In this document: positions 1 to 64,000 of the stretch, in pieces
How positions within the stretch are numbered: the first letter of the stretch is position 1
Layout: every line of letters begins with the position of its first letter
Assembly: GCA_964627255.1 (NCBI GenBank)
Contig: CAZVIN010000083.1
Location: 86,114-150,113, forward strand
DNA: 64,000 nucleotides
Direction: 5' to 3'
From: an uncultured Eubacteriales bacterium
Lineage (GTDB): Bacteria; Acidobacteriota; Aminicenantia; Aminicenantales; CALLJL01
Position numbers and translations under genes: made by a program
Notes under the pieces: generated by a model
Databases searched by the model: none
What the model was told of the DNA's origin: nothing
What the model saw: only the letters and a program-made list of their open reading frames with translations

Positions 1-286
1 CATAGGTTTGGTTGCCGAACCGCTCATAAAGGTTGAAAATAACCACCACGCCGAATTCCTTAGCTTTAGCCGCTATCAAGTCCGACGTTGGCCCCGGAAT
101 AGTTTCTGCTAAGGAAATAGATGCCGGGTCATTTGGCCTTTGAGGGAAAAAGGGCAGGAAACTCAATTCAGGAAAAACAATAAGCTCCGCTCCCTTTTGG
201 GCCGCTTCTTGCAGGGCGGCCAAACCGCGCCTAATATTAGCCTGCTTTGAGGGCATAGCTTTCTGCTGGATTAAGGCGAGTTTCAT
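1..286 (-). CDS. Carbon-nitrogen hydrolase (nitrilase superfamily) N-terminal part; the gene continues beyond the window start
   Basis: The reverse strand from an ATG at 286-284 reads MKLALIQQKAMPSKQANIRRGLAALQEAAQKGAELIVFPELSF..., which contains the CN-hydrolase catalytic-Glu context 'LIVFPE'. The reading frame runs off the window edge. Confidence 0.55.
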   Translation of the reverse strand, partial: MKLALIQQKAMPSKQANIRRGLAALQEAAQKGAELIVFPELSFLPFFPQRPNDPASISLAETIPGPTSDLIAAKAKEFGVVVIFNLYERFGNQTY

Positions 287-444
287 CTTAAGCCTCTTTT
301 CCTAAAACCTGTTCTTAATATTAGCCGGTTTATGACGCCTAAGCAAGCTGATAAGCCAAAGAAACAGTTTTAGATAGAAGAGAACGACATTTTTAATTCT
401 TGATTGCTCTAATAAGGTCAGCTTGGATAAAATGTTAGCTTACG

Positions 445-2496
445 ATGCCCAAGCTTAGCTTTTTCCGAAGAGAAGCTCTTTTTAAAATGTTTCTTGACTT
501 ACCGCTCAGAACTAAATTCATTTTAAGTTTTCTCGTGGTTATTGGCTTCGGTGGTTTATTTTCGCTTTTCTTCGGGACGCGCTTAGAACATCGGACTATC
601 TTTTCCTTGGCCCAGGCTAAGGTTCGTCATGACCTGGATTCTGCCAGGACCGTTTATCAAGAAAAAATTAACGATATCCGCGACATCGTGCAGCTTAATT
701 CTATTCGTGACTCTATCCAACGAGCTCTTCTCAGCCAGGACCGCCAACTTCTTCTACGGCAGCTTGGCCGTATCAGGCAGGAATTCAAACTGGACATACT
801 AAACGTCGTTGATGCTCAAGGAATAGTCATGTTAAGAACGAGGAATCCTGAAATTTACGGCGACGAGTTGGCCTCCGACCCTATTATTTCTATAGCGCTC
901 AAAGGAGAGATAACGAATGGCACAGGGGTAGTATCGCGGGAAGTTCTGTTGCGTGAAGGCGAAGAGCTGGCATCGCAAGCCTATATTAAATTTATTCCGA
1001 CCCCGCGGGCTACTCCCAAGGCAGAAGACCACGAAGAAAATGGCCTGATGCTTTTAGCGGCTGCGCCGATATGGGATGGCCAGGGAAAGGTAGCCGGCGT
1101 TTTATATGGCGGCCTTCTTCTCAATCGTAATTACGGCATTGTCGACCGGGTTAAAGATATTGTCTTTAAAGGGGAGAGATATAAGGGAAAGGAAATCGGT
1201 ACGGTGACCATTTTCCAGCACGACCTCCGTATTTCAACCAATGTTACCGACGAATTCGGTGAGAGAGCTATTGGCACGAGGGCTTCTCAGGAAGTAGCCG
1301 AAACAGTCCTCGACCGGGGCGAGCCATGGATTGGCCGGGCTTTTGTCGTTAACCATTGGTACATTGCCGCTTACGAACCGATCCGAGACGTAACGGGAGC
1401 AATTATTGGAATGCTCTACGTCGGCATGTTGGAAAAGCCATATATCGACCTGAGGAACCGCGTTATGTTGACCTTTACTGGCCTTGCCGGACTCTGTGCC
1501 GTAATTCTGCTTGTTATCCTTTCGAGTATTACCTCAACTATTATTAACCCTTTGCAACGGATGGTTCAGGCAACTCAGAAGATTGCTCATGGCGAGCTTA
1601 ATCACAAGGTGGCGATTGACTGGCGAGATGAAATTGGCCAATTAGCTGAATCTTTCAACCGCATGACTGAAGACCTGAAAGCCGCCAATGAGAATTTAGT
1701 CCAGTGGAGTAAAACCTTAGAGAGAAAAGTCGAGGAAAGGACGCGAGAATTAAAGGAGATGCAGGATTATCTTATCCAGTCCGAAAAGCTGGCTTCCTTA
1801 GGCAAAATGGCCGCCGGCATTGCTCATGAAATCAACAATCCTTTGACCTCAATTTTAATTAACGCTCATCTTCTTTTGGAAAAACTGGCCAAGACCGAAA
1901 AAAAAGACGAATTTTACGAAAATCTTAGCCTCATTGCCGAAGAAACAGCGCGTTGTAGCCAAATAGTCCGTGGTTTACTCGAGTTTGCCCGGCAGAGTCC
2001 ACCCCAAAAGGATTTTATCGATATCAACGATTGGCTCGAAAAAACGGTGACGCTTCTGGAAAATAAAGCCTCGTTTCAAAACATCAAAATTGTTAAAAAT
2101 TTTGACCCGAACTTGCCGCTAATTCGGCTTGACCGTTCCAAAATTCAGCAGGTTTTTTGGAATCTGATGGTTAACGCCTGTGAAGCCATGCCCAGGGGAG
2201 GTCAATTAACTATTGTGACACAGTTGGCCGAAAATAAAAAGGCGATTGAAGTTAGCTTTATTGATAATGGAGTCGGTATTCCCGCCGAGAATCTCAATAA
2301 GATTTTCGACCCCTTTTTTACTACTAAAGCCAGCGGCACTGGCCTTGGCTTAGCTATCTGTTATGGCATTATTCAGCAGCATCAAGGTCTGATTGAGGTT
2401 AAAAGTGAAGTGGGGCGAGGAACGGTCTTTACTTTAATTTTACCCTTAGAAACCAAAAGTAATAATCAGATAACAGGAGGAACTTCTGATGACTGA
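445..2496 (+). CDS. Sensor histidine kinase (N-terminal TM, periplasmic Cache-like sensor, second TM, HAMP, HisKA, HATPase_c)
   Basis: H-box '[18 protein letters not shown]', N-box '[12 protein letters not shown]' and G-boxes 'DNGVGIP' / '[12 protein letters not shown]' are present. Two hydrophobic segments flank an extracellular domain of about 280 aa. The stop overlaps the start of the next gene by 8 nt. Confidence 0.85.
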
Positions 2497-3265
2497 AAAA
2501 GAGAAAAGGAAAATTCTGGTGGTTGACGATGAAATTACTGTCTGCAAAAGTATTCGCCAAGCAATACTAAGTGAGGGCCAGGAAGTGGACATGGCATTGA
2601 GCGGAGAGGAAGCCCTAACCAAAGACCGAGAGAAGCGGTATGACTTAGTTATCACCGATTTAATGATGCCAGGAATAAGCGGTCTTGACCTGTTACGGGA
2701 AATTAAAGTAGCGCATCCGGAAGTCAAAGTAGTGATGATTACTGGATATCCCACGATTAAGACAGCGGTTGAGTCAATCAAATTAGGTGCCTTTGATTAC
2801 ATCCCTAAACCATTTACGCCCGCTGAATTGAGAGCCTTAGTGGTACGAGCCCTCAAACAGGCAGAAACCGAGACTAGTACAGAAGCCACAGCGGTCGAAG
2901 CCAAAATTCCTGCTGGCTATTATTACCTCATCGGTCATACCTGGCTCAAATTAGAGACAAGTAATTATGGCCTGGTGGGAGTAACGCATGATTTTTTAAG
3001 AAGCGTCGGGATAATCATGCACCTCGAGCTTCCCAAAATTGGCGATACTCTTTCGCAAGGCGAAGTATGTGCCAAGATTACTGATGCCGACCGCTTCCAC
3101 CACCGCATCTGGTCTCCCGCTTCAGGCCGAGTAATTGAGGTAAATACTGCTTTGCTTCATGATTTCTCTTTATTGCGGCGCTCGCCCTACAACGAAGGCT
3201 ATCTATTTAAGATTGACCTCGTTGCCTTGGAGGAAGACCTAAAGGGTCTTTTGCAAGCTAAGTAG
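2489..3265 (+). CDS. Response regulator: N-terminal receiver domain fused to a C-terminal glycine-cleavage H-protein (GcvH)-like domain
   Basis: REC motifs 'ILVVDDE', 'DLVITDLMMPGISG' and 'VMITGY' are present. The C-terminal half 'GHTWLKLE...VGVTHDF...LELPKIGDTLSQGEVCAKITDADR...SPASGRVIEVNTAL...SPYNEGYLFKI' matches the GcvH fold signature (HxW, SG.V.EVN, PY..GW-like tail). Confidence 0.75.
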   Translation: MTEKEKRKILVVDDEITVCKSIRQAILSEGQEVDMALSGEEALTKDREKRYDLVITDLMMPGISGLDLLREIKVAHPEVKVVMITGYPTIKTAVESIKLGAFDYIPKPFTPAELRALVVRALKQAETETSTEATAVEAKIPAGYYYLIGHTWLKLETSNYGLVGVTHDFLRSVGIIMHLELPKIGDTLSQGEVCAKITDADRFHHRIWSPASGRVIEVNTALLHDFSLLRRSPYNEGYLFKIDLVALEEDLKGLLQAK

Positions 3266-3279
3266 CGCCTTTAATTAAA

Positions 3280-6200
3280 ATGTCACTGGCTGGGAGCCGA
3301 CCATTTTTTGATAGCGAAGAGACTTTTTCGCGAATTGTGAATTCGCTTTTAGAGGAGCTGCCCGAGCACGCCATTTTTTTCTTAAACCCGAAGGGAAATT
3401 GGCAAAAAAGCCCTCGCAGCTGGGAAGAGAGAATAAACCATGAATTCCTTTACCGCCTGAAAACAGAAGCGCCGATTGTCCGGAAAAATTTTATTCAAAT
3501 AACATATGGTTGTCTTAAGAACCCTGATTTTTTATCTCTGGTCCAAAAAATTAGCTCGCTTTGGCTGGAATCTTCATTTCCCTTAGAGAATTGGCTGACC
3601 CTGCCCCCCGAATTGCAAGAAGAGCTAAGGCCTTCCATTCTAAGTGCGGTTTGGAATCAGAAACGGTTTAGCGAGGACGCGAGGATTTTTATAAATTTTA
3701 TCCGACTCGTAACTAATATAATTTTATCCCGTTGTTTAGAACTAAATAGTACTCTTCCTGTTCCTGATTGGGACGTTCAGGTTCGGGAGGTCAAGTCATA
3801 TTTCTGGCACAGAAGACGGGCCTGGGAGGAAGGAGAAGCGGGTCGTTTTTCTTTGAAAGAAAAAGAGCTTTTTTTTGAGCTACGCCAGATTATCGCGGGT
3901 TCGCTGGCTGGCCTAATTGCTCCGATTGCGCAATTAGTGGCTGAAGAGCAAAGAATTTCCTTAATTTTAGTTAATCTTTTTCGAAAGCTTAAAACATCGT
4001 CGGACAAAGAAGAGATTTATCAGACAATTATCGAGAAATGGCGGCCAGCTATGGGAATAGTCGCCAACCTCTCTTCCTCTCTTTTCTTTCTTTCTCTTTG
4101 TCTTTTAATTCTTCCCGATATTGAGTTATCCAGCGGCCTCCAATACGCGGCCTCGGTAAACCTTAGCCTGTTTCGTGATAAACGTTCTACTGACTATTTG
4201 CTTTATGCCTTAGAAAAATTGCCGATAATCAACACTAAAATAAGGGAAAACATTATTTACACCCTTGGCTGTTTAAAGGAAGCGAGAGCTGTGCCGCTTG
4301 TAGCGCAAATTTTAGAACAACCCGATTTTTGGCCTGAGTCTGATTTAAAAGAAGCCAGAATTTGCCCGCTGCAAGAGCAAAAAGAAGAAGCTATCTGGGC
4401 CTTAGGAAAGATTGGCTTGGCCGCGGTCAAAGCAATCCCCATCCTTTCTTTTTATGCTGAACACCCCTCGGCTAAACTAAAAACTTATTTGGCCTGGGCT
4501 TTGGGTGAGATTGGTCGGGCTCAAAAGGAAAATTCTGGCGGAATAAGCGCTGACCTGCTGATAGCCCTCCTAAGACTGCTCAAGGAAAAAAATAAAGAGG
4601 TTTTCGAAGAGGCCACGAGTGCCTTGAAAAAAATTCAAATGCCCGAGTTTATCCACAATCTTTATCTTTATCATGTGGGGGCAGTCAACCTTTTGAGTTT
4701 AAAGCCAGCCACTACTGGACTTAATGAGCTTTCTGCAACCCTAAATCATTTATTGACCAAGAAGAAAAGGACAGTGATGGTGGTAACAGGAGATTCAGGG
4801 ACGGGGAAAACCTATTTTTGTCAGGTTCTGGCTAAAGGTCTGGCTGGCGTCAAGCCGGCGGAAATTCTTTATCTCATGCGAGATTCTAAAAACGGCCGAA
4901 AAATCTTTAACCGTCTTTTAGGCCTAAACTGGCTCAAGCGCTATATTGACCCGGCCTATTATCAGCCTGAATTGACTGACGAGACTACCGCTGACTCTGA
5001 GACCTTTTGGTCGAGCTTTTTAGAGACTCATAAAGATAAAAAATTCATTTTACTCGATGGTTGCCGGGACCGTCATTATTTCCAGCGAGTTGTTGACCTG
5101 TTTTATGAAAGAGGCGAACTCGACGTGGTTGTCAACTTTAGGGCCAATTTCTCCACCCGCCGTCTTAACCTCGAAGCCAGAGAGGTGGCTTTAGAAAGCG
5201 TCCGGCTTCACCTTTCTTTTCTCGAAGAACCGGCTCTGGAGGACACGTATTTCTATCAAGAGGGAAAAACGATCCTTTATGACCTGGATAATTCGGAAAA
5301 TTCGCGGCTCAATCAGGACGAAATAACCGAGCTCTTTTCTCCGAGAGTGATTCCTCGCTGGGAGGAGTTTATTCAGCTCGGCACTTTTAAATATGAACAA
5401 AACATCCCCCTTACCTCTGAAGAAAAAATAGATTCTCAAGAGGCTTCATTGCAAGCTGAGGTTTCTGAGTGGCCAGAATCTCAAGTGTCCTCGCTTCGGC
5501 CAGAAGAACAAATACTAACAATTCAGTTGAATGAAGCTCTCGCCGCCGAACCCAATTTGCTTTACATTCTACCTTTGACCAAGTTAAAGCCGGAGCGGCT
5601 TCAATTTTATGCTCAAGAACAAGTTGGCGGTGTCGATGAAGACGGTGCAATTTTTGTTCTAACTCTTCTTGACCATCGTCTCTTCCGCGTGCCACTGCAC
5701 CCGAAGCCCGCGACTTTTGCTATCCTCAATCAAGCTTTCTACTTAGTGGATGAATTGGGTGGCCTAGTGAGTGTTTCTTTGGAAAAAGAAGAAAAAATTA
5801 ATTATCGCCTCTCAGGGTCAGCTATTTCTGGTCTTGCCGCCATCCCGCCCGACTGTATTTTAGCGGCGGAAAAAAATGGCCTAATTCGGCTTTGGAACTT
5901 CGAAGAAAAGAAACAGGAGCGTTTAAACCTGGAGGTTGGGCCTATTAACTCCCTGGCCTCGGCCCCAGGAAGAAATGTCTATTTATCCACGGCGACGGAT
6001 ATTATTTGTTTAAATTGGGAAAAAGGGGTCATTAATCGGATGCGCTTAGCAGGTGAGACGCCTAAATCTATTTATACTGTATCGAAGGACAAAATTATAG
6101 CCGTGGTGAGCAGAAAAAATGACACTGAATGGGGCCTGAGGTTTATTAATTTTGATCGAGGGGTGGGCACGACTCTTTGGCTTCCTGGGACCAAAAGGAT

Positions 6201-6486
6201 AAAGACCTTAGCCCCTCTTTTAGACGGCCGGGTGGTTATTATTTGCCAACAGGATAGTAAATCATTCAATGAAGGCCCCACTCTTTTTGTTCTAAATCCA
6301 GAAGGAGATTATTTTTCATTAGCCAGAGTAAATAGACGGCCCATTGAGATAAATGACCTGCTTATTTTAGGCCCAAGAATTCTAACGTGTGGTCTCGAAT
6401 CCAACGGTCAAGGTTCTTTTCGCCTCTGGGGAAGCGAATTTTTTGTCCGAGCGGAAAGAAGTAAACTAAAAATTAAGCCCTTTTAA
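3280..6486 (+). CDS. Large multidomain protein: N-terminal helical region, HEAT/PBS-lyase-like repeats, PRK/uridine-kinase-like P-loop domain, C-terminal WD40-like beta-propeller
   Basis: HEAT-like repeats occur around 'EARAVPLVAQILEQPDF...EAIWALGKIGLAAVKAIPIL...LKTYLAWALGEIGRA' (about nt 4240-4640). Walker A 'VVTGDSGTGKTYF' (nt ~4786-4815) resembles the phosphoribulokinase/uridine-kinase motif GDSG(C/S)GK(S/T)TF. The C-terminal ~330 aa contain WD-like strands ('NGLIRLWNFEEKK', 'GSFRLWGSEFF'). The gene sits 15 nt downstream of the response regulator gene. Confidence 0.7.
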   Translation: MSLAGSRPFFDSEETFSRIVNSLLEELPEHAIFFLNPKGNWQKSPRSWEERINHEFLYRLKTEAPIVRKNFIQITYGCLKNPDFLSLVQKISSLWLESSFPLENWLTLPPELQEELRPSILSAVWNQKRFSEDARIFINFIRLVTNIILSRCLELNSTLPVPDWDVQVREVKSYFWHRRRAWEEGEAGRFSLKEKELFFELRQIIAGSLAGLIAPIAQLVAEEQRISLILVNLFRKLKTSSDKEEIYQTIIEKWRPAMGIVANLSSSLFFLSLCLLILPDIELSSGLQYAASVNLSLFRDKRSTDYLLYALEKLPIINTKIRENIIYTLGCLKEARAVPLVAQILEQPDFWPESDLKEARICPLQEQKEEAIWALGKIGLAAVKAIPILSFYAEHPSAKLKTYLAWALGEIGRAQKENSGGISADLLIALLRLLKEKNKEVFEEATSALKKIQMPEFIHNLYLYHVGAVNLLSLKPATTGLNELSATLNHLLTKKKRTVMVVTGDSGTGKTYFCQVLAKGLAGVKPAEILYLMRDSKNGRKIFNRLLGLNWLKRYIDPAYYQPELTDETTADSETFWSSFLETHKDKKFILLDGCRDRHYFQRVVDLFYERGELDVVVNFRANFSTRRLNLEAREVALESVRLHLSFLEEPALEDTYFYQEGKTILYDLDNSENSRLNQDEITELFSPRVIPRWEEFIQLGTFKYEQNIPLTSEEKIDSQEASLQAEVSEWPESQVSSLRPEEQILTIQLNEALAAEPNLLYILPLTKLKPERLQFYAQEQVGGVDEDGAIFVLTLLDHRLFRVPLHPKPATFAILNQAFYLVDELGGLVSVSLEKEEKINYRLSGSAISGLAAIPPDCILAAEKNGLIRLWNFEEKKQERLNLEVGPINSLASAPGRNVYLSTATDIICLNWEKGVINRMRLAGETPKSIYTVSKDKIIAVVSRKNDTEWGLRFINFDRGVGTTLWLPGTKRIKTLAPLLDGRVVIICQQDSKSFNEGPTLFVLNPEGDYFSLARVNRRPIEINDLLILGPRILTCGLESNGQGSFRLWGSEFFVRAERSKLKIKPF

Positions 6487-6557
6487 TTTTCATATTTTTG
6501 TAAAATAAGCTGCAAAGCTAATCACTTTGAATTTTCGAGCCCACAAGAAGGAATATT

Positions 6558-7946
6558 TTACAGAGAGCGAAATGACTCTATCTCTTCTATTGATTTTGGG
6601 ATTCTTTTGCCCAACACCCGATGCCCCTGAGGTGTGACCAAAACATCATCTTCAATCCGAATACCGCCAAAATTAATATAATCCATTACTTTCTCATAAT
6701 TAATGAAAGCGGTGTGTTTCTTTTCTTTCTTCCATTTAGCAATGAGGGCGGGAATAAAATAAATGCCAGGTTCAACTGTTAGCACAAAGCCTGGCTCTAA
6801 CTTCCTTGCCAGGCGGAGGTAAGCTAAGCCGAACTGGTCGCTGCGCTGGAAGGATTCATCATAACCCACATATTTTTCTCCCAAACCCTCCATATCATGG
6901 ACATCTAAACCGAGCATATGGCCCAAGCCATGAGGAAAGAAAAGGGCGTGGGCGCCAGCGGCAATCGCTTCTTCCACCTCGCCTTTCATCAAGCCTACAT
7001 CTTTTAGGCCCGAAGCTATAACCCGGCAGGCCTGAAGATGAACGTCTTTATAAGGAATTCCGGGTTTAATGGCCAAGATAGCTGTTTCTTGAGCTTGCAG
7101 GACTATTTCGTAAATATCTCGCTGTTTCCGGGTAAATTTCCAGCCAACGGGTAAAGTCCTGGTAATATCTGAGGCATAATGCTCCTTGGATTCAACGCCG
7201 GCATCCATAACCAGCAGTTTCCCCCTCTCTAAACGATGGCTATGCTCATGATTATGCAGAATCTGGCCATTAATGGTTAAAATTATAGGAAAAGCCTGGT
7301 GACATCCCTGGCTTAAGCCCACAGCTTCCATGGCGGCCACCAATTCCCATTCCAGCCTTCCAGGCTGAGCCATTTTCATGCCCGCAAGATACATCTCACG
7401 GGTTAAACTGAGAGCCGCCTCGATTTCCTTTACCTCTAACTCATCTTTAACGGCTCTTAAAGCCACTGTAGCTTTGATCAATTCTTCGGAGGCTCCCGTT
7501 TTGATTTCTTTGGGCGATTTTTTTAAAAGTTGGGCTAAATCAACCACCGTCTCTGAGCGATAAGGCGGGAGATAATGCACCCGACGACCAGCAGCAAGAG
7601 CTTTTTCTATGAATGGCTCTATTTCCTTAAGAGGTAGAACTTCTTTGATGCCAGCTTTTCTTGCCTTTTCAGTTAATTTGGGCTGATGGCCCATCCAGAT
7701 AATGTCTTCTAAGGAAAGTTCATTGCCAAAAATAATTTCTTTGCCTTCATCGAAATCAATCAGACCGACCAAGTCCGGACTATCTATGCCGAAAAAATAG
7801 AGGAAGGAACTATCTTGTCGGAAATGATACGTATTAGCCGGATAATTCATCGGGGCCTCTTTATTACCCCAGAAAAGAGCCAAACCCGAACCTAATTTCT
7901 TTTTTAAGGCTTCACGGCGTTGCCGATAAACTTTGCTTTCAAACAT
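6558..7946 (-). CDS. pepP: Xaa-Pro aminopeptidase / prolidase (peptidase M24B)
   Basis: M24 metal-ligand context 'HGLGHMLGLDVHD', 'VLTVEPGIYF' and 'IRIEDDVLVT' is present, with an N-terminal creatinase_N-like region. Confidence 0.85.
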   Translation of the reverse strand: MFESKVYRQRREALKKKLGSGLALFWGNKEAPMNYPANTYHFRQDSSFLYFFGIDSPDLVGLIDFDEGKEIIFGNELSLEDIIWMGHQPKLTEKARKAGIKEVLPLKEIEPFIEKALAAGRRVHYLPPYRSETVVDLAQLLKKSPKEIKTGASEELIKATVALRAVKDELEVKEIEAALSLTREMYLAGMKMAQPGRLEWELVAAMEAVGLSQGCHQAFPIILTINGQILHNHEHSHRLERGKLLVMDAGVESKEHYASDITRTLPVGWKFTRKQRDIYEIVLQAQETAILAIKPGIPYKDVHLQACRVIASGLKDVGLMKGEVEEAIAAGAHALFFPHGLGHMLGLDVHDMEGLGEKYVGYDESFQRSDQFGLAYLRLARKLEPGFVLTVEPGIYFIPALIAKWKKEKKHTAFINYEKVMDYINFGGIRIEDDVLVTPQGHRVLGKRIPKSIEEIESFRSL

Positions 7947-8128
7947 ATTAATACCTCCCTTAACCGAGATGAAAGGAGTTTTATATCAAATTATCCGAAA
8001 CATCGCAAGTTGAATTAAATATTGTGGACAAAATATCACATTTTATGCTGATAGGACCAGAGAAATACGAATAAGTTTTTTTAAATTTTATCTTTTCCTT
8101 ATTGAAGGGACTAAGATTGAATTATCAT

Positions 8129-10492
8129 TTAAAAAGCTTCGTGTTCAGTGCGGCGGATAATTTCGTCCTGTAGTTCCTTGCTCAAGTCAACAAAATAATC
8201 GCTAAAACCAGCGACCCGAACAATTAGGTCTCGGTATTTTTCGGGGTAGCGCTGCGCTTCCCGCAGAGTTTCGGCTGTGACCACGTTGAGCTGAATGTGG
8301 TGGCCGTCAAGCCGGAAATAGGTTCTGATAAGATGTGCCAGGTTTTTGAGCCCGTCTTCTGTAGCTAAAAGTTGCGGCGTAAATTTTTGATTAAGCAAAG
8401 TTCCGCCTGTCCGAAGATGGTCGATCTTGGCCACGGACTTTATTACGGCTGTCGGGCCTTTGCGGTCAGCTCCCTGAACCGGGGAGACTCCCTCGGAAAG
8501 GGGTTGGTGCGCTAAGCGGCCGTCGGGAGTTGCGCCGGTCATCTTGCCAAAATAGACATGAACTGTTGTCGGTAAAAGGTTAATGCGATAAGTCCCGCCC
8601 TTCAAATTCGGCCGACCGTTAACTGCCCGGTAATAAATTTCAAATACTTGTCGGAGTAGGCTGTCGGCATAATCATTATCATTTCCATACTTAGGTGTTT
8701 TATTCAGCAGGACTTGGCGCCAGGCCTCAGAACCTTCGAAGTTACGGGACAAAAGCTCCAGAAATTCAGCCATCGAGGTCGACCGTTTATCAAAAACATG
8801 GAAGCGAAGGGCGCTTAAGGAATCAGTAATTGTGCCCATCCCAACCCCCTGGATGTAAGAGGTATTATAGCGGGCACCTCCGTCATGATAATCTTTGGCT
8901 TTGTCAATACAGTCGTCGATCAGCAAGGAAAGGAACGGGGCGGGCAGATATTCCGCATAAATCCTTTCGATAATGTTGTTGCCACGAATTTTAATATCAA
9001 TAAAATGTCTCACCTGCCGCTCGAAAGCCAACAGCAGCTCGTCGAAAGTTTTAAAATTTCTGGGGTCTCCAGTTTCCAAGCCGATTTTTTTGCCGGTCCT
9101 GGGGTCAATGCCGTTGTTCAGTGTGATTTCAAGGACCTTGGGCAGGTTAAAATATCCTGTCAAGATGTAAGCTTCCTTCCCAAAAATTCCAGCCTCCACA
9201 CAACCGCTCGCCCCACCCGACCGAGCATCTTCCAAAGATTTTCCTTGACGCAGCATTTCCTGAATGATGGCGTCGGTGTTAAAAATAGACGGCTGGCCGA
9301 AACCAGTTTTAAGGATTTTTAGAGCGCGCAACAGGAATTCGTCCGGGGTCTTTTTACTGATTTGCACCATCGAGCTGGGCTGGATGAGACGCATTTCTTC
9401 AATCACATCCAATATTAAGAAAGAAAGTTCATTGACTCCATCCGCGCCGTCATTTTTAACCCCGCCCAGATTAATCAGGCAAAAATCAGTATAGGTGGCG
9501 CTTTCTTCCGCGGTGACACCCACCTTAGGAGGAGCGGGCTGATTATTAAATTTAATCCAGAAGGCCTGGAGCAGCTCTCTCGCCTTTTCTTCCGTCAAAG
9601 TGCCTTCTTCTAACCCCTTTTTATAAAAAGGATAAAGATGCTGGTCTAAGCGGCCAGGATTAAAGGAATCCCAAGTGTTGAGTTCGGTTATAACCCCAAG
9701 ATGAACAAACCAGTAATATTGCAGAGCTTCCCAAAAATCACGGGGCGGGTTTTCGGGTACCCAAGAACAAATTTCAGCCAGGCGTTCCAACTCGGCCTTC
9801 CGCTGAGGGTCTTTTTCTTCGGCAGCTAATGCTCGGGCTTTTTGGGCATAGCGGTGGGCATACATGATGAGAGCGTCCGCCACAATTTCCATGGCCTTCA
9901 ACTCTTCCCTTTTTTTTAAGACTTCCGGGTCATTGAATTCATCCAGCCGGCGTCTTGAAGCCGCGATATCCCTTTTTAGGTCCTTAAAGCCCTTCCGGTA
10001 TATTTTATCGTCTAAGACTGTATGGCCTGGAGCCCGCTGCTCCATGAACTCGGTGAAGATGCCAGCTTCATAGGCATCTTTCCATTCCGCGGTCATCTCC
10101 GCAAAGATTTTTTCTCTGATTGTTTTCCCTTGCCAAAAAGGAATGATTTTTTCTCTATAGATTCTTTTTGTTTCCTCCTCTACCAGAAAGGGGGTTTTGC
10201 GACGGCTGTTAAGAATCTCTAAATCCTGTAAAGAATGGCAGGTGACCTCAGGATAAGTCGGAGTGGCCTTAGGAGCCGGCCCTCTTTCGCCGACAATAAG
10301 CTCGCCTTCGTCGAGCCAAAGAGCTTTTTTTTCTAAGAGATGACGAAAAGCCAGAGCTCTTTTTACCGCCGGAGAAAGGGTCGGGTCATTATTCTCTTGA
10401 TAAAATTCAGTCAAAAGCAAGGCTCTTTCGGGAGTGATATAAGGTTTAGTGTTAAGACTCTTTTCCCTGAGACGGGCAATTCTTTGATTCAT
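8129..10492 (-). CDS. Glycyl radical enzyme, PFL2/eliminase-like family (787 aa); substrate unknown
   Basis: C-terminal glycine-radical motif 'RVAGFSDYFVDL'. Thiyl-radical loop 'SGGASGCVEAGIFG' (Cys-x-Glu as in glycerol/choline/hydroxyproline-type eliminases, not the CC of pyruvate formate-lyase). Size and layout match the PFL2 family. Confidence 0.85.
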   Translation of the reverse strand: MNQRIARLREKSLNTKPYITPERALLLTEFYQENNDPTLSPAVKRALAFRHLLEKKALWLDEGELIVGERGPAPKATPTYPEVTCHSLQDLEILNSRRKTPFLVEEETKRIYREKIIPFWQGKTIREKIFAEMTAEWKDAYEAGIFTEFMEQRAPGHTVLDDKIYRKGFKDLKRDIAASRRRLDEFNDPEVLKKREELKAMEIVADALIMYAHRYAQKARALAAEEKDPQRKAELERLAEICSWVPENPPRDFWEALQYYWFVHLGVITELNTWDSFNPGRLDQHLYPFYKKGLEEGTLTEEKARELLQAFWIKFNNQPAPPKVGVTAEESATYTDFCLINLGGVKNDGADGVNELSFLILDVIEEMRLIQPSSMVQISKKTPDEFLLRALKILKTGFGQPSIFNTDAIIQEMLRQGKSLEDARSGGASGCVEAGIFGKEAYILTGYFNLPKVLEITLNNGIDPRTGKKIGLETGDPRNFKTFDELLLAFERQVRHFIDIKIRGNNIIERIYAEYLPAPFLSLLIDDCIDKAKDYHDGGARYNTSYIQGVGMGTITDSLSALRFHVFDKRSTSMAEFLELLSRNFEGSEAWRQVLLNKTPKYGNDNDYADSLLRQVFEIYYRAVNGRPNLKGGTYRINLLPTTVHVYFGKMTGATPDGRLAHQPLSEGVSPVQGADRKGPTAVIKSVAKIDHLRTGGTLLNQKFTPQLLATEDGLKNLAHLIRTYFRLDGHHIQLNVVTAETLREAQRYPEKYRDLIVRVAGFSDYFVDLSKELQDEIIRRTEHEAF

Positions 10493-10494
10493 CC

Positions 10495-11403
10495 TTAACC
10501 TCCTATGGAGATAGGCAATTTAGTTTTATTAAAAAAATGGGCGATTTTTTCCATGGATTCAAGCGAAGGCTTTTTAAGCTCAGCTAATTGATAACTGCGG
10601 CCCAAGCGGGTGTATTTTTCCTTACCAAAAGAATGGTAAGGCAAAAGCTCTATGCCCTTAATCGGGGGGAGAGAGGAAATAAAAGAGGCCATCTGAACTA
10701 AATTGGCTTCATCATCATTGATTGAGGGAACGACGGGAATGCGAATAACGACTTTATCTGTGAGCCGAGCTAAGCTTATCAGGTTTTCTAATATTAGTTC
10801 ATTTCTTAAACCTGTAGCTAAGCGGTGTCTTTCCGGGTCCATTAATTTCAGGTCATAAAGAAAGAGGTCGACCAACGTCCAAATTCGCTTGAAAACTTTA
10901 AAGGGGGCATAGCCTGAGGTATCAACTGTGGTTGAGAGCCGATTTTTCTTGCTGAGTTCGAGAAGTTCCTCTAAGAACTCAGCTTGAAGAAGCGGTTCAC
11001 CTCCAGAGAAGGTCACGCCGCCCCCAGATTCCTCATAAAACGGAGAATCCTTCATGACCTCGGCCATTACTTCAGCAGCCGTCATTTTCTTGCCTACTAT
11101 TTCCAGGGCTTCTGAGGGGCAAATCTCGGCACAGAGGCCACAACAATCGCAGCGTTGCGCCTCGATTAGGGGCGAGACGCCGGGTTTAGAGATTGCCCCT
11201 TGAGGGCATTTTTCTAAACAGAGCTGACAGCCATCAAGGCAGCGGTTGAGTCGAAGCATAAGCTCTGGTCCGATTTTTTGGCCCTCTGGATTATGGCACC
11301 AGAGGCAGCGAAGGGGGCAACCTTTGAAAAAAATAGTTGTTCGAATTCCAGGTCCGTCGTGGAGGGCGTACTTTTTGATGTCGAACACAATCCCCTGAGT
11401 CAA
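10495..11403 (-). CDS. Glycyl-radical enzyme activating enzyme (radical SAM, with extra ferredoxin-like Cys clusters)
   Basis: 'CPLRCLWCHNPE' CxxxCxxC radical-SAM motif, plus 'CxxCxxxC' ferredoxin-type clusters ('CDCCGLCAEICP'). 302 aa. Lies 2 nt upstream of the glycyl radical enzyme on the same strand. Confidence 0.85.
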   Translation of the reverse strand: MTQGIVFDIKKYALHDGPGIRTTIFFKGCPLRCLWCHNPEGQKIGPELMLRLNRCLDGCQLCLEKCPQGAISKPGVSPLIEAQRCDCCGLCAEICPSEALEIVGKKMTAAEVMAEVMKDSPFYEESGGGVTFSGGEPLLQAEFLEELLELSKKNRLSTTVDTSGYAPFKVFKRIWTLVDLFLYDLKLMDPERHRLATGLRNELILENLISLARLTDKVVIRIPVVPSINDDEANLVQMASFISSLPPIKGIELLPYHSFGKEKYTRLGRSYQLAELKKPSLESMEKIAHFFNKTKLPISIGG

Positions 11404-12092
11404 AGTTCACCCCCAGTCGCGGTTTTTTCTACCGGGTAATATTTTAAGATATAACTTTTTTGAACTTCGAAGGACCAGTGGACGTCCCGAATAAATCGGG
11501 CGGCCGCCTCATAATCCTTTCGTTGCAGAAAACCGAGCAGATGTTCATGCTCCCTTATTGAGGCTTCCTCCCATTCCCGGATATAGGCTGGCTGACGGGG
11601 AAAATCGTAAAGTCTTTTTTTGAGGGTGTTGACGATGCGATTTAATTCGGGATTATGACAACGGGATAAATAAACATTATGAAATTCAAGATTACGCTCA
11701 TAATAGGTATCAAAGTCGTCTCGGCTGAGAGCTTTTTTCATTCCTTCAACAAGCTTTAACATGGTTTCTAAATCTTTTTCGCTGATGCTAGGACCAGCTC
11801 TCAGAATAGCCAAGCTTTCCAAGGCACCGATGACCTCATAGGCATTTTTAATCTCCTCAAGAGTGAGCGGGTTGACTATTACCCCCCGCCGTGGTTTGAT
11901 CGTCACAAAGTTTTCCATAGCTAATTGCAGAAGAGCATCTCTTAAGGGAGTCTTGCTGATTCCCAGCGATTGGGCTGTTTCCTCCATCTTGATTTCTTCA
12001 CCTGGTTTTAGCCTACCGCGGCGTAACTGGAGCCGGAGATAATCGTAGACCTGTTCTTTGAGAGATTTAAAAGTTAGCCGAGGATTACGCAT
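11400..12092 (-). CDS. GntR-family transcriptional regulator (FadR/FCD-type C-terminal domain)
   Basis: N-terminal winged HTH 'EETAQSLGISKTPLRDALLQLAMENFVTIKPRRGVIV'. Helical C-terminal FCD-like domain. ATGA overlap with the activase gene. Confidence 0.8.
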   Translation of the reverse strand: MRNPRLTFKSLKEQVYDYLRLQLRRGRLKPGEEIKMEETAQSLGISKTPLRDALLQLAMENFVTIKPRRGVIVNPLTLEEIKNAYEVIGALESLAILRAGPSISEKDLETMLKLVEGMKKALSRDDFDTYYERNLEFHNVYLSRCHNPELNRIVNTLKKRLYDFPRQPAYIREWEEASIREHEHLLGFLQRKDYEAAARFIRDVHWSFEVQKSYILKYYPVEKTATGGEL

Positions 12093-12101
12093 CGTCGTTT
12101 T

Positions 12102-12128
12102 TATATCTGATATGTAAAATATCAGATA
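12102..12128. promoter_or_regulatory. Perfect 11-bp inverted repeat ATATCTGATAT-N5-ATATCAGATAT; candidate GntR operator
   Basis: Read directly at 12102-12128, about 10-35 bp upstream of the GntR start codon (12092, minus strand). GntR/FadR operators are typically palindromes of this size. Confidence 0.5.
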
Positions 12129-12318
12129 TTAGAGCTTTTGTCAAGTCTTTTTTCCCTCTGCGCCCTAATCAATTCATTCAAATGATATTAAAAAAATCTT
12201 TTCCGGAGGCAAAGATTTTCACCTCCAGGCTCAAACTCTGAGAGAATAAGACCTTCTTTTTTGGATTTTTATTTCCGGTTCAAAAAACGATAGGCTGGGC
12301 GGTGGGAATTCCTTCTAT

Positions 12319-12675
12319 CTAAGGGCGGAGTTGGGTGAAAAATTGGCTGATTTCAGCCGTCACAAAAGGCTTATTGATAATTCCTAAGTGCGGAACCTGA
12401 CGGGCTCTATTTAAAATTAGCTCATCATTATAGGCTGTAATATAAACAAGCTGGTAAGGACCGTTGGCTTGAATTATCTTAGCGGCCTCGATGCCATCCA
12501 GTCTTCCTTTTAGTTTAATATCCATAAAAATCAGGTTTGGCCTTTTTGTCTTAAGCCAGCTTAAACCCTCTTCGGCCGAAGAGGCCACCTGAACTTCCTT
12601 AGCGCCAAGAGAACGGACGAGAAAAGCCAAATCCATGGCCACTATGGCTTCATCCTCGATGATTAAGACTCGCAT
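12319..12675 (-). CDS. Single-domain response regulator (CheY-like receiver)
   Basis: 'MRVLIIEDEAIVAMDL...IFMDIKLKGRLDGIEAAKII...LVYITAY'. The likely start is the internal Met; the six-frame ORF extends to 12720. Confidence 0.75.
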   Translation of the reverse strand: MRVLIIEDEAIVAMDLAFLVRSLGAKEVQVASSAEEGLSWLKTKRPNLIFMDIKLKGRLDGIEAAKIIQANGPYQLVYITAYNDELILNRARQVPHLGIINKPFVTAEISQFFTQLRP

Positions 12676-12783
12676 CGGGAAAAACTCGCCATTTCGGGCA
12701 ATAAAAATAGATGAAACCATATAAAATTCACCAATAATTAAGTCGCATAAGGAAGGAGAATTTCGGAAACTTAGTTAAAAAAA

Positions 12784-12858
<75 letters not shown>

Positions 12859-12975
12859 TTCTTCGAAATTATACCACATTTTTTGCTCCTGTCAAAGGAG
12901 AATACTCTTTAGACCAAAGATTTTTAATCTTGTTTGACAAAATTTCTTGACATCGATTTTTAATCATAAATATAA

Positions 12976-13485
12976 TTGATGGCCGAAAAAATGGCTGCGT
13001 TCTTATTTTTCCTTTTCGCCATCGTTAGTTTGGCCGCAATTATGGGGATGATCTTTTCTCGGCACCAAGCCCACAACGCTCTTTTCTTGGCCGTAGCATT
13101 CACCGCCTTAGGCGGCCTCTTTGCCTTGCTTAATGCTCCCTTTATTGCGGCGGTTCAAATTATTATTTATGCCGGCGCCATCATGGTCCTTTTTATATTT
13201 GTGATCATGATGATCGACCTTCGTCAGCCTTTACCGGCTGCCAAGAAAAGATGGATATATTGGCTTGGCGCGGGGCTCATGATTGTTGTCCTCACAGAAC
13301 TACTTTTTGTTCTGCGTTCTCTTCCTTCGGTCAACAGCAGCGCCGAGCCTGATTTTGGTAGCCCGAGGGCCTTGGGACAAATTCTTTTCACTAAATATCT
13401 TTATGCTTTTGAAATTACTTCCATCCTCATCGTGGCCGCCCTTGTCGGCTCTCTTTATTTAGCACGCAGGAAGGAGAAGGACTAA
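12976..13485 (+). CDS. nuoJ: NADH-quinone oxidoreductase subunit J
   Basis: Hydrophobic 169-aa protein with the NuoJ/ND6-like pattern. First gene of a tightly packed J-K-L-M-N series. Confidence 0.75.
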   Translation: MMAEKMAAFLFFLFAIVSLAAIMGMIFSRHQAHNALFLAVAFTALGGLFALLNAPFIAAVQIIIYAGAIMVLFIFVIMMIDLRQPLPAAKKRWIYWLGAGLMIVVLTELLFVLRSLPSVNSSAEPDFGSPRALGQILFTKYLYAFEITSILIVAALVGSLYLARRKEKD

Positions 13486-13784
13486 TGCCGCCAGCCTCAT
13501 TTTTTATTCTGAGCTGTGTGCTTTTCTCGATGGGCGGGGTGGCCTTTTTAATCAAACGCGACTTGATTACCCAATTTATGGCCATCGAAATAATGCTCAA
13601 TGGAGCCAATTTAGCCCTCGTGGCGGCCGCCAAACTCTGGGGGTCTCTGGCCGGTCAAGTGCTTGTTTTCTTCGTAATTACGGTGGCCGCGGCCGAAGCG
13701 GCGGTCGGCTTGGCCATCATCCTTTTGATTTATCGCCAGAAAAAAAATATCAGGTCTGAGGAGATTAATCAGCTGAAGGGTTAG
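13485..13784 (+). CDS. nuoK: NADH-quinone oxidoreductase subunit K
   Basis: 99 aa, three TM helices, 'FFVITVAAAEAAVGLAIIL' (NuoK/ND4L signature with conserved Glu). Confidence 0.8.
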   Translation: MPPASFFILSCVLFSMGGVAFLIKRDLITQFMAIEIMLNGANLALVAAAKLWGSLAGQVLVFFVITVAAAEAAVGLAIILLIYRQKKNIRSEEINQLKG

Positions 13785-13785
13785 G

Positions 13786-15693
13786 ATGAGTGAGTATTTT
13801 TGGTTAATCCCCTTTTTTCCAGCGGTTAGTTCTCTTATTCTGGTTATTTTTGGCCGCTGGCTGCCCAAAAAATATGTTTCTATCCAGGCTCCACTGGCTG
13901 TCTTTCTTTCTTTTCTTTTTGGGCTAAAAGCTTTTCTCTCTCTAAACCAATCTCACCTCGAGACGGAAGGGCCGGCCTTGGTTAAGACTCTTTTCTCCTG
14001 GATTCACTCTGGCCAGTTTCAGATAGATTTTACGTTCTGGTTTGACCCGTTAACGGCAGTCATGGTGCTGGTGGTAAGCGGTGTTGGTTTTATTATTCAT
14101 GTGTATTCCGTTGGTTATATGGCCGAAGACAGAAGTTACACCCGTTATTTTAGCCTACTCAATCTTTTTACCTTCGCCATGCTCCTCCTGGTTATGTCTC
14201 AGAATGTCGTCCTGATGTTCGTCGGTTGGGAAGGAGTCGGCCTTTGTTCCTATCTTTTAATCGGCTTTTGGTTTGAAAAACCGGCGGCGGCCAGCGCCGG
14301 CAAAAAAGCCTTTATCGTTAACCGGATTGGCGACGCTGCCTTTATACTGGGTATCTTTTTCCTTATTATTAACTTGAAAACAGCTTCTTTTCCGGAGATT
14401 AACCATGCCCTTTTGAGCGGTCAAGTTTCTCCGGCTTTGGCCACACTCATCGGCCTGTTGTTGTTTATCGGGGCCACGGGAAAATCAGCTCAGATTCCCC
14501 TCTATGTTTGGTTGCCTGATGCTATGGAAGGTCCGACCCCTGTAAGTGCTCTGATCCATGCGGCGACCATGGTAACGGCGGGCGTTTATATGGTTTCACG
14601 GTTCAACCTGCTTTACAGTTACTCCTCCGCTGCTTCTGACGTGATAGCGATAATCGGGGCCTTAACCGCTGTTTATGCCGGAACAATTGCTCTAACTCAG
14701 AATGATATCAAGCGCGTCCTCGCCTATTCGACGATTTCTCAGATTGGCTATATGTTTCTTGGTTGTGGAGTCGGCGCCTATGCTGCGGGTATGTTTCATC
14801 TTTATACCCATGCCTTTTTTAAGAGTCTTCTTTTCTTGGCTGCGGGCAGCGTGATGCATGCCCTTTCTGGTGAGTTGGACATGAGGAAAATGGGCGGACT
14901 AAAAAAATATCTTCCGCTCACCTACCCCACTTTTCTAATCGGCGCGATCACTATTGCTGGCGTTCCCTTCTTTTCGGGCTTCTTCTCGAAGGACGCTATC
15001 CTAACGCAATGTTATGCTCAAGGCAAATACCTTCTTTGGGCTCTCGGCCTTGTCGGCGCGGTTATAACAGCCTTTTATATGTTTCGCCTTATTTTCCTCA
15101 CTTTTCACGGCCAGGAACGCTTCTCAGCTGAAGTTCGACATCATCTCCGCGAATCGCCTCCTGTAATGACTATTCCGTTAATTATTCTTGCCTTTTTCTC
15201 CGTGGTCGCTGGTTACGTTGGCCTGCCCGTAGTCTTTGGTCATAACCTAAACTGGTTTGAACAATTCTTAGAGCCGGTTATAAAAGGAAAAGCCGAAGCT
15301 CATCTAACTCTGAGTATGGAATGGCTTTTAATCATCGTTTCGGTAGCGGTCGCCCTAACCGGCATCGCCCTCGCCTACCTGCTTTATCAAAAATCACCCT
15401 TGCTTCCCCATCAACTGGTCCGTCGTTTTCCTCGTTTCTATCGCCTTCTTCTCAATAAATACTATGTTGATGAAATTTATGAGGCGGCCTTTGTTCAACC
15501 CTTGGTTCGTGGTTCTGAGGCGATTTATTATGGCTTTGACCTGCCAGTAATTGATGGGGCCGTTAATGGCTCGGCCCGGTTGACGGCCTTTTTCGGGAGG
15601 ATTTTGAGCCTGTTTCAAACTGGGCAAGTGAGGGATTACGCTCTTATTTTCCTTATAGGAGTGGCGCTAATATTAGGTTTGGTTATATTTTAA
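13786..15693 (+). CDS. nuoL: NADH-quinone oxidoreductase subunit L
   Basis: 635 aa antiporter-like subunit with the long C-terminal extension typical of NuoL/ND5. Confidence 0.8.
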   Translation: MSEYFWLIPFFPAVSSLILVIFGRWLPKKYVSIQAPLAVFLSFLFGLKAFLSLNQSHLETEGPALVKTLFSWIHSGQFQIDFTFWFDPLTAVMVLVVSGVGFIIHVYSVGYMAEDRSYTRYFSLLNLFTFAMLLLVMSQNVVLMFVGWEGVGLCSYLLIGFWFEKPAAASAGKKAFIVNRIGDAAFILGIFFLIINLKTASFPEINHALLSGQVSPALATLIGLLLFIGATGKSAQIPLYVWLPDAMEGPTPVSALIHAATMVTAGVYMVSRFNLLYSYSSAASDVIAIIGALTAVYAGTIALTQNDIKRVLAYSTISQIGYMFLGCGVGAYAAGMFHLYTHAFFKSLLFLAAGSVMHALSGELDMRKMGGLKKYLPLTYPTFLIGAITIAGVPFFSGFFSKDAILTQCYAQGKYLLWALGLVGAVITAFYMFRLIFLTFHGQERFSAEVRHHLRESPPVMTIPLIILAFFSVVAGYVGLPVVFGHNLNWFEQFLEPVIKGKAEAHLTLSMEWLLIIVSVAVALTGIALAYLLYQKSPLLPHQLVRRFPRFYRLLLNKYYVDEIYEAAFVQPLVRGSEAIYYGFDLPVIDGAVNGSARLTAFFGRILSLFQTGQVRDYALIFLIGVALILGLVIF

Positions 15694-15694
15694 A

Positions 15695-17311
15695 ATGAAT
15701 CTACCAATAATTTCGTTAATCACTTTTTTGCCTCTGGCCGGTGCGGTTATCCTCATTTTTATTCCAGGCGAAAGAAAAGAATGGTCCCGGCTTATCGCCC
15801 TTTTGGTTTCGGTTGTCACGTTCGGGCTGTCCCTTGTTCTTCTGGTTAATTTTGACGCCAGCCAAGCTGAACCTCAATTGGTCGAAAAGGCGGCTTGGCT
15901 TGGCTACGGCATTAATTATCATGTTGGGGTTGACGGATTGAGTTTGCTTCTGATTCTTCTCACTACCTTCCTCTTCCCCATCGCCATTCTTTCAGGCTGG
16001 CGCTACATTGACCAGCGAGTCAAGGAATATCATTTATTCTTGCTCTTTTTGGAGACCGGGATTATCGGAGTATTCGTCGCCTTGAATCTGTTCCTTTTTT
16101 ATGTTTTCTGGGAAGTGATGCTTATCCCGATGTATTTTCTAATCGGTCTTTGGGGAGGCCCGCGGCGAATCTACGCTACCATCAAATTCGTTCTTTTTAC
16201 CATGCTGGGAAGCTTACTCATGCTAGTAGCGATATTTGTTCTTTATAGCTTCTACTACCGGGCTACCGGTATTTATTCCTTCGAATTCGCCGACCTGACC
16301 AAAATGATCCTTCTGCCCAAGGTACAAACTTGGCTCTTCTTAGCTTTTGCCTTGGCCTTTGCGATTAAGGTTCCGATGTTTCCATTCCATACCTGGTTAC
16401 CCGACGCCCACGTGGAAGCACCCACCGCGGGCTCTGTTATCCTGGCGGCCGTCCTCCTCAAGATGGGTGTTTATGGTTTTTTAAGGTTGGCTATGCCTCT
16501 CTTTCCTCAGGCTTTGGCCAAGTTCACTCCCTGGTTGATGGTTTTAAGCCTGATAGGGATTATTTACGGCGGCCTAATGGCCCTGATTCAAAAAGATGTT
16601 AAATCCTTGGTAGCCTATTCAAGTGTTAGCCATATGGGCCTTATTATGTTAGCCCTTTTTTCTCTCAATCCGGAGGCTATCGAGGGTTCGATAATTCAGA
16701 TGGTTAATCATGGGTTGAGCACGGGTGCGCTGTTTTTGATTGTGGGCATTCTTTATGAAAGAGCGCATACGCGGCTGATCAAAGATTACGGAGGCGTCAG
16801 TCGGCAGATGCCGGTTTTATCAGCTTTCTTTTTAGTTTGTATGCTTTCCTCCTTAGGCCTACCAGGGCTAAACGGCTTTGTCGGCGAAATCCTCTGCCTT
16901 TTTGGCGTCTTCCAGGTTAATAAGGTAATGGCTTATTTTGCGGTCAGCACAGTTATTTTGGCGGCTGGCTATCTTTTGTGGATGTACCAGAGAGTCATGC
17001 ATGGGCCAATCGTTCATGATTATGTCCGCTCGTTTCGCGACTTGAACAAGCGCGAAATTATATATTTAGCGCCGGTGGTTCTGATGATGTTCTGGATTGG
17101 CCTCTATCCTAATTTTTTCCTGAGAAAAATGGACACCTCAGTTAATCTTTTCCTTAAGAAAATTCAGGAGCGACAAAAATATTTTGTGTTCCACGCACCG
17201 CCCCACCCGCTAGTGTCCGTTGTTTCTGAAAGTGCTGATTTAAGTGATGGCCTCATCCTCAATAATCAATCAGAGGAAAACGCTAATAACAAGGGAATAA
17301 AGAAGCCATGA
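15695..17311 (+). CDS. nuoM: NADH-quinone oxidoreductase subunit M
   Basis: 538 aa antiporter-like subunit (ND4 family), 'WLPDAHVEAPTAGSVILAAVLLKMG'. Confidence 0.8.
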   Translation: MNLPIISLITFLPLAGAVILIFIPGERKEWSRLIALLVSVVTFGLSLVLLVNFDASQAEPQLVEKAAWLGYGINYHVGVDGLSLLLILLTTFLFPIAILSGWRYIDQRVKEYHLFLLFLETGIIGVFVALNLFLFYVFWEVMLIPMYFLIGLWGGPRRIYATIKFVLFTMLGSLLMLVAIFVLYSFYYRATGIYSFEFADLTKMILLPKVQTWLFLAFALAFAIKVPMFPFHTWLPDAHVEAPTAGSVILAAVLLKMGVYGFLRLAMPLFPQALAKFTPWLMVLSLIGIIYGGLMALIQKDVKSLVAYSSVSHMGLIMLALFSLNPEAIEGSIIQMVNHGLSTGALFLIVGILYERAHTRLIKDYGGVSRQMPVLSAFFLVCMLSSLGLPGLNGFVGEILCLFGVFQVNKVMAYFAVSTVILAAGYLLWMYQRVMHGPIVHDYVRSFRDLNKREIIYLAPVVLMMFWIGLYPNFFLRKMDTSVNLFLKKIQERQKYFVFHAPPHPLVSVVSESADLSDGLILNNQSEENANNKGIKKP

Positions 17312-18744
17312 ATCAATTAGCTTCTCTCGCCCCTCTGCTTCTGGTGCTTCTGGCTTCACTACTTATCCTTCTTTTAGAAGCCTTCGGCCGCTGGTCTCAA
17401 CGCATCTGGCACGCCACGGTCGCCATCACGGCGCTGATTGGCTCAATATTCCTGGCTCTTAATTGGTGGGAAAAAACAGCTACCTACTTTTCTGGTGCTT
17501 ACATAATGGATAATGTGGCGATTATTTTTATGGTCCTTTTTTCCTTAGCCGGAATCTTGGTCATTCTTCTTTCTTTCCCTTATATGGTTGACCATGGTTT
17601 TAACCGTGGAGAGTTCTTCTCTTTGCTCCTTTTGGCCATTACCGGTTTGATGATTATGGCTTCCTCTGAAGACTTGGTCGTTATTTTTCTCGGTCTAGAA
17701 ACATTGTCGGTAGCGAGTTATGTTTTGGCCGGGATGAAAAAACACGACGAAAAGTCATCGGAAGCAGCCATCAAATATTTTCTTTTGGGCAGTTTGGCTT
17801 CAGCCTTTATTGTTCTTGGATTAGCCTTTTTTTCGGCGCAAAATCAGAGTTTAAACCTGCAAGAGTTGACTTCGCTGGCGACTGATAAGCTGGAATCACC
17901 TCTTTTTCTCGCCGGTCTTTGCCTTCTCCTTGTTGGTTTCGGTTTTAAAGTGGCCCTGGTTCCGTTTCACATGTGGACGCCTGACGTTTATCAGGGAGCG
18001 CCGACGCCTATTACCGCCTTTTTTTCCGTCGGGCCCAAGGCGGCGGGTTTCCTGGTCCTTTTTAGACTTTTTTATTCCATTATGAAAATAGAGGCAGATG
18101 TTAGCAGTATTCAGACCATCCTTTGGATTTTGAGTGTCCTGACGATGGTCGTTGGTAATTTGATTGCGCTTCGCCAGAAAAATGTGAAGCGGCTTTTAGC
18201 TTATTCTTCAATTGCCCACGCTGGCTACCTCGCTATTGCTCTTTTATCTCGTGATGGCCAGGGTTTAACCTTTTATTTACTGGCTTATCTTTTTATGAAC
18301 GTCGGGGCCTTTGCCGTTCTGGTAGCCTTGAGTGCCAAGGGACAGGAATTTCATGAACTAGAAGATTTCAACGGCCTGGGAGAACGAAGGCCGTGGCTGG
18401 CAGCGGCCATGTCAGTTTTTCTTCTTTCTCTGGCGGGCTTCCCGCCGACCGCCGGGTTCTTGGCTAAATTTTATATCTTCAGCACGGCGGTGAAGCAGGG
18501 TTTTACCTCATTAATCATTATCGCTGTCCTGGCCTCCTTAGTCTCGGTTTATTATTACCTGCGAGTAATCGTTCATATGTATATGATCAAAGAGGCCCCT
18601 GCTCTACCTGCTATGAAAGCTGAACCACCTCTTCTTCTGATCGTCATCTTTTTCTGTCTATACGGCGTTTTTCAGTTAGGTCTCTTTCCTGCCAGATTGA
18701 TAAGTCTCATTCGCCAAGCTCTGACTACTTCTTCTCTCCCCTAA
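17308..18744 (+). CDS. nuoN: NADH-quinone oxidoreductase subunit N
   Basis: 478 aa antiporter-like subunit (ND2 family). Start overlaps the nuoM stop. Confidence 0.8.
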   Translation: MNQLASLAPLLLVLLASLLILLLEAFGRWSQRIWHATVAITALIGSIFLALNWWEKTATYFSGAYIMDNVAIIFMVLFSLAGILVILLSFPYMVDHGFNRGEFFSLLLLAITGLMIMASSEDLVVIFLGLETLSVASYVLAGMKKHDEKSSEAAIKYFLLGSLASAFIVLGLAFFSAQNQSLNLQELTSLATDKLESPLFLAGLCLLLVGFGFKVALVPFHMWTPDVYQGAPTPITAFFSVGPKAAGFLVLFRLFYSIMKIEADVSSIQTILWILSVLTMVVGNLIALRQKNVKRLLAYSSIAHAGYLAIALLSRDGQGLTFYLLAYLFMNVGAFAVLVALSAKGQEFHELEDFNGLGERRPWLAAAMSVFLLSLAGFPPTAGFLAKFYIFSTAVKQGFTSLIIIAVLASLVSVYYYLRVIVHMYMIKEAPALPAMKAEPPLLLIVIFFCLYGVFQLGLFPARLISLIRQALTTSSLP

Positions 18745-19063
18745 GTTAAAAGGTTATCTTCGTTCTTATGGGGCTGGGAAATGAGGCGTTTAAAATAACT
18801 TTACTTCGTTTCTGAACTTTGGCGTCGTTTCGTCCTCACACTCCCCCTAAAGCAGCCGAAATTTGCCTCCCTGGTCATAGGCACACTCTTGAAACAATCT
18901 AAGTCCTCTTGGCCAGTCACTCGAATCTATACATTGCCCTCAATAAGGGCGAATAGTTGTTTGACTCTGTTCTTTGAGAATTTATTTTAAATACTCGACA
19001 TGGGGCGTACCTAGTTGGCACCAATTTTTAACCCCTTAAAATGAAAAGGACCCTTTAAGAAAA

Positions 19064-19456
19064 TTGGTTGGAGCCGACCGTAAGCCGAATTCTGTTCTCG
19101 CCGACTGGCGGGCGAGGGCGGTTATTCGTCTTGTCTTCTGATTGCTCAGAAGCTTAAGCGACCTACCCGCCCCCAGGAGGCGGGCCACCTCAACGGGGGC
19201 CTGTTTGGTCTTGCTCCGGATGGGGTTTGCCTTGCCCCTGATGTCACCATCAAGGCGGTGAGCTCTTACCTCGCCGTTTCACCCTTGCCTGAGGAAACTT
19301 AATAAGCTTCCCTTCGGCGGTCTGTTCTCTGTGGCACTTTCCTCCGGTCACCCGGAGTCGCGGTTAGCGACCATCCTGCCCTGTGGAGTTCGGACTTTCC
19401 TCCCCTCCTTTATCTGAAGACGAAGGAGGAGCAACCGCCTCATCGGCTCCAACCAC
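19064..19456 (-). ncRNA. rnpB: RNase P RNA, bacterial type A
   Basis: The reverse complement contains the universal P4 and flanking blocks 'GGAGGGGAGGAAAGTCCGAAC', 'AGGGTGAAACGGCGAGGTAAGAGCTCACC', 'ACAGAATTCGGCTTA' and 'CCGGAGCAAGACCAAACAGG'. The P1 helix pairs TTGGAGCCGA at the 5' end with TCGGCTCCAA at the 3' end. Confidence 0.9.
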
Positions 19457-20824
19457 TATCTTTATACCATATTGGGCCATTTTTTTGTAGAGGTTACTGC
19501 GAGGCGTCGCAATGGCTCGGGCAGTCTTAGATATATTCCAATTATTTTCTTCTAATTTAGTCAGGATAAAAGCTTTTTCGGCTGCTTCACGGAATTCTTG
19601 GAGTGTTTTGGCCATTTTATCGACAGGCAAGGACGGTGCGGACTTTCCTTGAACGTAATCTGGCAGATGATATCTTTCAATGACTTCACCCTCCACCATG
19701 ATCAACAGCCTCTCCACCAAATTCTTTAATTCTCTAACATTCCCCTTCCAAGAATATTGTTTCATCGCCTCGAGGGCTTCAGCCGAAAACCGCTTTGGCC
19801 GAAAATTGTTCTCCTCGGCAAATAAACGGCCAAAGTAATCAACCAGGAGCGGGATATCCTCGCGATGCTCACGGAGCGGAGGGGAAGTGATAGGAATAAC
19901 ATTAAGTCGAAAATAGAGGTCTTCCCGGAAATGGCCGGCCCGAATTTCGGCCGACAAGTTCTTGTTGGTTGCGGCTATCACCCGCACATCGACCTTAATT
20001 ATCCGGCTTGAGCCGACTCGCTGAACTTCGCCTTGTTCCAAAACGCGGAGAACCTTGGATTGGGTTTTAAGGCTCATGTCCCCAATTTCATCCAAAAAGA
20101 TCGTTCCGCCGTCAGCCAACTCAAATTTGCCCAATTTCTTTTCAGTAGCGCCGGTGAAAGCCCCCTTTTCATGACCGAAGAGCTCGCTTTCAATCAGTTC
20201 TTCGGGGATGGCGGCGCAATTAACCTGAATAAACTTCTCCTTAGCCCTTAGGCTATTCTCATGGATAGCTCGAGCAATGAGTTCTTTGCCGGTGCCACTC
20301 TCGCCATGAATAAGAACCGTGGCATTCGTTGGCGCGGCGCGCAAAATATCCTCCCAGAGTTTTTTCATTAACGGATGATTGCCGATAAGTTCGTACCGTT
20401 TTTCCGTGCGGCAGCGAAGGTCGAAATATTCGCGGCGCAACCGGTTTTGATAAAGAGCGTTGCGCAGGCTGAGAAGAACCCTGTCTCTTTCTAAGGGTTT
20501 CTCGAGAAAATCAAAAGCTCCCAGCTTGGTGCTTTCAACCGCGGTTTGAATCGTGCCATGGCCTGAAATCATAATTACTTCAGGCGGGAAGGGCCGTTTT
20601 TTTACCTCGGCTAAAACATCAAGACCGCTTCTTCCTGGCAGTTTGACATCAAGAAGAACCACGTCAATTCGGGCTACTTCTTCTAACAAGCTAAGGGCTT
20701 CTTCTGAGTCGGCCGCTTCCAGGACTTCGTAGCCTTCATAGGCAAGAATCATTCGCAGAGATTTGCGAATACCCTCCTCGTCATCAACAATGAGCACCCG
20801 GGCAATTGGCCCTTTATTTTTCAT
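19364..20824 (-). CDS. Sigma-54-dependent response regulator (NtrC family: REC, AAA+ sigma-54 activator domain, Fis-type HTH)
   Basis: REC 'VLIVDDEEGIRKSL...VVLLDVKLPG'. Walker A 'GESGTGKE'. GAFTGA motif 'EKGAFTGA'. 'ESELFGHEKGAFTG'. C-terminal HTH 'ISKTARAIATPRSNLYKKM'. The 3' ~90 nt (a low-complexity tail) overlap rnpB on the same strand. Confidence 0.85.
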   Translation of the reverse strand: MKNKGPIARVLIVDDEEGIRKSLRMILAYEGYEVLEAADSEEALSLLEEVARIDVVLLDVKLPGRSGLDVLAEVKKRPFPPEVIMISGHGTIQTAVESTKLGAFDFLEKPLERDRVLLSLRNALYQNRLRREYFDLRCRTEKRYELIGNHPLMKKLWEDILRAAPTNATVLIHGESGTGKELIARAIHENSLRAKEKFIQVNCAAIPEELIESELFGHEKGAFTGATEKKLGKFELADGGTIFLDEIGDMSLKTQSKVLRVLEQGEVQRVGSSRIIKVDVRVIAATNKNLSAEIRAGHFREDLYFRLNVIPITSPPLREHREDIPLLVDYFGRLFAEENNFRPKRFSAEALEAMKQYSWKGNVRELKNLVERLLIMVEGEVIERYHLPDYVQGKSAPSLPVDKMAKTLQEFREAAEKAFILTKLEENNWNISKTARAIATPRSNLYKKMAQYGIKIVVGADEAVAPPSSSDKGGEESPNSTGQDGR

Positions 20825-21462
20825 TCCCTCTTCCCTAATTTAATTTATCCGTAATTGCGGCTTTTATTGCCAATAGCCATTTTAACATATTTTTTTAGGC
20901 TTAGGGAGGTTTCAGTCGAAACTCGGCGAAGCTCCTTTAAAAAAGAAAGATAAACTTTATCGATTTCGCTCATTCCAGGTTTATTTTAAAGCGGAAGCAA
21001 TTTTTAATTCTTAAATTTAACACTTCCAATTAATTCTTTTTCTCCGAGAAATACTTATCAACAATTTAGCCAGAGGGGTGAACTGTTTCGAAAAAATAAG
21101 AGCGCTGGCGGCAAAATAATGAACCCCGAATTAGATTAAAGCGTAGGATTTTTGCTTCACTTTTCGCGGCTGACCCTAAATGGGGTTCTTTCGCCAAAAG
21201 GATGGTGATTTATTAAGCTTATATCGGCTCTATTTCTTTTAAAAACAAGGGGATACAAGATTAGAAGCCGAACATAGACCCGCTTTGAGATTGAAGGACA
21301 ATTTATGGCCCTTCTGGCCTATAAAAGGGAATTAGCGTAATGCATTATAGAATCCCCCTCTTCCCCAACTAAAAAAAATCTCATTTAAAGCGAAAAAAGC
21401 TGAATATTCATGATAAAAAAGCCCTTGATACCACCACTTTTTAAGAACATTCCCCTAAATAA

Positions 21463-22956
21463 TTGACAGTCCCTGATAAGATGGTTAAAGTATCAAAAAG
21501 GACACAGAACACTATTTCTAGCCCAGATTTGAAAATGGGTTTTATATCACAGAGCTGCCAGAAATTCCTTTTTATTAGCCTCCTCGGTATTTTAGCCTCG
21601 ACTATTTTATCGCCGCTAATTTTAGAGCCCCTCGGCCTTTTCCCTTCGTCCCCCCAGCCTCCCGAGCCCAAGGAAGTTGCCTTTACCTTAGATAACAAAC
21701 TGCGGGTACTTCTAATTGACCGCCCCAATTCTCCCTTAGTCCATTTAGTCCTGGCAGTTGGTTTTGGCTCAAGAGATGAAACCCCCGAAGCTTATGGGCT
21801 GGCCCACTGTCTTGAACACGTGGTTCTTTTTCGAGGAACAAGGTCCAAGAGTATTGAGGCAATTAATCGTTCCCTCCGGCAAAAGGGCGCTTGGGTCAAC
21901 GGCCATACCAGCCGGGACTTAACTCTTTTTGAACTTTCTTTGCCGGCAAAGGCGTTGGCCGTGGGGCTTCAGGATTTTATCGACCTCGTTTTTAACGCCC
22001 AATTGGAGGAAGCAGAGCTTGAGCAAGAAAAAGAGGTCATTCTCGAGGAAATGAACCTGCAGGCTTCAGAACCTCTTTCTCTGGCTGTTTCTATCGCTTA
22101 TGAAAATCTTTTCCCGGACCATCCCTACGCTCATCCCCTTATCGGGACAAAGGAAACAATTGGCCAGCTCACAGCCGCGAAGGTTATGGAAGCCTATCAT
22201 CGTTATTATACCCCAGCGAATTGTGCCCTGACTGTAGTTGGCGATTTGAACCGAGGCCAGCTCGAGAAGATAATCAGGGATTATTTTGGTCAACTCAAAG
22301 GCGATAAAGTTAGCCGCCCGCCTATCGGCTCCCCGGCTCCGTTGGCCAAAACGACTCGTATCACCAAGGAATTAGATGAGTCACAAAGCCATTTGCTTAT
22401 TGCCTTTAGAGCGCCCAACTTCAGCCAGGTAGAGCAGTACTCTTTTGATTTATTAACTGCTATTTTAGGCCGAGGTCTTAACCCTCTTTTGGCCTTAGCC
22501 CTGGCCGCGAGAAGAGTCCCTTTGGCTAATTTAGCCATTTCCTATTATTCCCATCAATTTAGTGGAGTGTTTTTAATTCATTTAACTGTCGAGGCCAAAT
22601 ATGCCTCCAGCGCGGAAAACGAGGCTCTCCGTTTCCTGCGTCAGCTCTATCGGGAAAATTTTTCTCCTGATGATGTTCTAGGAGAAACCAGAGATTATGT
22701 TTATGACTTTCTCCAAAGTGCCAAGAACCTGGTTAAGTTGAACGCCGCCAGGTCCTTAGAGGACGGCTTATCCTTGGCGGCTGCAGTCGCAAGCTATCTT
22801 TTATTGTTAGGAGAAATCCAGTTGCCTTCTTACTTAGAAACAATTGACCGGCTCCAATCTTCCGACCTCCGCCAGACAGCTTCTCGGTATCTGGGCCGGC
22901 CCGAGGCAGTCGTTGTTGTTATCAACCAGAAGAAAAAAGCTGAAAAAGAAAAATAA
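21463..22956 (+). CDS. M16-family zinc peptidase (pitrilysin/insulinase-like), active subunit
   Basis: Inverted zinc-binding motif HxxEH in 'GLAHCLEHVVF'. Signal-peptide-like N-terminus; the true start may be the Met at 21532. Confidence 0.8.
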   Translation: MTVPDKMVKVSKRTQNTISSPDLKMGFISQSCQKFLFISLLGILASTILSPLILEPLGLFPSSPQPPEPKEVAFTLDNKLRVLLIDRPNSPLVHLVLAVGFGSRDETPEAYGLAHCLEHVVLFRGTRSKSIEAINRSLRQKGAWVNGHTSRDLTLFELSLPAKALAVGLQDFIDLVFNAQLEEAELEQEKEVILEEMNLQASEPLSLAVSIAYENLFPDHPYAHPLIGTKETIGQLTAAKVMEAYHRYYTPANCALTVVGDLNRGQLEKIIRDYFGQLKGDKVSRPPIGSPAPLAKTTRITKELDESQSHLLIAFRAPNFSQVEQYSFDLLTAILGRGLNPLLALALAARRVPLANLAISYYSHQFSGVFLIHLTVEAKYASSAENEALRFLRQLYRENFSPDDVLGETRDYVYDFLQSAKNLVKLNAARSLEDGLSLAAAVASYLLLLGEIQLPSYLETIDRLQSSDLRQTASRYLGRPEAVVVVINQKKKAEKEK

Positions 22957-22968
22957 AGGGAAAACAAG

Positions 22969-24312
22969 ATGGCTTTTGGACCGAGATATTGGAGACAGCG
23001 CAAATCCTTTTTTTCTCGCCTGACCTTCAAGGTTTTGACCTGTTTTTTTCTCTTATTCCCCCTTCACTTTTTTCAGGTCTTTTTGCTCGGAGCAGAGGTT
23101 ACAACTTTAGAAAATGGGCTCACCTTAATCATCGATAAAAATGAAATTAATAATTTGACGGCCCTTTGCCTCCTCGCCAGTGGTGGCCGGCTAACTGAAC
23201 CCCCTGGCAAGGAGGGTTTAGGTTATTTAGTGCTTCGACTGGGGCTCGACCCGCCTGATTCTGGTTATCTTCGGGAATTTATGAAAACCGGAGCCGAGAC
23301 CAGGGTCTCCTCTCGCGGTGATTTTCTGTTGATTTCAGTGGAATGCCCTTCCGCGCAATTTGAACCTACGCTAAGGCTTATTCATCGCACTCTAAGCCGG
23401 CCTATTTTTTCTGGGATTAGGATAAGCAGCTTAAAACAGATAATGAAAAATAGCCAAAAGAAGGAAACCGACGACGTCGACTCTCTAGCTGAAGCTTCTT
23501 TACTTGCTGCCTTTTTTGGGCCCAAAGGGTATGGAGCCAGTAGCTTCGGAACAGAAGCATCCGTCGAGGCGATTAAGGGAGAGGATGTTTCCGCTTATTA
23601 TCGCCGGCATTTTGTTGGTTCGAACCTAATCCTTTCGGTTGTTTCTGACCTGGAACCAGAAAAAATCAAGTCTGTGATTAAGGCTACATTTGGAGGTTGG
23701 ACCAAGGGAGAAACAATAACCCCTCCGCTTCCCGAAATTCAGCTGCCTGAAAATAAGGAAATTAACTTGGAAAAAGAGGCCACGACGGCTTATTTGGCCG
23801 TCGCCTTCCCTTTGCCTCCGCTAACTCAGGACAATTTTGTTTTGGCTCATATTTTAGAACAGAGCCTCGGAGGTGGTCCGGAAGCGAAAGTCTGGCCGCT
23901 GCGCTGGCGGGAAAAATTGGCCTACGAAGTCGGTTCCAAGGCCATTCTTATGAAATCGGGGGGCTGCCTTTTTATTTATCTTAAGACCTTATCTACCAAG
24001 CTCTCCTTGGCCAAAGAAAAGCTTCAAGAGATGATAGAAGCTATAGCCCAGAATGGATTGACTCCAGAAGAGGTGGAAATAGGTCGCGAGGCTTACCGTT
24101 TTTCAGTTTATAAGAGCCAGGAGATGAAAAAACCGCGAGCCGAGGCTCTGGCTCTTTATTCAGGTTTTGGCTGGGGAATTGATTTTGAAAATTTTATTCT
24201 GAATAAGATTGACAACCTTGGCTGGGAGGAGATTTCTGCCTTTATTTCCACCGTCGTCGATTTAAAACGAGCCGTGTTTTTAACTATTGGCCCTAAGGGA
24301 GTGGCCAATTAA
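22969..24312 (+). CDS. M16-family peptidase-like protein lacking HxxEH (probable non-catalytic partner subunit)
   Basis: M16 fold-like sequence following an active M16 gene. No HxxEH motif. N-terminal hydrophobic segment. Confidence 0.65.
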   Translation: MAFGPRYWRQRKSFFSRLTFKVLTCFFLLFPLHFFQVFLLGAEVTTLENGLTLIIDKNEINNLTALCLLASGGRLTEPPGKEGLGYLVLRLGLDPPDSGYLREFMKTGAETRVSSRGDFLLISVECPSAQFEPTLRLIHRTLSRPIFSGIRISSLKQIMKNSQKKETDDVDSLAEASLLAAFFGPKGYGASSFGTEASVEAIKGEDVSAYYRRHFVGSNLILSVVSDLEPEKIKSVIKATFGGWTKGETITPPLPEIQLPENKEINLEKEATTAYLAVAFPLPPLTQDNFVLAHILEQSLGGGPEAKVWPLRWREKLAYEVGSKAILMKSGGCLFIYLKTLSTKLSLAKEKLQEMIEAIAQNGLTPEEVEIGREAYRFSVYKSQEMKKPRAEALALYSGFGWGIDFENFILNKIDNLGWEEISAFISTVVDLKRAVFLTIGPKGVAN

Positions 24313-25177
24313 GATGGGATGAGCTTCCTCGGGCAATTTTTTTGGCCACTTCTCGAAAATCAGCTTGAGTACCTTCGAATTCAAGGAGTACTGATTTATT
24401 CTCACCTCTAAGTTGCAGCCGCAGCTCTAGGTTGGCGGAAATCCAGCGGGTTTGATAATTGAGATGGCCTAAGCTGACGGCATAGCCCCAGCTGAGCTCA
24501 TCATACTTAAAAGTCGGGTTCTCCCAGTTAACTGAATCCTCAAACGGCGGGCCAAACTTTTCTTGAAGATAGCCTTTGATTTGGTCATAAGTCTGCAAGG
24601 CAGCGTTCTTCTCTCCCGCCACTTGCCAGAGCTCGAGCCGCACCTGAATCAAGCGATTATCGCTGAAAACATAATCCAGATGAGTTTCATAGCCCCTAAG
24701 GCTGTGGTTATATTCTAATACCTCAAGATTCTCCAACCGCCTCTCGTTTTCAGGCTTGCCTTCGATTGCAATTATCTTTTCTTTGGACACTCCCCAAAGG
24801 TCTGGTTCCAGATGACCTAAGGGCGAGTAAAATAGAAGCGAGCCTTCGTCACCCTTGATGGTGATTATCCTTTGCGCCTGGAAGAGGGGTTCCACGGCTG
24901 TTTCCTGTATATAACCTGATTTTGTCACCCCTGCCGAAGATTTATAGCTCACGTAATACCAAGAAAATTTAAACTTGCCTGGAGAAAGCAAGCCAACAAT
25001 TGCTCCCTTTTCTATAATATCCAGAATCGGACTTTTCTCATCAGGACTAAGGTGGAGATTAGCTCTGTCGGCAATAACTCGCATTTTTTTATCGGCAGAA
25101 AATGTCAGACCTACTATCATAAACAAGCCAATTAAAATGAAGATTATCGCCATCACCCCTTTGGGACTTTTTATCAT
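24293..25177 (-). CDS. Membrane-anchored hypothetical protein with SH3b-like N-terminal domain
   Basis: N-terminal TM/signal anchor 'MAIIFILIGLFMIVGLTF'. The segment 'ANLHLSPDEKSPILDIIEKGAIVGLL...WYYVSY' resembles a bacterial SH3 domain. The remainder is unassigned. Confidence 0.45.
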   Translation of the reverse strand: MIKSPKGVMAIIFILIGLFMIVGLTFSADKKMRVIADRANLHLSPDEKSPILDIIEKGAIVGLLSPGKFKFSWYYVSYKSSAGVTKSGYIQETAVEPLFQAQRIITIKGDEGSLLFYSPLGHLEPDLWGVSKEKIIAIEGKPENERRLENLEVLEYNHSLRGYETHLDYVFSDNRLIQVRLELWQVAGEKNAALQTYDQIKGYLQEKFGPPFEDSVNWENPTFKYDELSWGYAVSLGHLNYQTRWISANLELRLQLRGENKSVLLEFEGTQADFREVAKKIARGSSSHLNWPLP

Positions 25178-25585
25178 GCGAAATCTCCTTTAATTGCAGA
25201 CTTGGTCCCTATGACAAAATAAATTTTGCGTCAAAGGCTAAATTAGGTCTATCGCCCTTTGGGGTGAAACGAAGGATGAATTTGAACCTAATCGGGGTTA
25301 TTACCCTATTTTAAGGTTACCCCAGTTTAATTCACCCCACGCAAGCCGTAATAATCCGGCTCTAGGTTTAGATTTAATTTGCTCCTGAGGAAAAAATGGT
25401 TCCCTTCCAAACAGATAAAGGTTGCTTAGGCTGCCACCGTGAAGAAGCAGGAAGGAGACACGGCGGGGAAAATCTAAACAGGAATACGACCAACCTGGAG
25501 CGTCGTTGCTTCCCTTGCAGGATAATGGAGAACCAAAAAGTTGAAAAGGAAGCCTTTTCGCTTCAGAACTTAACTCCGATTCAAC

Positions 25586-26521
25586 CTATTTTAGTTCGGC
25601 TAACTGGTTAAGTTCTTCCCATTCTTTATCCACCTGCTGTTGGATCGCCTCAACGATCCAGGCATTTTCTTCTTTGAAAAGGTGACGGAATCGCCCCTGA
25701 GGTTTCAGCCATTCAGTTACAGGTAGCTTTTGTTTGGGCTTATAATTAAGCCTATATTTGCCTTCTTCAACCTCATAAAGCGGCCAGACGCAAGTATCAT
25801 TGGCTATTTGGGCCAATTTAATGCCCTGGGATTCCTCATATTTCCATTCAGTGGGACAGGGACACAAAACGTTTAAAAAGGCCGGCCCTTCAACCTCAAA
25901 AGCCTTCTTCGCCTTATTAAACAGGTCCAGCCATTTATTCGGGCTTGCTTGGGCCACATAGGGAATCTTGTGAGCGGCCATGATTTTCGTCAGGTCTTTG
26001 CGAGACTGGAGTTTACCAGGACTGGAAGCGCCAGCTGGAGCCGTAGTGGCTGAAGCGCCAAAAGGCGTAGCTGAAGAGCGCTGACCACCAGTATTGGCAT
26101 AGACATTATTGTCGTAACAGACATAGACAAAATCATGGCCTCTTTCAGCCGCGCCCGAAAGAGCTTGGAGGCCTATATCATAGGTGCCGCCATCGCCGCC
26201 GATAGCCAAAAATTTAATCTTTTTTTCCGCCGGGATTCGGCCTTTATTTTTTAGGGCCCGGTACATAGCTTCGATTCCGGCGGCTGTGGCCGCCGCGTTT
26301 TCAAAGGCACTGTGAACCCAAGTGACATTCCAAGCCGTGCGCGGAAAAATGGTGGTACAAACTTCAAGACAGCCTGTAGCGTTGGAAATTATCAGCGGGT
26401 CCTCGGTAGCTCGCAGGATGACCTTAAAAATAATCGGAATACCGCAGCCAAGGCACATCCCATGACCAGCCACCAGCCGGTCTTCCATTTGAGCCAAATC
26501 TTTAAGTCTTACTGCCGCCAT
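25586..26521 (-). CDS. porB: 2-oxoacid:ferredoxin oxidoreductase, beta (TPP-binding) subunit
   Basis: 'GCGIPI' and the 'GGDGGTYDIG' TPP-binding motif. 311 aa. Specificity (pyruvate, 2-ketoisovalerate or 2-oxoglutarate) cannot be called from sequence alone. Confidence 0.8.
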   Translation of the reverse strand: MAAVRLKDLAQMEDRLVAGHGMCLGCGIPIIFKVILRATEDPLIISNATGCLEVCTTIFPRTAWNVTWVHSAFENAAATAAGIEAMYRALKNKGRIPAEKKIKFLAIGGDGGTYDIGLQALSGAAERGHDFVYVCYDNNVYANTGGQRSSATPFGASATTAPAGASSPGKLQSRKDLTKIMAAHKIPYVAQASPNKWLDLFNKAKKAFEVEGPAFLNVLCPCPTEWKYEESQGIKLAQIANDTCVWPLYEVEEGKYRLNYKPKQKLPVTEWLKPQGRFRHLFKEENAWIVEAIQQQVDKEWEELNQLAELK

Positions 26522-26534
26522 TGAAGTCCTCCTT

Positions 26535-27716
26535 TTACTCTCTTAAATTGAGATAGCCACAATGGGTATCAATTTTACCGGTAGTGGCAAGGCGCACCAG
26601 CTTCTGAGCCACTTCTTTAAAATGCTCCACCTTTATGTCCCTTCCTCCCAAGCCATAGACATAATTGATGACCTTGGGTCTTCGGTCATAATCATAAAGA
26701 GCGGAGCGAATTTCAGTGAAAAGGGGTGCGCCGAAGGCGCCCGGACTGGATGAACGGTCCAAAACAGCCACTGCTAACTTATTTTTCAGGGCCTCAGCAA
26801 TTTTCTCATGCGGGAAAGGTCGGAAAACTCTGGGCTTCAGCAACCCAATTTTTAACCCCTCTTCTCGCAGTTCATCGACGGCGTCTTTGCCAGTGCCCGC
26901 CGCTGAACTCATAACAACAATTGCCAACTCCGCATCATCGAGACGGTAGCCCTCAAAAAAACCATAGCTTCGACCAAATTTTTGCTCAAATTCTAGGCCC
27001 ACTGCCTCGATTATCCGGGGCGAATTTTCGATACCTTCAATCTGGTTGCGCTTATGTTCGAAGTAATAATCAGTAAAATCGAGGGGGCCAACAGTGAAAC
27101 GACGGCTAGTATCCAAAAGCGGGTAAACAGGAAGATATTCACCGACAAACTGCCGCACCGCCTCATCGTCCTCGACCTGAACAATTTCAGTGGAATGGCT
27201 GATAATAAACCCGTCCAACCCAACCAGAACTGGGGTGCGGACCTCAGGATGCTCGGCAATCCGGAAAGCCTGGATAAAATTATCATAAGCTTCCTGACAA
27301 TTTTCAGAATAAATTTGAATCCAGCCAGAATCGCGAGCCCCCATAGTATCGCTATGGTCCCCATGAATGTTAATCGGGGCACTAAGAGCCCGGTTGACTA
27401 TGGCGGCCACTATGGGCAGGCGCAGCCCAGCCGCGATATAGAGCATCTCCCACATCAAAGCTAAACCCTGGGAGGAAGTGGCCGTCATCACTCTGCCTCC
27501 CGCCGCCGCCGCGCCAATGCAAACGCTCATGGCGCTATGTTCACTCTCCGGGCAAACAAACTCCCCTTTGAGGATGCCATCGGCCTTAAATTGAGCAATA
27601 GTTTCGACAATGGCCGTAGATGGAGTAATGGGATAAGCGGCCACCACATCCGGGTCTACTTGCCGAACGGCTTCGGCGATAGTTTGATTTCCGTTAAGTG
27701 GCTTAAAGGACTTCAT
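26535..27716 (-). CDS. porA: 2-oxoacid:ferredoxin oxidoreductase, alpha subunit
   Basis: 393 aa, typical POR domain I/II sequence. Follows the delta and gamma subunits in operon order. Confidence 0.8.
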   Translation of the reverse strand: MKSFKPLNGNQTIAEAVRQVDPDVVAAYPITPSTAIVETIAQFKADGILKGEFVCPESEHSAMSVCIGAAAAGGRVMTATSSQGLALMWEMLYIAAGLRLPIVAAIVNRALSAPINIHGDHSDTMGARDSGWIQIYSENCQEAYDNFIQAFRIAEHPEVRTPVLVGLDGFIISHSTEIVQVEDDEAVRQFVGEYLPVYPLLDTSRRFTVGPLDFTDYYFEHKRNQIEGIENSPRIIEAVGLEFEQKFGRSYGFFEGYRLDDAELAIVVMSSAAGTGKDAVDELREEGLKIGLLKPRVFRPFPHEKIAEALKNKLAVAVLDRSSSPGAFGAPLFTEIRSALYDYDRRPKVINYVYGLGGRDIKVEHFKEVAQKLVRLATTGKIDTHCGYLNLRE

Positions 27717-28027
27717 GATTTTCTCCCTTCACCCAGTTTGATTTCTTCAGGCACCATAATAATAGCCTTTTCTTTGGTAGGACATTCCTCCGCACAAAGG
27801 CCACAGCCAGTGCAATAATCATAATTGATACCGGCTACTTTATCCCCTTCGACTTTTATGGCAAAATGCGGACAATAAACCCAGCAGAAAAAACAATGGA
27901 TACAGTATTCAGGCCGGAATTCCGGTTTTCTCCCAGAGCGCCAGGTCCCGGTCAGGTTAGAAACCGAATTTCCGGCGTTGAGGTTAATGGTGCCGATGGT
28001 AAGTTCTTTCCAGGTTTCCTTTTTCAT
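27713..28027 (-). CDS. porD: 2-oxoacid:ferredoxin oxidoreductase, delta subunit (2x[4Fe-4S] ferredoxin)
   Basis: 'CIHCFFCWVYCP' and 'CTGCGLCAEECP' cluster motifs. 104 aa. Confidence 0.8.
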   Translation of the reverse strand: MKKETWKELTIGTINLNAGNSVSNLTGTWRSGRKPEFRPEYCIHCFFCWVYCPHFAIKVEGDKVAGINYDYCTGCGLCAEECPTKEKAIIMVPEEIKLGEGRKS

Positions 28028-28599
28028 CCTTCTTTTACCTCCTTAAAAGCTCGCTCCACCGTCCTTAAATTTCCTTCGACTAGTTCTTTCCGCAGTTTCT
28101 TGCTTAGCGAAGCTTTTAATTTCTCTTTAAACCTTTCTGGCTCCAGAAGCCCGGTAATTTTGATTAAAGCGGCGACCAAGGGAACGTTGGGAATTGGCCG
28201 ACCAATTTCCTCCCGGGCAATGGCATAGGCATCCAGAACATAGACTTTCCTCGAGTCAAGCCCTAATCGCTTTTTTAGTAAGGAAACATCAAAGGTGGTG
28301 TTAAAAAGAAAAAGAGCGTCGTCCTTAGCCCCTTCTGTGATGTCGATGAGCCCGAGCAAGCTGGGGTCAGTAACTACGACGATGTCGGGCTCATAAACCT
28401 GGCTATGAGTGCGGATGGGCTTAAGACTAATGCGATTAAAAGCTAGAATTGGCGCTCCCCTTTTTTCAGCTCCAAACTCGGGAAAGGCTTGAACATACTT
28501 TCCCTCCTCCGAAGCCAGAACATCGGCCAGAGTGACCGCGGCCGTCACTACTCCCTGGCCCGCTCGTCCGTGCCATCGGATTTCAATGGTCGACTTCAT
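28024..28599 (-). CDS. porG: 2-oxoacid:ferredoxin oxidoreductase, gamma subunit
   Basis: 'GRAGQGVVTA' POR-gamma motif. AGGAGG RBS 4 nt upstream of the Met at 28599; the ORF track extends to 28620. Confidence 0.75.
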   Translation of the reverse strand: MKSTIEIRWHGRAGQGVVTAAVTLADVLASEEGKYVQAFPEFGAEKRGAPILAFNRISLKPIRTHSQVYEPDIVVVTDPSLLGLIDITEGAKDDALFLFNTTFDVSLLKKRLGLDSRKVYVLDAYAIAREEIGRPIPNVPLVAALIKITGLLEPERFKEKLKASLSKKLRKELVEGNLRTVERAFKEVKEG

Positions 28600-28648
28600 T
28601 TGACCTCCTCTATTGAACAAATTTACGAGAAGAGAAATAATAAAATCT

Positions 28649-29254
28649 CTATTCTTTAATCTCTACTCTTCCCTCCAGCGCTCTCTTTATGGTTACTTGG
28701 TCAGCAAAATCCAGGTCGGAGCCGACAGGAAGGCCAGTGGCCAGACGAGTTACTTTGACCGGGAACTTTTTTAACAGGTTGACCAGAAAATAAGCAGTAG
28801 CTTCCCCTTCCGCCGTAGGATTCGTGGCCAAGATAATTTCCTTGAAAGAACCCTTTTCCAGGCGACGCAAAAGCTTATCCAGGTGTAATTCATCCGGACC
28901 TTTTCCCTTCAAAGGCGATAATGTTCCGAGCAGAACATGATACCGGCCGTGAAAAACCCCTGTCTTCTCTATAGAAGCAATATTATAGGGCTCTTCGACA
29001 ATGCATAACTGTTCGTTGTTACGTTGGGTGTCGGCGCAAAGGGGACAGGGGTCAATATGGGTAATACCGTTACAGATAGAGCAATAGAAGATTTTCCGCT
29101 TAGCCTCCCGGATAGTTTCAGCCAAGCGGTCAGCCTCCTCCAGGGGCAAAGATAGAAGATAGAAAGCCATCCTTTGAGCTGATTTGGCGCCTATGCCAGG
29201 AAACCTTTTTAAGGCTTCAATAAGTTGATAAAGAGGTTCGGTGTACTCAAACAT
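28649..29254 (-). CDS. recR: Recombination protein RecR
   Basis: Zinc finger 'CSICNGITHIDPCPLC'. Toprim region. 201 aa. Confidence 0.9.
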   Translation of the reverse strand: MFEYTEPLYQLIEALKRFPGIGAKSAQRMAFYLLSLPLEEADRLAETIREAKRKIFYCSICNGITHIDPCPLCADTQRNNEQLCIVEEPYNIASIEKTGVFHGRYHVLLGTLSPLKGKGPDELHLDKLLRRLEKGSFKEIILATNPTAEGEATAYFLVNLLKKFPVKVTRLATGLPVGSDLDFADQVTIKRALEGRVEIKE

Positions 29255-29568
29255 TAGAATAAACCTGGAATTTTTAGGTTAGCCCCCAAGGCCCCAAGTT
29301 TGTTGCTGACTTGTTCATCCACTCGGCTTGAGGCGTCATTAAAAGCGGCCAGAATTAAGTCCTGAAGCATTTCGCAGTCAGCTGAGTTAACTACCTCAGG
29401 GTCAAGACGGATAGAAATTAAATTCTTCTGGCCATTAAGAACCACCTGAACCATGCCGCCGCCGCTCGAGCCTTCGACGCGCATGGCAGCCAATTCTTGG
29501 GCCATTTTCTCCTGCATTTCTTTGGCCGATTGGAGCATTCTTTGTAAATCACCAATATTTTTAAACAT
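29254..29568 (-). CDS. ybaB: Nucleoid-associated protein YbaB/EbfC
   Basis: 104 aa, 'MFKNIGDLQRMLQSAKEMQEKMAQ...'. Conserved dnaX-ybaB-recR context. Confidence 0.85.
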   Translation of the reverse strand: MFKNIGDLQRMLQSAKEMQEKMAQELAAMRVEGSSGGGMVQVVLNGQKNLISIRLDPEVVNSADCEMLQDLILAAFNDASSRVDEQVSNKLGALGANLKIPGLF

Positions 29569-29570
29569 CC

Positions 29571-31118
29571 CTAAACCTCTTCCGTGTTTTCGGATTTCGG
29601 AATGGAGTCAATCGACACCACCCGGGCCTCAAAAAGAGACATAAAGGTCTGGATTGTTGGGTTACTCAAAACAGCCTCTTTTTCTGCAAGGTCTAATTTA
29701 GTCCTCGGCCTCCCTATTTCTCGAAACCTAGCCCGAGCGTCCTCTCCATCCTTTTTTTTATCTTCTCTTTCGTCGGCTGCGGGAAAATTGGTTTTGGCTT
29801 TTAGCTCACCAGAACCAAGTTCCTTTTTTGCCGCCCACTCCCCCGAAATAGTTTTTTCGGCCTTTTCGAGCTGCCTTTCAATAACAGGCCTGGACGCGGT
29901 TTCGACGTTAATATTGACTTTCGTTTCCGTTAAAGAGCTCTCGAGCGGGCTCAAACCCGAGGCCTCTAAAAAGGCCCTCCCCTTCCCCTCTTCAAGCGAA
30001 GAAAAAATTTCTTTGAGGGAAACAAGGTGAGGCAGGTGGCTAAGTTTGATAAATAAAGTCTCGAGATAAATCTGCGGATGGGAAGTATATTTAAGTCCCA
30101 CCTCAGCTTGAAGCAGGGTTTGAAGATAGCGGAGTAAGTCGATAGCCGAGGCTTTCTCAGCTTCTCTTTCCAAGCAGCGTAGCTCCTCGGGTGTCTGAGA
30201 AAGAAGCTCGGCGTCAGCCTGGAGAGTCTTGATTAGAAGAAGGTTTCGAAAGTGCTTGACTACTTGCTCATAAAACAGCCGCAGGTCATAACCCTGCGTT
30301 AAAATTTTATGGATAAAAGTAAAGACCTTCTCGGTTTTACCCTCCAGGATTATCTCGGAGGCCTCGAAAAGAGTTCCTCGAGGTACCAGACCCAAAATCT
30401 CTTTAAGTTGTTCCTCATTGACCTCAGGGCCACCAAAGGCCACGGCTTTGTCTAAAAGACTCTCAGCATCTCGCAAGCTTCCGTCAGCTGCTTCCGCAAT
30501 GAGCTGGGCGCCAAACCTGGAAAGAGCAATTCTTTCTTTTTCCGCGATAAAAAGGAGGTGCTCCAGAATATCCTTCGGAGAGAGCCGCCTGAATTCAAAG
30601 TGCTGGCAACGAGAAACGATGGTTGGAGGAACCTTATGAAACTCGGTCGTGGCGAAGATGAAAACCGTGCTCTCTGGCGGCTCTTCTAAGGTTTTAAGCA
30701 AAGCGTTAAAGGCGGTCGTCGAAAGCATATGGACTTCATCGATAATAATGACTTTAAACCGGCTCTGAAGGGGCTTAACCTGGGCGGTATCGCGAATCGG
30801 GCCAATCTCTTCTACTTTCCTGTTGGAGGCGCCGTCAATTTCTAAAACATCGACTGACCTATCCTCACGAATAGCCACGCAGGAAGGACAAGCGTTACAG
30901 GGATTGGAGGTCGGGCCATGAACACAATTGAGCGCTTTAGCTAAGATTCGGGCGACAGTGGTTTTGCCAACTCCCCGCATCCCTGAAAAAATATAGGCTT
31001 GGGCCAATCGACCAGAATCAAGGGCGTTACGTAAAGTCTGAACAACGGTTCTCTGACCAACAACTTCATCGAAGGTTTGTGGCCTATACTTACGCGCCAA
31101 AATTTGATAGGCTTGCAT
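29571..31118 (-). CDS. dnaX: DNA polymerase III subunit gamma/tau
   Basis: Walker A 'GMRGVGKTTVARILAK'. Zn module 'CVHGPTSNPCNACPSC'. 'SRC' sensor motif. Confidence 0.9.
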   Translation of the reverse strand: MQAYQILARKYRPQTFDEVVGQRTVVQTLRNALDSGRLAQAYIFSGMRGVGKTTVARILAKALNCVHGPTSNPCNACPSCVAIREDRSVDVLEIDGASNRKVEEIGPIRDTAQVKPLQSRFKVIIIDEVHMLSTTAFNALLKTLEEPPESTVFIFATTEFHKVPPTIVSRCQHFEFRRLSPKDILEHLLFIAEKERIALSRFGAQLIAEAADGSLRDAESLLDKAVAFGGPEVNEEQLKEILGLVPRGTLFEASEIILEGKTEKVFTFIHKILTQGYDLRLFYEQVVKHFRNLLLIKTLQADAELLSQTPEELRCLEREAEKASAIDLLRYLQTLLQAEVGLKYTSHPQIYLETLFIKLSHLPHLVSLKEIFSSLEEGKGRAFLEASGLSPLESSLTETKVNINVETASRPVIERQLEKAEKTISGEWAAKKELGSGELKAKTNFPAADEREDKKKDGEDARARFREIGRPRTKLDLAEKEAVLSNPTIQTFMSLFEARVVSIDSIPKSENTEEV

Positions 31119-31189
31119 TTTCGCTATCCGGGGGAAAGCCTTTTCTTTCCCTAAAAATTAAACTATATGATAACATAGCCGCCAAGGAT

Positions 31190-32095
31190 TTGAAAATATT
31201 GACTCAAAAAAAATTAGTCCAGCAAAATGGGCATCCGGCCTTTTCTGGGGTCCTAGCTGCTCATTTTGCCACCCTGCTTTTTGGCCTGGCGGGGTTGTTT
31301 GGCAAGTGGGTCAAAGAACCGGCCCAGGTCATTGTTTTTGGCCGGGTTTTCTTCGCCAGCCTAAGCTTAGCTCTTTGTGTTCGCCTTTTCCATCTCCGCT
31401 TAAAACCAGCTAACAGGAGCGACGGGCTCCATCTTTTTGGCTTGGGAGCCCTTCTCGCTTTCCATTGGGTAGCCTTTTTTCACTCTATTCAGGTATCAAC
31501 TGTAGCTATAGGACTGCTGGCTTATTCGACCTTCCCTGTCTTCACTACTTTTTTAGAACCTCTTTGGCTTAAGGAAAAGTTTCGGCCAGATACTCTGGTC
31601 GGGGCCGCGTTTTGTCTTTTTGGGGTTTTTTGGCTTGTTCCCTCTTTCAACCCAACTCAACCCGCTTTCCAAGGCGTCTTTTGGGGTCTTTGGGCCGGTT
31701 TTAGTTTTGCCCTACTTTCGGTTGCCAACCGCCGCCTGGCTCGTAGATATAACAGCTTAGTCATTGCGTTTTATCAAGACGCGGGGGCGACTATTTTTCT
31801 TTTACCCTTGGTTCTCCTCAACCAGCCTTTGCCTTCTTATCCTGACTTGGCCCGTTTAGTCTTCTTAGGTGTTATTTGCACGGCAGGAGCTCATTCCCTG
31901 TTTATTCAAGCGATGAAAAAAATAACTGCGGCCACGGCGGCGGTTATTAGTTCCTTAGAGCCCGTTTATGGGATTATTTTAGCCTTTTTTTTATTAAAAG
32001 AAATACCGTCGACAAGGACGGTGGGCGGCGGCATAATCATCTTGGCTTCAGTTTTATTAATTACCTGGCGCTCCTCTAAACAGCCTAAAAATTAA
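31190..32095 (+). CDS. EamA/DMT-family transporter (10 TM)
   Basis: Two EamA-like hydrophobic halves. The ORF track starts at 31079 inside dnaX; there is no in-frame ATG, so a TTG start near 31190-31199 is proposed (start uncertain). Confidence 0.55.
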   Translation: MKILTQKKLVQQNGHPAFSGVLAAHFATLLFGLAGLFGKWVKEPAQVIVFGRVFFASLSLALCVRLFHLRLKPANRSDGLHLFGLGALLAFHWVAFFHSIQVSTVAIGLLAYSTFPVFTTFLEPLWLKEKFRPDTLVGAAFCLFGVFWLVPSFNPTQPAFQGVFWGLWAGFSFALLSVANRRLARRYNSLVIAFYQDAGATIFLLPLVLLNQPLPSYPDLARLVFLGVICTAGAHSLFIQAMKKITAATAAVISSLEPVYGIILAFFLLKEIPSTRTVGGGIIILASVLLITWRSSKQPKN

Positions 32096-33242
32096 TCCTT
32101 TCTTTCTTCTTTCTGACGGGCTCGCCGCCTATTTTCTTTTTCTCTTCTTCCTGGCGCTGAGACAGCTCGCTTTTTTCTTCTTGATGCTGTTTTTTTAATT
32201 GTTCCAACTGGATTTGATACCGGCGTTCGACTTCCTGTTTAACCTTTGGGTCCTGGGCCTTGTTTTTTTCTTCCTCCATTTTCCTCTGCAAATATGATTC
32301 TTCTTCTCGCTGCGACCTCTCTAAGGTCCGGCGCTCGAGCTCTAATTCTTGCCAGCGGGTTGCAGGAATTCTCTCCTGGGCTAATTGTTCATGAACTTTT
32401 TCGGGGTCAACAATCTCCTTAGGCTTGGCCAATTCATCTTTGATGACCTCAGGTTTGTGGACCGCGACGGTGGTAAGAGTAATAACTTCTCGTGTCGGCC
32501 GCAACGCCGGCCTTATCTCGTATTTCCTAACTTCTGACTTCGTCCATTTTTGGATAAGCTCTGGCGCCACGCCTTCATTATAAATTGTCGCTCCCCTTGC
32601 AGCTAAGCTTCGTTTATTAACTACAAAATTAAAAACAGTTCGGTTTCGTTCCACTGGCAATATGTACCTGTCAAGATAGTCAGTCGTAAAATATCTTCCC
32701 TCCACGAATACCCAGGCCTGGGGCAAGGGCTCTAATCGCCAGACAGAAAAGCCAACTCCAGGGACCCACTCGACATCGGGAGGGACAGGAGCCCAGCCTA
32801 TATAAAGCTCTCCCCAGGTCCAGATAACCCAGGCCGGAGCCCAAATGGTCCCTGGAACCCAGAACCAGCCGATTCGCTCGTGCCAGCCCCACCGACCATA
32901 ATGGAAAGTCAGCCAACCCCATTCATAATTAGAAACCCACAGCCAGCCGAAATCAGTCCAGACCCAACGGCCATAGGTATAAGGACGCCATCTATACGAC
33001 ACTCGCCGTGGTACCCAAACATGTCCGTAGGGCGAAAGATAAATCCAGTAACCGTAAGGAGATAAATAATCATAAACAAAGGAAAGCCTCACCTGGTTGA
33101 CTCTTTCCCCTACTTCAGGAGGAGTATAAGGCTCTCTCTCTCGGCCTGGTCCTTCTTCGTAGGGTATGTAAATAACACAACTGACCATTAAAACCAAAAG
33201 GCCTAACCCCCCTATTCTTGACGAAATTCTTTTATTTTTCAT
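32085..33242 (-). CDS. Secreted/lipo-protein with Trp/Tyr/Gly-rich tandem repeats and a Glu/Lys/Arg-rich coiled-coil C-terminus; function unknown
   Basis: Signal peptide 'LGLLVLMVSC'. About 120 aa of repeats of the form YGxWxWxxxxxGWxWVP ('YGYWIYLSPYGHVWVP', 'YTYGRWVWTDFGWLWVS', 'YEWGWLTFHYGRWGWHERIGWFWVPG', 'WAPAWVIWTWGELYIGWAPVP'). Highly charged tail (QREEESYLQRKMEEEKNK...). Confidence 0.6.
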   Translation of the reverse strand: MKNKRISSRIGGLGLLVLMVSCVIYIPYEEGPGREREPYTPPEVGERVNQVRLSFVYDYLSPYGYWIYLSPYGHVWVPRRVSYRWRPYTYGRWVWTDFGWLWVSNYEWGWLTFHYGRWGWHERIGWFWVPGTIWAPAWVIWTWGELYIGWAPVPPDVEWVPGVGFSVWRLEPLPQAWVFVEGRYFTTDYLDRYILPVERNRTVFNFVVNKRSLAARGATIYNEGVAPELIQKWTKSEVRKYEIRPALRPTREVITLTTVAVHKPEVIKDELAKPKEIVDPEKVHEQLAQERIPATRWQELELERRTLERSQREEESYLQRKMEEEKNKAQDPKVKQEVERRYQIQLEQLKKQHQEEKSELSQRQEEEKKKIGGEPVRKKKERINF

Positions 33243-33903
33243 AGCTTTACCTTCCTCCGAAGTTTATTCCTTGAAAATCAACTGCAAAATTCAGGCCAGG
33301 TTTTTTAAGCATTTTTCCCCCGGAGATAAAAATATAATGTCCTTTTTTGATGACAATCCCTCTTAAATTTAAAATTATGACCTCTTTCTCTTTCATCTGG
33401 TCCAGTTTTGAGCATAAATCTTTGATGCCTGGCATAATTGTTGAGACAGTTCCTTATTCCTATTCTTAGGCTACAAAACATAACTATTTTTTTCAATACG
33501 CTTTTTCTAACCGGCTTGCACACAAAAATAAGGGATGGCACAAGCAACCATAGAACATTTAGCCTTCCCCAGAGCCGTTCGAGCAAACCTCTGGCCGTCG
33601 AGGGTGTTTGATTAGAAATTAGCCAGAGGAGACAATAAAAATTGGTGCCAGCAGTTCACCAGGTAAAAGATATATAACATGCTACACATCTGCCTATTTA
33701 ACTGACCTTTATAAAGCTGGCCAAAGGGAATGGTCAAGAAGAGGTAGATGGCTTTGAGCTTACCTTTGTGACCAGGGTGGCAAGCGTTACAGGCTCAGAC
33801 AAGGACAAAGGCGGAATGGCGTAAAAAACCTGAAAGGAAGCGAAGTCATTCCGTTCGCCTCATTGCCTAACCTCCACGAGAGAGAAAGAAACTGTGTTTC
33901 TTT

Positions 33904-35109
33904 TCAACTAAGCTGGCGAAAAACCCTTTTCACTTGCTTAAACGCCCAGCGTAGCTCTTTCTCTTTGATCACGAGCGGCGGAGCGAAGCGAATTACGTGG
34001 TCATGGGTTTCTTTACAAAGCAGGCCAGCCTCTTTCAGCGCCTCACAAAAACGGCGGGCTCCTCCCGCCTCTGGTTTGAGTTCAATTCCGATAAGCAGCC
34101 CCCGGCCCCTTGCTTCTTTAATATGAGGACTTTTAATTGTTTTCAACTGGTCTAAGAAATATTTCCCCAAGGTAGAAGCTCTCTCCGGTAGGTTCTCTTC
34201 CTTGATTACTTTAATGGCCTCGCGAGCCACAGCACAGGCTAAGGGATTGCCGCCAAAAGTCGACCCATGTTCGCCTGGTTTAAAAACACCCATAATCTCC
34301 CGGCTGGAAAGAGTGGCTGATATGGGGACAAAACCCCCTCCCAAGGACTTGCCGATAACGACAACATCGGGCCTTATTTCTTCATATTCACTGGCTAATA
34401 GTTTGCCAACCCGGCCCAAGCCGGTTTGGATTTCATCGGCGATAAAAAGAACCTTGTTTTGCTGACAGATTTCGTAAGCTTTTTTCAGATAGCCAGGAGG
34501 AGGAATAATAATTCCGGCTTCTGCCTGGATTGGCTCAACTAAAAAGGCCGCCGTATTGAGGCTTATGGCCGCTTTCAAAGCCTCGATATTGCCATAGGGT
34601 ATTACTCTAAATCCAGGAGTAAAGGGCCCGAATTCGTTTCGATAAAGAGGCTCGGTAGAGAAGCTAATTATGCTGATTGTTCGGCCATGAAAATTATTAG
34701 CGCAGGCAATAATCTCGGCCTGGTCAGGGGGCACGCCTTTTTTTTGATAGGCCCATTTGCGGGCTATCTTAAGAGCTGTTTCCACGGCTTCGGCTCCCGA
34801 ATTCATCGGCAGGACCATTTCATAACCCAAAAGCTCACAGAGTTCTTTGGCCAGCAGCGGCCATTGGTCATTGCGAAAGGCCCTGGAAGTTAAAGTTAAT
34901 TTCTTGGCCTGTTGTTGTAACCTTTTGACTAACCGCGGATGGCAATGTCCTTGGTTAACGGCCGAATAGCCGCTTAAACAATCCAAATATTTTTTCCCTT
35001 CTACGTCCCAGACCCAGGCTCCTTTTCCTTGAGCCAAAACGACATCAAGAGGATGGTAGTTATGAGCTCCATAGATGTCTTCAATTACTATAAAATCCTT
35101 AGTGTCCAT
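33904..35109 (-). CDS. rocD: Ornithine aminotransferase (class III PLP aminotransferase)
   Basis: 'YSAVNQGHCHP' is the OAT signature. PLP lysine context 'FIADEIQTGLGRVGK'. Confidence 0.8.
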   Translation of the reverse strand: MDTKDFIVIEDIYGAHNYHPLDVVLAQGKGAWVWDVEGKKYLDCLSGYSAVNQGHCHPRLVKRLQQQAKKLTLTSRAFRNDQWPLLAKELCELLGYEMVLPMNSGAEAVETALKIARKWAYQKKGVPPDQAEIIACANNFHGRTISIISFSTEPLYRNEFGPFTPGFRVIPYGNIEALKAAISLNTAAFLVEPIQAEAGIIIPPPGYLKKAYEICQQNKVLFIADEIQTGLGRVGKLLASEYEEIRPDVVVIGKSLGGGFVPISATLSSREIMGVFKPGEHGSTFGGNPLACAVAREAIKVIKEENLPERASTLGKYFLDQLKTIKSPHIKEARGRGLLIGIELKPEAGGARRFCEALKEAGLLCKETHDHVIRFAPPLVIKEKELRWAFKQVKRVFRQLS

Positions 35110-35171
35110 AAGAAACTCCTTTCTTTGGCGCTAAATAGCGGGTTTTAAAATAATCTATCCTGACCTAAGGC

Positions 35172-35265
<94 letters not shown>

Positions 35266-35360
35266 GTCTGAGGAAAATGGAGGAAGTCGCTCCTGACCCT
35301 TTAAGCCAGGAAACTTAGGTTATCAAAAAATAGCCTTCAGGTCAATTTAGCCTTTTCAGG

Positions 35361-36380
35361 CTAAAATCGATGATAGATGTTAATAATATCCTTAAGTAAA
35401 GCGGCTGCGGCTCCCCGCGGGTCAGATTGACCGCCAATGAGAGTTATAGTACCCATGGAGTCGGTGACGAAAGATATGCCTTTATTTGTTCCGTCGACAA
35501 AAAAAAGAGCGTGCGAGGGGTTAAGGAGTTCTGGCCTAACCTTAGCCCTGATTGAATCATTCTGTTTCCAGAGAGAACCGATAAGCTTAAATTTTAGTCC
35601 TTTTTGTTTTGCCCTCCTTAACTCTTCAGGGGTAAGCTGGTTAATTCCCACTACTGCCATTTCCTCGAGCTTCAGACAGACCCCAAAAAAAGCGGCTGAA
35701 AGGAGGGCTAATTTGACCGCTGTGTCCCAGCCCTCCACATCATAAGCCGGGTTCTTTTCGGCAATACCTTTTTCCTGGGCTTCCTTTAAGGCCTCGGAAT
35801 AAGAAGACCCTTCGGCCATCCGCGTCAGGAGGTAATTAGAAGTTCCGTTAAGGATACCTTCTACCCGCCTAATTTCTGCGCCCGCCAAGGAAATAAGGCC
35901 GACATCAAGGGCCGGCAGAGCAGCGGCCGTGGCCCCGCTAAATTTGAGCCGAAGATTGTTTTCCTTAGCCAAATTATGAAGCTCGGAGAAATAAACCAGA
36001 AGCGGTCCTTTGTTGGCAGTCACCACGTGCCAGCCTGAAGTAAGGGCTTTTTTTATATGGTCATAGCCTGGCTGACCGGTTTTCAGGTCAGAAGTAGTTA
36101 CTTCAACCATGACGCCCGGTGTCCCTTGGTGGAGTAAGGAATCAAGCGATGGCCGACTGCTCCAGGAGCCTGGGTCATTTATTTTATTTACCAAGGCTCT
36201 TTTATCCAAATTCTCTACTTTCTCATCAAGAAGCAAGGCTGAAGAGCGCCGCAAAATCGCCTTGAGGCTGAAAGCGAGGCCGTATTTTTCCCTCAATTCA
36301 GCTGCTTTGGCGGCTAACAATTCGGCAAAGGCCCGGCCGACAGGACCAAAGCCGACCAGAATAATGGGAAAAGTTTTCAT
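35361..36380 (-). CDS. Homoserine dehydrogenase-like NAD(P)-dependent dehydrogenase (short form, no ACT domain)
   Basis: Rossmann N-terminus 'ILVGFGPVGRAF'. 'GTSNYLLTRMAEG...AQEKGIAEKNPAYDVEGWDTAVKLALL' resembles the Hom catalytic/dimerisation region. Start taken at the internal Met (MKTFPI). Confidence 0.5.
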   Translation of the reverse strand: MKTFPIILVGFGPVGRAFAELLAAKAAELREKYGLAFSLKAILRRSSALLLDEKVENLDKRALVNKINDPGSWSSRPSLDSLLHQGTPGVMVEVTTSDLKTGQPGYDHIKKALTSGWHVVTANKGPLLVYFSELHNLAKENNLRLKFSGATAAALPALDVGLISLAGAEIRRVEGILNGTSNYLLTRMAEGSSYSEALKEAQEKGIAEKNPAYDVEGWDTAVKLALLSAAFFGVCLKLEEMAVVGINQLTPEELRRAKQKGLKFKLIGSLWKQNDSIRAKVRPELLNPSHALFFVDGTNKGISFVTDSMGTITLIGGQSDPRGAAAALLKDIINIYHRF

Positions 36381-36381
36381 C

Positions 36382-38190
36382 TTACCGCTTTTTTTGCGCT
36401 CTGACGATAGCCTTGGGCTGCTTGAGAATGGCCTCGACAATTTTTCCCGCTTCATCTTTAACAAACTCAACACTATAATTGGGGATATTTTTTATCCTAA
36501 ATTCGTATCCTCTATAAGGCTCCAATTCTAGCTCGGGCTGATTAGGAATTTGGAGGGAAAGGGTGTCTTCTCTTTTAAGAATAACTTTGATTGTTATCCC
36601 TTGGAATTCATACTCGCCTGCCAACGGTTCTAAAAAGCTCCTTTCTCTCATGGTTTTATCGCCCAAACGAGTAAAAACAATTTCTTTCACCGCCGGTTCA
36701 AGTTGGAGAGAAAGAGAGGCGATGTGGCCGTTAAGGTCAGTCTGAAAACTTAGTTTTTCTTCCAGCCCAAACCTTTTATTTTCGGCCCAGAAAACATCAT
36801 AATGAAAATGCGTAAGCTTTAAGTCGAAAGCGTGAAATTGGGCTTGCAGTTGAGCGCCGTTTTTGGTTACTGTAATCACTCCATAACCTGGATTTTCATA
36901 ATCACCAACATAATCTTCTAAAGGATGAGAGGGACTCGTCCCTTCTTTTCGTCCCTGGAATTTGTCCTTTCTTATTTTTTCAGCCTGCTCCTTAGCTTTC
37001 TTGGCTTCTTCTTTAAACCTTTGGTTCCACGGGATTTCCGGCAAACGAAGCAACCGGTCAATTAAACTATAGCTCAGAATTTGAGGTAGAGGCGTTCCAT
37101 TCAGGTTAGTGAGGATTACCAGCCCTATTTGGTCTTGAGGCAAAAGGGCTACCAGAGCCGAAAAGCCGTCAATTCCTCCGCCGTGGGAAAGCAAAAGATG
37201 GCCGCGATAAGGAGTGATTAACCAGCCTAAGCCATAGCTGGAATAGAGAATTTCGGGAAAGCGAAGCGGGCCAGGAACCACCATCTGGGGAGAATGAATC
37301 TCTTTGAGGGTAGCTTCAGAGACGACCTGTTTGTCGGCATATCTACCTTGACTTAAATTAAAGATTAGCCACTTAGCCATATCCTGAACGTTAGCATTAA
37401 TTGAGCCGGCTGGCCCGATAGCCTCGATAGCGCGAAAGGGAATTGCCTCCACTTGGCCGTTGAATTCTTGATACGGAAGAGAATAATCAGGGGATTGCTG
37501 GGACTCAGCCACCGAAAAATTGGCCTCTCTTATAGTCAGAGGCTCAAGAAGTCTTTGGCGAACAAATTCCTCCCAGCTCTGGTTGGAAACCTTTTCCACC
37601 AGAATTCCAGCCACCATAAACATCAAATTCTGATATTGCCAGAGATAACGGAGGTCCTTACTCGACTCCAGATATGACAAACGAGAGAAGAGCTCTTCTC
37701 GAGAAAAAGAAGAGCCATACCACATTAAGTCGTGTCGAGGAAGCCCTGAACGATGGCAAAGCAGGTCTCGAACCGTCAGCCTTTGTGAAGCCACCGGGTC
37801 CTGGAGTTTAAAGGCGGGCAAATAATCCCGGACCGGTTTATCCCATTCGACCTTGCCTTCGTCCACTAAAAGGCCGACCGCGGTCGCGGTAAAAGCCTTG
37901 GTGCAGGAACCGATGGCAAAAAGAGTGGAAGCAGTGACTGGCAGTTTTTCTTGAATATTCCGAAAACCAAAGCCGTCGGCCATCACCACCTTGCCCTCTT
38001 TTACTACCGCTATCGCTACTCCCGGAACATTCCATTCCCGCCTTGTCTGGTCAATAAAGGAAGCAAAATTTTTCAGTTCCTTAGGTAATGGTTGCAGCCC
38101 AAATAGAGGTAAAAAAATGAAGATTAGAAACAGTAGATAGCCGTAACGACTGTTTTTCTTAAAATAGACCTTTTTCCTTAAGGAGTTCAT
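36382..38190 (-). CDS. Serine hydrolase of the beta-lactamase / peptidase S12 family with an extra C-terminal domain
   Basis: SxxK active-site motif 'GSCTKAFTATAV'. Signal peptide. 602 aa. Confidence 0.7.
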   Translation of the reverse strand: MNSLRKKVYFKKNSRYGYLLFLIFIFLPLFGLQPLPKELKNFASFIDQTRREWNVPGVAIAVVKEGKVVMADGFGFRNIQEKLPVTASTLFAIGSCTKAFTATAVGLLVDEGKVEWDKPVRDYLPAFKLQDPVASQRLTVRDLLCHRSGLPRHDLMWYGSSFSREELFSRLSYLESSKDLRYLWQYQNLMFMVAGILVEKVSNQSWEEFVRQRLLEPLTIREANFSVAESQQSPDYSLPYQEFNGQVEAIPFRAIEAIGPAGSINANVQDMAKWLIFNLSQGRYADKQVVSEATLKEIHSPQMVVPGPLRFPEILYSSYGLGWLITPYRGHLLLSHGGGIDGFSALVALLPQDQIGLVILTNLNGTPLPQILSYSLIDRLLRLPEIPWNQRFKEEAKKAKEQAEKIRKDKFQGRKEGTSPSHPLEDYVGDYENPGYGVITVTKNGAQLQAQFHAFDLKLTHFHYDVFWAENKRFGLEEKLSFQTDLNGHIASLSLQLEPAVKEIVFTRLGDKTMRERSFLEPLAGEYEFQGITIKVILKREDTLSLQIPNQPELELEPYRGYEFRIKNIPNYSVEFVKDEAGKIVEAILKQPKAIVRAQKKR

Positions 38191-38335
38191 CCTGCCTCCT
38201 GAGTTTAGATATCTTCAAGAACCCTAATTTTAAAAAATAAAAAATAAAATAAAAAGCTTTGAATTATTCGAAGTTTTTATGACTGGTTTAGGTCTTCAAA
38301 AAAAACTCTTATGATGGCAGTGAATTCAGCTATAA

Positions 38336-38429
<94 letters not shown>

Positions 38430-38624
38430 CTTACCTTCTTCAATGTATCATTGGAAAGCCCTGAAATCAACGCGCGGCAATACGCTTTTGCCGCCGTTTC
38501 AGGGATTCAATTCTTCTTTATCGTGACCGATTCTTTCAGTTTTGGGAATATATATATCGATTATTTCGCCTGATTAGGAAAAAAGTTAAGCAGAAAAATA
38601 ATCTCTCGTTTTTAAAACTGCTGG

Positions 38625-39128
38625 TTACTGTTTTGCCTTTTCTCTTCTCCTAAATTGAAAAAAACTGCGCAAAAGCTTAACGGCCTCCGTCTCTAATAGC
38701 CCACCCTGGACCAGAGGTCGGTGATTAATTTTCTCCCAGGGGAACTTCATAATTGATTGGATTGCCCCAGATTTAGGGTCGAAAGCCGCAAAAATTATCC
38801 GTCTTACCCTGGCCTGGACGGCGGCGCCGAGGCACATCGCGCAGGGCTCTAAAGTGACGAAGAGGTCGCAATCAGCAAGGCGGTAATTCTTCAGGCGGCG
38901 GGCCGCCTTCCTCAGGGCCAAAATTTCGGCGTGCGCCGTCGGGTCTGAACGTCTGATTGGCTGATTATGGGCTCGTGATAAAATTTTCCCGCCAGAAGCG
39001 ACTATCGCGCCTACCGGGACCTCGCCCTCCTCGCCGGCCTTCTCCGCCTCCTTAAGAGCCAGACGCATTATCTCTTCTTCAGTTAATCGAGTTTTCTTTT
39101 TTAGACGCCTTCTTACTTCAGACATCAA
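38625..39128 (-). CDS. tadA: tRNA-specific adenosine deaminase
   Basis: CDA-fold zinc motifs 'HAEILAL' and 'PCAMC'. Confidence 0.85.
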   Translation of the reverse strand: MMSEVRRRLKKKTRLTEEEIMRLALKEAEKAGEEGEVPVGAIVASGGKILSRAHNQPIRRSDPTAHAEILALRKAARRLKNYRLADCDLFVTLEPCAMCLGAAVQARVRRIIFAAFDPKSGAIQSIMKFPWEKINHRPLVQGGLLETEAVKLLRSFFQFRRREKAKQ

Positions 39129-39275
39129 ATCGCCTCGAGCATTTTTATCTCTATTTTACTAACTCTAAAAAGAGATAAAAGCCTTTTTATTTTTATTTTC
39201 CCGGCCGCTAAGTTTTTTCCCTCAGAGATTGCTAATTAAATTGAACCACGCTAAACTCAGGGCGGAGGATGAATT

Positions 39276-40484
39276 ATGGAAAAGTGGGAATGTCTTTTTT
39301 GCGAGGAGCCGCGCGAGGCCAACCTATTTTGGCCGTTTTGCCCTCGGTGTAGCCAACCATTGGTAATTTCTTTAACTCCAAAGAAGCGCTCTTTTAGCCT
39401 AAACAAGCTCTCACCGCTCGAAAAATTCCAGCCCTTTTTGCCCTTGCCTCGCCTCGAAAAAAATCTCTTTCTAGGAGAGGGCAACACGCCTTTGCTCAGG
39501 CTTTATCGTCTGGAAAAGAAAATTGACCTGGCTTTCCCCGTTTATGCCAAGAATGAGATGGCCAACCCGACTCAGAGCTTCAAGGATAGGGGCACGGCGG
39601 TGGTCATTCAAAAAGCTGTCAGCTTAAGAATAAAAAAGATAGGCACAGTTTCTACCGGTAACATGGCCGCCTCTACGGCAGCTTATGGTGCCAAAGCCCG
39701 GCTGAAAACCTTTGTCCTACTTAAAGAAGATGCTGCCTTAGAAAAGACGATTTCGACGGGAATCTACGGAGCGCACCTTATTCAGGTCAAAGGCAATTAT
39801 GGCCGGCTTTTTGAGGAAAGTTATCGGGTCGGAAAAAACTTAGGCATTTATTTTGCTAACTCCTGCGACCCTTATCGCCTCGAAGGCTATAAAGTAACGA
39901 GCTTTGAACTTTATTTTCAATTAAAGCGAAAAATCCCCAGTTATGTTTTTGTCCCGGTAAGCTCCGGTGGTCATCTGCTCGGACTTATTCTCGGTTTTCT
40001 TAACCTGCGAAAGCAAAAATTAGTTGGCCGGTTGCCCCACTTTATCGGAATTCAAGCGGCCGGTTGTGCTCCTTTAGTGCAAGCCTGGGAAAAAGGCGAG
40101 GAAAAAGTCCTGTCGGTTAAAAATCCCCAAACAATAGCTCATGCTATTTCTAACCCTTCCCCGCCCGCAGGCCAGCTGGTTCTAAAGCTCTTGAGAAAAT
40201 ATAAAGGGGAAATGCTGGCGGTCTCGGATGAAGAAATAATGAGGGCTCAGGCTGAGCTGGCCTCCCTTGAAGGATTGTTCTGCGACCCGGCTTCAGCCAC
40301 TACGTGGGCTGGTTTAAAAAAATGGCTGAGCTTCACCACCGCTCGAAAGATAGCCAACGCCGTTCTTATTTTGACCGGTAGCGGCCTCAAGGATTTAACA
40401 CCAGTCAAAGAAAGAGGCAAGATAAGTCTGATTCCCGCTACCCTTCCCTGCTTAGAAGAAGTTCTTTCCTCCTTAGCCTTATGA
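39276..40484 (+). CDS. thrC: Threonine synthase-like PLP enzyme (fold type II) with N-terminal Cys4 zinc ribbon
   Basis: PLP-lysine motif 'NPTQSFKDRGTAV' as in short-form ThrC. N-terminal 'CLFCEE...CPRC'. Confidence 0.6.
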   Translation: MEKWECLFCEEPREANLFWPFCPRCSQPLVISLTPKKRSFSLNKLSPLEKFQPFLPLPRLEKNLFLGEGNTPLLRLYRLEKKIDLAFPVYAKNEMANPTQSFKDRGTAVVIQKAVSLRIKKIGTVSTGNMAASTAAYGAKARLKTFVLLKEDAALEKTISTGIYGAHLIQVKGNYGRLFEESYRVGKNLGIYFANSCDPYRLEGYKVTSFELYFQLKRKIPSYVFVPVSSGGHLLGLILGFLNLRKQKLVGRLPHFIGIQAAGCAPLVQAWEKGEEKVLSVKNPQTIAHAISNPSPPAGQLVLKLLRKYKGEMLAVSDEEIMRAQAELASLEGLFCDPASATTWAGLKKWLSFTTARKIANAVLILTGSGLKDLTPVKERGKISLIPATLPCLEEVLSSLAL

Positions 40485-41459
40485 GCTTCTGGCGGTGACG
40501 AGCGCCTTCAAACCCTCTAAGCTGAGGTTGCCGCCTGAAAGGATTAAAGTGACCTTTTTTCCTTTTAGCTCATCCTTTATTTTTAGCGCGGCAGCTAAGG
40601 CGGCGGCGCCCGCATGTTCGGTTAAGGACCTGATATTCTCGAGATAAATAAGAATGGCTCGAGCCATTTCCTCTTCTGAAACCAGCTGAAAATCATCAAG
40701 ATAAGCCCAAAGAATGGTTTGCGTAAACTCGTAGCCCATCATTGTCTGCAGGCCTTCAGCGGCTGTTTTCATCGGCGCCTGCTGGAGCTTATGGTTTTTC
40801 CAGGAAAGATAGGCGGCCGGTGCCTGTTCGGCCTGAACGGCAATAACCCGGGTTTTTTTACCTTTACCTAAGGCTTCCTTGACTAAGCAACAGCCGCTGG
40901 CCCCGCTACCCCCGCCCACCGGCACGATGACGACCTCTATCTGCGGCTGGTCTTCAAAAATTTCCAGGGCATAAGTGGCCACACCGGCCACTAAATCGGG
41001 TTCATCAGCCGGATGGATGAACCGAGCTCCCTTTTTCTCCGCCAAGCTAAGAGCAAAATCCTTGGCCTCGTCAAATATCTGCCCCTCGAAGATGACCTTA
41101 GCTCCCTGGCTGGCTACGGCTTTAACCTTAACTGGATTCGCTCCTTCAGGCATGACAATCGTCGCCTCAACCCCGAAGAGACGGCAAGCATAGGCAATAG
41201 ACAGAGCGTGATTGCCGGTAGAGGCGGTTACTACTCCGCGGCGCTTTATTTCTGGGCTGAGATGAGCAATAAGGTTGAGGCCGCCGCGCACTTTAAAAGA
41301 ACGCGTGGGTAGATGGTCTTCATGCTTGATAAAAACTTCCGTTCCTACCAGGTCGTTAATTTGAGGATACGAATAAAGCGGCGTTTTAGGCAGAAAAGGC
41401 GCAATGGTTTTTCTGGCTTCGAAAATATCGCCGAGCGTTGGCCATTTTAGTTCTTTCAA
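40479..41459 (-). CDS. Threonine/serine dehydratase-family PLP enzyme (fold type II)
   Basis: 'TRSFKVRGGLN' PLP-lysine motif. 'GGGSGASG' glycine-rich loop. 326 aa, similar in size to catabolic TdcB/serine-racemase-like enzymes. Confidence 0.65.
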   Translation of the reverse strand: MKELKWPTLGDIFEARKTIAPFLPKTPLYSYPQINDLVGTEVFIKHEDHLPTRSFKVRGGLNLIAHLSPEIKRRGVVTASTGNHALSIAYACRLFGVEATIVMPEGANPVKVKAVASQGAKVIFEGQIFDEAKDFALSLAEKKGARFIHPADEPDLVAGVATYALEIFEDQPQIEVVIVPVGGGSGASGCCLVKEALGKGKKTRVIAVQAEQAPAAYLSWKNHKLQQAPMKTAAEGLQTMMGYEFTQTILWAYLDDFQLVSEEEMARAILIYLENIRSLTEHAGAAALAAALKIKDELKGKKVTLILSGGNLSLEGLKALVTARSS

Positions 41460-41501
41460 TTTTTTCTCCTTTTTTCATCGCCAATAAAAATTGGCTGCCT
41501 T

Positions 41502-42575
41502 TTATTTTTTCAGCCTATTTAAGATTTTTTGTCCATAGGCAAAAAGAGCCGGTGTACCGCCGGTATGGAAGAAAACAACGGAATCATTAGGTTTAAAATA
41601 GCCTTGATTGATAAGGTCAATTAAACCCAGCATCGCCTTGGCAGCATAAACCGGGTCCAAGACAATTCCCTCTTGCTGCAGGAGTAGCCGCAAGGTTCGA
41701 GCGACTTTTTTTGAAATGACTCCATAACCTCCTTCGAGGTACTCATCAAAAACAATTATTTCTTCAGGTTTGATATCCAGGGCCAAATCTAAAGCCGCGG
41801 TAGTCGCCCGAGCGATCTTCCATACTTCTTGAGCGAATAATCCTCGCTCCTCGGAAACGCTTATCCCGATAATCTGACACTCGGGATTTAGCAATTTAGC
41901 CCCCACTAATAACCCGGCTTGCGTTGCCCCTGAACCAGTAGCATGAACCACATGCGTAAAAGAATAACCCGCGGCTTTGGCTTGAATCCAGGTTTCATAA
42001 AATGCCTGGACATAGCTTATCGCTCCGAGCGGCAGACTCATCGACCCCAGAGGCATCGACCCGCCCACCGAGACCACATAAGGCCGCAGCCCCTGCGCCT
42101 CGAGTTCAGGGACCAGGCCTTTAATCAGGTTGAGAGCCAATTCCCGGCTAACAACCTTCCCCGGCGGTGCTGGGTGGAAGTAAATTTTTGCGTCCAACAA
42201 GTAATCAAGCAGCAGGTTTCCTCTCGCTGCGGGCAGCTTCTTATCTTGAATAAAAAGAAGAAGAGCTGGTTTTAGACCGAAACGTCGGGCGGCCAGCGCT
42301 GTTTGGAAACACCAGTTAGATTGAACACTTCCCCAGGTAAATATCGCTTGATAATTGTTTTGGACGGCGTCAGCAATAATAAATTCCAACTTCCTTGATT
42401 TATTGCCTCCAAACCCAACGCCGCTCAGGTCATCCCTCTTGATGTAGATCTTTGGTCCCCCGAGGTATTGACTCCAATTGGCAAGGAAGGCCAAGGGCGT
42501 GGGCAAGTGGAGAAAACGAAGGCGAGGCAAAGAAGCAAGCTTAGCAGCAAGTTCCTTTTCTGTTAATAGTGACAT
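41502..42575 (-). CDS. ACC deaminase / D-cysteine desulfhydrase-family PLP enzyme
   Basis: 'GGNKSRKLEFI' is the diagnostic motif of the DcyD/ACCD family. Confidence 0.7.
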   Translation of the reverse strand: MSLLTEKELAAKLASLPRLRFLHLPTPLAFLANWSQYLGGPKIYIKRDDLSGVGFGGNKSRKLEFIIADAVQNNYQAIFTWGSVQSNWCFQTALAARRFGLKPALLLFIQDKKLPAARGNLLLDYLLDAKIYFHPAPPGKVVSRELALNLIKGLVPELEAQGLRPYVVSVGGSMPLGSMSLPLGAISYVQAFYETWIQAKAAGYSFTHVVHATGSGATQAGLLVGAKLLNPECQIIGISVSEERGLFAQEVWKIARATTAALDLALDIKPEEIIVFDEYLEGGYGVISKKVARTLRLLLQQEGIVLDPVYAAKAMLGLIDLINQGYFKPNDSVVFFHTGGTPALFAYGQKILNRLKK

Positions 42576-42584
42576 TGGCCTACC

Positions 42585-42788
42585 TCATTTATCCTGGTGC
42601 CGCGGCTTTTTTTCTGAGGCTAACTCCCCGGCGATACCCCAGCGGCTTTTCGGCACCTCCTGAATAATTACGCGGACAGCCTCGGCTGGTATCCCTAAAT
42701 CAGTAAAAACCTTGGTAATACCATAGATAATTTGTTTGGCTCGGTTGTCATCTAAGCCTTCCCACACATAAGTATGGACTAAGGGCAT
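42585..42788 (-). CDS. 4-oxalocrotonate tautomerase-family protein (67 aa, Pro1)
   Basis: 'MPLVHTYVWEGL...' gives a catalytic N-terminal Pro after Met removal. Beta-alpha-beta size of the 4-OT family. Confidence 0.65.
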   Translation of the reverse strand: MPLVHTYVWEGLDDNRAKQIIYGITKVFTDLGIPAEAVRVIIQEVPKSRWGIAGELASEKKPRHQDK

Positions 42789-42799
42789 AGCAACCTCCT

Positions 42800-44995
42800 C
42801 TATTTCGAATTTTTCTGTTGAGCCTTTAATCCTTGAAGTACCCTCTCTCGAGTCAAGGGAAGCCGAGTTAGTCTGACTCCCGTGCGGTCAAATAAAGCGT
42901 TAGCTAAAGCTGCCCCGACATTAATAATGGCTGGCTCTCCGCCCCCTTGTGGCGGAAAAGAGGGGTTACTTAAGACAACAGCTTTAATTTCCGGCATCCA
43001 GGAGAAACGAGGTATTTCATACCGGTCAAAATTAAGGTCGAGTATTCGGCCTCCCTGAAAATGAATTTCCTCACTCAAAGCATAACCTAGGCCCATCATC
43101 AGGCAGCCTTCAATCTGTTCCTTTGCACCTTCGGGGTTGATGACTTCGCCCATATCTTGGACGCCAGTCATTCTCTTGACCCGAATTATTCCCGTCGCTG
43201 GCTCAACGTCGATTTCAACCATAGCGACAACGTAGGTTCCAAGATAATCAGCGCAGGAAAGCCCCAAACCACGTCCGCTGGGTGGTGGGGCTGGCTTCCA
43301 GCCGAATTCTTCTGCCACCTTTAATAATACTCGTTTCATCCTCTCGTTTGTTAAGTGGCGCAACCTAAACTCAAGCGGGTCGAGGCTGCAACGGGCTGCT
43401 AAGGTGTCAATGTGGGATTCGCGAGCAAAAACGTTGGTATTACTTCCAGGAGCTCGCCAGGGGCCGACGCCGAAAAGATGGCCGGATACTCCGCCTCCCC
43501 AGCCTCCCTTAGAGACAACCCGATAATGGGGAAAATCATAAAAAACTTGGGAACTTCGGTCACCAGCCCAAAAAACCGTATAATCCCAAAAACTGACTCG
43601 GTTATTCTCATCCAAGCCAGACCTAATCTTGACAATAGCGGCCGGCATAAAAGTGTCATAAAAGAATTCCTCCTCGCGGCTCCAGATTACCATAACGGGT
43701 TTGCCCGTTAATTTTGAAAGCCGGGCTGCTTCCACCGCCTGCTGGTTCCGGTTTTTACCACCAAACCCGCCGCCTACATAAACCGGAAATACTCTTACTT
43801 TGTTTATCGGCACTCCTACGGCCTGAGCCACCTCGCTTTGAACTCCAAAAGGCCGCTGCGTGGAGGCCCAGACTTTAACCTCATCTGATTCAATTGTGAC
43901 TAAGGCGGTGTGGGTCTCGATAGGAGCGTGGGCGACATAGGGATTATAATAAGTTTCCTCGACCACCCGGCGAGCCATCTTTTCTCCTTCTTCCAAGCTT
44001 CCTTTCTGGTCCACAACATTGCCAGCCGGTGCTGCTTCTATTAAATGTTCATGAATATTTTCGTTCGAAAGCGGTACATCGGGAACCTCAAACTCGGCTT
44101 TGACCATCTTTAGCGCTCTATCTGCGGCGTCAAAAGTGGGGTGAAGGACAGCAATCAAATCGCCATCCTGAATAATTTGGATATCGGGAATTTTCTTTGC
44201 TTCTTCCAGGTTCAAGCTTTTTAATTTGGCTCCGTGGGCCGGCGGCCTTATAAGACGGGCATAAAGCATATTAGGTAGCATTATGTCGCCGGTATAAAGT
44301 GATTTCCCCATTACTTTTTCCCAAGCGTCTAAACGCGGCTCCGGTTGACCAGCCAGACGATGTTTTTCCACCGGCTTGGGCTGAGGTCTTCCGGTCACTA
44401 ATCGCTCTATTCTTTTACCCTGAGTAAGCTGGCCATAGGCGACTCTAATTGGGCGGTTTTGGCGGTCAAAGATAAACCCATTTTCCGTTTCCAGCCGGTC
44501 AATTGGCACCCGGAGTCTTTCTGAAGCCAACTCCAAGAGAACAGACCGGGCTTCAGCCGCCGCCTGACGGAGGGCGGGACCGAAATACTTGATTGTCCTG
44601 GAGCCAAATGTTCCCATATCCCAGGGACAAAGGGCAGTATCGCCAAGAACCATGTCAACCTTATCCAGACTGATATCGAGCTCTTCGGCCAAAATCTGGG
44701 CTAAAGCGGTTTTGATACCCTGGCCCAGCTCCACCTTGCCCGAAAAGCAGCTGACCCGGCCATCTTCGCGAATAAGAAGGTAGGCATTAAAATCTTCGGG
44801 GTTTTCCCTTTGCCTGGCTTCTTGTTGGGCCCAGGATAAAAAAGAAGGAGGCTCCCCGACAAAGAAAAAAACGAAAAGACCGCTGCCGCTTATTTTCAGG
44901 AAGTCACGACGACTGAGAAGCGAAGAAGAATAATCTATAATATTAGTTTTAGCACTCAAAAGTTCAGCTTCTTCCCATTTTTCTCTCTGACTCAT
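42800..44995 (-). CDS. Molybdopterin-dependent hydroxylase large subunit (xanthine dehydrogenase / aldehyde oxidase family, IorB-like), Tat-exported
   Basis: Twin-arginine motif 'SRRDFLKISGSGLFVFF'. Mo-hydroxylase 'GGGFGGK' motif. About 730 aa. The likely start at 44995 forms an ATGA overlap with the small subunit; the ORF track extends to 45070. Confidence 0.75.
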   Translation of the reverse strand: MSQREKWEEAELLSAKTNIIDYSSSLLSRRDFLKISGSGLFVFFFVGEPPSFLSWAQQEARQRENPEDFNAYLLIREDGRVSCFSGKVELGQGIKTALAQILAEELDISLDKVDMVLGDTALCPWDMGTFGSRTIKYFGPALRQAAAEARSVLLELASERLRVPIDRLETENGFIFDRQNRPIRVAYGQLTQGKRIERLVTGRPQPKPVEKHRLAGQPEPRLDAWEKVMGKSLYTGDIMLPNMLYARLIRPPAHGAKLKSLNLEEAKKIPDIQIIQDGDLIAVLHPTFDAADRALKMVKAEFEVPDVPLSNENIHEHLIEAAPAGNVVDQKGSLEEGEKMARRVVEETYYNPYVAHAPIETHTALVTIESDEVKVWASTQRPFGVQSEVAQAVGVPINKVRVFPVYVGGGFGGKNRNQQAVEAARLSKLTGKPVMVIWSREEEFFYDTFMPAAIVKIRSGLDENNRVSFWDYTVFWAGDRSSQVFYDFPHYRVVSKGGWGGGVSGHLFGVGPWRAPGSNTNVFARESHIDTLAARCSLDPLEFRLRHLTNERMKRVLLKVAEEFGWKPAPPPSGRGLGLSCADYLGTYVVAMVEIDVEPATGIIRVKRMTGVQDMGEVINPEGAKEQIEGCLMMGLGYALSEEIHFQGGRILDLNFDRYEIPRFSWMPEIKAVVLSNPSFPPQGGGEPAIINVGAALANALFDRTGVRLTRLPLTRERVLQGLKAQQKNSK

Positions 44996-45471
44996 GACTT
45001 GCCTCCTCTGAGAATGGCTACAGCCCTTTCTACGGCGTGAACAATCCGCTGATGAGCCCCGCAGCGACAAAGATGGTCGTCAAGGGAGTTGATAATTTGA
45101 TCGCGGCTTGGCTTGGGCGTCTTCTGAAGCAAAGCATAAGCCTCAAGAATCATACCACTTGTACAGAAACCGCACTGGAAAGCCTCCTGCTTGAGAAAGG
45201 CTTCCTGAAGAGGATGGGGTTTTCCGTTTTGGGCCAGGCCTTCCAGGGTCACAAGCTGACGTCCGTTTATCCGGCCCACCTCTGTCTGGCAAGAGCGGAC
45301 CGGTTCGCCATCAATTAGAACCGTACAGGCCCCGCAATAACCCTCCCCACAGCCAAACTTGGGACTGGTTAGCTTTAGGTCATTCCTAAGAACCCAGAGT
45401 AAAGGCCGGGTATTCTCAACTTCTATGCTGATAAACCGCCCGTTAAGATAAAAAGAAACTTTTTGATTCAT
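44992..45471 (-). CDS. [2Fe-2S]-binding small subunit of molybdenum hydroxylase (IorA/CoxS-like)
   Basis: Two 2Fe-2S motifs: 'CGEGYCGACTV' and 'CGFCTSGM...C.C'. Confidence 0.8.
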   Translation of the reverse strand: MNQKVSFYLNGRFISIEVENTRPLLWVLRNDLKLTSPKFGCGEGYCGACTVLIDGEPVRSCQTEVGRINGRQLVTLEGLAQNGKPHPLQEAFLKQEAFQCGFCTSGMILEAYALLQKTPKPSRDQIINSLDDHLCRCGAHQRIVHAVERAVAILRGGKS

Positions 45472-45594
45472 GCTTCCTACCCTCTTTTTTGTTTTTCAGA
45501 GTTAATTTTATCTCCCCCGAAAAAAAAAGAAAGATTTTTGTGGACTTGATTAGGCAAATTTAAAAAGATAAAAGTAGTAAAAAGGAGGCGAGTA

Positions 45595-48123
45595 ATGAAA
45601 AAAGGGAAAAGAAGTAGCCTTCTTTATCTTTATTTTAGCCCATTTATTTTTTCTATTTTACTTTTTGCCTCATGCCAGAAAGCAAAAAGCCCTCACGTCA
45701 TAGGCTTATCCGGAGAAGAGGCATCCTGGCCAGCACCATTTCCTTGCCGGGTCGAGGACGGAGATAATCCGGACCTTTTCCTCCTAAGCTTAGGAAAAAT
45801 AACCACGCCTTTGGCCAAGGCTACCTATGACCCGGTTCAAGATAAGGTTACTTTAGATGATGGCTCGGTGATAGAGGGGTATTTTCGCGAGAAATTAAAA
45901 ATTAAATATTTTTCGCCGATAGAAAAAACCGTCTTCCCCCTACCACCTTCAGGCTGGTGTTCCTGGTATTATTATTATCGGGAAATTAACGAGGCCGAAA
46001 TTATCAAGAACGCCCACTGGTTAGCCGAAAATCTCAAAGAATACGGAGCTCTCTATTGTCAGGTTGATGATGGTTGGCAGGGCCGGGGAAGCGAAAAAGG
46101 CAACTATCGGGATTGGTCAACCGTTGACCCGCGCTTCCCTTCAGGGATGGCGGCTCTGGCCGCGAAGCTCAGGGAATTCGGCCTTAAGCCTGGGATTTGG
46201 TTAGCACCTCACGGCCAGAGCAACCCGGAAGTAGTAAAAAAATGGGGCGCTTTCTTGGTGGATGAAAACGGCGAGTCGCTTTCCCGGACCTGGGAAGGAG
46301 ATTATCTCTTAGACCCCTCCCGACCCGAAGCTCGGAACTATTTGGCCGATTTATTTCGGACATTATCCGAGGATTGGGGATATGATTATTTTAAAATAGA
46401 TGGACAGCCGATAGTAGTGCGGGAATACAAAAATAAATTTTCTCTGATGAAAAACCCAACTGGAGAAGCCGAAGAGCTTTATCGGCAAACAATTAAGACA
46501 ATTCGCGACACCATCGGTCCGAGTAGATATCTCTTGGGATGTTGGGGAATCCCGCTGGAAGGAATTGGGTACATGAATGGTTCTAGAACAGGTGGAGATA
46601 TTGTCATTCCTTGGGAAGGTTTCTTGGTAGCCTTACAAGCGACGATGCGCTATTACTTTCTTCACAACATAGCCTGGTATTGTGACCCTGACGTGATGCT
46701 GGTCAGGTATCCCTTGACCATTGACATGGCCCGAGCCTGGGCCACCCTGCAAGGTTTAACCGGCCAGGCTTTAATGGCCTCAGATTGTCTTTATGACCTG
46801 CCCGCAGAAAGAGTGGAAATTCTGAAAAGAGTTTTTCCCGCGGTTGATATCCGGCCAATGGATTTATTTCCCGTTGAACAGAATAAAAGAATCTGGGACT
46901 TAAAGATTCATCATTTAGGCCGCGATTATGACGTGGTGGGTTGTTTTAATTTCGAGATTAGCGAGTCTTCTGGCCTCGAGCTCAAGTGGTCTGACCTTGG
47001 ACTTCCTGAAGGTGCCTTAGTCCACGTTTTTGATTTTTGGAACCAGGAATATCTGGGTTGCTGGGAAAAGGGAATTTATGTTCCCCTTAACCCGGCGAGT
47101 GTTCGCGTTTTCGCCCTTCACGTGGCAACCTCTGAACCTCAGCTTATTTCTACTTCCCGTCATATCACTCAGGGTTGGGTCGATTTGAACTCCCTCAGCT
47201 ATGATTCCGCGAAGAAAAAAATGAACGGGAAATGCCAGGTTATTGCCCACGACCCCTATGAATTACGTTTTGCTTGGCCACGGCAGGAAAAACTCCAGAT
47301 AATTCGAGCTAAGGTGGCCGGTGCCAAGGTGCAAATCAAGAATTTTCAAAACTGGGGAACAGTGAGTTTCATTCCCCAAAAATCGAAGGAAGTGAGTTGG
47401 GAAATTGAATTCGGACCAGCCGAGGTTTACTCCTTTCCTCCTCGGTCTCCCAGCCGTCTTCAGGCCGAACCCTTAGGTTTAAACGGCCTTCGACTTCATT
47501 GGGCTCCGCTTTATTACTTGTGTGCTGGCTATTTGATATCTGTGGATAACGGGGCCGTTTTATATACGCCCGTGCCTGAGGCGCTGGTTACATCTATAGA
47601 CCCTCATCAAGAGCATTTAGTGAGCGTCCAATCAGTGTGGTGGGACGGAACTTCGAGCCCCGAGCCGGCAACAATAAAGGTAAAGCCCAGCAGCCTTCTT
47701 CCCCCCGAAATCTTTTTGGAAACACTTCGGCCCCAAAAAATGACTGCGGGCTGGGGTCGAGTCAGGATAAACCGGTCAGTTTCAGGCGCCGAGCTGAAAA
47801 TCGGCAATCGTTCTTATTTAAGGGGTATTGGCACCCATGCGCCGTCGGAAATTATTTTCCCTATTTTAGGCCTCTTCCGCTGGTTTGAAGCTGAGGTGGG
47901 CGTTGATGCCGCTTCGCCTCGGCAGAGAGGCTCAGTAGAATTTATTGTGTGGGGTGATGGCCGCGTTCTCTGGCGAAGCGGTCTGATGAAAGCAAACACG
48001 CCAGCTCGAAGATTCCGTCTGGATATTAGCCGCGTTCAAGAACTCAGGTTGGAAGTCATAGACGGTGGCGACGGAATAGAAAGTGACCACGCCGATTGGG
48101 TTATGCCGCGTCTAATTCGTTAG
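45595..48123 (+). CDS. Lipoprotein glycoside hydrolase of the GH27/GH36-like (alpha-galactosidase/melibiase) class with C-terminal NPCBM-type carbohydrate-binding module
   Basis: Lipobox 'LLFASC'. 'YCQVDDGWQ' catalytic-region motif. The C-terminal ~120 aa resemble the NPCBM domain ('GIGTHAPSEI...DHADWVMP'). Confidence 0.6.
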   Translation: MKKGKRSSLLYLYFSPFIFSILLFASCQKAKSPHVIGLSGEEASWPAPFPCRVEDGDNPDLFLLSLGKITTPLAKATYDPVQDKVTLDDGSVIEGYFREKLKIKYFSPIEKTVFPLPPSGWCSWYYYYREINEAEIIKNAHWLAENLKEYGALYCQVDDGWQGRGSEKGNYRDWSTVDPRFPSGMAALAAKLREFGLKPGIWLAPHGQSNPEVVKKWGAFLVDENGESLSRTWEGDYLLDPSRPEARNYLADLFRTLSEDWGYDYFKIDGQPIVVREYKNKFSLMKNPTGEAEELYRQTIKTIRDTIGPSRYLLGCWGIPLEGIGYMNGSRTGGDIVIPWEGFLVALQATMRYYFLHNIAWYCDPDVMLVRYPLTIDMARAWATLQGLTGQALMASDCLYDLPAERVEILKRVFPAVDIRPMDLFPVEQNKRIWDLKIHHLGRDYDVVGCFNFEISESSGLELKWSDLGLPEGALVHVFDFWNQEYLGCWEKGIYVPLNPASVRVFALHVATSEPQLISTSRHITQGWVDLNSLSYDSAKKKMNGKCQVIAHDPYELRFAWPRQEKLQIIRAKVAGAKVQIKNFQNWGTVSFIPQKSKEVSWEIEFGPAEVYSFPPRSPSRLQAEPLGLNGLRLHWAPLYYLCAGYLISVDNGAVLYTPVPEALVTSIDPHQEHLVSVQSVWWDGTSSPEPATIKVKPSSLLPPEIFLETLRPQKMTAGWGRVRINRSVSGAELKIGNRSYLRGIGTHAPSEIIFPILGLFRWFEAEVGVDAASPRQRGSVEFIVWGDGRVLWRSGLMKANTPARRFRLDISRVQELRLEVIDGGDGIESDHADWVMPRLIR

Positions 48124-48130
48124 TTGAGTC

Positions 48131-49909
48131 TTAATTACCAGGCTTTTTAAGGAGCTTGACCCCATGACCTAAGGGAAAAAGCTCGGGAATTGAAACTGGC
48201 AATTTACCTTGGATGTCAATCTCGCCAAATAAGGCCAGGGCGACAGCCGTATGAGCCTGAGGGGCATTGCGGTAGGCGCAAAGATAGACGGGAATCTCAG
48301 GGAAATTCCGGAGGAAATAGGGACTACCAAAAGAGATAACGATAAGAGGTTTTTTTAAATTAGCCAAGTCCTTGACTAAATTGACGTGCTTTGGCTCTAA
48401 CCCTACACTTCCCTTGCCAGCGCGCAACGTGGAAAAAAGACCGATAATTATGGTTTCGGCTTCGTTGGCCATTTTTTTGGCCAATTCTAGCTCTTCTACC
48501 CCAGTATCAGCGTCGGCGTAGAAGGCTTTAGCTTGAGGGCAGCGCTGCTCTATTTCTCTGGTCAGTTGGCGGCCAGCATAATAATCGCCAGGGTCGGAGC
48601 TAAGCGAAAAAACAACTAAATTCGCCGCGCCTGCGCTTAATGGTACTATAGAAGTATCATTTTTAACCAAGGTAATCGCTCGTTCAAAGGCCCGGGCCGC
48701 AATCTGCTGGAAATCCTTAAGCCCCACTCGATAAGGTAAACGATTAATGTCCACTTGTTTCCTCTGGTGAAGGCCCAAAGACGCCTTAACCTGAAGAATT
48801 CTCCGCACCGATTCTTCTATCCTGGAAACAGGGATTTGGCCAGAAATCACAGCTTCCTTTAACGCTTGGCTTACAGCCTCAATATCTGGCGGGAGAAGCA
48901 GACAATCCACCCCTGCCCTGACCGCTTTCACGGCTGCTTCTGCCGGCTGAAAAGACTTGGTTATTCCGCCCATCGTCATGGCATCAGTAACGATTATTCC
49001 CTGGAAATGAAGCTTTTTCCGGAGTAAATCGGTTAGAATTAAGGGCGAAAGGGTAGCTGGAAGTCCGGGGGTGGAATCAAGAGCCGGAACATGAAGATGG
49101 GCGGTCATAATCGCTTGGACTCCCGCTTCAATCGCCCGTCGAAAAGGCCAAAACTCAACTGATTCTAACCGGTTCAAGTCAGCCCCGATAGTCGGTAAAA
49201 GAGTATGAGAATCAAGGTCAGTATCGCCATGGCCGGGGAAGTGTTTGGCCGTGGCAATCAGTCCGTTTTCCTGACAACCACGAATAAACCTAACCGCAAT
49301 CCGACTTACCCACTCTGGGTCCTCGCCTACCGATCGCGTGTTAATAATGGGATTATCGGGATTAATATTGACATCTACTACTGGCGCATAGGTTTGATGA
49401 AGACCAATGGCTCTGGCCTCAAGAGCGGTAACTCTGCCCATTTCATAGGCCAATTCCTCAGAGTCCGCCGCTCCTAAGGCCATAAGGGGTGGAAAAACCG
49501 TAGCGCCGTTTATTTGATTGCCCGTGCCTCGCTCCAAGTCGGAGGAGACAAGGAGCGGTATTTTCGCCCAGCTCTGGAGTTGATTGAGCAAAAGAGCTGT
49601 TTCGTAGACTTCTCCGCCGAAAACAATGACGCCGCCGACTTTTTTTTCTCGAATTAGTCGCAAGAGCCGACTCATCTCGTCGCTATCCGCGGGGTAAAAA
49701 CGGCCACTCACGGAAACAAAAAGAAGTTGGCCGATTTTCTCTTCTAAACTCAGACGACGCAGTGTTTTTTCTACCCAAGGATGTGGTTTGAACGCCGTTG
49801 GCTGAGAACTAATCTTAGGCACAGGTCGCGGCAGACAACCGGAAGCTATTGCAAAGCTAAGAATGATTGCAGGCCAAGAGGCCTGAATTTTTTTTAAAGA
49901 ATAAATCAT
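48131..49909 (-). CDS. Glycoside hydrolase family 3 (beta-N-acetylhexosaminidase / beta-glucosidase-like), lipoprotein
   Basis: GH3 signature 'KHFPGHGDTDLDSH'. GH3 C-terminal domain. Signal/lipobox 'AIASGC'. Start taken at the internal Met to avoid overlap with the preceding gene. Confidence 0.75.
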   Translation of the reverse strand: MIYSLKKIQASWPAIILSFAIASGCLPRPVPKISSQPTAFKPHPWVEKTLRRLSLEEKIGQLLFVSVSGRFYPADSDEMSRLLRLIREKKVGGVIVFGGEVYETALLLNQLQSWAKIPLLVSSDLERGTGNQINGATVFPPLMALGAADSEELAYEMGRVTALEARAIGLHQTYAPVVDVNINPDNPIINTRSVGEDPEWVSRIAVRFIRGCQENGLIATAKHFPGHGDTDLDSHTLLPTIGADLNRLESVEFWPFRRAIEAGVQAIMTAHLHVPALDSTPGLPATLSPLILTDLLRKKLHFQGIIVTDAMTMGGITKSFQPAEAAVKAVRAGVDCLLLPPDIEAVSQALKEAVISGQIPVSRIEESVRRILQVKASLGLHQRKQVDINRLPYRVGLKDFQQIAARAFERAITLVKNDTSIVPLSAGAANLVVFSLSSDPGDYYAGRQLTREIEQRCPQAKAFYADADTGVEELELAKKMANEAETIIIGLFSTLRAGKGSVGLEPKHVNLVKDLANLKKPLIVISFGSPYFLRNFPEIPVYLCAYRNAPQAHTAVALALFGEIDIQGKLPVSIPELFPLGHGVKLLKKPGN

Positions 49910-49925
49910 GAACACTCCAGAAAAT

Positions 49926-51251
49926 TTATTTAAGGAAATAGCGGACAATAAAAAGCACCGAAAAAAGGTAAATTACCCAGTGCACTTGGCGAGCGCGACC
50001 GCTAACCAGCTTCAGTAAGCAATAGGTGATGAAGCCAAAGGTGATTCCTTCCGTAATACTCACTGTCAAAGGCATGATAATTATAGTCAAGAAAGCGGGG
50101 ATGGCCTCGGTTAAATCATCCCAATCAATCTTCGTCACCGCCTTCATCATTAAATAGCCGACGATGATTAGCGGCGGCGCAATAACCGGCCTCAGGGTAA
50201 GATTTTTATAAGAAAACTCACCGCCAATCATTTCGGCCAAAGGGTTAAAAAAAAGGGCGATAAAAAAGAGCAACGAGGTAAAGATGTTGGCCAGCCCGGT
50301 GCGGGCTCCCTGGGCAATTCCGGTGGCGCTCTCGATGTAACTACTGACAGTCGAAGTGCCAAGCATGGCGCCAAAAGTAGTCGCCATACTGTCAGCCAGC
50401 ATGGCTCGATTGGCTCGGGGCAGTCGGCCATCTTTAATAAATCCAGCCGGAGCACTAACCCCAATCAGAGTCCCAACGGCGTCGAATAGGTCCAGGAAGA
50501 AAAAGACAAAAATGACCGTGAGCAGGCCAACCTGGAAAGCGCCGGCGATATCTAGCTTAAGGAAGGTAGGAGCGAGGCTGGGCGGTGGAGAAAGGAGGCC
50601 GTGGTAGCGAACTATTTGAAGCGGAATCCCTGCCGCGGCCGTGGCCAGAATTCCTAACAGGATTGCTCCTCTTACCTTTAGAACCATCAAACAGGAGGTT
50701 AAAGCGACGCCAAAAAGCACTAAGAGCACTGGCCGGCTGGTGAGGTCACCAAGGCCAATTAGAACGCCAGGGGAAGCCACCACCAAACCACCATACTCCA
50801 GACCGATAAGAGCGATAAGTAGACCGATGCCAACGGCAATGGCGTGTTTTAAAGAATCGGGGACAGCGGCCACCAACCCTTCCCAGACCCCAATCAAGGA
50901 AAGGATTATCTGGACCGAACCTGAGACGAAGATTGCACCCAGGGCGACCTGCCAGGAATAGCCCATCACACCGCAGACAATAACGGCAAAAAAGATGTTA
51001 TGACCCATGCAAGGTGCCAGAGACACCGGATAGTTGGCCAAAATTCCCATAAGCAGGGTGCCTAGAGCGCTGCTAAGGCAGGTGGCAACCATGACCGCAC
51101 CCTTGTCCATCCCCGCTTGGCTTAAAATAGCGGGCTGAACAAAAATGATGTAGGACATAGTCATAAAAGTAGTCACCCCGCCGACGGCCTCAGTTCGCAG
51201 TGTAGTGCGGTTTTCCTGGAGACGGAAAAAGCGGTCCAGCCACGACCTCAT
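49926..51251 (-). CDS. NCS2-family purine permease (AzgA/PbuG-like adenine/guanine/hypoxanthine transporter)
   Basis: The N-terminus 'LRTEAVGGVTTFMTMSYIIFVQPAIL...' matches the AzgA subfamily. 12-14 TM helices. Confidence 0.7.
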   Translation of the reverse strand: MRSWLDRFFRLQENRTTLRTEAVGGVTTFMTMSYIIFVQPAILSQAGMDKGAVMVATCLSSALGTLLMGILANYPVSLAPCMGHNIFFAVIVCGVMGYSWQVALGAIFVSGSVQIILSLIGVWEGLVAAVPDSLKHAIAVGIGLLIALIGLEYGGLVVASPGVLIGLGDLTSRPVLLVLFGVALTSCLMVLKVRGAILLGILATAAAGIPLQIVRYHGLLSPPPSLAPTFLKLDIAGAFQVGLLTVIFVFFFLDLFDAVGTLIGVSAPAGFIKDGRLPRANRAMLADSMATTFGAMLGTSTVSSYIESATGIAQGARTGLANIFTSLLFFIALFFNPLAEMIGGEFSYKNLTLRPVIAPPLIIVGYLMMKAVTKIDWDDLTEAIPAFLTIIIMPLTVSITEGITFGFITYCLLKLVSGRARQVHWVIYLFSVLFIVRYFLK

Positions 51252-51261
51252 TGGTCTTCCC

Positions 51262-51801
51262 TTATTGGTCGAGTTTAATTAAGGCTAAAATATCGACTTC
51301 AGGATGGACCTTTTTTATGTTGGCTACTCCGTTAAGAAAGGTTAACTCGACGACAGCCGCGAATCCCACCACTGAAGCCCCCAATTTCTGGATTAAAGAA
51401 ATGGCACTTATTGAAGATGAGCCGGTCGCAATTAGGTCATCGACAATAAGCACACGGTCGGCAGCCTGGACGGCGTCGGCGTGAATTTCGAAAACTTCAA
51501 GGGCATATTCATTGGGGGCCTCGATGGAGACCGTTTTCCGAGGTAGCTTACCCTTCTTGCGGATAATACTCATCCCGACTCCCAGCTCATAGGCCAAAGG
51601 AGCGGCAAAAAGATAGCCGCGAGACTCAATCCCGATAACCAGGCTTGGTCGCTTGGGACGGGCCCAGGAAGTAAACTCGGAAATGATAAACCGAAAGCAC
51701 GCGGCATCCTGAACCAGCGGGGTGATGTCTTTGAAATTTACTCCCGGCTTGGGAAAATTAGGAACCTCACAAATCTTGGCTTTGAGAACTTCCACGTCCA
51801 T
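51262..51801 (-). CDS. apt: Adenine phosphoribosyltransferase
   Basis: PRPP-binding motif 'VLIVDDLIATGSS'. 179 aa. Confidence 0.85.
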   Translation of the reverse strand: MDVEVLKAKICEVPNFPKPGVNFKDITPLVQDAACFRFIISEFTSWARPKRPSLVIGIESRGYLFAAPLAYELGVGMSIIRKKGKLPRKTVSIEAPNEYALEVFEIHADAVQAADRVLIVDDLIATGSSSISAISLIQKLGASVVGFAAVVELTFLNGVANIKKVHPEVDILALIKLDQ

Positions 51802-51934
51802 TTTTCTCTCCCTTCAAGCGCTATTCATGTTAAGAAGAAAATCCAGCCTTTGTCAACGGAGACTTTTAAAACGTTTTTATCGAGGGCCAGGACAAAATCA
51901 TTTTCACTGTTGATAAACGACCAATAGCCGGTTC

Positions 51935-52372
51935 TTAAGCTTGAAAAGAGATTATTCTTTCTTCTTGTGGACCAAGTTCGATGTTAACTTTGTAAACAAG
52001 AAGACCGAGGGGGAAAGTTATTTTTTCGCCCCATTCGATGATTACAACTCCCTGGCCAAGCCAGTCTTCCCAACCCAAATCCAGGATTTCCTCTTCCCGT
52101 TCTAAACGATACAGGTCAACATGATAAATGCGGTACCGGCCATCGTAGATATTGACTAAGGTAAAGGAAGGGCTACAAACTTCACTCAGGTCCTTAACTC
52201 CTAAACCAGAAGCTAAACCACGGGTAAAAACAGTTTTCCCGGCCCCGAGCTCGCCGATGAGAAGGACAATCTCCTTGCCTTTCCAGGACGAAGCCATCTT
52301 TTTAGCTACAGCCATGGTTTCTTCCTCTGAATGACTAACATAAACTCTTCGCTTCGGCCTCATTAACTTCAA
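51935..52372 (-). CDS. tsaE: tRNA t6A biosynthesis ATPase TsaE (YjeE)
   Basis: Walker A 'GELGAGKTVFTRGL'. 145 aa. Confidence 0.8.
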   Translation of the reverse strand: MKLMRPKRRVYVSHSEEETMAVAKKMASSWKGKEIVLLIGELGAGKTVFTRGLASGLGVKDLSEVCSPSFTLVNIYDGRYRIYHVDLYRLEREEEILDLGWEDWLGQGVVIIEWGEKITFPLGLLVYKVNIELGPQEERIISFQA

Positions 52373-53982
52373 AGAGAAGATAGGGAAACTAAACCTGACT
52401 CTGAGCTGAGCGACGACTTTTCCTCTTGAGCGGATTCTTCCATGAGTTTAATTGCCGCTGGCAGGAAGCGAATTAAATCACCCGCCACCAAAGCCCTCTC
52501 CCCTAATTTTTCCCGGGCGAGGTCGCCGCTCAAACCATGAATATAAACTGCGGCCGCCACGGCTAAAAGAGGGTCCTCAACTTGCAGGAGAAAAGAAGCA
52601 GCCAGACCGCTTAAAACATCGCCCGTGCCGCCCGTGGCCATCCCAGGGTTACCGGTCGGGTTGATGAAAACCTGGCCGTCGGAGCCGCTGATAATTGTTC
52701 GATGTCCCTTAATGACCAGAATTATCTTATATTTTTGAGCTAATTCCTGAGCTAACTTAAGTCTTTGACCGAGAATATCGGCCGTGGATTTCCCAATAAG
52801 CCGGGCGAGTTCGCCAGGATGAGGCGTTAACACACAAGGCTTGGGCAATCTTTGGAGCCATTCTGGTTGCTGTGCCAGAATATTAAGACCGTCAGCATCA
52901 ATTAAGCAAGGCACGCTAACAAAAGGCAAAAAAGAAAAAAGCAGAGCGGCAGTAGCAGGGTGAGTTGAAAGACCGGGACCAATGAGCAGGGCATCTTTTC
53001 CTTTGATTAATTCTTTCAACCGGGGCAAAGCTTCAGGCGAAAGAGTGCCTTCAGCGGTTTCTGGCAAATGTTCAGTCATTATCTCCATCGTCGACCGCGC
53101 AATGATGGGTAAACAACTTCGGGGTGTAGCCACTGTAACCAGACCCGCGCCTGCCTTTAAAGCGGCCCGAGCAGCCATTATTGCCGCGCCTGTTTTTCCT
53201 AAGGAACCGGCCAAAATTAAGAGATGACCGTAGGTTCCTTTGTGTGAGTCCTTTTTCCTGGGTCGAAAAGACGAAAGGATTCTGGCTTTCTCCAATAATT
53301 CTATCTTAAGCTTTTTGTCGGCTAAAATGGCCAGCGGGATGCTGATATCAGCGACTAACACTTCGCCCACAAAGTCTTCAGCAGGCGGAAGGACGTGGGC
53401 GATTTTGGGCGCGGCTAGGGTCACAGTGAGGTTCGCCTTCACCGCTGGCCCAATTATCTGGGGGGTATCAGAGGAAAGACCGGAGGGAATATCTACAGCT
53501 ACTTTAAAGGCGCGGCTGCGGTTGATCATTTCTATCGCTCGAGCATACACTCCGGAGGCGGGCATTTCTAAGCCCGTGCCAAAGATGGCGTCAACAACGA
53601 TGGTGGCCTGATTAAGAGCCCGGCTGAAAGCTTGCCAAGCTTTTGGCTCCAAGAGTTCTATTATTTTCAGGCCCATGTTTTCTGCCACCCGCAGATTTAG
53701 GGCGGCGTCTCCTTTTACCTCCGTCTTGGAAGCAAGCAAAAAAACCTGAGAGGAAACTCCATGATTAAAAAGATAGCGTCCGACAACCAGCCCGTCACCA
53801 CCGTTATTTCCCTTCCCGGCCACAATAACTATCTTGTCATCCTTTAGCTTCGGGAATCGCTGGGCTATAGCTCGAAAAATTTGGCGACCGGCATTTTCCA
53901 TTAGAACCGGGCCCGGAAGACCGACTTCCTCGATTGTTTGGCGGTCAATTTCTTTCATTTCGCTTGCGGTCAGAACTTTCAT
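52369..53982 (-). CDS. nnr: Bifunctional NAD(P)H-hydrate repair enzyme Nnr (epimerase + ADP-dependent dehydratase)
   Basis: YjeF-N motif 'AGKGNNGGDGLV'. YjeF-C motif 'GGTGDVLSG'. Confidence 0.85.
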   Translation of the reverse strand: MKVLTASEMKEIDRQTIEEVGLPGPVLMENAGRQIFRAIAQRFPKLKDDKIVIVAGKGNNGGDGLVVGRYLFNHGVSSQVFLLASKTEVKGDAALNLRVAENMGLKIIELLEPKAWQAFSRALNQATIVVDAIFGTGLEMPASGVYARAIEMINRSRAFKVAVDIPSGLSSDTPQIIGPAVKANLTVTLAAPKIAHVLPPAEDFVGEVLVADISIPLAILADKKLKIELLEKARILSSFRPRKKDSHKGTYGHLLILAGSLGKTGAAIMAARAALKAGAGLVTVATPRSCLPIIARSTMEIMTEHLPETAEGTLSPEALPRLKELIKGKDALLIGPGLSTHPATAALLFSFLPFVSVPCLIDADGLNILAQQPEWLQRLPKPCVLTPHPGELARLIGKSTADILGQRLKLAQELAQKYKIILVIKGHRTIISGSDGQVFINPTGNPGMATGGTGDVLSGLAASFLLQVEDPLLAVAAAVYIHGLSGDLAREKLGERALVAGDLIRFLPAAIKLMEESAQEEKSSLSSESGLVSLSSL

Positions 53983-54331
53983 CTTTGTCCTCCAGACAAT
54001 AATTTTATCACAGACGGTTGTTTTTTCGTGCTAATTTTGAATGGACCATGCAGTTGATTATGCTCTGGGCCCATCCTTAGCAATTTGACGTTTTGGCTTT
54101 GACCGCGCACCTTTCCACCCAGCCAAAGACCGCTTTTTCTAACCTTTAAAACGAGATTGGGCTAATGTCTAATAAAAACCCATGCTCTTGGTAAATAAAA
54201 GAGCTCTTTTAGGTGACGTAGTATTAATTATTCCTGATAAAGAGTTGCTGAATCCAGAACCCACTTTAAGGATATGCCGCCCCTTATTTGACATTAGGAT
54301 AAAAAGGCGACTACGATAGTCTTTATACCAA

Positions 54332-55537
54332 ATGAATTTTCACTCTCTGTTTACTCTTGTTATTGCCGGTTTCTTGGGATATCTACTCGGCTGCCTCTCG
54401 CCCGCTTATTTTTTTGGCCGCTGGCTGAAACGCGTTGATATTCGCGAGCATGGAACCAGGAATGCCGGCACAGTTAACACCTTTCATGTTCTGGGCTTGT
54501 TCCCCGCCGTGATTACCGCCTTAATTGACGTGAGTAAAGGACTGGTGGCGCTGGTTATCGGTCAGGCGATTGCTGGTTCGCTGTTGGGTGGTTTCATCGC
54601 GGCTGCGGCGGCGATTTTCGGGCATGTTCTGCCTTTTTACCTTCGTTTTCGCGGGGGCCAAGGTGTCGCTACCGCCACGGGACTGATGCTTTATTTTTTA
54701 GGCCAGTTCTATATAGCCAAGATGCTCCCTTTATTGTCCCTGGCTTTTTTAGCCTCGGCTGTAATCATCTTTGCCTGGATTTCCCGCCAAGGTGAATTTG
54801 TTGGTGCCTTCATTTTGCCGGCTCTTTTTTTTCTTCTTTTAATTTTTGCTCCCCTTTCACCCTCAAAGATTTTTCTCCTTTTAATAATCGTCTATGTTTT
54901 TGGGGTTAATTTATTTAATATTTGGAAACAAGGCCTTTGGCGGCCAGCTAATTTTACTGAAAAAGGGCTTATCGGCTGGCGTCTTTACCTTCGCCCCTTG
55001 GCTTTTTTGCTGGTAATCTTGTTTTTTAAGTTAGACAAAAAAGTTGTTCTTACCCTGTTAGGGATTTTGACGTTATTTTTTCTTCTTCCTGATCTTCTCC
55101 GCTTAGCTTCAGGCCGAATCAATCGTTTTTTCTTTATCCAGGTCCGCCAAATTTATCGACAAAAAGAATGGCGCAAATTCTCCTCAATTACTCTTTTCCT
55201 GCTTTCCTTCTTTCTAACCATGCTTCTTTTTGACCTCAACATCGCTTCCCCCGCGGTTTCTTTCCTCGTTTTTGGTGATTTTTTCAGCAAAATCTACGGT
55301 CTTGGGTTTGGCCGGATTCCTGTGTTTGAGAAGACCCTTGAGGGAAGCTTGGCTCATCTGGCAGCTTGCTTGATGTCGGGTTATCTTCTCCAGCCCTTTC
55401 TCCAGATTTCATTGCCAATTATCATGCTGGGGGGCTTAGTCGCAACTATAACTGAAGTTCTTCCTTGGGGAGTAGATGACAACCTGAGCGTTTCTTTGCT
55501 CAGCGGTTCCGTGATGCATATCGCCCTGTTTTTCTGA
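54332..55537 (+). CDS. plsY: Fusion protein: glycerol-3-phosphate acyltransferase PlsY domain + C-terminal CTP_transf_1 (CdsA / dolichol-kinase-like) domain
   Basis: The N-terminal ~190 aa match PlsY ('GYLLGCLSPAYFFG...KRVDIREHGTRNAGTVNT...DVSKG'). The C-terminal ~200 aa carry the CTP_transf_1 motif 'GDFFSKIYGLGFGRIPVFEKTLEGSLA'. Confidence 0.65.
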   Translation: MNFHSLFTLVIAGFLGYLLGCLSPAYFFGRWLKRVDIREHGTRNAGTVNTFHVLGLFPAVITALIDVSKGLVALVIGQAIAGSLLGGFIAAAAAIFGHVLPFYLRFRGGQGVATATGLMLYFLGQFYIAKMLPLLSLAFLASAVIIFAWISRQGEFVGAFILPALFFLLLIFAPLSPSKIFLLLIIVYVFGVNLFNIWKQGLWRPANFTEKGLIGWRLYLRPLAFLLVILFFKLDKKVVLTLLGILTLFFLLPDLLRLASGRINRFFFIQVRQIYRQKEWRKFSSITLFLLSFFLTMLLFDLNIASPAVSFLVFGDFFSKIYGLGFGRIPVFEKTLEGSLAHLAACLMSGYLLQPFLQISLPIIMLGGLVATITEVLPWGVDDNLSVSLLSGSVMHIALFF

Positions 55538-55728
55538 TAATTTTCCCCAAGAAATTCCACCCAGCCGGCGCTTTGGTAATCCTCGTCTTAATTCCGCTAA
55601 GACAGCGGCCTGCCTGAAAGTATGGAACTGACTTAACTCATTTCGGCTTTGAAGGGCGGAAAAAACTTTAGGCCGCTGGGATTGGTAATCTGGAGTTCGT
55701 TGATTCTTGGAATTATTTATGATACTAA

Positions 55729-56760
<1,032 letters not shown>

Positions 56761-56764
56761 GACC

Positions 56765-57940
56765 ATGAAGACTCTCAGCGACCTCGATTTTCGAAACAAA
56801 ACAGTCTTCCTCCGGGTTGATTTCAACGTCCCCTTGGATGACGCTGGTCAGGTACGGGATGACACGAGAATTAAAGCGGCCTTACCGACGGTTCGTTATA
56901 TCTTGGATGAAGGAGCTAAGCTCGTTATGGCCTCCCATTTAGGCCGGCCTAAGGGAAAATATGACCCTAAGCTGAGCCTAAAACCGGTAGCCCTTTGCTT
57001 ACAAGAACTATCAGGTCGGCCCGTCATTCTGGCTCCGGAGGTCGTGGGGCTAGAAGTTGAGCGGCTCAAAGGGGAACTGAAACCCGGAGAAATTCTTCTT
57101 CTGGAGAACCTGCGGTTTCACCCAGGAGAAACGGCTAATGAAGAAGCCTTTGCCCGGCAACTGGCCTCTCAGATAGACATTTTTATTAATGATGCTTTTG
57201 GGGCTTCTCACCGAGCTCATGCCTCAGTTGTGGGGATGGTTAATTTCGTTTCAGAAAAAGCGGCTGGTTTCCTCATGGAAAAGGAAGTTACTTATCTCCG
57301 TAAGGTCGTTGAGGAGCCCGTAAGACCGTATGTTGCTGTCTTAGGTGGAGCCAAAGTTTCTGACAAGATTCCCATCATTGAAAGCCTGATAGCTAAAGCC
57401 GACGATATCCTCATTGGTGGGGCTATGGCTTATACTTTTTTCCGGGCTCAAGGCGTGGATGTGGGCCAATCCTTGGTGGAACCAGACCAGTTTCAAACAG
57501 CCTCAGACATTCTCAAAAAAGCCAAAGAAAGAGGGGCTAGTCTCTATTTCCCCATTGACCATGTGGTTGCCCCTGCTCTTAAGGCTGAGGCCTCGACAGC
57601 TATTTTGGAATCCTTCCCTTTTCCCACTGACCTGATGGCCGGAGATATTGGTCCGAAAACAATTGCCATGTTTCAGGCAGTCCTCAATAAAGCAAAGACA
57701 ATTTTCTGGAATGGTCCTTTAGGGGTTTTCGAACTCGAGCCTTTTTCAAAGGGAACGGTCGAGATAGCTAAGGCCATTGCCGCCTCCAAGGCAATCTCTG
57801 TTGTTGGAGGCGGCGATTCCGTGGCGGCCTTAAAAAAGGCGGGTGTCTTAAGCCAAATTACTCATGTTTCCACAGGCGGCGGGGCCAGCTTAGAATTTAT
57901 TGCTTACGGCACGTTGCCCGGACTCGAAGCCTTGGAATAA
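56765..57940 (+). CDS. pgk: Phosphoglycerate kinase
   Basis: 'FLRVDFNVP' and 'ASHLGRPKG' motifs. Start taken at the ATG 5 nt after the gap stop. Confidence 0.9.
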   Translation: MKTLSDLDFRNKTVFLRVDFNVPLDDAGQVRDDTRIKAALPTVRYILDEGAKLVMASHLGRPKGKYDPKLSLKPVALCLQELSGRPVILAPEVVGLEVERLKGELKPGEILLLENLRFHPGETANEEAFARQLASQIDIFINDAFGASHRAHASVVGMVNFVSEKAAGFLMEKEVTYLRKVVEEPVRPYVAVLGGAKVSDKIPIIESLIAKADDILIGGAMAYTFFRAQGVDVGQSLVEPDQFQTASDILKKAKERGASLYFPIDHVVAPALKAEASTAILESFPFPTDLMAGDIGPKTIAMFQAVLNKAKTIFWNGPLGVFELEPFSKGTVEIAKAIAASKAISVVGGGDSVAALKKAGVLSQITHVSTGGGASLEFIAYGTLPGLEALE

Positions 57941-57963
57941 ATATTAGACGAGGTTAACTCATT

Positions 57964-58764
57964 ATGGTTTCAGAAAATAAGCTTTCTAAACGAATTCCCT
58001 TCGTTGCTGGCAATTGGAAAATGAACAAAACGCTGCAAGAAGCCAAGGAGCTGGCGACTGAAGTGGTCAAGGCTTCGAGTTCGCTCCTCGGGACCGAGAT
58101 TGTCCTCTGTCCACCCTTTACCGCCCTCAGCGAGGTCGCTAAAACCGTCGAAGGAAGCTCAGTCCAGCTGGCCGCGCAGGATGTATTCTGGGAGGACAAG
58201 GGGGCTTTTACCGGAGAAATCTCCGCCCTAATGCTGAGAGACGTGGGTTGCCAGTATGTGATCGTCGGCCATTCAGAAAGGCGACAGATGCTGGGTGAAG
58301 ATGATTTAACGATTAATCGTAAACTTAAAGCGGCCTTACGCCAACAAGTTTTCCCTATCCTCTGTATCGGTGAAACCCTCGAGGAAAGGGACTCAGGAAA
58401 GACTCTTCAACGCATTGAAGGCCAGTTAAAACAAGATTTAGAGGGTCTAAATAAGGCTGAAATCAGTCAGGTAGTGGTGGCCTATGAACCAGTCTGGGCT
58501 ATTGGTACTGGCCGGAACGCAACTCCATCGCAAGCTCAAGAAGTGCATCAATTTATCCGACAAATCTTGGGCCAAAGCTATGGTCAGGAGCTTGCCTCCT
58601 GTGCTATAATTATTTATGGTGGCTCAGTTAAGCCTGAGAACGCTTATGCTTTGATGGCTGAGCCCGATATTGACGGTTTCCTCGTGGGAGGGGCTTCCCT
58701 CGAGGCCAAAAGCTTTATTAAAATTATCGAGCAAGCTCTGAAAGCCAAGAAGGAGAAAGAGTGA
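57964..58764 (+). CDS. tpiA: Triosephosphate isomerase
   Basis: 'AGNWKMN', 'GHSERR' and 'AYEPVWAIGTG' motifs. Confidence 0.9.
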   Translation: MVSENKLSKRIPFVAGNWKMNKTLQEAKELATEVVKASSSLLGTEIVLCPPFTALSEVAKTVEGSSVQLAAQDVFWEDKGAFTGEISALMLRDVGCQYVIVGHSERRQMLGEDDLTINRKLKAALRQQVFPILCIGETLEERDSGKTLQRIEGQLKQDLEGLNKAEISQVVVAYEPVWAIGTGRNATPSQAQEVHQFIRQILGQSYGQELASCAIIIYGGSVKPENAYALMAEPDIDGFLVGGASLEAKSFIKIIEQALKAKKEKE

Positions 58765-59150
58765 GCGCGCTATTAATTTTATTCCATGTTATTATTTGCG
58801 TGATTTTGATTGTCGCGGTACTGCTTCAGTCAGGCAAGGCGGCCGACCTGGCCGGCTCCTTTGGTGGTGTCGGCAGCCAGACAGCTTTTGGACCGCGGGG
58901 AGCAACAACCCTGTTGGCCAAAGTCACAACTGGAGCCGCTGTTCTTTTCATGGTAACCTCAATCGGTCTTTGGCTCCTCTCTACTAAGGAAGAAAAATCA
59001 GTCATGAAAGGAGCCCCCGCGGTAACTGAAACGCAGAAAAGCGAATCAGCGCCAGCAACGCCGACAGAAAAGAAGCAGACGACCCCTGCTCCGACTCAGA
59101 ACGAAGAGAAAAAAGAGACCCCGGCCAATAAACCCGACACTCAGAAATAA
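58761..59150 (+). CDS. secG: Preprotein translocase subunit SecG
   Basis: 'LLQSGKAADLAGSFGG' SecG motif. GTG start overlapping the tpiA stop. Confidence 0.8.
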   Translation: MSALLILFHVIICVILIVAVLLQSGKAADLAGSFGGVGSQTAFGPRGATTLLAKVTTGAAVLFMVTSIGLWLLSTKEEKSVMKGAPAVTETQKSESAPATPTEKKQTTPAPTQNEEKKETPANKPDTQK

Positions 59151-59157
59151 AAGGGAG

Positions 59158-59245
59158 GCCGAAGTGGTGGAATTGGTAGACACGCTAGCTTGAGGGGCTA
59201 GTTCCCGTTAATATGGGAGTCGGGGTTCGAGTCCCCGCTTCGGCA
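59158..59245 (+). tRNA. tRNA-Leu (GAG)
   Basis: GCCGAAGTGGTGGAATTGGTAGACACGCTAGCTTGAGGGGCTAG-(long variable arm)-CGGGGTTCGAGTCCCCGCTTCGGCA. Anticodon loop TTGAGGG. Confidence 0.85.
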
Positions 59246-59374
59246 CTCCTGCTTAGAGCCCTCCTATTGTAAGCAAATAATAGGTTCTTGACCTTTCTTA
59301 TTTTTCGGCAAACTCTTGATAACCATAAAGGCCCTTATGATTACCATTCACTTATTTGTCTTATTAACAATTGA

Positions 59375-59488
<114 letters not shown>

Positions 59489-59658
59489 CGGGGTTTTAAA
59501 AAAACGGGCGTTCTCTCCTTGCCTTTTTTGCTGAAATTGGTCTTTGCTTTACTCTTAAGCGGGTCCCTTTAGAGATATTGCCTTCCACAGGAAGAAAGCG
59601 GCCTCAAAGTCCAAATACTTAAAAAAGAAAAATCTAAGAATGAGGGAAGAACGAGGCG

Positions 59659-60114
59659 TTAGGTGCGGCTCGCTACCCAAAGAGAGAACTCCATCTCCTC
59701 CTTGGAACCAGAAAGACGGTCTATTTCTGTCCCTCGATTCACAATGATAAAGGTGGGAACTGAGTTTATGCCGTAGCCGGAGGCTAATTCTGGATACTGG
59801 TCAACGTTGACCCGCGCTACCATTATTTCTCCTGCTCGGCGGCGGGCTAATCTTTCCAGAATCGGTTTCATCCGCAAGCAATGAGGACATTCATTCGAAT
59901 AAAATTCAAAGAGGATTGGCAGGCCCGCATTTTTTACCAGGATATAAACTCGTTCGGGTGAGAGGTCAAGAACCGACCCCGGTTCAGGTAAAGCGTTATG
60001 GCACCGACCGCAGAGAATCCTTTTGCCCTTGGCCACAGCTTCAGCCGGAAAACGGTTAGTCGCCCCACAATGAAAGCAGACAGTTTTAAGCGTTTTCCTT
60101 TCATCCATCCCCAA
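59659..60114 (-). CDS. Thioredoxin-2-like protein (N-terminal 2xCxxC zinc ribbon + thioredoxin fold, CPHC active site)
   Basis: 'CFHCGATN...CGRCHNAL' Zn ribbon as in E. coli TrxC. 'YSNECPHCLRMKP' redox motif. Confidence 0.7.
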   Translation of the reverse strand: MGMDERKTLKTVCFHCGATNRFPAEAVAKGKRILCGRCHNALPEPGSVLDLSPERVYILVKNAGLPILFEFYSNECPHCLRMKPILERLARRRAGEIMVARVNVDQYPELASGYGINSVPTFIIVNRGTEIDRLSGSKEEMEFSLWVASRT

Positions 60115-60134
60115 TTGCCTTCGGCCTAATTTTA

Positions 60135-61475
60135 TTATAACAGTTCAAAGGAAATTAAACCTGTTTTCTCTCTTATTGCTTTAAGAATCATCTCCTTGGA
60201 GACTTTCTTTTCTTTTTCCGCTTTGACCGCAAAAAAGAGTTCCGCTGTAGTCAAAAGACCGTTACCGTCAGCCACCGCCTCTTCGATTTGTTCGGAAGTG
60301 AAAGGGACTGGCCGGCTTCGAGCATCCTGGCGAAAATGATAGTTACCGACGAGCAAGGCCTTCATTTTGGTGTTATCGAACTCCTGCATCCGTCGGGCTT
60401 TGAACTTTTGGAGAACAACCAGGTCATTTTCAGGAGCTGAGCTCGGACCGCTGCGAATAATTACCAAGAATAAAGGGCTGGTCCTAATTTTTTCCTCGAC
60501 CGTTCGACCCTTAGCGTCATCTATTAGCCAGAGATCTTCTTCCTTAATCCGAATAACTCTTTTCCAATATTCATCAACATCGACCACATGCGGCCATTCA
60601 AGGTAAGTAAAGGCGTTGAAAACGGCTTTTTTCAAGTCTTCTCCCTGGCCAGTCAGCAATCGAAAAAAAGGCTCCTGTTCGTTTTTCTTTAATTCTTCCG
60701 CTTGCTTCCTTAAGTGAAAAATGGTCTCTCGATGCCGCCGTGATTCTTCCTGAATCTCCTTAAAGATATTAATTAAAGCCGGGAAATAATAATCAGGGCT
60801 TTCGACCCAGGCAAAGGGATTTTCCTCAAAAAGCGGCGGGACAAGCGCGGGTAGAGTTTGCCTAAGCATAAACCGCACTACCTCGATGTTCTTCTCGCCG
60901 AACCAAGGGAGAAGAAAAAGCCAACCCTTCCCTTTCCGCAGGGCCGCGGCTATCGGGCGCTGTCGATAATTCCGGGCCAAAATCTGCGCTTCGACCGCAA
61001 CCATTCCTTGTGCTGCAGGGATCGAAAGAAGCTCCTTACTTTCATCTTCATCAGGGAACAATTCATAGGACTTGACGATATGAGAGGCGAATTCCTGGAG
61101 CAGCCGGCCGGCCGGGTTTTCGGCGACAGAATTGATCAGAGCAGGTCTTTTATTTGCTTCCAGCTTCAAACTCGGGATTGGCCCGAATAAATTTTCTAAA
61201 TGAAATTCCTCACCAGCGCCCAAGAAGGCCACTATTACTCCTCCTTCAAGCAAAAGAGCCTCAAAATTGGCCGCATCTCCGACATGAAGTCCTGAGCCCG
61301 CGTCTCCCAAATTGAGTTGGAAAAAAACTATCCGGCAATCAAGCGGCGGGACTAAACTCTCTACCCGGCCTGATTTCCAGTTTGTTTCGAGCACCTCGAC
61401 GTCCCATTTTTCAGCCTGAAGCTGCCGCGCTTCTTCCCCTAAAAAGTCAAGAAGGAGAATTTTAGCCATGGCCAC
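60135..61475 (-). CDS. Hypothetical 446-aa protein, no recognisable family; co-transcribed with the Trx2-like gene
   Basis: Long ORF with ordinary composition, 20 nt upstream of the trx-like gene on the same strand. No Walker, HTH or catalytic motif recognised. Confidence 0.5.
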   Translation of the reverse strand: MAMAKILLLDFLGEEARQLQAEKWDVEVLETNWKSGRVESLVPPLDCRIVFFQLNLGDAGSGLHVGDAANFEALLLEGGVIVAFLGAGEEFHLENLFGPIPSLKLEANKRPALINSVAENPAGRLLQEFASHIVKSYELFPDEDESKELLSIPAAQGMVAVEAQILARNYRQRPIAAALRKGKGWLFLLPWFGEKNIEVVRFMLRQTLPALVPPLFEENPFAWVESPDYYFPALINIFKEIQEESRRHRETIFHLRKQAEELKKNEQEPFFRLLTGQGEDLKKAVFNAFTYLEWPHVVDVDEYWKRVIRIKEEDLWLIDDAKGRTVEEKIRTSPLFLVIIRSGPSSAPENDLVVLQKFKARRMQEFDNTKMKALLVGNYHFRQDARSRPVPFTSEQIEEAVADGNGLLTTAELFFAVKAEKEKKVSKEMILKAIREKTGLISFELL

Positions 61476-62131
61476 CCCCTCTATCCAAGGTTATTCCCAT
61501 CGGGAAAGGTCCATTTCGTACCCTATTATCACTATTAGCTTGCTTCCTGTCAATCATCAGGCAGGGGGAAATCCTCACCTCACCGGCTCTCACCCAAACT
61601 GTCTAACCTTGACTTAGATTAAATGATTCTCTCTATGTTGTGTGAGGCGATCATGGTGCGCTTGGAATGCCCCGCTTTTAATCAGGTTTTTGACACCACT
61701 CCCTCTTCGCTTCTCTCGGCGCCGCCAGAACTTAGCTCACTAAACACTGCGGAAGCCTGGAAGTCTTTAGACCAGTCTTCTCTTCTTCCTTTGTCCGGTT
61801 TAGGCTCAGACACATTCAGGGGCCAGAAGCTGCCAAAAGGTGATTCGGGAACCCCAAACTTTCGCCCTTGCTTTTGCCTCTCAGGTCTGGCCCACAACGC
61901 CACCAATAAAAATAGGAGGGAAGCAATTAAAAAATTTTGTCAGCAGAAAAAACGGCGCTCACCCGCCGTTGATAGCCCTTCGGAACAAAAAAGAAAGCAG
62001 CAAAATAAAGTAACTGGTCGAGTTGACAAAATAAGGCGGATAAGGCATAATTATAAACGGTGCTGGCTGAAAACAAATCATAAACCCCCTCCTTTCGCTA
62101 TTTATCCCCCAAAACCCCTTATAGCCAGCAC

Positions 62132-64000
62132 CTATCCTTTTTGCTTGAGACTCTCTAAGAAGACAGCGACTACCTCTGGGTCAAAAAGCCGGCCGCTTTG
62201 CTGCTTAATAAAAGCTATGGCTTCCTGTTCAGACCAAGCGCGGCGGTAGGGCCGGTCACTGGTCAAAGCATCATAGACGTCAGCTACTGCAAATATCCTG
62301 GCGGCCAGAGGAATTTCTCCCTTTTTTAGCCCGCGAGGGTAGCCAGACCCATCCCAGCGTTCATGGTGACAATAGGGAATATCAAGGGCTGGCCTTAAGA
62401 ATTTGATGGGATAAAGCATTTCATAGGCAGTTCGGGGATGCTGACGCATTACGTCCCATTCGGATTCGTCAAGCGGCCCGGGTTTAAATAAAATATGGTC
62501 AGGTACAGCGATTTTACCTATATCATGAAGAATAGCCCCGCGACGGATATGAACTAACTGTTCTTCTCTTATTCCCATAGCCCTGGCTATTTGCAGAGTC
62601 ATTTTAGTCACTCTTTGAGTATGACCTTCTGTTTCTTTATCTCTTAAGTCTAGTGTTTTTACCCAACCCTCAATAGTCGCGTCGTAGGCAACTGTTAACT
62701 CAATATTTGCTCTCTGTAATTCTTCATAAAGCTGGCTGTCGGCAATGGCGACAGCGGTTTGCGCGGCGAGGGCTTCCAAAAATTCGAGCCATTCCTTTTG
62801 GGGGAAAGACCGCCCACTCTGGAAAACAGCCAAAACACCTTTAATCTCGCCCTTAGCCACAAGCGGGACGGCATAGCCTTGAGAGAAACCTTCCTCCTTC
62901 CAGAAACGACGGAAAATGGTTGGCTCCTGTTTTAGTTCTGCCTCGGTTAAGGAGAAAAGACGCCTTTCGAGAGCGGCCTGGCCCAAAAATCCTTCACCCA
63001 AGTGAAAGCGCAGGCTATCTCTAAGATAAGTGCGAAGGCCGCTGCCCGCAGCATATTCCAGCTGATTAAGAACAGGATTAAAAAGGAAAACAGCCGCGGC
63101 CTCAGCCTCAAGATGGGTCTTTACTTGCTCGCTCAAAATATCCAGGATTACTCTTAATTCCGTCGTGGCGGAGATGGCTAAATCTATCGTGCGTAGGGCG
63201 CTTAAATGTCTTAAACGACGCTGCGTTTCTTCGAAGAGGCGAATCCGATGCAAGGCTATCCCCGCTATTTCCGCTAAAGAAAAGAGAAGCTTCGTTTGTT
63301 CTTTCTTTAACGGTCGAGAAGCGGGCGCAGAAACAAAAATCAGCCCCATGTTCTTTTCCGCCACTTTAATCGGGAGACAAAAAGCCTGCCAATTCTCTGG
63401 GATTAGACCCTTCCTCGGTTTCAAAACAAGCGGGTCCTCGCTTACATTATGGGTAAAATAAGCTTGGCCCGTAGAAAAAACATGCCCGACTATCCCCTCC
63501 CCCGGCTTTATAACCTCCTCCTCGAGAGCTCCTAGCCAGCCCCGGCCAGCGACAAGACGCAACTCTTCAGTCTCGGAATAATAAAAGTAAATGGCTCCAG
63601 CCTCGAGGTCCAAAACGGCCAAAATCTCTGTTAATAAAATAGAAAGAGCTTCAGACGTTTTTTCTGCCTGGCGTAGGGTGGTTGATATTTTATTAATAGC
63701 CTCAAGTTCAGCCAAACGTTGGCGTATTTCCCGCTCCAACCTTATTTTTTCCAGGGCTGTTCCTAACTGAAAAGCAACTGTCGCGAGCAGGCGTTCATCA
63801 TCCTCGGTAAAATAATTGGGAGAAGCGCTCTCGGTGTTAATTACGGCGATGACCTTATCACCTATCTTGATAGGTACAGCTAATTCGGAAAGAGTTTTGG
63901 GGTTAGCGGCAATATAATTTTTTTCCTGACTCACGTCGGCCACTCTTTTTGGCTTGCCTTCTTCCGCCACCTGGCCGATGACGCCTTCGCCAAGGGGGAT
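62132..64000 (-). CDS. GAF-GAF-HD-GYP signalling protein (probable c-di-GMP phosphodiesterase); N-terminus continues beyond the window end
   Basis: HD-GYP signature 'HDIGKIAVP...HHERWDGSGYPRGL'. Two upstream GAF-like regions. The reading frame is open to the window edge. Confidence 0.8.
   Translation of the reverse strand: MPLGEGVIGQVAEEGKPKRVADVSQEKNYIAANPKTLSELAVPIKIGDKVIAVINTESASPNYFTEDDERLLATVAFQLGTALEKIRLEREIRQRLAELEAINKISTTLRQAEKTSEALSILLTEILAVLDLEAGAIYFYYSETEELRLVAGRGWLGALEEEVIKPGEGIVGHVFSTGQAYFTHNVSEDPLVLKPRKGLIPENWQAFCLPIKVAEKNMGLIFVSAPASRPLKKEQTKLLFSLAEIAGIALHRIRLFEETQRRLRHLSALRTIDLAISATTELRVILDILSEQVKTHLEAEAAAVFLFNPVLNQLEYAAGSGLRTYLRDSLRFHLGEGFLGQAALERRLFSLTEAELKQEPTIFRRFWKEEGFSQGYAVPLVAKGEIKGVLAVFQSGRSFPQKEWLEFLEALAAQTAVAIADSQLYEELQRANIELTVAYDATIEGWVKTLDLRDKETEGHTQRVTKMTLQIARAMGIREEQLVHIRRGAILHDIGKIAVPDHILFKPGPLDESEWDVMRQHPRTAYEMLYPIKFLRPALDIPYCHHERWDGSGYPRGLKKGEIPLAARIFAVADVYDALTSDRPYRRAWSEQEAIAFIKQQSGRLFDPEVVAVFLESLKQKG

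Follow-up and report, generated by a model that had tools for sequence, protein, structure and literature searches.

Gene organization at the locus

We analyzed a window of 64,000 nucleotides from an uncultured Eubacteriales bacterium (GCA_964627255.1 CAZVIN010000083.1:86114-150113), in which three consecutive plus-strand genes encode a sensor histidine kinase (HK), a response regulator (RR) and a large protein, P3. The first-pass annotation had described them as genes for a Cache histidine kinase, a REC-GcvH regulator and a 1068-aa protein with HEAT repeats, a P-loop and a propeller, and the open reading frames, Pfam, profile searches and the AF2 model all agreed with this description.

286..444, no strand assigned: intergenic region that separates the HK gene from the divergent CN-hydrolase gene and presumably holds the promoter of the unit
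445..2496, plus strand: HK gene, sensor histidine kinase of 683 aa (ORF listing; Pfam; NCBIfam)
2476..2481, plus strand: strong Shine-Dalgarno sequence AGGAGG of RR, 7 nt 5' of its ATG and within the 3' end of the HK gene
2489..3265, plus strand: RR gene, 258 aa, REC plus lysine-less GcvH-like domain (ORF listing; Pfam; homologues 62-95% identical)
3280..6486, plus strand: P3 gene, 1068 aa, cytoplasmic, with an N-terminal helical region, HEAT repeats, a P-loop domain and a beta-propeller

The HK stop and the RR start lie in an 8-nt overlap (ATGACTGA), as previously annotated, and the spacer between RR and P3, given earlier as 15 nt, was found to be 14 nt (3266-3279). The unit is bordered upstream by a divergent CN-hydrolase gene on the minus strand, which starts near 285, and downstream by a convergent M24 aminopeptidase gene (6558-7946). 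A scan of the 286..444 region with the sigma-70 consensus gave no match above chance. Since the open reading frames are long and have hundreds of full-length homologues, the three genes are not chance ORFs.

Sensor histidine kinase

The predicted HK consists of a first transmembrane segment (TM1, ~aa 24-45), an extracytoplasmic region (aa 46-340), TM2, and the HAMP, HisKA and HATPase_c domains.

1120..1458, plus strand: sCache_3_3 module of HK (aa 226-338), bearing R262, T265, T278, Y310 and Y325
1531..2451, plus strand: transmitter of HK, with HAMP (aa 363-412), HisKA (aa 452-517) and HATPase_c (aa 563-669) (Pfam)

All four Pfam domains scored above their cut-offs: sCache_3_3 (1.9e-35; 121.8 bits against 28.8, over positions 3-105 of the 107 in the profile), HAMP (55.5 bits), HisKA (54.1 against 26.9) and HATPase_c (95.3 against 26.4). 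With both HisKA and HATPase_c in place, HK is predicted to be an orthodox two-component sensor kinase, and the nearest NCBIfam kinase cores are of the AtoS/ZraS type, which partner NtrC-type receivers.

The sole PDB relatives of the sCache module are the formate-bound sCache domains 8py0/8py1. In such domains, formate is contacted by an Arg that forms a salt bridge, by Thr residues at +3 and +16 and by a hydrogen-bonding Tyr, and a Phe on the pocket floor keeps out ligands larger than formate; a second Phe and two Ile/Leu residues also belong to the signature (PMC11804620). In a 68-residue HMMER alignment to the solved domains (E 9e-6), the contact residues map to R262, T265, T278 and Y310 of HK, and the floor Phe maps to Y325; all five residues are unchanged in 54 of 54 HK orthologues, and no positions in HK could be matched to the second Phe and the Ile/Leu pair. 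The formate signature is thus incomplete, as the floor position is Tyr rather than Phe throughout. The sensor is unusually well conserved (63% mean pairwise identity), and the predicted ligand of HK is an extracytoplasmic small anion, most likely formate or one of similar size.

Response regulator

Pfam assigned two domains to RR, Response_reg (2.1e-30) and GCV_H (6.1e-17; 62.1 bits against a cut-off of 22.2), and the domain search revealed neither a DNA-binding domain nor an enzymatic output; the first-pass annotation had likewise suggested signalling other than by DNA binding.

2513..2842, plus strand: receiver domain of RR (aa 9-118), with D13, D14, D57, T85, Y104 and K107 intact
2921..3259, plus strand: GcvH-like barrel-sandwich domain of RR (aa 145-257), with R202 at the lipoyl-lysine position and conserved D199, H205, R206 and W208

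The acidic DD pocket, the phospho-acceptor Asp and the Thr/Tyr/Lys switch residues are retained in 191-192 of 192 family members, so that RR is predicted to carry a functional receiver, whose closest solved relatives are NtrC-type. The GcvH-like domain aligns with residues 3-119 of E. coli GcvH (3a8i, E 3.6e-15), where Lys65 of the ESVK65A motif faces an Arg. Indeed, the lipoyl-lysine column is unconserved in the 192 sequences (Q42/G36/K34/H28/R21/N18), Arg202 being the residue in the window, and the hairpin carries a one-residue insertion relative to GcvH. The lysine is also missing from the GcvH-like domains of out-group REC-GcvH proteins, most of which share a His at K+3. Thus, the earlier view of a lipoyl-carrier-like output holds for the fold and fails for the lipoyl-lysine; since this residue is lost, the domain is predicted to be a repurposed, lysine-less H-protein fold rather than a cofactor carrier.

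The third protein, P3

The domains of P3 were delimited with Pfam, with profiles of its relatives and with the AF2 model.

3280..4149, plus strand: N-terminal all-helical region (aa 1-290), the least conserved part of P3 (29% mean pairwise identity)
4150..4641, plus strand: HEAT repeats (aa 291-454; the AF2 model has them as helices from aa 287 to 451)
4642..4761, plus strand: segment PEFxHxLYLYHVGA...LKPA..GLNELS (aa 455-494), with the highest mean pairwise identity in P3 (67%)
4762..5349, plus strand: P-loop NTPase/kinase-like domain (aa 495-690)
5392..6429, plus strand: C-terminal region rich in beta-strands (aa 705-1050), in which about seven WD40-like blades of four strands each come after a five-strand unit

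No family match could be assigned to the N-terminal region (aa 1-290). It is followed by helical hairpins matched by HEAT models (HEAT_2 in Pfam, 34 bits against a cut-off of 27.7, and alphaRep matches from the profile), which identify P3 as a HEAT-repeat protein. The repeats (51% mean pairwise identity), the P-loop domain and the segment between them are the most constrained parts of the protein. This segment may bind a partner; its residues 458-477 were modelled at pLDDT < 50.

The P-loop domain contains a Walker A motif GDSGTGKT (504-511; GDSGTGKTYF spans 504-513), the motif ILLDG (589-594) and an Arg-rich stretch FRANFSTRRLNLExRE (620-635), and the columns of all three motifs are invariant; the putative lid (aa 622-664) was modelled at pLDDT < 50. 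Its Walker A has the GxxxxGK[ST] form, a hydrophobic strand leads into an acidic residue, and the fold is of the P-loop type, which places the domain in the kinase/GTPase class of P-loop NTPases; its fold matches went no further than this general class. A search with its profile gave 67 hits among 1.84e9 representatives, all of them this architecture or fragments of it, so P3 appears to be dedicated to the present module. The domain is an orphan of the kinase/GTPase class that is not assignable to the phosphoribulokinase (PRK)/uridine kinase family or to any other.

The C-terminal region is a WD40 beta-propeller with 4-stranded blades. The profile of P3 relatives matched WD40 propellers in seven stretches (PDB 2ymu, E 2.4e-31), the AF2 model shows seven groups of strands, 28 in all, between aa 760 and 1050, and Foldseek gave target-normalised TM-scores of 0.6-0.69 to WD40 proteins. 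A conserved helix (aa 1053-1063) closes the protein.

Conservation of the three-gene unit

Relatives of P3 were found in 97 species-level genomes, mostly of Aminicenantes and also of Zixibacteria, WOR-3, KSB1 and Calditrichota, and all of the genomes with the module are MAGs. A tblastn survey of the fetched loci placed the HK sensor, the HK core, REC and GcvH on the same strand 5' of P3 wherever enough upstream DNA was available, with the single exception of L051, a deletion remnant from which HK, RR and residues 1-252 of P3 have been removed together. Neither of the two findings that would have spoken against the first-pass annotation, a routine third enzyme found without the pair or a lack of co-occurrence in other genomes, was obtained: P3 is no routine enzyme, and every full-length P3 with enough upstream DNA at the fetched loci is preceded by the pair. 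HK orthologues lie 5' of RR in 71 of 80 loci, and, conversely, when we started from regulators of the P3-linked clade, a Cache-HK and P3 adjoined six of seven (four close homologues, L088 and L090); the seventh (L091), from a complete WOR-3 genome, has a truncated HK, and P3 is not adjacent. The order HK, RR, P3 is kept across lineages down to 27-32% P3 identity, with gaps mostly of 0-29 nt and conserved start/stop overlaps, and the flanks vary between loci (61 clusters among 109 neighbours). These results established that the three genes are one conserved unit, as proposed from the single locus, and that roughly one hundred species of uncultured bacteria have it. Mirror-tree partial correlations were weak and non-discriminating.

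The exclusive pairing of RR with P3 that the first-pass annotation implied was weakened from both sides. On one side, out-group REC-GcvH regulators occur without P3 and with other kinases (L086, L087, L089 and P0413), so the GcvH-like domain must have a P3-independent role. On the other, in Stahlbacteria (L069), the gene that separates the Cache-HK from P3 encodes a 121-aa REC-only regulator and has a 4-nt overlap, which suggests that P3 does not need the GcvH-like domain and has the receiver as its constant partner.

Proposed mechanism and alternative readings

We propose, at a probability of roughly 0.5, that the three genes encode a self-contained, non-transcriptional two-component module in which the signal passes from kinase to receiver to P3 by protein contact. 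The membrane-bound HK, judging from its domains, would sense a small anion outside the cytoplasm via the sCache_3_3 module. It would then autophosphorylate and pass the phosphate to Asp57 of RR, the product of the overlapping gene, as is consistent with the intact catalytic residues of both proteins. The phosphorylated receiver would act on P3 by contact, as the strict co-inheritance suggests; its binding could switch a nucleotide-dependent activity of P3, either a kinase or an NTPase switch, and the HEAT and WD40 surfaces may hold the target. The GcvH-like domain might contribute another surface for contact, or it might form an output arm of its own. Counted against this scheme are the REC-GcvH regulators without P3, the unplaceable P-loop domain, the incomplete formate signature and the weak mirror-tree signal. 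Literature searches found no published description of this signalling module, in line with the earlier statement that no characterized pathway is of this kind, and the conserved unit points to an undescribed signalling route with an end point other than DNA binding.

A possible, though clearly less probable, explanation is that the true output of RR is the GcvH-like domain itself, which would mimic the H-protein or serve as an adaptor for redox enzymes, be they Hdr-like complexes, proteins associated with hydrogenases or the partner enzymes of H-protein. In that case the downstream effector would not be P3, whose role would be an accessory one: to tune signalling as a scaffold, as a connector or as a phosphatase-like modulator of HK and RR. 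Indeed, REC-GcvH proteins have a wider distribution than the P3 module and share its loss of the lysine, and redox genes lie beside the out-group regulators: hypABCDEF in L086, a multihaem cytochrome in L087 and CCP_MauG in L089. In L085, a REC-GcvH protein carries a fused HdrC-like 4Fe-4S domain, and HdrB-like CCG and HdrA-like genes come after it. Furthermore, 10 loci have [NiFe]-hydrogenase genes no more than 10 kb from the module, arranged in four or more different ways, where about 0.2-0.3 would be expected by chance. However, these redox contexts are heterogeneous and partly due to shared ancestry, and no Hdr or hydrogenase gene was found in the 64-kb window or close to most loci. The retention of P3 with the REC-only regulator of L069 also argues against this explanation, and the invariant nucleotide-binding motifs and the size of P3 suggest an effector over a mere modulator.

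A role for P3 as a small-molecule kinase under regulation, of the PRK/uridine kinase or NMP-kinase type, through which the pair would control a metabolic phosphorylation step, is doubtful. The Walker A resembles that of the PRK/uridine kinase type to which the P-loop had first been ascribed, the Arg-rich segment after strand 4 occupies the usual position of a kinase lid, and weak matches were obtained to PF00485 in 11 of 22 members and to AAA_18 in all 22. Every family hit, however, fell under its curated cut-off (best PF00485 E 3.1e-3), and P3 appears to share with that family nothing beyond the Walker A, so the ascription was not upheld. Against E. coli Udk and Adk, hhalign aligned the P-loop only, with probabilities of 37% and 6% (27 columns for Udk), and SIMIBI GTPases and Clp1/Grc3 polynucleotide kinases scored equally well or better. 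No substrate-binding motif of any family was recognized in P3, the nearest NCBIfam nucleoside-kinase match had an E-value of 0.067, and the profile retrieved no other kinase among the 1.84e9 representatives.

It is improbable that the adjacency is merely inherited gene order, with no functional link between HK/RR and P3. Since the genomes come from a few related candidate phyla, some synteny by descent is expected, and the Rrf2/pstSCAB neighbourhood in Aminicenantes is such a case. Nevertheless, just the three genes are retained while both flanks turn over, and their order survives low P3 identity, with conserved overlaps and the joint loss in L051. Very unlikely, too, is a defence or conflict system in which P3 would be a STAND-type NTPase and the pair its regulator. 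Weak Pfam P-loop matches to NACHT, NB-ARC and nSTAND, and a solenoid/NTPase/propeller layout that recalls Apaf-1-like proteins, speak for it. However, the P-loop domain has only ~200 aa, and neither a helical nor a winged-helix arm precedes the propeller, so that P3 falls outside the NACHT/NB-ARC class; the module lies in varied housekeeping neighbourhoods instead of defence islands; and, for all three proteins, PADLOC gave receiver-level or P-loop-level hits only, none of them meaningful. Finally, a genuinely lipoylated RR domain, coupling phosphorylation to lipoyl/aminomethyl chemistry, is hardly credible: the domain resembles true H-proteins significantly along its entire length, but the lysine column is unconserved, with Arg in the window, the hairpin has an insertion, and the out-group members are lysine-less.

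Comparison with known systems

CheY-FliM, the RssB adaptor and PorY/PorX of the T9SS are two-component regulators that act by protein contact and not by DNA binding. The present module shares with them an orthodox HisKA/HATPase_c kinase, an adjacent receiver, a regulator without a DNA-binding domain and a likely protein target, whereas searches of an 8.0-million-paper library found no counterpart of its lysine-less GcvH output or of its presumed HEAT/P-loop/WD40 target.

The GcvH-like domain has the fold of the H-protein family (PF01597; E. coli GcvH 3a8i), with homology over ~115 residues that include the P-x-SG-x-V-x-x-VN scaffold. The RR domain differs in lacking the lipoyl-lysine, in a hairpin with a conserved D...HR.W motif and in its fusion to a receiver. 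LbpA proteins are lipoyl-carrier relatives that belong to sulfur-oxidising Hdr-like systems, and the L085 relative, with its HdrC-like and HdrB-like genes, echoes the LbpA-Hdr partnership.

HK shares the full-length sCache_3_3 domain and the Arg/Thr/Thr/Tyr contacts with the formate-sensing PacF, Atu0526 and R3/R6 (8py0/8py1), members of a Cache_3-Cache_2/sCache_3_3 family that is found almost exclusively in chemoreceptors (PMC11804620). It differs from them in its floor Tyr, in its attachment to a histidine kinase and in the position of the module, which adjoins TM2 behind a second, unassigned module of ~180 aa.

For the whole P3 model, the top Foldseek matches were to Raptor, the mTORC1 scaffold (E 1.4e-11 to 2e-9), which likewise has an alpha-solenoid followed by a WD40 propeller; since the TM-scores are ~0.2, the likeness is limited to domain order. 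Raptor, unlike P3, has a caspase-like domain and no P-loop, and common descent of the two is unsupported. The P-loop domain itself shares the five-stranded core and the GxxGxGKT form of Walker A with Clp1/Grc3, the uridine-kinase-like 1rz3, APS kinase, adenylate and thymidylate kinases and the SRP/FlhF GTPases, which are P-loop kinases and SIMIBI-type NTPases; in common with them, strand 3 of P3 is followed by an acidic residue and strand 4 by an Arg-rich segment.

Gene arrangement of the module

The module comprises three consecutive plus-strand open reading frames, which encode a Cache/HAMP histidine kinase (HK), a response regulator with a receiver (REC) and a GcvH-like domain (RR), and a 1068-aa protein (P3), at exactly the positions reported in the first-pass annotation:

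445-2496, plus strand, HK gene, ORF of 683 aa
2489-3265, plus strand, RR gene, ORF of 258 aa
3280-6486, plus strand, P3 gene, ORF of 1068 aa
start near 285, minus strand, carbon-nitrogen hydrolase gene, divergent, upstream border of the module
downstream border of the module, M24 aminopeptidase gene, convergent

The HK stop and the RR start overlap by 8 nt (ATGACTGA), and AGGAGG lies 7 nt 5′ of the RR start. The stop-to-start distance from RR to P3 was measured as 14 nt, which corrects the 15 nt given earlier. Since the flanking genes are divergent and convergent, no further gene on the same strand adjoins the module, and a separate 160-bp intergenic region precedes it. In a consensus scan of window positions 1-7000, sigma-70 promoters and intrinsic terminators did not exceed the counts expected from shuffled sequence.

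Elsewhere in the window, the minus strand at 8129-12092 encodes a PFL-like glycyl-radical enzyme (787 aa), a radical-SAM activase and a GntR/FCD regulator, a stretch common only to the window and the close relative L084. The enzyme has one active-site Cys, in a GCVE context, as against the Cys-Cys of pyruvate formate-lyase, and we take this to suggest a dehydratase/lyase-type enzyme, not a formate producer. At 12976-18744, where the composition profile shows a strong AT skew (-0.25 to -0.28), lie genes for NuoJ-, NuoL-, NuoM- and NuoN-like membrane subunits. An NtrC-type sigma-54 activator (REC, Sigma54_activat and HTH_8 domains), encoded on the minus strand at 19364-20824 with no adjoining kinase gene, has the same type of receiver as the REC-GcvH regulator.

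Distribution and co-inheritance

P3 homologues formed 192 clusters at 90% identity in a collection of 5.8 billion proteins, the named ones being from Candidatus Aminicenantes MAGs, and when one genome was scanned per species, 97 genomes encoded a P3 relative. The 80 loci fetched came mostly from Aminicenantes, and also from Zixibacteria, WOR-3, Stahlbacteria, Edwardsbacteria and Eisenbacteria; some carry the labels Gemmatimonadota and Heimdallarchaeota. The Heimdallarchaeota case, L058 (DXJL01000014.1), is a full bacterial-type module on a 5.9-kb contig binned as Candidatus Heimdallarchaeota; its P3 is about 32% identical to that of the window and resembles the Zixibacteria group, and in all likelihood the contig is bacterial and misbinned.

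The DNA upstream of P3 was searched by tblastn with the HK sensor, HK core, REC and GcvH-like domain of the window. All four were found, with order and strand conserved, in each locus with sufficient upstream DNA except L051, with identities to the window of 44-77% for the sensor, 57-80% for the receiver and 33-73% for the GcvH-like domain. RR and P3 were mostly separated by 0-29 nt, and many loci shared the 8-nt overlap of HK and RR. The exception is a decayed module (L051:9478-12456), in which an Rrf2 gene abuts P3 residue 253 and the remaining P3 is split into two ORFs; it is a deletion remnant, from which HK, RR and the P3 N-terminus were lost together. In the reverse direction, we looked up the genes beside seven regulators of the P3-linked clade. 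Four of four close RR homologues, chosen outside the listed P3 matches, had a Cache kinase upstream and P3 downstream, as did the Calditrichota and KSB1 regulators; the seventh, from a complete WOR-3 genome (L091), broke the pattern.

As linkage was seen in both the forward and reverse directions, the earlier proposal of a three-gene unit stands: apart from L051, the genes co-occur elsewhere in the same order upstream of P3, and P3 did not prove to be a routine enzyme occurring without the two-component pair. The three genes are strictly co-inherited, and the upstream linkage by tblastn, together with unconserved flanks (109 immediate neighbours in 61 clusters), disfavours the reading that the pair and P3 have no functional link. 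None of the window's neighbour genes recurred at other P3 loci. RR-P3 gene fusions, sought as Rosetta-stone evidence, were not found, all P3 relatives being about 1,000-1,080 aa or fragments.

Zixibacteria bacterium SM23_81 has the whole module twice, on separate contigs (L064:8241-9963 and L056:3636-5373), both times with two tandem REC-GcvH genes between kinase and P3. In a 'Gemmatimonadota' MAG (L055:7473-8768), the kinase and regulator genes are separated by an inserted 431-aa ORF with by-eye likeness to acetyl-CoA hydrolase/transferase enzymes, and insertions of about this size occur at that junction in L061 and L070 too.

The response regulator and its GcvH-like domain

RR consists of a receiver, nearest to NtrC-type receivers, followed by a GCV_H domain (E 6.1e-17). 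The catalytic motif of the receiver is intact, and since D13, D14, D57, T85, Y104 and K107 are each kept in 191-192 of the 192 family members, its phosphorylation would be expected to work; mean pairwise identity of the receiver is 70% across phyla. The GcvH-like domain was aligned by HMMER to residues 3-119 of E. coli GcvH, and the lipoyl-lysine (ESVK65A) fell opposite Arg202, beside a one-residue insertion. This column holds Q42, G36, K34, H28, R21 and N18 among the 192 members, while D199, H205, R206 and W208 are nearly invariant. The lipoyl site is lost, and the unconserved lysine column, in the family and in out-group members alike, disfavours a true lipoyl carrier; of the 'lipoyl-carrier-like' output described earlier, the GcvH-like domain is retained and the carrier label is not. 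His205 was also considered as a phospho-acceptor, by analogy with EIIA-Glc of the same fold superfamily, and this candidate is weakened by the 13 family members (of 192) with Tyr and the one out-group protein with Asn at that position.

A wider search with the most divergent regulator (L079) as query extended the P3-linked regulators to further phyla and also returned more distant REC-GcvH proteins, which were 29-38% identical. The latter were encoded beside a HAMP kinase and hypE/D/C/F/B/A genes (L086), a multihaem cytochrome c, a HAMP kinase and two REC-GcvH genes (L087), a HAMP kinase with convergent BACON and CCP_MauG genes (L089) or a PAS kinase (P0413), and P3 was found at none of these four loci. 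At a fifth (L085:342-8429), a REC-GcvH gene is followed by a 442-aa REC-GcvH-HdrC-like (4Fe-4S) fusion (P0391), and then by genes for an HdrB-like CCG-domain protein, an HTH protein and a 1,495-aa HdrA-like Fer4/Pyr_redox_2 protein; here, the regulator type and heterodisulfide-reductase-like components are directly fused. All of these out-group proteins lack the lysine, and most have His at K+3.

Conversely, a Stahlbacteria MAG (L069:9597-9962) encodes a bare 121-aa receiver, without a GcvH-like domain, between the Cache kinase and P3, with a 4-nt overlap between its gene and that of P3; the gene directly upstream of that kinase specifies a double-receiver protein. In the complete WOR-3 genome (CP070705.1, L091:5132-6777), the regulator follows a 291-aa kinase without a sensor, and its local neighbourhood contained no adjoining P3; phage-like genes (DUF4815, Phage-Gp8) lie beside it. 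Taken together, the out-group contexts, the bare receiver and the WOR-3 regulator point to the receiver as P3's constant partner and to a P3-independent role for the GcvH-like domain. The out-group contexts also keep alive the main rival explanation, in which the GcvH-like domain is the real output, acting as an H-protein mimic on redox enzymes, and P3 is an accessory.

P3 and its orphan P-loop domain

In Pfam, P3 gave one HEAT_2 match above threshold, all P-loop matches being sub-threshold. An AlphaFold2 model built with 21 homologues (mean pLDDT 78) delimited the following regions:

aa 1-290, all-helical N-terminal region
aa 291-454, HEAT repeats
aa 455-494 (window 4642-4761), short conserved, poorly modelled segment
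aa 495-690, five-stranded P-loop domain
aa 705-1050, beta-rich region of about seven 4-stranded blades, then a terminal helix

The family profile matched WD40 propellers (E 2.4e-31) and designed HEAT-like alphaRep proteins. A Foldseek likeness of the whole model to Raptor was limited to domain order (TM about 0.2), and the other matches were generic WD40 proteins. Mean pairwise identity is highest in aa 455-494 (67%), followed by the P-loop domain (64%), the HEAT repeats (51%) and the N-terminal region and propeller (29-34%). The 455-494 segment carries the motif PEFxHxLYLYHVGA...LKPA..GLNELS and has pLDDT below 50 at aa 458-477; such conservation without a confidently modelled fold is as expected of a putative partner-binding or regulatory segment. 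In a mirror-tree analysis, REC residuals correlated at 0.42-0.44 with the HEAT repeats and P-loop domain and at 0.12-0.13 with the N-terminal region and WD40, values that track the domains' overall change rates.

The Walker A motif GDSGTGKT, ILLDG and the Arg-rich FRANFSTRRLNLExRE are invariant. Modelled on its own (pLDDT 74), the P-loop domain matched thymidylate and adenylate kinases, MeaB/MMAA and FtsY in Foldseek, with E around 1e-3. The sole Pfam model matching all 22 members was AAA_18, below cut-off; PRK matched 11 of the 22 (best E 3e-3, also below cut-off). In hhalign with E. coli Udk and Adk, using approximate reference sequences, only the Walker A/P-loop aligned, and membership of the PRK/uridine-kinase or adenylate-kinase families was rejected on these grounds. 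Furthermore, a search of 1.84 billion representatives with the domain profile returned only 67 proteins, all of the same architecture of about 1,000-1,070 aa or fragments of it, so the domain is exclusive to P3. The sub-threshold Pfam scores, the hhalign, Foldseek and profile searches thus confine the likeness behind the earlier 'PRK-like' label to Walker A, and the label should be dropped; without the 'lipoyl-carrier' and 'PRK-type' labels, the first-pass structural description largely holds. Judged from its sequence and model, the domain belongs to the kinase/GTPase class as an orphan with no assignable family, and may be either a kinase or a nucleotide switch. The profile exclusivity, the sub-threshold Pfam matches and the hhalign result with its approximate references disfavour P3 as a metabolite kinase, and a PADLOC scan, which gave no meaningful match, disfavours a STAND/defence NTPase.

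The sensor kinase and its candidate ligand

HK has two predicted transmembrane segments around an extracytoplasmic region of about 295 aa, the second half of which is a full-length sCache_3_3 module, followed by HAMP, HisKA and HATPase_c. The only solved relatives of this region were 8py0 and 8py1, which are formate-bound sCache domains (Monteagudo-Cascales et al. 2025, PMC11804620). There, formate is held by an Arg salt bridge, Thr residues and a Tyr, R142, T145 and T158 of PacF are 98-99% conserved among 744 homologues, and a Phe forms the pocket floor, shutting out acetate (PMC11804620). The contact positions align to R262, T265, T278 and Y310 of HK and the floor Phe is replaced by Y325, all five being invariant in 54 of 54 full-length HK orthologues; mean pairwise identity of the sensor, 63%, is unusually high for a sensor. 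Since the contact residues map and are invariant in a highly conserved sensor, formate or another very small anion is predicted as the ligand. Our confidence is moderate to low, given an alignment of only 68 residues, a different pocket floor and the near-complete restriction of the published formate-sensing family to chemoreceptors (PMC11804620).

Recurrent neighbours in subsets of loci

No fourth gene is universal; two sets of genes, neither present in the 64-kb window, recur in subsets. In about 20 Aminicenantes loci (L002-L004, L012, L013, L019, L024, L027, L028, L049-L051, L053, L066, L074, L081-L083), the DNA immediately upstream of HK contains a divergent gene for an Rrf2 regulator and a pstSCAB-like operon for phosphate transport, and a Porin_O_P (phosphate-selective porin) gene was matched at 11 loci. 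The Rrf2/pstSCAB arrangement occurs in several deep P3 subclades, but neither in the window's lineage nor in non-Aminicenantes phyla; it may reflect an ancestral order of genes or point to a link with phosphate. Genes for the large, small and FAD/NAD subunits of a group-3-like [NiFe]-hydrogenase were found no more than 10 kb from the module at 10 loci (L022, L032, L033, L046, L048, L054, L057, L078, L088, L090), in at least four arrangements, against a chance expectation of about 0.2-0.3 loci, calculated for a single-copy operon and ignoring shared ancestry. In L054, the hydrogenase, two single-domain receivers, a REC-HisKA-HATPase kinase, hypB, hypA and the module follow one another in this sequence on one strand.

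Proposed mechanism and comparison with known systems

The best-supported reading is a non-transcriptional two-component module. The Cache kinase would sense a small anion and pass phosphate to the receiver, which would in turn control P3 by protein contact, and P3 may then act on its target through a nucleotide-dependent activity and its HEAT and WD40 surfaces. A more elaborate version, which we consider improbable, is a post-translational formate/H2 circuit of anaerobic redox metabolism, in which a formate-type Cache sensor would signal through the receiver to a dedicated eukaryote-style solenoid/NTPase/propeller scaffold, with the lysine-less H-protein domain as a new class of response-regulator output, a mimic docking on Hdr-like or hydrogenase-associated enzymes.

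A literature search for a receiver-GcvH regulator or an HK-RR-P3 operon returned no description, and in public sources the three proteins are unnamed or named only generically. The module is real, conserved and undescribed in the literature searched. If the model is true, it would add a disabled lipoyl-carrier fold as a new response-regulator output class and a new orphan NTPase or kinase family, and might explain how uncultured bacteria respond to formate or a similar fermentation product. The hosts, all uncultured, are abundant sediment and subsurface Aminicenantes, Zixibacteria, WOR-3, KSB1 and Calditrichota, and as HK, RR and P3 are rich in soluble domains, they could be studied in vitro without culturing them. 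In nearly all two-component systems that are understood, the endpoint is transcription, second-messenger turnover or chemotaxis. In the present two-component system, the output domain is without precedent and the putative effector is a dedicated orphan: the regulator has no such endpoint, yet it is very strongly conserved and tied to a protein of 1,000 residues, for whose central nucleotide-binding domain no relatives were detectable.

Follow-up and report, generated by a model that had tools for sequence, protein, structure and literature searches.

A receiver-fused GcvH-fold domain that has lost the lipoyl-lysine, encoded between a sensor kinase and a HEAT/P-loop/WD40 protein in Aminicenantes

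The output domain is the usual basis for classifying response regulators, and those with protein-binding outputs include CheY, CheV, RssB, and PhyR. In lipoyl and biotinyl domains, the target lysine must be at the tip of the turn. Among GcvH-like proteins, LbpA combines a strictly conserved lipoylated lysine with two extra conserved Cys residues, and its gene accompanies hdr-like genes and those of dedicated ligases (PMC6067878); GcvH-L has been described as a carrier protein for lipoic acid (PMC12440151).

The locus compared here lies in a 64-kb stretch of DNA (64,000 nucleotides, hereafter the window) and consists of three consecutive genes in the order Cache/HAMP histidine kinase, receiver-GcvH (REC-GcvH) regulator, and 1068-aa HEAT/P-loop/WD40 protein. 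The kinase stop codon overlaps the regulator start codon by 8 nt, and the gene for the 1068-aa protein begins 14 nt after the regulator stop codon. The window encodes two further receiver proteins (12319-12720 and 19364-20824).

445..2496, + strand: sensor histidine kinase, 683 aa (Pfam/profile domains, hydrophobic segments)
2489..3265, + strand: REC-GcvH response regulator, 258 aa (Pfam, phmmer, AlphaFold, Foldseek)
2513..2842, + strand: receiver (REC) domain, aa 9-118, phosphorylation site complete (Pfam)
2843..2920, + strand: interdomain linker, aa 119-144, comprising the last part of helix alpha5 and then a disordered stretch
2921..3259, + strand: GcvH-fold (single hybrid motif) output domain, aa 145-257 (Pfam, phmmer, Foldseek)
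3065..3112, + strand: hairpin matching the lipoyl-lysine hairpin, aa 193-208 (alignments and model)
3280..6486, + strand: candidate partner protein (BIG), 1068 aa, next gene after the regulator in 36/37 genome loci

The initial annotation had read the regulator as a receiver followed by a GcvH fold rather than a helix-turn-helix domain, and the proposed Pfam profile search bore this reading out. The Response_reg match covers aa 9-118 (E 2.1e-30), and the GCV_H match covers aa 145-257 (E 6.1e-17) at 62.1 bits versus a gathering score of 22.2, far above chance level; the analysis detected no further output domain in the regulator, helix-turn-helix or otherwise. H-proteins in the PDB were matched by phmmer at E 4e-15, and in the AlphaFold model (mean pLDDT 87.4), the C-terminal half aligned with the E. 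coli apo-H-protein (3a7a_B) in Foldseek with an E of 1.4e-12, a target-normalised TM of 0.85, and an rmsd of 1.6 A. The four motifs that had been quoted for the domain were found at residues 149-152 (GHTW), 181-186 (LPKIGD), 212-219 (SGRVIEVN), and 233-238 (PYNEGY). The same length and architecture recur in more than 120 clusters of proteins with 62-95% identity.

The receiver, whose nearest solved folds in Foldseek are the NtrX, NtrC1, and Spo0F receivers, displays the fold, acidic pocket, acceptor Asp, Thr, and Lys of response regulators (PF00072). Its phosphorylation-site residues, D13, D14, the phospho-acceptor D57 (codon 2657-2659), T85, Y104, and K107, are kept in 120-121 of 121 close homologues (99-100%), and its alpha4-beta5-alpha5 region is near-invariant. 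The linker occupies variable alignment columns, with pLDDT below 50 at aa 127-137; despite this variable sequence, a length of 257-258 aa is kept by nearly all of the listed family members. As a property of the predicted model, the pTM of 0.79, obtained for two domains with a disordered linker between them, gives a hint of a defined receiver-docked state.

The output domain is a GcvH fold that lost its lipoyl-lysine. E. coli lipoyl-Lys65 was aligned to Arg202 (codon 3092-3094) by HMMER and to Asp201 by MAFFT, both of which lie within the modelled hairpin turn (A200-D201-R202-F203), so that the E-S/A-V-K-A motif of GcvH is absent from the hairpin tip. The alignment proposed for checking conservation of the lipoyl-lysine showed that it is not conserved: the turn column holds Q, H, K, R, G, or N among 121 close homologues, with Lys in only 22, and Lys is found there in 3 of 70 diverse REC-GcvH representatives versus 20 of 37 free-standing GcvH-size hits. 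A lysine near the lipoyl position, in 'CAKITD', had been pointed out, and that residue is real (K196, codon 3074-3076; 92% conserved in the close family), but it is not at the homologous position, lying inside strand 193-199, 5-6 residues ahead of the turn. Together, the alignments, the modelled hairpin, and the family conservation argue against lipoylation at K196, while the 22 lysine-bearing relatives and the conservation of K196 make a lysine-bearing ancestor likely.

The hairpin has been remodelled in other respects as well. It is one residue longer than the canonical GcvH hairpin and contains, besides the turn, C194 (121/121 close homologues), H205 (118/121, 97.5%), R206 (119/121), and W208. 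The insertion and H205 are hallmarks across the 70 diverse REC-GcvH proteins, in which H205 is the best-conserved hairpin residue (53/70) and C194 is present in 45. The GcvH-like domain of the regulator has a pI of 6.6 and a net charge of -1, whereas E. coli GcvH has a pI of 4.05 and a net charge of -21; the GcvH-like domains compared ranged from -5 to +3. The regulator possesses the GCV_H domain and fold (PF01597), but not the strongly acidic surface of GcvH, nor, within the 64-kb window, its association with P, T, and L proteins, and it scores below the curated gcvH equivalog cut-offs (TIGR00527, 67.3 versus 115.85 bits; NF002270, 69.1 versus 117 bits). The window ORFs that were scanned, each 120 aa or longer, included neither gcvT nor gcvP nor genes for lipoate ligase or synthase.

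The gene order around the regulator is strictly maintained. Kinase, regulator, and large protein occur in this order in 36 of 37 genome loci, mostly Aminicenantes MAGs, and the outer flanks are common only to the two closest relatives. The complete Aminicenantes chromosomes OY969586.1 and OY970261.1 both carry the cassette. A reverse search anchored on the P-loop domain of the large protein placed the regulator directly upstream in 64 of 64 metagenome loci, and the kinase was directly upstream of the regulator in all 49 with enough upstream sequence; a cognate HisKA/HATPase_c kinase gene thus accompanies the regulator in 36/37 and 49/49 loci. At one further locus (L039), which has no upstream kinase, a REC-GcvH gene of a distant lineage and another 50%-identity cluster (P0278) overlaps by 4 nt with the next gene, which encodes a homologue of the large protein (E 2e-124, with 33% identity across 798 aligned positions). 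Fusion of the GcvH-like domain to the large protein or the kinase was not seen among 149 representatives, and promoter and terminator scans of positions 1-8200 gave results at or below shuffled expectation. Conserved operon membership is evidence of functional linkage, not of contact.

In the kinase, two hydrophobic segments (aa 23-47 and 339-370) bracket an extracytoplasmic region holding an sCache_3_3 domain (aa 226-338), and HAMP (363-412), HisKA (452-517), and HATPase_c (563-669) domains come after them; the H-box, HEINNPL, lies at aa 461. Genes for proline-specific peptidases occur in the vicinity, which makes peptides and amino acids candidate ligands of the Cache sensor region (aa 48-338). 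The large protein has a weakly conserved N-terminal region (aa 1-280), HEAT/ARM repeats at about aa 286-460, a divergent P-loop NTPase domain, and a C-terminal WD40-type beta-propeller at about aa 750-1068. Its best-conserved part is the P-loop core, in which three motifs are invariant in the alignment:

4729..5349, + strand: P-loop NTPase core, aa 484-690 (column identity 0.75-0.88)
4789-4812, + strand: Walker A, GDSGTGKT, aa 504-511
5047-5061, + strand: Walker-B-like ILLDG, aa 590-594
aa 625-632 of the large protein, + strand: STRRLNLE

This protein family is small (192 hits) and has one shared architecture. The best Pfam match of the P-loop domain is the kinase-like AAA_18 (E 4.5e-5, below the gathering score), and matches to STAND and NACHT are confined to the Walker A region (E 0.02-0.05). 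A profile search of the P-loop domain against the PDB returned no significant match, and a domain-only AlphaFold model (pLDDT 64.5) retrieved only generic P-loop folds in Foldseek, at E 6e-3 or worse. Two other candidate features of the large protein were rejected: a role in anti-phage defence, given the lack of a meaningful PADLOC match to known defence systems, and a membrane helix at the hydrophobic stretch aa 258-279, since the equivalent stretch of a homologue (L001) contains Glu and Pro.

Because the lysine has been lost and the gene always lies between a sensor kinase and a large scaffold-type ATPase, the regulator most likely signals by protein binding, rather than by cofactor carriage or DNA binding. 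This favours the 'binding module' that the initial annotation had offered as its fallback. We consider the chance about even that the three genes form a signalling module in which the kinase-phosphorylated regulator, through a lysine-less GcvH-fold adaptor, controls the downstream 1068-aa protein. In this module, the membrane histidine kinase would sense through its extracytoplasmic Cache-type domain and phosphorylate Asp57 of the regulator, and phosphorylation would toggle the GcvH-like domain between a receiver-docked and a free state. The GcvH fold would have been re-purposed as a protein-binding module whose likely contact surface is the remodelled hairpin, with its extra residue, Cys194, and His205-Arg206, and the free domain would bind and regulate the HEAT/P-loop NTPase/WD40 protein. 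The regulator would therefore operate in the manner of the adaptor-type RssB or CheY, not as a transcription factor or a cofactor carrier. The order of action may also differ, as the large protein could act upstream of the kinase.

Beyond this lineage, REC-GcvH is a broad regulator class, apparently without prior characterisation: such fusions, whose distribution had been proposed for survey, make up 72 of the 150 top clusters at 50% identity. Full-text literature searches returned no mention of receiver-GcvH fusions, while the 2006 census of response-regulator outputs may list the class. Homologues of the large protein are absent from most other REC-GcvH lineages examined, implying that this protein is not the target of the GcvH-like domain in general; the target elsewhere may not be encoded nearby, and the same may hold here. 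Lysine-less GcvH-like domains also occur on membrane-anchored proteins, on HdrC-like Fe-S proteins, and on proteins in which they follow a periplasmic binding-protein-like region and a hydrophobic segment. We tentatively entertain, with some doubt, the wider proposal that the lysine-less GcvH-like domain is a widespread unrecognised signalling output module, that in its receiver-fused branch the former lipoyl hairpin now forms a new functional site centred on a conserved His (and Cys), be it a docking surface or possibly a modification or ligand site, and that it would gate a dedicated HEAT/P-loop/WD40 NTPase in Aminicenantes.

Other explanations of the cassette were weighed against the adaptor reading. 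It is unlikely, in our judgement, that the GcvH-like domain serves instead as an oligomerisation or kinase-feedback module, or that the regulator is a phosphate sink, with the 1068-aa protein placed elsewhere in the pathway (e.g., as an accessory scaffold, or a sensor, that feeds into the kinase) rather than as the target. Three lineages (L037, L042, and L044) contain tandem REC-GcvH gene pairs behind one kinase, an arrangement suggestive of pairing between GcvH-like domains, and the kinase is the only recurrent neighbour across the class, adjoining the regulator in 6 of 8 other loci examined. However, such roles leave unexplained both the near-invariant hairpin motif and, in the kinase-less locus L039, the persisting adjacency and translational coupling of the regulator and large-protein genes.

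In keeping with the preserved fold and its many structural signature residues, the lysine-less domain might mimic the H-protein as a decoy, docking on enzymes that handle H-proteins or lipoyl domains (the glycine cleavage P, T, and L proteins, lipoyl-transfer enzymes, or Hdr-like complexes), so that kinase signalling would tune metabolism post-translationally. An Aminicenantes genome has been reported to encode a glycine cleavage system (PMC4897734). Elsewhere, HdrC/HdrB-like Fe-S/CCG proteins have lysine-less GcvH-like domains fused to them or encoded next to them, with a CCG neighbour in P0251 and FAD-oxidase, Fer4, and CCG in P0244, and most REC-GcvH lineages are without a conserved adjacent partner, as would fit a housekeeping target. 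We nevertheless judge the decoy quite unlikely, in that the acidic surface of the true H-protein is gone, the contact hairpin has been remodelled, no glycine-cleavage or Hdr genes were found nearby among the scanned ORFs of the window, and, in the cassette lineage, the regulator and the HEAT/P-loop/WD40 gene show absolute linkage whichever of the two serves as anchor.

The conservation of Cys194 and His205 in the family, and of His205 across the class, could also reflect a second input, with the two residues binding a metal or small ligand, or His205 accepting a phosphoryl group, which would let the regulator integrate a further signal. EIIA-Glc, a related barrel-sandwich-hybrid protein, carries a phospho-histidine and provides a parallel. 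We hold such an input to be highly improbable, as a pair of residues is not enough to define a site, Cys194 is far less constant across the class than in the family, and E. coli GcvH has a Cys in the same column without such a role. Finally, a lipoyl-carrier output, in which phosphorylation would control the swinging arm or redox state of a lipoyl group on K196 or a nearby lysine, is barely credible: the well-kept GcvH fold, the conserved K196, and the lysines of some relatives favour it, but the column holds Arg here and varies in the family, K196 sits mid-strand away from the tip of a hairpin with an extra residue, the window's scanned ORFs include no lipoylation or glycine-cleavage genes, and the lysine is strictly conserved in GcvH-like lipoate-binding proteins (PMC6067878).

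Output domains without a known mechanism mark gaps in our knowledge of bacterial signalling, and here a cofactor-carrier fold, its cofactor site lost, has become the output of a large and diverse regulator class. The single-lineage lock of the regulator to one large NTPase/scaffold gene offers a concrete, testable partner. Working out this regulator would define a new type of signalling output, end the annotation of REC-GcvH genes as 'glycine cleavage H / lipoate-binding' proteins, and open a first functional route into a conserved 1000-aa protein family of the Aminicenantes, a widespread uncultured group of sediments and the subsurface.

Compared with known systems, the regulator domain has the same fold as GcvH (PF01597, TIGR00527), with about 30-33% identity and the common signature motifs H-x-W, LP-x-G, SP-x-SG-x-V-x-x-N, and P-Y-x-x-G-W/Y. 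It differs in lacking the hairpin-tip lipoyl-lysine, in its extra hairpin residue and C...HR motif, in being near neutral rather than strongly acidic, and in being fused to a receiver, below the equivalog cut-off and away from gcvT/gcvP. LbpA, of sHdr sulfur oxidation, and GcvH-L, of SirTM/macrodomain operons, likewise illustrate recruitment of the GcvH fold outside glycine cleavage, and some lysine-less relatives of the regulator domain are fused to Hdr-like Fe-S/CCG modules; in contrast to both, the regulator domain is without the lysine and has as neighbours a kinase and a HEAT/P-loop/WD40 protein, with one conserved Cys (C194) and no hdr-like genes beside the cassette where LbpA-type proteins have two extra Cys and hdr-like neighbours. 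The large protein shares with STAND-type or scaffold NTPases the layout of a P-loop NTPase flanked by repeats, here HEAT and WD40; Apaf-1 is the nominal top Foldseek match of its P-loop domain, at a non-significant E of 6e-3 and TM of 0.26. In relation to CheY, CheV, RssB, and PhyR, the output fold of the regulator (GcvH, single hybrid motif) is unlike that of any of them, and its candidate HEAT/P-loop/WD40 target, to which it would bind, is without a counterpart there. The regulator nonetheless resembles them in its complete receiver, adjoining cognate kinase, and lack of a DNA-binding or catalytic output, and, as proposed here, phosphorylation would similarly change its binding partner.

The regulator is the second member of a three-gene cassette:

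445..2496, forward strand: sensor histidine kinase (sCache_3_3, HAMP, HisKA, HATPase_c)
2489..3265, forward strand: regulator, 258 aa (receiver and GcvH-fold output domain, hereafter REC-GcvH)
3280..6486, forward strand: large protein, 1068 aa (HEAT/ARM repeats, P-loop NTPase, C-terminal WD40-type propeller)

Our analysis confirmed the observation of the initial annotation, which had placed a receiver followed by GcvH in the second of these ORFs; the position was exact, and Pfam, NCBIfam, the AlphaFold model, and superposition agreed on the architecture. Pfam assigned aa 9-118 to the receiver domain (E 2.1e-30) and aa 145-257 to GCV_H (E 6.1e-17), with a significant score of 62.1 bits versus a gathering score of 22.2, and all four GcvH motifs quoted originally were found. 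NCBIfam also recovered both halves, its H-protein models scoring 67-69 bits against equivalog cut-offs of 116-117 bits, and the C-terminal 133 aa matched solved H-proteins (E ~4e-15). The AlphaFold model (58 homologues) reached a mean pLDDT of 87.4 and a pTM of 0.79, with the linker (aa 127-137) as its sole disordered part. Its C-terminal half superposed on the E. coli apo-H-protein 3a7a_B (E 1.4e-12, TM 0.85, rmsd 1.6 A, 33% identity) and its N-terminal half on the receivers of NtrX, NtrC1, and Spo0F. Residues D13, D14, D57, T85, Y104, and K107 were 99-100% conserved among 121 close homologues and, judged by sequence, the receiver appears functional. The stretch T85-R120 (alpha4-beta5-alpha5) was nearly invariant while family identity overall dropped to 62%, a pattern that fits a constrained interaction face.

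The accompanying idea that the domain could be lipoylated at the Lys of 'VCAKITD' was not supported. The E. coli lipoyl-Lys65 paired with Arg202 in HMMER, which placed a one-residue insertion after 'CA', and with Asp201 in MAFFT (141 domains), which left Arg202 to an insertion column. The modelled hairpin consisted of a strand (193-199), a turn (200-203, A-D-R-F), and a second strand (204-208); Lys196 ('CAKITD') therefore lies within the first strand, 5-6 residues ahead of the turn, so that a lysine is indeed present nearby, but mid-strand and not at the Lys65 column. Among the 121 close homologues, position 202 was occupied by Q (34), H (23), K (22), R (16), G (13), or N (8), whereas the residues around it were fixed (C194 121/121, K196 111, H205 118, R206 119, W208 121). 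By this pattern, the family does not need a lysine in the lipoyl column in order to function, and selection acts on a hairpin motif other than the lipoyl-lysine. The domain was also close to neutral, with a pI of 5.2-9.0 and a net charge of -5 to +3, against pI 4.05 and net charge -21 for E. coli GcvH. In lipoate-carrying GcvH-like lipoate-binding proteins, the lysine is strictly conserved (PMC6067878). From the alignments and the predicted model, we concluded that the GcvH-like domain is very probably not a lipoyl carrier.

The more interesting facts lay outside the coordinates of the initial annotation, namely an obligatory large partner gene and a large, apparently uncharacterised REC-GcvH class. 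The kinase stop codon overlaps the regulator ATG by 8 nt, and the large-protein ORF starts 14 nt past the regulator stop codon. In the kinase, two hydrophobic segments (aa 23-47 and 339-370) bound ~290 aa that include the sCache_3_3 domain, with HAMP, HisKA, and HATPase_c coming next. A forward scan with the GcvH-like domain, using one genome per GTDB species, yielded 37 loci, mostly from records titled Aminicenantes MAGs, the remainder carrying generic or other submitter labels; 36 of the 37 had kinase, regulator, and large protein in this order on a single strand (tblastn). The outer neighbours in the window, an Xaa-Pro aminopeptidase and a glycyl-radical enzyme, were common only to the two closest relatives. 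The reverse test, anchoring metagenome contigs on the large-protein P-loop domain, returned 80 loci; the regulator lay directly upstream in 63 of the 64 with sufficient upstream sequence by an automatic criterion, and the sole failure (L078) has an upstream regulator on inspection. The kinase was present in all 49 metagenome loci with still longer upstream sequence. At locus L039, the REC-GcvH belongs to another 50%-identity cluster (P0278), and the gene after it, overlapping by 4 nt, encodes a 1011-aa protein homologous to the large one (33% identity across 798 aligned positions, E 2e-124); the upstream kinase is absent there. The linkage is strict in both directions, and it is the pairing of regulator and large protein that persists.

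With 192 matches of uniform architecture, the family of the large protein is a small one. The protein is best conserved over aa 360-690, which take in the end of the HEAT region and the P-loop domain (column identity 0.75-0.88); the latter has a Walker A motif (GDSGTGKT) and a Walker-B-like ILLDG. The P-loop domain matched Pfam AAA_18 below threshold (E 4.5e-5) and had no significant PDB sequence match; modelled alone (pLDDT 64.5), it gave only generic P-loop matches in Foldseek (such as Apaf-1, p97, SRP54, adenylate kinases; E 6e-3 or worse). No known defence system was matched. Aa 1-280 (window 3280-4120) had no detectable domain and were poorly conserved, with column identity down to 0.11; aa 258-279 are hydrophobic, and their counterpart in the homologue from relative L001 is not.

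The distribution check on REC-GcvH fusions was run with a GcvH-like domain profile against 1.84 billion cluster representatives, giving 5367 matches at E <= 1e-3, a set in which the Aminicenantes family reduces to essentially one representative. A receiver preceded the domain in 72 of the best 150 representatives; full-length members were mostly ~250-290 aa, and Aerophobetes and Acidobacteriota MAGs were among the named carriers. The lipoyl column held Lys in 3/70 of the REC-GcvH class versus 20/37 of GcvH-size matches without a receiver, and the hallmarks of the class are a hairpin longer by one residue together with Q190 (66/70), G191 (69/70), H205 (53/70), and C194 (45/70). No description of receiver-GcvH fusions was found in the literature searched, and source annotations read only 'CheY-like / glycine cleavage system H lipoate-binding protein' or 'response regulator'. 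Gene neighbourhoods in other lineages depart from that of the window. In some, the kinase is followed by the regulator, sometimes with a weak protein-kinase-like gene directly before the histidine kinase, as at the unrelated loci L040 (4452-5426) and L045 (3437-4480), where the Pfam Pkinase matches (E 6e-7 and 1e-5) did not reach threshold. Tandem REC-GcvH pairs stand behind a single kinase in three lineages (L042:2608-5549, L044:6001-7937, L037:5810-7889). Proteins without a receiver can likewise carry a lysine-less GcvH-like domain (P0331, P0352, P0389, P0307, P0302, P0317, P0299, P0358). Read by eye, some of them, for example P0307, P0302, and P0317, have a hydrophobic segment at the N-terminus ahead of the domain, a few of ~570-580 aa combine a periplasmic binding protein-like N-terminus, a hydrophobic segment, and the domain, others have Cys-rich N-termini, and several appear to have a C-terminal extension of roughly 60 aa in common. 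Pfam found GCV_H alone in P0331 (of the ~570-580 aa group), P0299, and P0307.

In the mechanism we propose, the kinase would sense an extracytoplasmic cue and phosphorylate D57, altering how the tethered GcvH-like domain engages the receiver at its alpha4-beta5-alpha5 face; once released or re-oriented, the domain would bind the conserved HEAT/P-loop core of the large protein via the rebuilt hairpin and control the NTPase or scaffold activity of that protein. The analysis showed the domains, a complete phosphorylation site, the missing lipoyl site, the two-way gene linkage, and a hairpin motif found across the class. We infer the phosphotransfer, the large-protein contact, the interface, and the downstream effect, and give the whole mechanism roughly an even chance. 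The chief objection is that the large protein is missing from most other lineages with REC-GcvH; the target of the GcvH-like domain may therefore be a more general one, unlinked to the regulator gene. It is unlikely that the domain serves oligomerisation or feedback, in which case the large protein would act at another point of the pathway. Slightly less probable again is that the domain mimics H-protein and acts on enzymes of glycine cleavage or lipoyl handling, or on Hdr-like ones. At L042, the second REC-GcvH copy continues into a fused HdrC-like 4Fe-4S domain, and the next genes encode an HdrB-like CCG protein and a flavoprotein containing a 2Fe-2S thioredoxin-like domain. Protein P0244 joins three lysine-less GcvH-like domains to FAD-oxidase, Fer4, and CCG domains. 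We consider it quite improbable that C194/H205, conserved in part across the class, form a ligand-binding, metal-binding, or phospho-His site, and true lipoylation is very improbable with Arg202 or Asp201 in the lipoyl column.

Further genes were noted in the window and in relative L002:

6558-7946, reverse strand: Xaa-Pro aminopeptidase (M24), in the window and closest relatives
L002:13980-16166, forward strand: dipeptidyl-peptidase IV (S9), in another 12-13 relatives
8129-12092, reverse strand: glycyl-radical enzyme (PFL-like + Gly_radical), radical-SAM activase, and GntR/FCD regulator, an apparent operon adjacent to the cassette
12319-12720, reverse strand: stand-alone receiver, 133 aa
19364-20824, reverse strand: sigma-54-dependent activator (REC, Sigma54_activat, HTH_8)

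Both sub-clades have a gene for a proline-specific exopeptidase after the cassette, although the enzyme family differs between them; this may link the module to peptide use or be a coincidence. The glycyl-radical neighbourhood is common only to the closest relatives L001 and L011, and the two receiver proteins flank a complex I nuoJ/L/M/N-like block (12976-18744). In most related Aminicenantes loci (L002:4180-7434 and equivalents in 22/37), the kinase has just upstream of it a divergent gene for an Rrf2-family regulator bearing a C-x8-C-x5-C motif; in 14 loci, genes for a PstS-like binding protein and for ABC permeases come next. The window instead has a carbon-nitrogen hydrolase fragment (2-286, reverse strand) at this position. 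An Rrf2 gene also adjoins the REC-GcvH gene in the Aerophobetes locus L041. The reverse-strand ORFs 24293-25177 (294 aa) and 60135-61475 (446 aa) had no Pfam match at E <= 1e-6.

By every defining feature that sequence can reveal, the regulator belongs to the response-regulator superfamily. Its output domain adopts the GcvH fold without being a GcvH: the lipoyl-lysine, a score above the equivalog cut-off, the acidic surface, and, among the window ORFs scanned, the gcv gene context were all lacking. The regulator is not an LbpA-type protein. To our knowledge, this output fold is new among characterised adaptor-type regulators, and it is like these that the regulator probably works.

Follow-up and report, generated by a model that had tools for sequence, protein, structure and literature searches.

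A conserved HEAT / P-loop / WD40 protein encoded with a sensor kinase and a REC-GcvH-like regulator in uncultured bacteria

The locus studied here carries a gene for a large protein that joins helical repeats, a nucleotide-binding domain and a beta-propeller in one chain, which raises the question of what such a protein does. A preliminary description had proposed a cytoplasmic protein with an armadillo/HEAT scaffold, a nucleotide-binding domain of the PRK, uridine kinase and pantothenate kinase class, and a C-terminal propeller. We analyzed the gene, its family and its neighbours in the window, i.e. the whole stretch of 64,000 nucleotides under study. The gene is the third of a cassette whose first two genes encode a sensor histidine kinase and a response regulator (Table 1). 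This operon is the most informative fact about the locus, and it had been overlooked in the preliminary description.

Table 1. Coordinates of the cassette genes and their domains and motifs in the window
Feature	Residues	Nucleotides	Strand	Basis and remarks
Sensor histidine kinase	683 aa	445..2496	+	First in cassette; Pfam domains
Response regulator, REC + GcvH-like	258 aa	2489..3265	+	Second in cassette; Pfam
Regulator REC	9-118	2513-2842	+	Pfam Response_reg, 2.1e-30
Regulator GcvH-like domain	145-257	2921-3259	+	Pfam GCV_H, 6.1e-17
Large gene (HEAT / P-loop / WD40)	1068 aa	3280..6486	+	Third in cassette; ORF scan and homologues
N-terminal all-helical region	1-285	3280..4134	+	AF2 helices 13-277, pLDDT mostly 80-92
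HEAT / ARM / PBS-lyase-type repeats	286-455	4135..4644	+	HEAT_2 and designed ARM matches
Linker/motif 'PEFxHxLYLYHxGA...GL'	455-480	4642..4719	+	High conservation
P-loop NTPase domain	481-700	4720..5379	+	Family-specific; kinase-GTPase-class (NMP-kinase-like) fold
Walker A GDSGTGKT	504-511	4789..4812	+	Invariant in 120 and in 66 sequences
Walker B strand and motif 'ILLDGCRD'	589-597	5044..5070	+	D593, G594 and D597 invariant; model strand 588-592
Lid-like segment, beta4-beta5	621-664	5140..5271	+	Invariant R621, S625, R628, N630, E632, R634 and E635
WD40-type beta-propeller	705-1050	5392..6429	+	Seven four-stranded blades 760-1050; short strands 707-745 precede
C-terminal helix	1053-1065	6436..6474	+	Conserved; consensus 'WGSEFxVRTELSKLxIKP'

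An intact gene for a conserved cytoplasmic protein

The open reading frame of the large gene begins with an ATG at 3280 and runs without a break until the stop codon at 6484-6486. Homology searches returned 192 proteins of 1011-1079 aa that are co-linear with the query across 97-100% of its length, and 65 full-length ORFs of the family were recovered from independent genomes. An identical copy of the protein was found on three contigs from different samples. The ORF in the window bears no frameshift signatures. The preliminary description had named a fusion artefact as the alternative. The large gene is disrupted in one related locus (L057), but nothing in the window favours such a reading. 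A fusion artefact, or a pseudogene caused by frameshift or misassembly, is refuted by the unbroken ORF and the full-length co-linear homologues, and we regard its probability as negligible. The large protein is genuine, conserved and cytoplasmic, and it combines helical repeats, an ATP-binding domain of the kinase fold and a beta-propeller.

When the architecture was mapped across genomes, the family was found in 97 species genomes, belonging to Aminicenantes, Zixibacteria, WOR-3 and relatives. HMMER searches detected no relatives in which the P-loop domain occurs outside the HEAT / P-loop / WD40 architecture. Neither NCBIfam nor PADLOC assigned a family to the protein, and a literature search found no paper on this family or on a REC-GcvH regulator. 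The HEAT / P-loop / WD40 family is uncharacterised, very narrowly spread and equipped with a P-loop domain of the kinase fold.

The chain is divided into an alpha-solenoid (residues 1-455), a P-loop NTPase domain (about 481-700) and a WD40 propeller. Residues 1-285 are the least conserved part of the large protein (column identity 0.29-0.65) and matched no family in Pfam, NCBIfam or the PDB. The following repeats matched Pfam HEAT_2 over residues 390-458 (34 bits; cut-off 27.7) and designed armadillo proteins in the PDB (E = 8.6e-6). HEAT_2 was present in 37/37 family members, and HEAT_PBS in 32/37. These tandem helical hairpins bear out the proposed armadillo/HEAT scaffold, and the seven blades of four strands each agree with the C-terminal propeller of the same description, which is of the WD40 type. 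The only hydrophobic stretch, residues 257-287, was confidently modelled as a solenoid helix, and the family consensus places charged residues there. A membrane-protein reading was rejected on the grounds that this helix is buried in the solenoid. The large protein also has no signal peptide at its N-terminus, in line with the earlier statement that it is cytoplasmic. The linker between solenoid and P-loop domain contains the invariant residues P455, F457, H459, L461-Y464, G467 and A468; AF2 did not place it (pLDDT 30-36 in both models).

Fold class of the P-loop domain

Conservation in the large protein is highest in the P-loop region. Even at an overall identity as low as 27%, residues G504-C514, Y531, R534, D535, D593, G594 and D597 are invariant, and so are R621, R628, E632, R634, E635, D670, N671, S672 and R676. 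By its motifs, the nucleotide site is intact, with Walker A, the Walker B aspartate, an Arg-Asp pair right after beta2 and a lid rich in arginine and glutamate. The R534/D535 pair is predicted to supply the catalytic base, and R621, R628 and R634 may serve as lid arginines. The domain is predicted to be catalytically active, with small molecules, proteins and polynucleotides as candidate acceptors.

In the model, the secondary structure runs in the order beta1, P-loop, alpha, beta2, three helices, beta3 (ILLDG), alpha, beta4, a 43-residue lid and beta5. This order agrees with the layout of NMP kinases such as adenylate kinase, and the lid-like segment would sit where the LID of these enzymes lies. 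As this segment (pLDDT 31-39 in both models) and the 455-480 motif were modelled at pLDDT 30-40, the roles ascribed to them are guesses. The domain belongs to the kinase-GTPase class: its Walker A follows the pattern GxxxxGK[ST], D593 follows the hydrophobic strand 588-592 as the Walker B aspartate, and in structure the domain is closest to kinases or SIMIBI GTPases rather than to ASCE ATPases.

Within this class, we compared the domain with NMP-kinase-like families, namely adenylate, thymidylate and UMP/CMP kinases, Pfam AAA_18, APS kinase, PSTK and the Clp1/Grc3 polynucleotide kinases. None reached its Pfam cut-off and none stood out, with identities of 10-20%. AAA_18 came close (24-28 bits; cut-off 29.4), with matches in 21/21 members and an E value of 1.5e-8 at best. 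When the PDB was searched with the central domain, as a single sequence or as a profile, the matches were at the level of Walker A only, and hhalign against E. coli Adk aligned only the P-loop. Unlike these kinases, the domain has a 455-residue solenoid on one side and a propeller on the other.

The invariant Walker A upholds the earlier claim of a nucleotide-binding domain, but not its placement among PRK, uridine kinase and pantothenate kinase. Pfam PRK (PF00485) matched in 9/21 members (best E 0.008), and the match covered only positions 1-29 of the 196 in the profile, i.e. beta1 and Walker A, at 14-16 bits (cut-off 22). The hhalign alignment to E. coli Udk had a probability of 26% and spanned 26 columns around Walker A, and the PDB profile search listed PRK at E = 0.66. 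None of the alignment methods used recovered the 'EG' Walker B or the 'RD..ERGR' lid of PF00485. Since Walker B and lid do not align, the assignment is unsupported, and the attractive label of a PRK or uridine-kinase-like enzyme is corrected here. It could still be argued that the protein is a self-contained regulated enzyme of the PRK, uridine kinase or pantothenate kinase type, with the HEAT and WD40 parts as regulatory appendages. We consider this quite improbable, because alignments to PRK, Udk and Adk are limited to the P-loop and none of PRK, uridine kinase and pantothenate kinase is a best structural match. The gene also lies almost without exception in an operon with a two-component system, the regulator of which has no output of its own, and this likewise argues against a free-standing enzyme.

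The order of helical module, P-loop and C-terminal WD40 is also the classical order of STAND proteins. The protein could therefore be an NTP switch with the logic of Apaf-1 or NACHT-WD40 proteins, in which the propeller senses a ligand, nucleotide exchange leads to oligomerisation and the solenoid signals, without phosphotransfer. The segments 'LIILDG(C/W)xD' and 'hhV(N/K/H)FR' resemble the NACHT motifs of Walker B (hhhhDGhDE) and sensor-1, and Pfam NACHT matched weakly from Walker A to Walker B (profile positions 3-90 of 167, E = 5e-4 to 3e-3), as did nSTAND3, nSTAND5 and NB-ARC. These NACHT matches scored 15-20 bits (cut-off 26.7), and those of NB-ARC, nSTAND3 and nSTAND5 were weaker still. 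The roughly 85 residues between beta4 and propeller do not provide the STAND architecture of an ASCE domain followed by HD1/ARC1 and a winged helix, and no STAND or AAA+ chain was among the top structural matches of the P-loop domain. Taken together, we hold a STAND-like switch to be unlikely. The resemblance of the Walker B 'DGxxD' and beta4 'xFR' motifs to STAND motifs was counted against the reading as an effector kinase.

The two-component cassette and the role of the large protein

The kinase consists of a first transmembrane segment, an extracytoplasmic Cache region (sCache_3_3 / Cache_3-Cache_2), a second transmembrane segment, HAMP, HisKA and HATPase_c; the membrane segments lie at about 23-45 and 338-371. 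The regulator keeps its phospho-acceptor Asp in 66/66 sequences, and Pfam detected no DNA-binding domain in it. With a HisKA and HATPase_c kinase adjacent to a REC protein with conserved Asp, the first two genes encode a two-component system. They overlap by 8 nt, and the large gene starts 14 nt after the end of the regulator gene. A scan for promoters and terminators found sites no more numerous than in shuffled sequence.

The output domain of the regulator resembles GcvH, the H protein of glycine cleavage: it scored 62 bits with Pfam GCV_H (cut-off 22.2), and its fold-defining residues align with E. coli GcvH. It differs in its fusion to REC and in scoring 67-69 bits with NCBIfam GcvH, below the cut-offs of 115-117. 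The lipoyl-lysine of glycine cleavage H proteins is also not conserved; the column of K65 in E. coli GcvH varies among the regulators (G24, K10, N9, Q8, R5, H5). From the variable lipoyl column, the NCBIfam score below cut-off and the REC fusion, we conclude that the domain is not a lipoyl carrier. A homologue search with this domain alone gave 14 matches, mostly short proteins on contigs of ~1 kb.

Linkage was quantified in 80 species-representative loci, and kinases were counted only in loci with at least 4.7 kb of upstream DNA. Directly upstream of the large gene, REC was found in 70/71 loci and the GcvH-like domain in 69/71, and all 41 loci with sufficient upstream DNA encoded the kinase. 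The order kinase, regulator, large gene is kept in homologues of 40-50% identity with differing flanks. A Stahlbacteria locus has a REC-only regulator, yet its gene overlaps the large gene by 4 nt. Neither REC nor a GcvH-like domain was seen fused to the large protein among the homologues, the longest of which has 1079 aa. Neighbourhood clustering revealed no fourth universal gene, and no other gene occurred in more than 18/80 loci. Four loci have a CoA-transferase insertion, which suggests C2-C4 carboxylates as candidate ligands of the periplasmic Cache domain. The glycyl-radical enzyme cluster adjoining the copy in the window reflects lineage synteny only.

Because the large protein is nearly always encoded right after kinase and regulator, it is the probable output device of this pair. 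We give an even chance to the reading that it is a nucleotide-dependent effector or scaffold and the third component of a three-gene two-component cassette. The membrane histidine kinase would sense an extracytoplasmic ligand via its Cache domain and phosphorylate the regulator. As the only output of the regulator would be a GcvH-fold domain without lipoate, it could not act on DNA; instead, it would contact the downstream-encoded large protein and act on it in this way. The latter would be a cytoplasmic scaffold-enzyme, in which two platforms of classical protein-docking types, the HEAT/ARM solenoid and the WD40 propeller, flank the P-loop domain. Most likely, the docked phosphorylated regulator would turn ATP-dependent phosphotransfer by the P-loop domain on or off; control of an NTPase conformational switch seems less likely. 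The target may be a substrate or client held by propeller or solenoid. Both the direction of signal flow and the physical contact with the regulator are inferred, and co-transcription could equally place the large protein upstream of or beside the two-component system.

A more specific version, which we put forward only tentatively, is that the phosphorylated REC-GcvH-like regulator controls, in trans, a family-specific P-loop kinase set between the HEAT solenoid and the WD40 propeller, and that this kinase acts on a protein, on the 5'-OH of an RNA or on a metabolite related to acyl-CoA. The His-Asp phosphorelay would in that case pass its signal straight to a scaffolded P-loop phosphotransferase. 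Two-component output of this type would be previously unrecognised and limited to Aminicenantes and FCB-related candidate phyla. The operon linkage and the two docking platforms would likewise fit a protein that serves the two-component system as an accessory or connector and not as its output, and which scaffolds or gates phosphotransfer between kinase and regulator, or feeds a second, cytoplasmic signal to the kinase, with NTP binding as a co-signal. Dispensability of the GcvH-like domain in one lineage that retains REC points in the same direction. However, the regulator would still be left without an identifiable output, and the extreme conservation of charged residues at the nucleotide site is more typical of an enzyme active site than of a passive scaffold. 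A connector role therefore appears rather unlikely to us.

No part of bacterial signalling is less well understood than the response regulators that lack a DNA-binding output. In the present case, a complete cassette of Cache sensor kinase, REC-GcvH-like regulator and large protein is kept across several uncultured phyla. If the large protein is the effector, the cassette would represent a new way in which a His-Asp phosphorelay reaches an ATP-dependent enzyme or scaffold. It would also add a new, very narrowly spread P-loop family of the kinase fold, and it would show the GcvH fold in a new role without lipoylation. The source organisms cannot be grown, and the cassette defines a three-protein set for heterologous expression.

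Comparison with known systems

The domain order of the large protein is shared with STAND proteins that carry WD40 sensors, such as Apaf-1 and the bacterial and fungal NACHT-WD40 proteins, and the likeness in Walker B and beta4 is superficial. In contrast to these proteins, its P-loop domain belongs to the kinase-GTPase fold class rather than to ASCE and is not followed by a helical or winged-helix module. The large gene also lacks a defence-island context and a PADLOC match, and is fixed in a two-component operon. An anti-phage defence reading was rejected: the best PADLOC E value was 0.009, for the Walker A region only.

If the reading as an in-trans P-loop phosphotransferase is correct, the protein would resemble eukaryote-like scaffolds such as Vps15 (PIK3R4), the kinase-HEAT-WD40 scaffold of eukaryotic PI3KC3 complexes. 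This is an architectural analogy and not homology. Vps15 has an N-terminal Hanks-type (pseudo)kinase, whereas the P-loop domain described here lies between solenoid and propeller, and the propellers share 11-12% identity.

The two-component part resembles systems of the NtrC / AtoC / ZraR type. The best NCBIfam matches of REC were NtrC, ZraR and AtoC, and that of the kinase core was AtoS. In NtrC-type systems, phosphorylated REC controls a P-loop ATPase in cis, the AAA+ sigma-54 activator, which is followed by a DNA-binding domain. In the cassette described here, however, REC bears a GcvH-like domain, and the P-loop protein, which the regulator may control in trans, is of another fold class and encoded by a separate gene.

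Gene context of the large protein

The large gene is the last of three genes on the same strand, behind a sensor histidine kinase gene and a response regulator gene. Kinase and regulator genes share 8 nt, and the large gene starts 14 nt past the regulator stop. The same order was observed in homologues of 40-50% identity with other flanking genes. When the neighbourhoods of 80 species-representative loci were surveyed, REC was found directly upstream of the large gene in 70 and a GcvH-like domain in 69 of the 71 loci with sufficient upstream DNA, and a kinase was present upstream in all 41 loci with at least 4.7 kb upstream. The large gene is coupled near-obligately to a two-component system. 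Clustering of all flanking ORFs from the 80 loci revealed no fourth gene common to more than 18 of them, and PADLOC gave no defence-system match.

Two loci, L057 and L075, are exceptions to this pattern. The homologue at L057, the only locus against the cassette rule, is broken, with neither kinase nor regulator upstream, and is either a pseudogene or the product of an assembly error. The regulator of L075, from a Stahlbacteria MAG, consists of REC only, and its gene shares 4 nt with the large gene, indicating that the GcvH-like domain is dispensable in this lineage. In Zixibacteria bacterium SM23_81 (L070, also L062), one cassette contains two REC-GcvH regulators in tandem, and the MAG carries a second cassette on a separate contig. 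At four distant loci, kinase and regulator are separated by an acetyl-CoA hydrolase/transferase family gene of about 431 aa. This insertion is the sole metabolic hint, towards short-chain acyl-CoA or carboxylates.

The window also contains a glycyl radical enzyme cluster convergent with the cassette. It likewise adjoins a homologue of 49% identity (L003) but is absent beside the homologues L004-L006, indicating lineage synteny outside the cassette. Four tRNA genes in the window bear no relation to the large protein.

Cassette genes, conserved positions, variant loci and neighbouring genes (window positions unless residues or a locus are given)
Feature	Position	Strand	Description
Histidine kinase	445-2496	+	683 aa; TM, Cache_3, TM, HAMP, HisKA, HATPase_c
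Response regulator	2489-3265	+	258 aa; REC + GcvH-family domain
Large gene	3280-6486	+	1068 aa; ATG at 3280, stop 6484-6486
Residues 455-480	4642-4719	+	Conserved stretch
Residues 621-664	5140-5271	+	Conserved stretch
Conserved residues	G504-C514		Walker A and further
Conserved residues	Y531, R534, D535		Directly after strand beta2 (529-533)
Conserved residues	D593, G594, D597, Y600, F601		beta3 end, 'ILLDGCRD'
Conserved residues	D615, V618, F620, R621		beta4
Conserved residues	S625, R628, N630, L631, E632, R634, E635		Segment following beta4
Conserved residues	D670, N671, S672, R676		beta5 end
Broken homologue	L057 4929-7483		598-aa + 269-aa ORFs
REC-only regulator	L075 4597-4962		121 aa
Tandem regulators	L070 3241-4041, 4166-4963		REC-GcvH
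Acetyl-CoA hydrolase/transferase gene	L061 2473-3768, L067 2827-4125, L076 2806-4137, L078 1-618
Glycyl radical enzyme cluster	8129-12092	-	PFL-like enzyme 787 aa, radical-SAM activase 302 aa, GntR/FCD regulator 230 aa
tRNA genes	12785-12858, 35172-35265, 38338-38428, 59158-59246		Met-CAT, Ser-GGA, Ser-CGA, Leu-GAG

Architecture and distribution

The large protein is encoded by a single unbroken ORF. Residues 390-458 scored above the Pfam HEAT_2 cut-off (34 bits vs 27.7), residues 363-480 matched designed armadillo-repeat proteins in a PDB sequence search (E = 8.6e-6), and residues 504-511 (GDSGTGKT) form a canonical Walker A motif. The C-terminal third of the window copy shows a weak WD40 likeness by sequence (RACK1, E = 5e-4), and WD40-type propeller families matched 23-24 of 37 homologues. 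In the full-length AlphaFold2 model (mean pLDDT 79.5), residues 13-465 are helical, residues 499-670 form a five-stranded alpha/beta domain, and residues 760-1050 form seven four-stranded blades (28 strands, pLDDT 82-92). All three domain classes named in the preliminary description (HEAT/ARM, P-loop and propeller) were recovered. Neither the N-terminal 285 residues nor the central domain is covered by a Pfam or NCBIfam model. As had been claimed, there is no signal peptide: the N-terminus lacks a hydrophobic signal, and the sole hydrophobic stretch (257-287) was modelled with confidence as a solenoid helix, for which the family consensus contains charged residues.

Among 5.8 billion proteins, 192 homologues were found; the best 120 were mostly 1011-1079 aa long, with 97-100% query coverage and 38-83% identity. 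The 120 matches listed carry either no name or the label 'hypothetical', 'HEAT repeat protein' or 'WD40 repeat protein'. No database source names the protein, and a literature search found nothing on the HEAT/P-loop/WD40 family or on REC-GcvH regulators. With each GTDB species represented by one genome, relatives were detected in 97 species genomes. The majority are Aminicenantes or placeholder-labelled MAGs with copies 40-44% identical to those of Aminicenantes, and the remainder are Zixibacteria, WOR-3, Stahlbacteria, Edwardsbacteria, Eisenbacteria and Gemmatimonadota-labelled MAGs. Many carriers are named 'uncultured Eubacteriales' yet resemble the Aminicenantes copies. One 5.9-kb contig (L064, DXJL01000014.1) binned as Candidatus Heimdallarchaeota carries the full bacterial three-gene cassette, and is probably a mis-binned bacterial contig.

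A fusion artefact with frameshifts between the domains had been considered. It is refuted by the unbroken ORF, the co-linear, near-full-length homologues, the relatives in 97 species genomes, the 65 independent full-length ORFs that we extracted and aligned, and the identical protein on three contigs.

The P-loop domain

In an alignment of 66 sequences with overall identity down to 27%, residues 455-700 were by far the best-conserved part (column identity 0.64-0.81 vs 0.3-0.6 elsewhere). Residues identical in at least 97% of these sequences are listed in the table. So many conserved charges at an intact nucleotide site suggest that the domain works as an enzyme or a switch. Residues 455-480 and 621-664, the two best-conserved stretches of the whole protein, have a pLDDT of 30-40 in full-length and domain-only models alike, which would fit mobile elements that become ordered on a substrate or partner.

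Judged by sequence, the domain lies outside every curated family. In 21 of 21 members, Pfam AAA_18 aligned over profile 1-112 of 128 (Walker A to beta4), with scores of 24-28 bits, under its cut-off of 29.4; the NACHT alignment extended from Walker A to Walker B and scored 15-20 bits (cut-off 26.7). No PDB sequence scored below E = 0.006 by phmmer and profile search; the top matches, midasin (E 0.006) and KaiC (E 0.035), covered the Walker A region only. Using the domain profile, HMMER returned 66 proteins at E ≤0.001 from 1.84 billion cluster representatives. Since all 66 are full-length members or fragments of the large-protein family, with no other architecture among them, the domain is family-specific.

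The proposed assignment to PRK, uridine kinase or pantothenate kinase did not hold, and membership in these families is not demonstrable. Only positions 1-29 of the PRK profile aligned (beta1 and Walker A; 14-16 bits, cut-off 22), PRK appeared at E = 0.66 in the PDB search, and hhalign against E. coli uridine kinase and adenylate kinase gave 26 and 30 columns, respectively, at the P-loop only. That the large protein is a free-standing metabolite kinase, as first proposed, is quite improbable.

A domain-only AlphaFold2 model (residues 455-705, 120 sequences, core pLDDT 85-94) matched adenylate kinases 1, 2 and 4, thymidylate and UMP/CMP kinases, APS kinase, PSTK and SIMIBI GTPases in Foldseek (all listed matches E = 2e-4 to 7e-3). 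The elements run beta1, P-loop, helix, beta2, three helices (537-583), beta3 'ILLDG', helix, beta4, a 43-residue segment and beta5, which, from adenylate kinase, we take to be the NMP-type kinase layout. In NMP-type kinases, the helical insert is the acceptor-binding part and the segment following beta4 the lid. On this model the domain is kinase-like, of the kinase-GTPase class, and in fold it comes closest to NMP-type and polynucleotide P-loop kinases.

A STAND-like switch would match the domain order of the large protein, and 'DG(C/W)xD' and 'xFR' are similar to the Walker B and sensor-1 motifs of NACHT. Against it, ASCE ATPases are not the structural neighbours of the domain, and the helical and winged-helix modules would find no room. 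We consider such a switch unlikely.

Proposed function and related systems

The GcvH-family domain of the regulator scored 62 bits (cut-off 22.2), and no DNA-binding domain was detected. The phospho-acceptor Asp of REC is kept in all 66 regulators aligned there. Among 69 cassette regulators, the column of the E. coli GcvH lipoyl-lysine varies (G24, K10, N9, Q8, R5, H5), while nearby positions are conserved (D, H, R, W, S/T, P). Given this variable column, the output domain is a GcvH fold and not a lipoyl carrier, and the regulator has no output of its own.

We regard the architecture, the kinase-type fold and its intact nucleotide site as established, along with the near-obligate genetic coupling, and see about even chances that the large protein is the output of the two-component system. 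The Cache kinase would sense an extracytoplasmic ligand and phosphorylate the regulator, which would dock on the large protein. Docking may gate the P-loop domain, most likely as an ATP-dependent phosphotransferase and less likely as an NTPase switch, and the target would be a client bound to the propeller or the solenoid. The best NCBIfam matches of REC are NtrC, ZraR and AtoC, and that of the kinase core is AtoS. In NtrC/ZraR/AtoC systems, phosphorylated REC controls a P-loop ATPase in cis, of AAA+ fold, an analogy that lends support to the large protein as output. It is improbable that it is instead an accessory or connector.

The cassette, restricted to uncultured lineages, is both well defined and coherent in its phylogeny. 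Two-component systems with a protein-partner output and multidomain P-loop signalling proteins are both kinds already known. In architecture, the large protein comes closest to STAND NTPases with WD40 sensors and, as an analogy alone, to eukaryotic Vps15 (kinase, HEAT, WD40), which also gave the best propeller match.

Follow-up and report, generated by a model that had tools for sequence, protein, structure and literature searches.

The window, that is, the whole 64,000-nt stretch of DNA analyzed, carries on its minus strand adjoining genes for a GntR/FCD regulator, a radical-SAM activase, and a glycyl radical enzyme, with a gene for an M24 Xaa-Pro peptidase following in the same orientation after a gap of 182 nt (Table 1). 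The coordinates and Pfam domains agree with the gene order, open reading frames, and tight junctions described in an earlier note on this DNA: the stop codon of the regulator gene overlaps the start of the activase gene by 4 nt (TTGA, 11400–11403), and 2 nt separate the activase stop from the ATG of the enzyme.

Table 1. Features of the locus, from upstream to downstream along the minus strand
Feature	Position	Strand	Basis
Terminator-like hairpin and U7 run	12190..12228	-	RNA fold, sequence reading
Sigma-70-like operon promoter	12116..12144	-	Consensus scan
26-bp near-palindromic putative operator	12106..12131	-	Conservation, PWM scan, metagenome pattern scan
GntR-family regulator, FadR subfamily, 230 aa	11400..12092	-	Pfam GntR and FCD
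Glycyl radical enzyme activase, radical SAM, 302 aa, TTG start	10495..11403	-	TIGR02494, Pfam
Predicted trans-4-hydroxy-L-proline dehydratase (HypD), 787 aa	8129..10492	-	NF043068, PDB 6vxc, residues
HypD-peptidase intergenic region	7947..8128	-	Sequence, terminator scan, RNA fold
M24B Xaa-Pro peptidase, prolidase/aminopeptidase P type, 462 aa	6558..7946	-	Pfam AMP_N and Peptidase_M24

The glycyl radical enzyme, with its PFL-like and Gly_radical Pfam domains, is by its sequence a clear homologue of HypD. It scores 1309.9 bits against the NCBIfam equivalog for trans-4-hydroxy-L-proline dehydratase (NF043068), about 200 bits above the cut-off of 1100, with residues 2–785 of 787 aligned, and it also passes the cut-off of the subfamily model TIGR01774. 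Nearness to characterized HypD was judged by phmmer bit scores against the PDB, which gave 1073 for HypD (6vxc) compared with 594 for glycerol dehydratase, 528 for CutC, 501 for HpyG, 470 for HpzG, and 459 for HplG. The fold, the Gly and Cys loops, and the two-cluster type of activase are common to all these enzymes, but the bit scores of the others are about half that of HypD, and their specific models are missed. The curated models of other glycyl radical enzymes were likewise not reached: the scores were far below the cut-offs for the sulfopropanediol dehydratase HpsG (596 of 1000 bits, NCBIfam), CutC (542 of 1050), and PFL (143 of 994), and also under those for HpfG (553 of 1000) and B12-independent glycerol/diol dehydratase.

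Structures are available for the HypD of C. difficile (PDB 6VXC/6VXE; Levin 2017; Backman 2020), and the two proteins, of the same length class and each with an adjacent dedicated activase, are 57% identical end to end (782 residues, one 1-residue gap). The glycyl radical motif near the C-terminus (RVAGFS, with Gly762) and the CXE Cys loop (GCVEAG, residues 430–435, with Cys431 and Glu433) are the same in both, save that the radical glycine is followed by Phe here and not by Tyr; 77 of 78 homologues have Tyr at this position. The Cys loop places the enzyme in the CXE 1,2-eliminase class rather than with PFL, as had been read from the sequence before. All 15 catalytic and substrate-binding residues listed for HypD (PMC7077986) are identical at aligned positions (in C. 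difficile numbering, from which 3 is subtracted to give the position here: F152, R156, H160, W277, D278, K326, S334, D339, F340, C434, V435, E436, Y450, T645, and G765), and these residues are nearly invariant across the 78 homologues. Among them are the HypD-specific Asp275, Asp336, and Ser331, the last of which is Phe in other CXE glycyl radical enzymes. Thus, the enzyme is likely to convert trans-4-hydroxy-L-proline into (S)-pyrroline-5-carboxylate (P5C) and water. Its closest relatives, at 76–77% identity, come from Aminicenantes MAGs. The locus further differs from that of C. difficile in the GntR regulator before the enzyme, the peptidase after it, and the host, an uncultured sediment-type bacterium.

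These results do not sustain the earlier view of the protein as an uncharacterized enzyme of unknown substrate, although hydroxyproline dehydratase had rightly been named among the enzymes of matching size. The earlier note had itself said beforehand that its reading would fall if the enzyme clustered, with identical active-site residues, inside a clade of known specificity. At the sequence level this is what we find, the enzyme falling with HypD by its scores, and the “unknown substrate” reading therefore fails. We give hardly any credence to the proposal that came with it, in which an organic acid sensed by the FCD regulator is the substrate of an uncharacterized glycyl radical lyase or dehydratase. 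Carboxylates are the usual ligands of FCD-type GntR regulators, and no reductase or microcompartment gene lies nearby, both of which would suit such an enzyme; however, hydroxyproline is itself a carboxylate to which FCD-type HypR regulators respond, and the conserved neighbors are enzymes of proline and hydroxyproline. A false lead is thereby removed, as this is a HypD and not an orphan glycyl radical enzyme, and standard NCBI annotation rules would assign the HypD name automatically.

The activase combines the Radical_SAM and Fer4 Pfam domains, with the CX3CX2C motif at C29-x3-C33-x2-C36 and two ferredoxin-like Cys clusters, CLDGCQLCLEKCP and CDCCGLCAEICP. It passes the general model for glycyl radical enzyme activases (TIGR02494; 354.5 bits, cut-off 174) and misses the HypD-activase equivalog (NF043069; 383.3 bits, cut-off 425), which is still its top specific model. 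An activase adjoins HypD in 64 of 80 related loci. The missed cut-off, together with the unusual Phe after the radical glycine and the lack of an adjoining P5C reductase, could be taken to mean that this member of the HypD clade acts on a related substrate in a variant pathway, such as another hydroxyproline isomer, an N-methylated hydroxyproline, or hydroxypipecolate, given that glycyl radical enzymes for hydroxyproline derivatives do exist (HpyG, HpzG, and HplG). We consider this very unlikely, since the residues that position the hydroxyl, amine, and carboxylate of hydroxyproline match those of HypD without exception, the HypD equivalog cut-off is surpassed by a wide margin, and the bit scores of these three enzymes are less than half that of HypD.

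The regulator matches the GntR (54.9 bits) and FCD (75.8 bits) Pfam domains and has TM0439 (3sxy) as its best solved relative, while no NCBIfam model exceeds its cut-off (best: phnR, 87 of 271 bits). Three of its His residues match the metal-binding triad of FCD domains: His138 and His181 are each aligned with a His of TM0439, and His205, which stands opposite the chain's terminal His, falls just outside the printed alignment, by one residue. Orthologues with 44–61% identity stand before activase-HypD in 9 genome and 27 metagenome loci, and in every locus with sufficient downstream DNA the GntR orthologue is followed by activase-HypD.

Upstream of the regulator gene, a consensus scan finds a promoter with 10 of 12 matches, in which a −35 element TTGACA (12144–12139) is separated by a 17-nt spacer from an extended −10 element that includes the TG (TGaTATTTT, hexamer at 12121–12116). 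TTGACA stands at the equivalent relative position in 7 of 9 orthologous GntR-linked loci. A 26-bp near-palindrome, TAATATCTGATATTTTACATATCAGA (family consensus TGATATCTGATATATTAGATATCAGA), overlaps both the −10 box and the probable start of transcription, and it is kept upstream of nine GntR-linked operons, the one in the window included. In a PWM scan of 1.17 Mb, all hits of at least 18 bits but one (L069) fall just upstream of GntR or activase genes, in 18 loci altogether, and in a pattern-only metagenome scan 32 of the 80 hits lay before orthologous GntR or activase-HypD genes. The palindrome also occurs beside paralogous GntR genes and unrelated genes, and so this class of motif is not unique to a HypD regulon. 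Further upstream, after a response-regulator gene, an 11-bp stem (12228–12203) followed by a U7 run (12196–12190) forms a terminator-like hairpin, which would set the GntR promoter off from that gene; its fold of −17.4 kcal/mol has a z of −1.8, which is weak evidence.

By analogy, the GntR/FCD protein most likely represses the operon, its own gene included. The comparison is with the HypR proteins of Sinorhizobium meliloti, other Proteobacteria, and Streptomyces coelicolor (SCO6294), GntR repressors of the FadR subfamily that control the aerobic breakdown of hydroxyproline; from them we infer both the binding of the repressor to the palindrome and the nature of the effector. HypR has the same GntR winged helix and six-helix FCD domain with a His triad for metal, an operator over the −10 box indicating autoregulation, and a regulon of hydroxyproline genes and proline peptidases, a likeness that for our locus is one of functional analogy and putative control. 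The two differ in the operator, an AT-rich palindrome here as against CTNTGC(A/C)ATGTCAC in S. coelicolor, and in the pathway, an anaerobic radical dehydratase here as against an epimerase/oxidase route under HypR. The earlier suggestion that an FCD-type GntR regulates the operon is thus supported, and the conserved palindrome sharpens it. A bolder hypothesis, to which we give even weight for and against, makes this protein an “anaerobic HypR”, the first regulator dedicated to the anaerobic, glycyl-radical route of hydroxyproline use. It would recognize the AT-rich palindrome TGATATCTGATATATTAGATATCA, which is conserved in front of HypD operons in Aminicenantes and further sediment phyla, and would couple to HypD a prolidase-type peptidase and, in related loci, also a trans-3-hydroxyproline branch. 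If so, uncultured fermenters in sediments would draw on peptide-bound hydroxyproline to a significant extent. The regulator and its putative operator form a testable pair, which might serve as a hydroxyproline-sensing part.

The peptidase downstream of HypD comprises AMP_N (98.4 bits) and Peptidase_M24 (171 bits) domains. Human prolidase (PEPD) is its best solved relative at 199.8 bits, compared with 179 bits for E. coli aminopeptidase P. The pita-bread fold of these M24B enzymes is shared, and all five metal ligands (Asp, Asp, His, Glu, Glu) align with human prolidase; yet the similarity is only about 200 bits, and the protein stays below both NCBIfam equivalog cut-offs (PepP, 202 of 465 bits; PepQ, 180 of 339 bits). 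Among the 80 related loci, 29, from several phyla, have an orthologue in the flanking DNA that was fetched, in most cases directly downstream of HypD. On account of this conserved linkage, the peptidase most likely supplies free hydroxyproline or proline from short peptides.

The region between HypD and the peptidase contains no convincing terminator or RNA structure (fold z = +0.56) and, at a PWM score below 18 bits, no full operator site. Some 35 nt ahead of the peptidase ATG it does have an extended −10-like element, TTGATATAA; four orthologous loci (L001, L009, L013, and L018) likewise have a TGnTATA-like element. The gap, this element, the missing full operator, and the peptidase scores under the equivalog cut-offs would all fit a looser arrangement, in which the M24 protein is a housekeeping aminopeptidase P with its own promoter and the GntR protein senses a dipeptide, proline, P5C, or a general nutrient signal. 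In line with this, S. meliloti HypR may respond to D-Hyp or to a metabolite further along the pathway, and similar palindromes serve paralogous GntR proteins. Such an arrangement is a real but improbable alternative, as the recurrence of the peptidase beside HypD across phyla, the constant order of GntR orthologue and activase-HypD, and the presence of proline peptidases in the HypR regulons of Proteobacteria all speak against it.

We are therefore fairly confident that the locus is an anaerobic hydroxyproline-utilization operon, consisting of HypD, its activase, a peptidase supply, and a GntR repressor, with P5C presumably handled elsewhere. The chemistry can be borrowed from the C. difficile enzyme because the residues involved are fully conserved. 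The activase, with S-adenosylmethionine, would abstract a hydrogen from Gly762; the radical would move to Cys431, which would take a hydrogen from C5 of hydroxyproline; and a network of Asp275, His157, and Glu433 would aid the loss of water from C4 to give P5C. The Xaa-Pro peptidase would free the hydroxyproline or proline from short peptides of collagen or of plant or algal glycoproteins, and hydroxyproline or a close metabolite may release the repressor from the palindrome on the −10 box.

As its enzyme plainly belongs with HypD, an anaerobic enzyme already studied in depth, and has beside it an activase, a likely repressor of the GntR type, and a peptidase specific for proline, the locus is an ordinary one, and what it adds to known HypD systems, a conserved putative operator and the linkage to a peptidase, is modest. 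It lends weight to the view that, outside the gut, hydroxyproline derived from collagen or from the glycoproteins of plants and algae is commonly used as a substrate by anaerobes. In Clostridia, the P5C reductase gene (proC) usually lies next to HypD, whereas none is adjacent here, and the HypD of uncultured Aminicenantes-like bacteria would be wired instead to a GntR repressor and a prolidase-type peptidase. The earlier statement that the enzyme has no companion dehydrogenase, reductase, or microcompartment gene holds as far as it goes: Pfam searches of the ORFs of at least 120 aa in the window, apart from two in the nuo cluster (15695–17311 and 17308–18744), found no gene for P5C reductase, P5C dehydrogenase, or a microcompartment shell. 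That statement had overlooked the peptidase as a companion. P5C would be taken by genes elsewhere, either by a reductase to proline or by a dehydrogenase to glutamate. Among the related loci, 10 carry Pro_racemase-family genes and 9 carry OCD-family genes, both of which are hydroxyproline-related.

At the level of sequence, the glycyl radical enzyme of the window qualifies on every count as a trans-4-hydroxy-L-proline dehydratase (HypD). It scores 1309.9 bits, end to end, against the NCBIfam HypD equivalog model NF043068 (curated cut-off 1100), and falls far under the cut-offs of the other substrate-specific models (HpsG 596/1000, HpfG 553/1000, CutC 542/1050, PFL 143/994). The top solved structure is C. 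difficile HypD (6vxc/6vxe, 1073 bits), with lower scores for glycerol dehydratase (594), CutC (528), HpyG (8id1, 501), HpzG (8iof, 470), and HplG (7vua, 459 bits); the window enzyme and C. difficile HypD are 57% identical over 782 residues, with one gap, one residue long. In the C. difficile enzyme (PMC7077986), the Cys loop consists of Cys434-Val435-Glu436, and acid-base chemistry falls to Asp278, His160, and Asp339. The hydroxyproline carboxylate is bound by Ser334, Tyr450, and Thr645, the packing partners of its ring are Phe340, Phe152, and Trp277, charge is balanced by Arg156 and Lys326, and the radical resides on Gly765. Once the numbering is shifted by the offset seen in the alignment of the two proteins, all 15 residues are identical in the window protein, and they are nearly invariant among 78 homologues of the related loci. 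Model scores, structure scores, and residue identity together decide the HypD assignment, and overturn the view of the earlier note, which had held the substrate to be unknown; placement in a clade of known specificity with identical active-site residues, the outcome that the note had named as its refutation, is what the analysis gave.

If the chemistry established for C. difficile HypD (PMC7077986) applies to the window enzyme, as the residue identity suggests, the activase would make a radical on Gly762, Cys431 would take hydrogen from C5 of hydroxyproline (Hyp), and loss of the 4-hydroxyl, aided by Asp275, His157, and Glu433, would give pyrroline-5-carboxylate (P5C), which may then be reduced to proline or oxidised to glutamate. 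The activase itself passes the general criteria for glycyl radical enzyme activases, and lies under the HypD-activase equivalog cut-off (383 vs 425). The Cys loop is GCVEAG in the window enzyme and GCVTIS in three HypD homologues, from MAGs labelled Heimdallarchaeota (L044, 8001-10361), Synergistetes (L049, 8001-10361), and Bathyarchaeota (L076, 1977-4337). The CXE-motif Glu, essential in C. difficile HypD according to mutagenesis, is missing from these three, which keep all the remaining active-site residues; L049 also has the GntR gene and operator.

Relatives were sought by scanning one genome per species, which returned 80 loci (numbered L001 onward) encoding HypD homologues 66-77% identical to the window protein. 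The nearest are from MAGs labelled Candidatus Aminicenantes / Aminicenantales, or “uncultured Eubacteriales” with the same synteny, and more occur in Anaerolineae, Calditrichota, Ignavibacteriota, Planctomycetota, Bathyarchaeia, and others. That HypD is widespread across phyla is known from earlier work (PMC6219649). JGI sample 3300017449 contains a 62-kb metagenome contig that encodes the identical protein among the same neighbours. In L043, from a MAG labelled Pirellulales, the HypD C-terminus occurs again (…LIVRVAGYSDYFVDL…, 7300-7700) 3 kb downstream of the complete gene; frameshifted and internally deleted, this stretch is a degraded duplicate and not a spare glycyl-radical domain.

The three minus-strand ORFs for regulator, activase, and glycyl radical enzyme lie where the earlier note had placed them, with the same junctions and GCVEAG loop: the GntR stop and activase start overlap in TTGA, and a 2-base gap separates the activase stop from the HypD ATG. 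The radical motif of HypD is RVAGFS. The claim that the operon has no companion gene holds for a reductase or dehydrogenase of P5C and for microcompartment genes, none of which Pfam finds among the scanned window ORFs of at least 120 aa, but it overlooked an M24 Xaa-Pro peptidase gene 182 nt downstream of HypD on the same strand.

Features of the operon and its surroundings, in window coordinates
Feature	Position	Strand	Support or remark
GntR-family regulator with FCD ligand domain, 230 aa	11400-12092	-	Pfam GntR 54.9 bits, FCD 75.8 bits
Glycyl radical enzyme activase, 302 aa, TTG start	10495-11403	-	Pfam Radical_SAM and Fer4 families; NCBIfam TIGR02494 354.5 bits (cut-off 174)
Glycyl radical enzyme HypD, 787 aa	8129-10492	-	Pfam PFL-like and Gly_radical domains
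M24 Xaa-Pro peptidase, 462 aa	6558-7946	-	AMP_N and Peptidase_M24
Sigma-70-like promoter upstream of GntR gene	TTGACA 12144-12139, 17-nt spacer, TGaTATTTT	-	
26-bp near-palindrome TAATATCTGATATTTTACATATCAGA	12106-12131	-	Overlaps -10 box
Terminator-like hairpin and U7 run	12228-12190	-	Between upstream response-regulator gene and promoter; z = -1.8, weak evidence
sCache/HAMP histidine kinase	445-2496	+	
Response-regulator receiver fused to glycine-cleavage-H-like (GCV_H) domain	2489-3265	+	
HEAT-repeat protein, 1068 aa	3280-6486	+	
CN-hydrolase fragment	2-286	-	tblastn
Bacterial RNase P RNA class A	19066-19450	-	308 bits
tRNAs	12785-12858, 35175-35265, 38341-38428	-	
tRNA	59158-59245	+	

The linkage of the two genes suggests that the peptidase would supply HypD with substrate. 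Among solved structures it matches human prolidase best (199.8 bits), narrowly ahead of E. coli aminopeptidase P (179 bits); its five metal ligands align, and it scores under the NCBIfam PepP and PepQ cut-offs. Clustering of the ORFs from the 80 loci places the activase adjacent to HypD in 64, an M24 peptidase orthologue inside the fetched flanks in 29, mostly directly downstream of HypD, and a GntR orthologue (53-60% identity) in nine. A Pfam search of 134 operon-chain ORFs from the 80 loci found no P5C reductase and no recurrent partner beyond the families described here; sulfatases, ferredoxins, DUF6305, and EamA were each seen in 3 to 5 loci. In the nearest relatives, L001, L002, and L005, the gene order is GntR, activase, HypD, M24 peptidase, CN-hydrolase; the window keeps it except for a three-gene block (445-6486) between the peptidase and the CN-hydrolase fragment at its left edge. 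This block looks like an insertion, since the M24 and CN-hydrolase genes are adjacent in L001, L002, L005, and L017. One of its products, the receiver-GcvH fusion, has an unusual architecture. At the other end, immediately upstream of the operon, lies a gene for a stand-alone response-regulator receiver protein of 133 aa (12319-12720, minus strand), kept at that position in L001, L002, L004, L005, and L017 with 41-46% identity.

Many relatives carry further genes beside HypD. A proline-racemase-superfamily gene (motif DRSPTGTG) is found in 10 of the 80 loci, its best model being trans-3-hydroxy-L-proline dehydratase, below cut-off, and often an ornithine cyclodeaminase (OCD) / mu-crystallin gene is present too (9 loci), from a family that includes pyrroline-2-carboxylate reductases. 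Examples of one or both near HypD are L028 10373-12466, L036 3462-5507, L041 4987-7136, L046 12957-14823, L001 5242-6270, and L004 5239-6285. These neighbours suggest that in relatives the locus serves the use of 4-Hyp and 3-Hyp together; tblastn finds neither gene in the window, the only match being the CN-hydrolase fragment.

The near-palindrome over the -10 box of the GntR promoter (consensus TGATATCTGATATATTAGATATCAGA) is found again in the matching position of eight further GntR-linked loci, one of them from a MAG labelled Synergistetes. A PWM built on these nine sites was run over 1.17 Mb of loci and the window, and its matches of at least 18 bits all lie just upstream of a GntR or activase gene, save one (L069); they include loci outside the training set without an adjacent GntR gene (L016, L024, L025, L039, L042, L045, L074). 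An independent scan of metagenome contigs, using the DNA pattern ATATSTRATATATTASATATC only, returned a set of 80 loci, 27 of which have the match adjoining a GntR orthologue (at least 44% identity), followed by activase and HypD wherever downstream DNA sufficed, and five more have it directly before an activase gene. The other matches, beside paralogous GntR genes (25-33% identity) by SSF transporters, an aldehyde dehydrogenase / aminotransferase pair, or unrelated genes, were uninformative as a clue to the HypD regulon. They place the palindrome in a class of GntR-type operators that extends beyond that regulon. In L147 (7687-10972), L154 (8403-11688), and L155 (7273-10558), in the orientation placing the motif on the plus strand, the same palindrome lies between divergent genes for an aldehyde dehydrogenase (529 aa) and a class-III aminotransferase (464 aa), and a GntR homologue sharing 44% identity with the regulator of the window is encoded some 4.8 kb from there. 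These loci may belong to a separate regulon under a sister regulator, e.g. for omega-amino-acid catabolism. In metagenome loci L084, L110, L114, L126, and L130, a related palindrome, ATGATATGTAATATATTACATATCAT, precedes genes for SSF (sodium:solute symporter) proteins some 458 aa long; a remote GntR paralogue (25-29% identity) is encoded close by in some of these loci. They suggest that similarly shaped GntR operators form a wider family.

The regulator is a genuine FCD-type GntR protein, whose His138, His181, and His205 fall at the metal-binding triad when its FCD domain is aligned to TM0439. HypR regulators, of the FadR subfamily, control aerobic Hyp catabolism and, in Proteobacteria, proline peptidases too, and in S. 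coelicolor the operator lies over the -10 box of hypR itself. Given this precedent and a conserved palindrome over the -10 box, the most economical reading is an autoregulated repressor, which would bind the palindrome and be released by Hyp or a near metabolite. About as likely as not, in our view, the regulator is an “anaerobic HypR” dedicated to the HypD pathway, and its targets form a Hyp/peptide regulon in sediment bacteria. Within the searchable library, we found no specific literature on HypD regulators, the operator, or the HypD-prolidase linkage.

Compared with the clostridial HypD locus, four differences emerge. The P5C reductase gene proC is adjacent in Clostridia, whereas Pfam finds no P5C reductase, proline reductase, P5C dehydrogenase, or microcompartment gene in the window (ORFs of at least 120 aa, two nuo-cluster ORFs left out), and P5C reductase is not recurrent among the 80 genome loci. 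The window also has a probable GntR repressor with a defined predicted operator, a prolidase-type peptidase linked to HypD, and a Phe in place of Tyr just past the radical glycine. All four are variants of an established system; the operon is ordinary and was correctly delimited, and its key enzyme is already known. The Phe, residue 763 (8204-8206), is unique in the HypD clade examined, all 77 other homologues having Tyr (RVAGYS), though it fits the superfamily fingerprint RVxG[FWY].

The gap between HypD and the peptidase gene contains no terminator and no significant structure (fold z = +0.56 vs shuffled sequence), nor a second full operator before the peptidase (PWM below 18 bits). What it does contain is a sequence resembling a half-site, ATGTGATAT, and one resembling an extended -10 element, TTGATATAA, the second of which recurs in orthologous gaps. 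Without a terminator and with a recurring -10-like element, transcription of the peptidase gene may depend on read-through, on a promoter of its own, or on the two together. In a search for riboswitches and structured RNAs, Rfam found only a tRNA in 6300-13000. Elsewhere in the window, the RNase P RNA overlaps the last 87 nt (3' end) of a same-strand sigma-54 activator ORF (19364-20824), reflecting either a mechanically called stop too far downstream or a genuine gene overlap.
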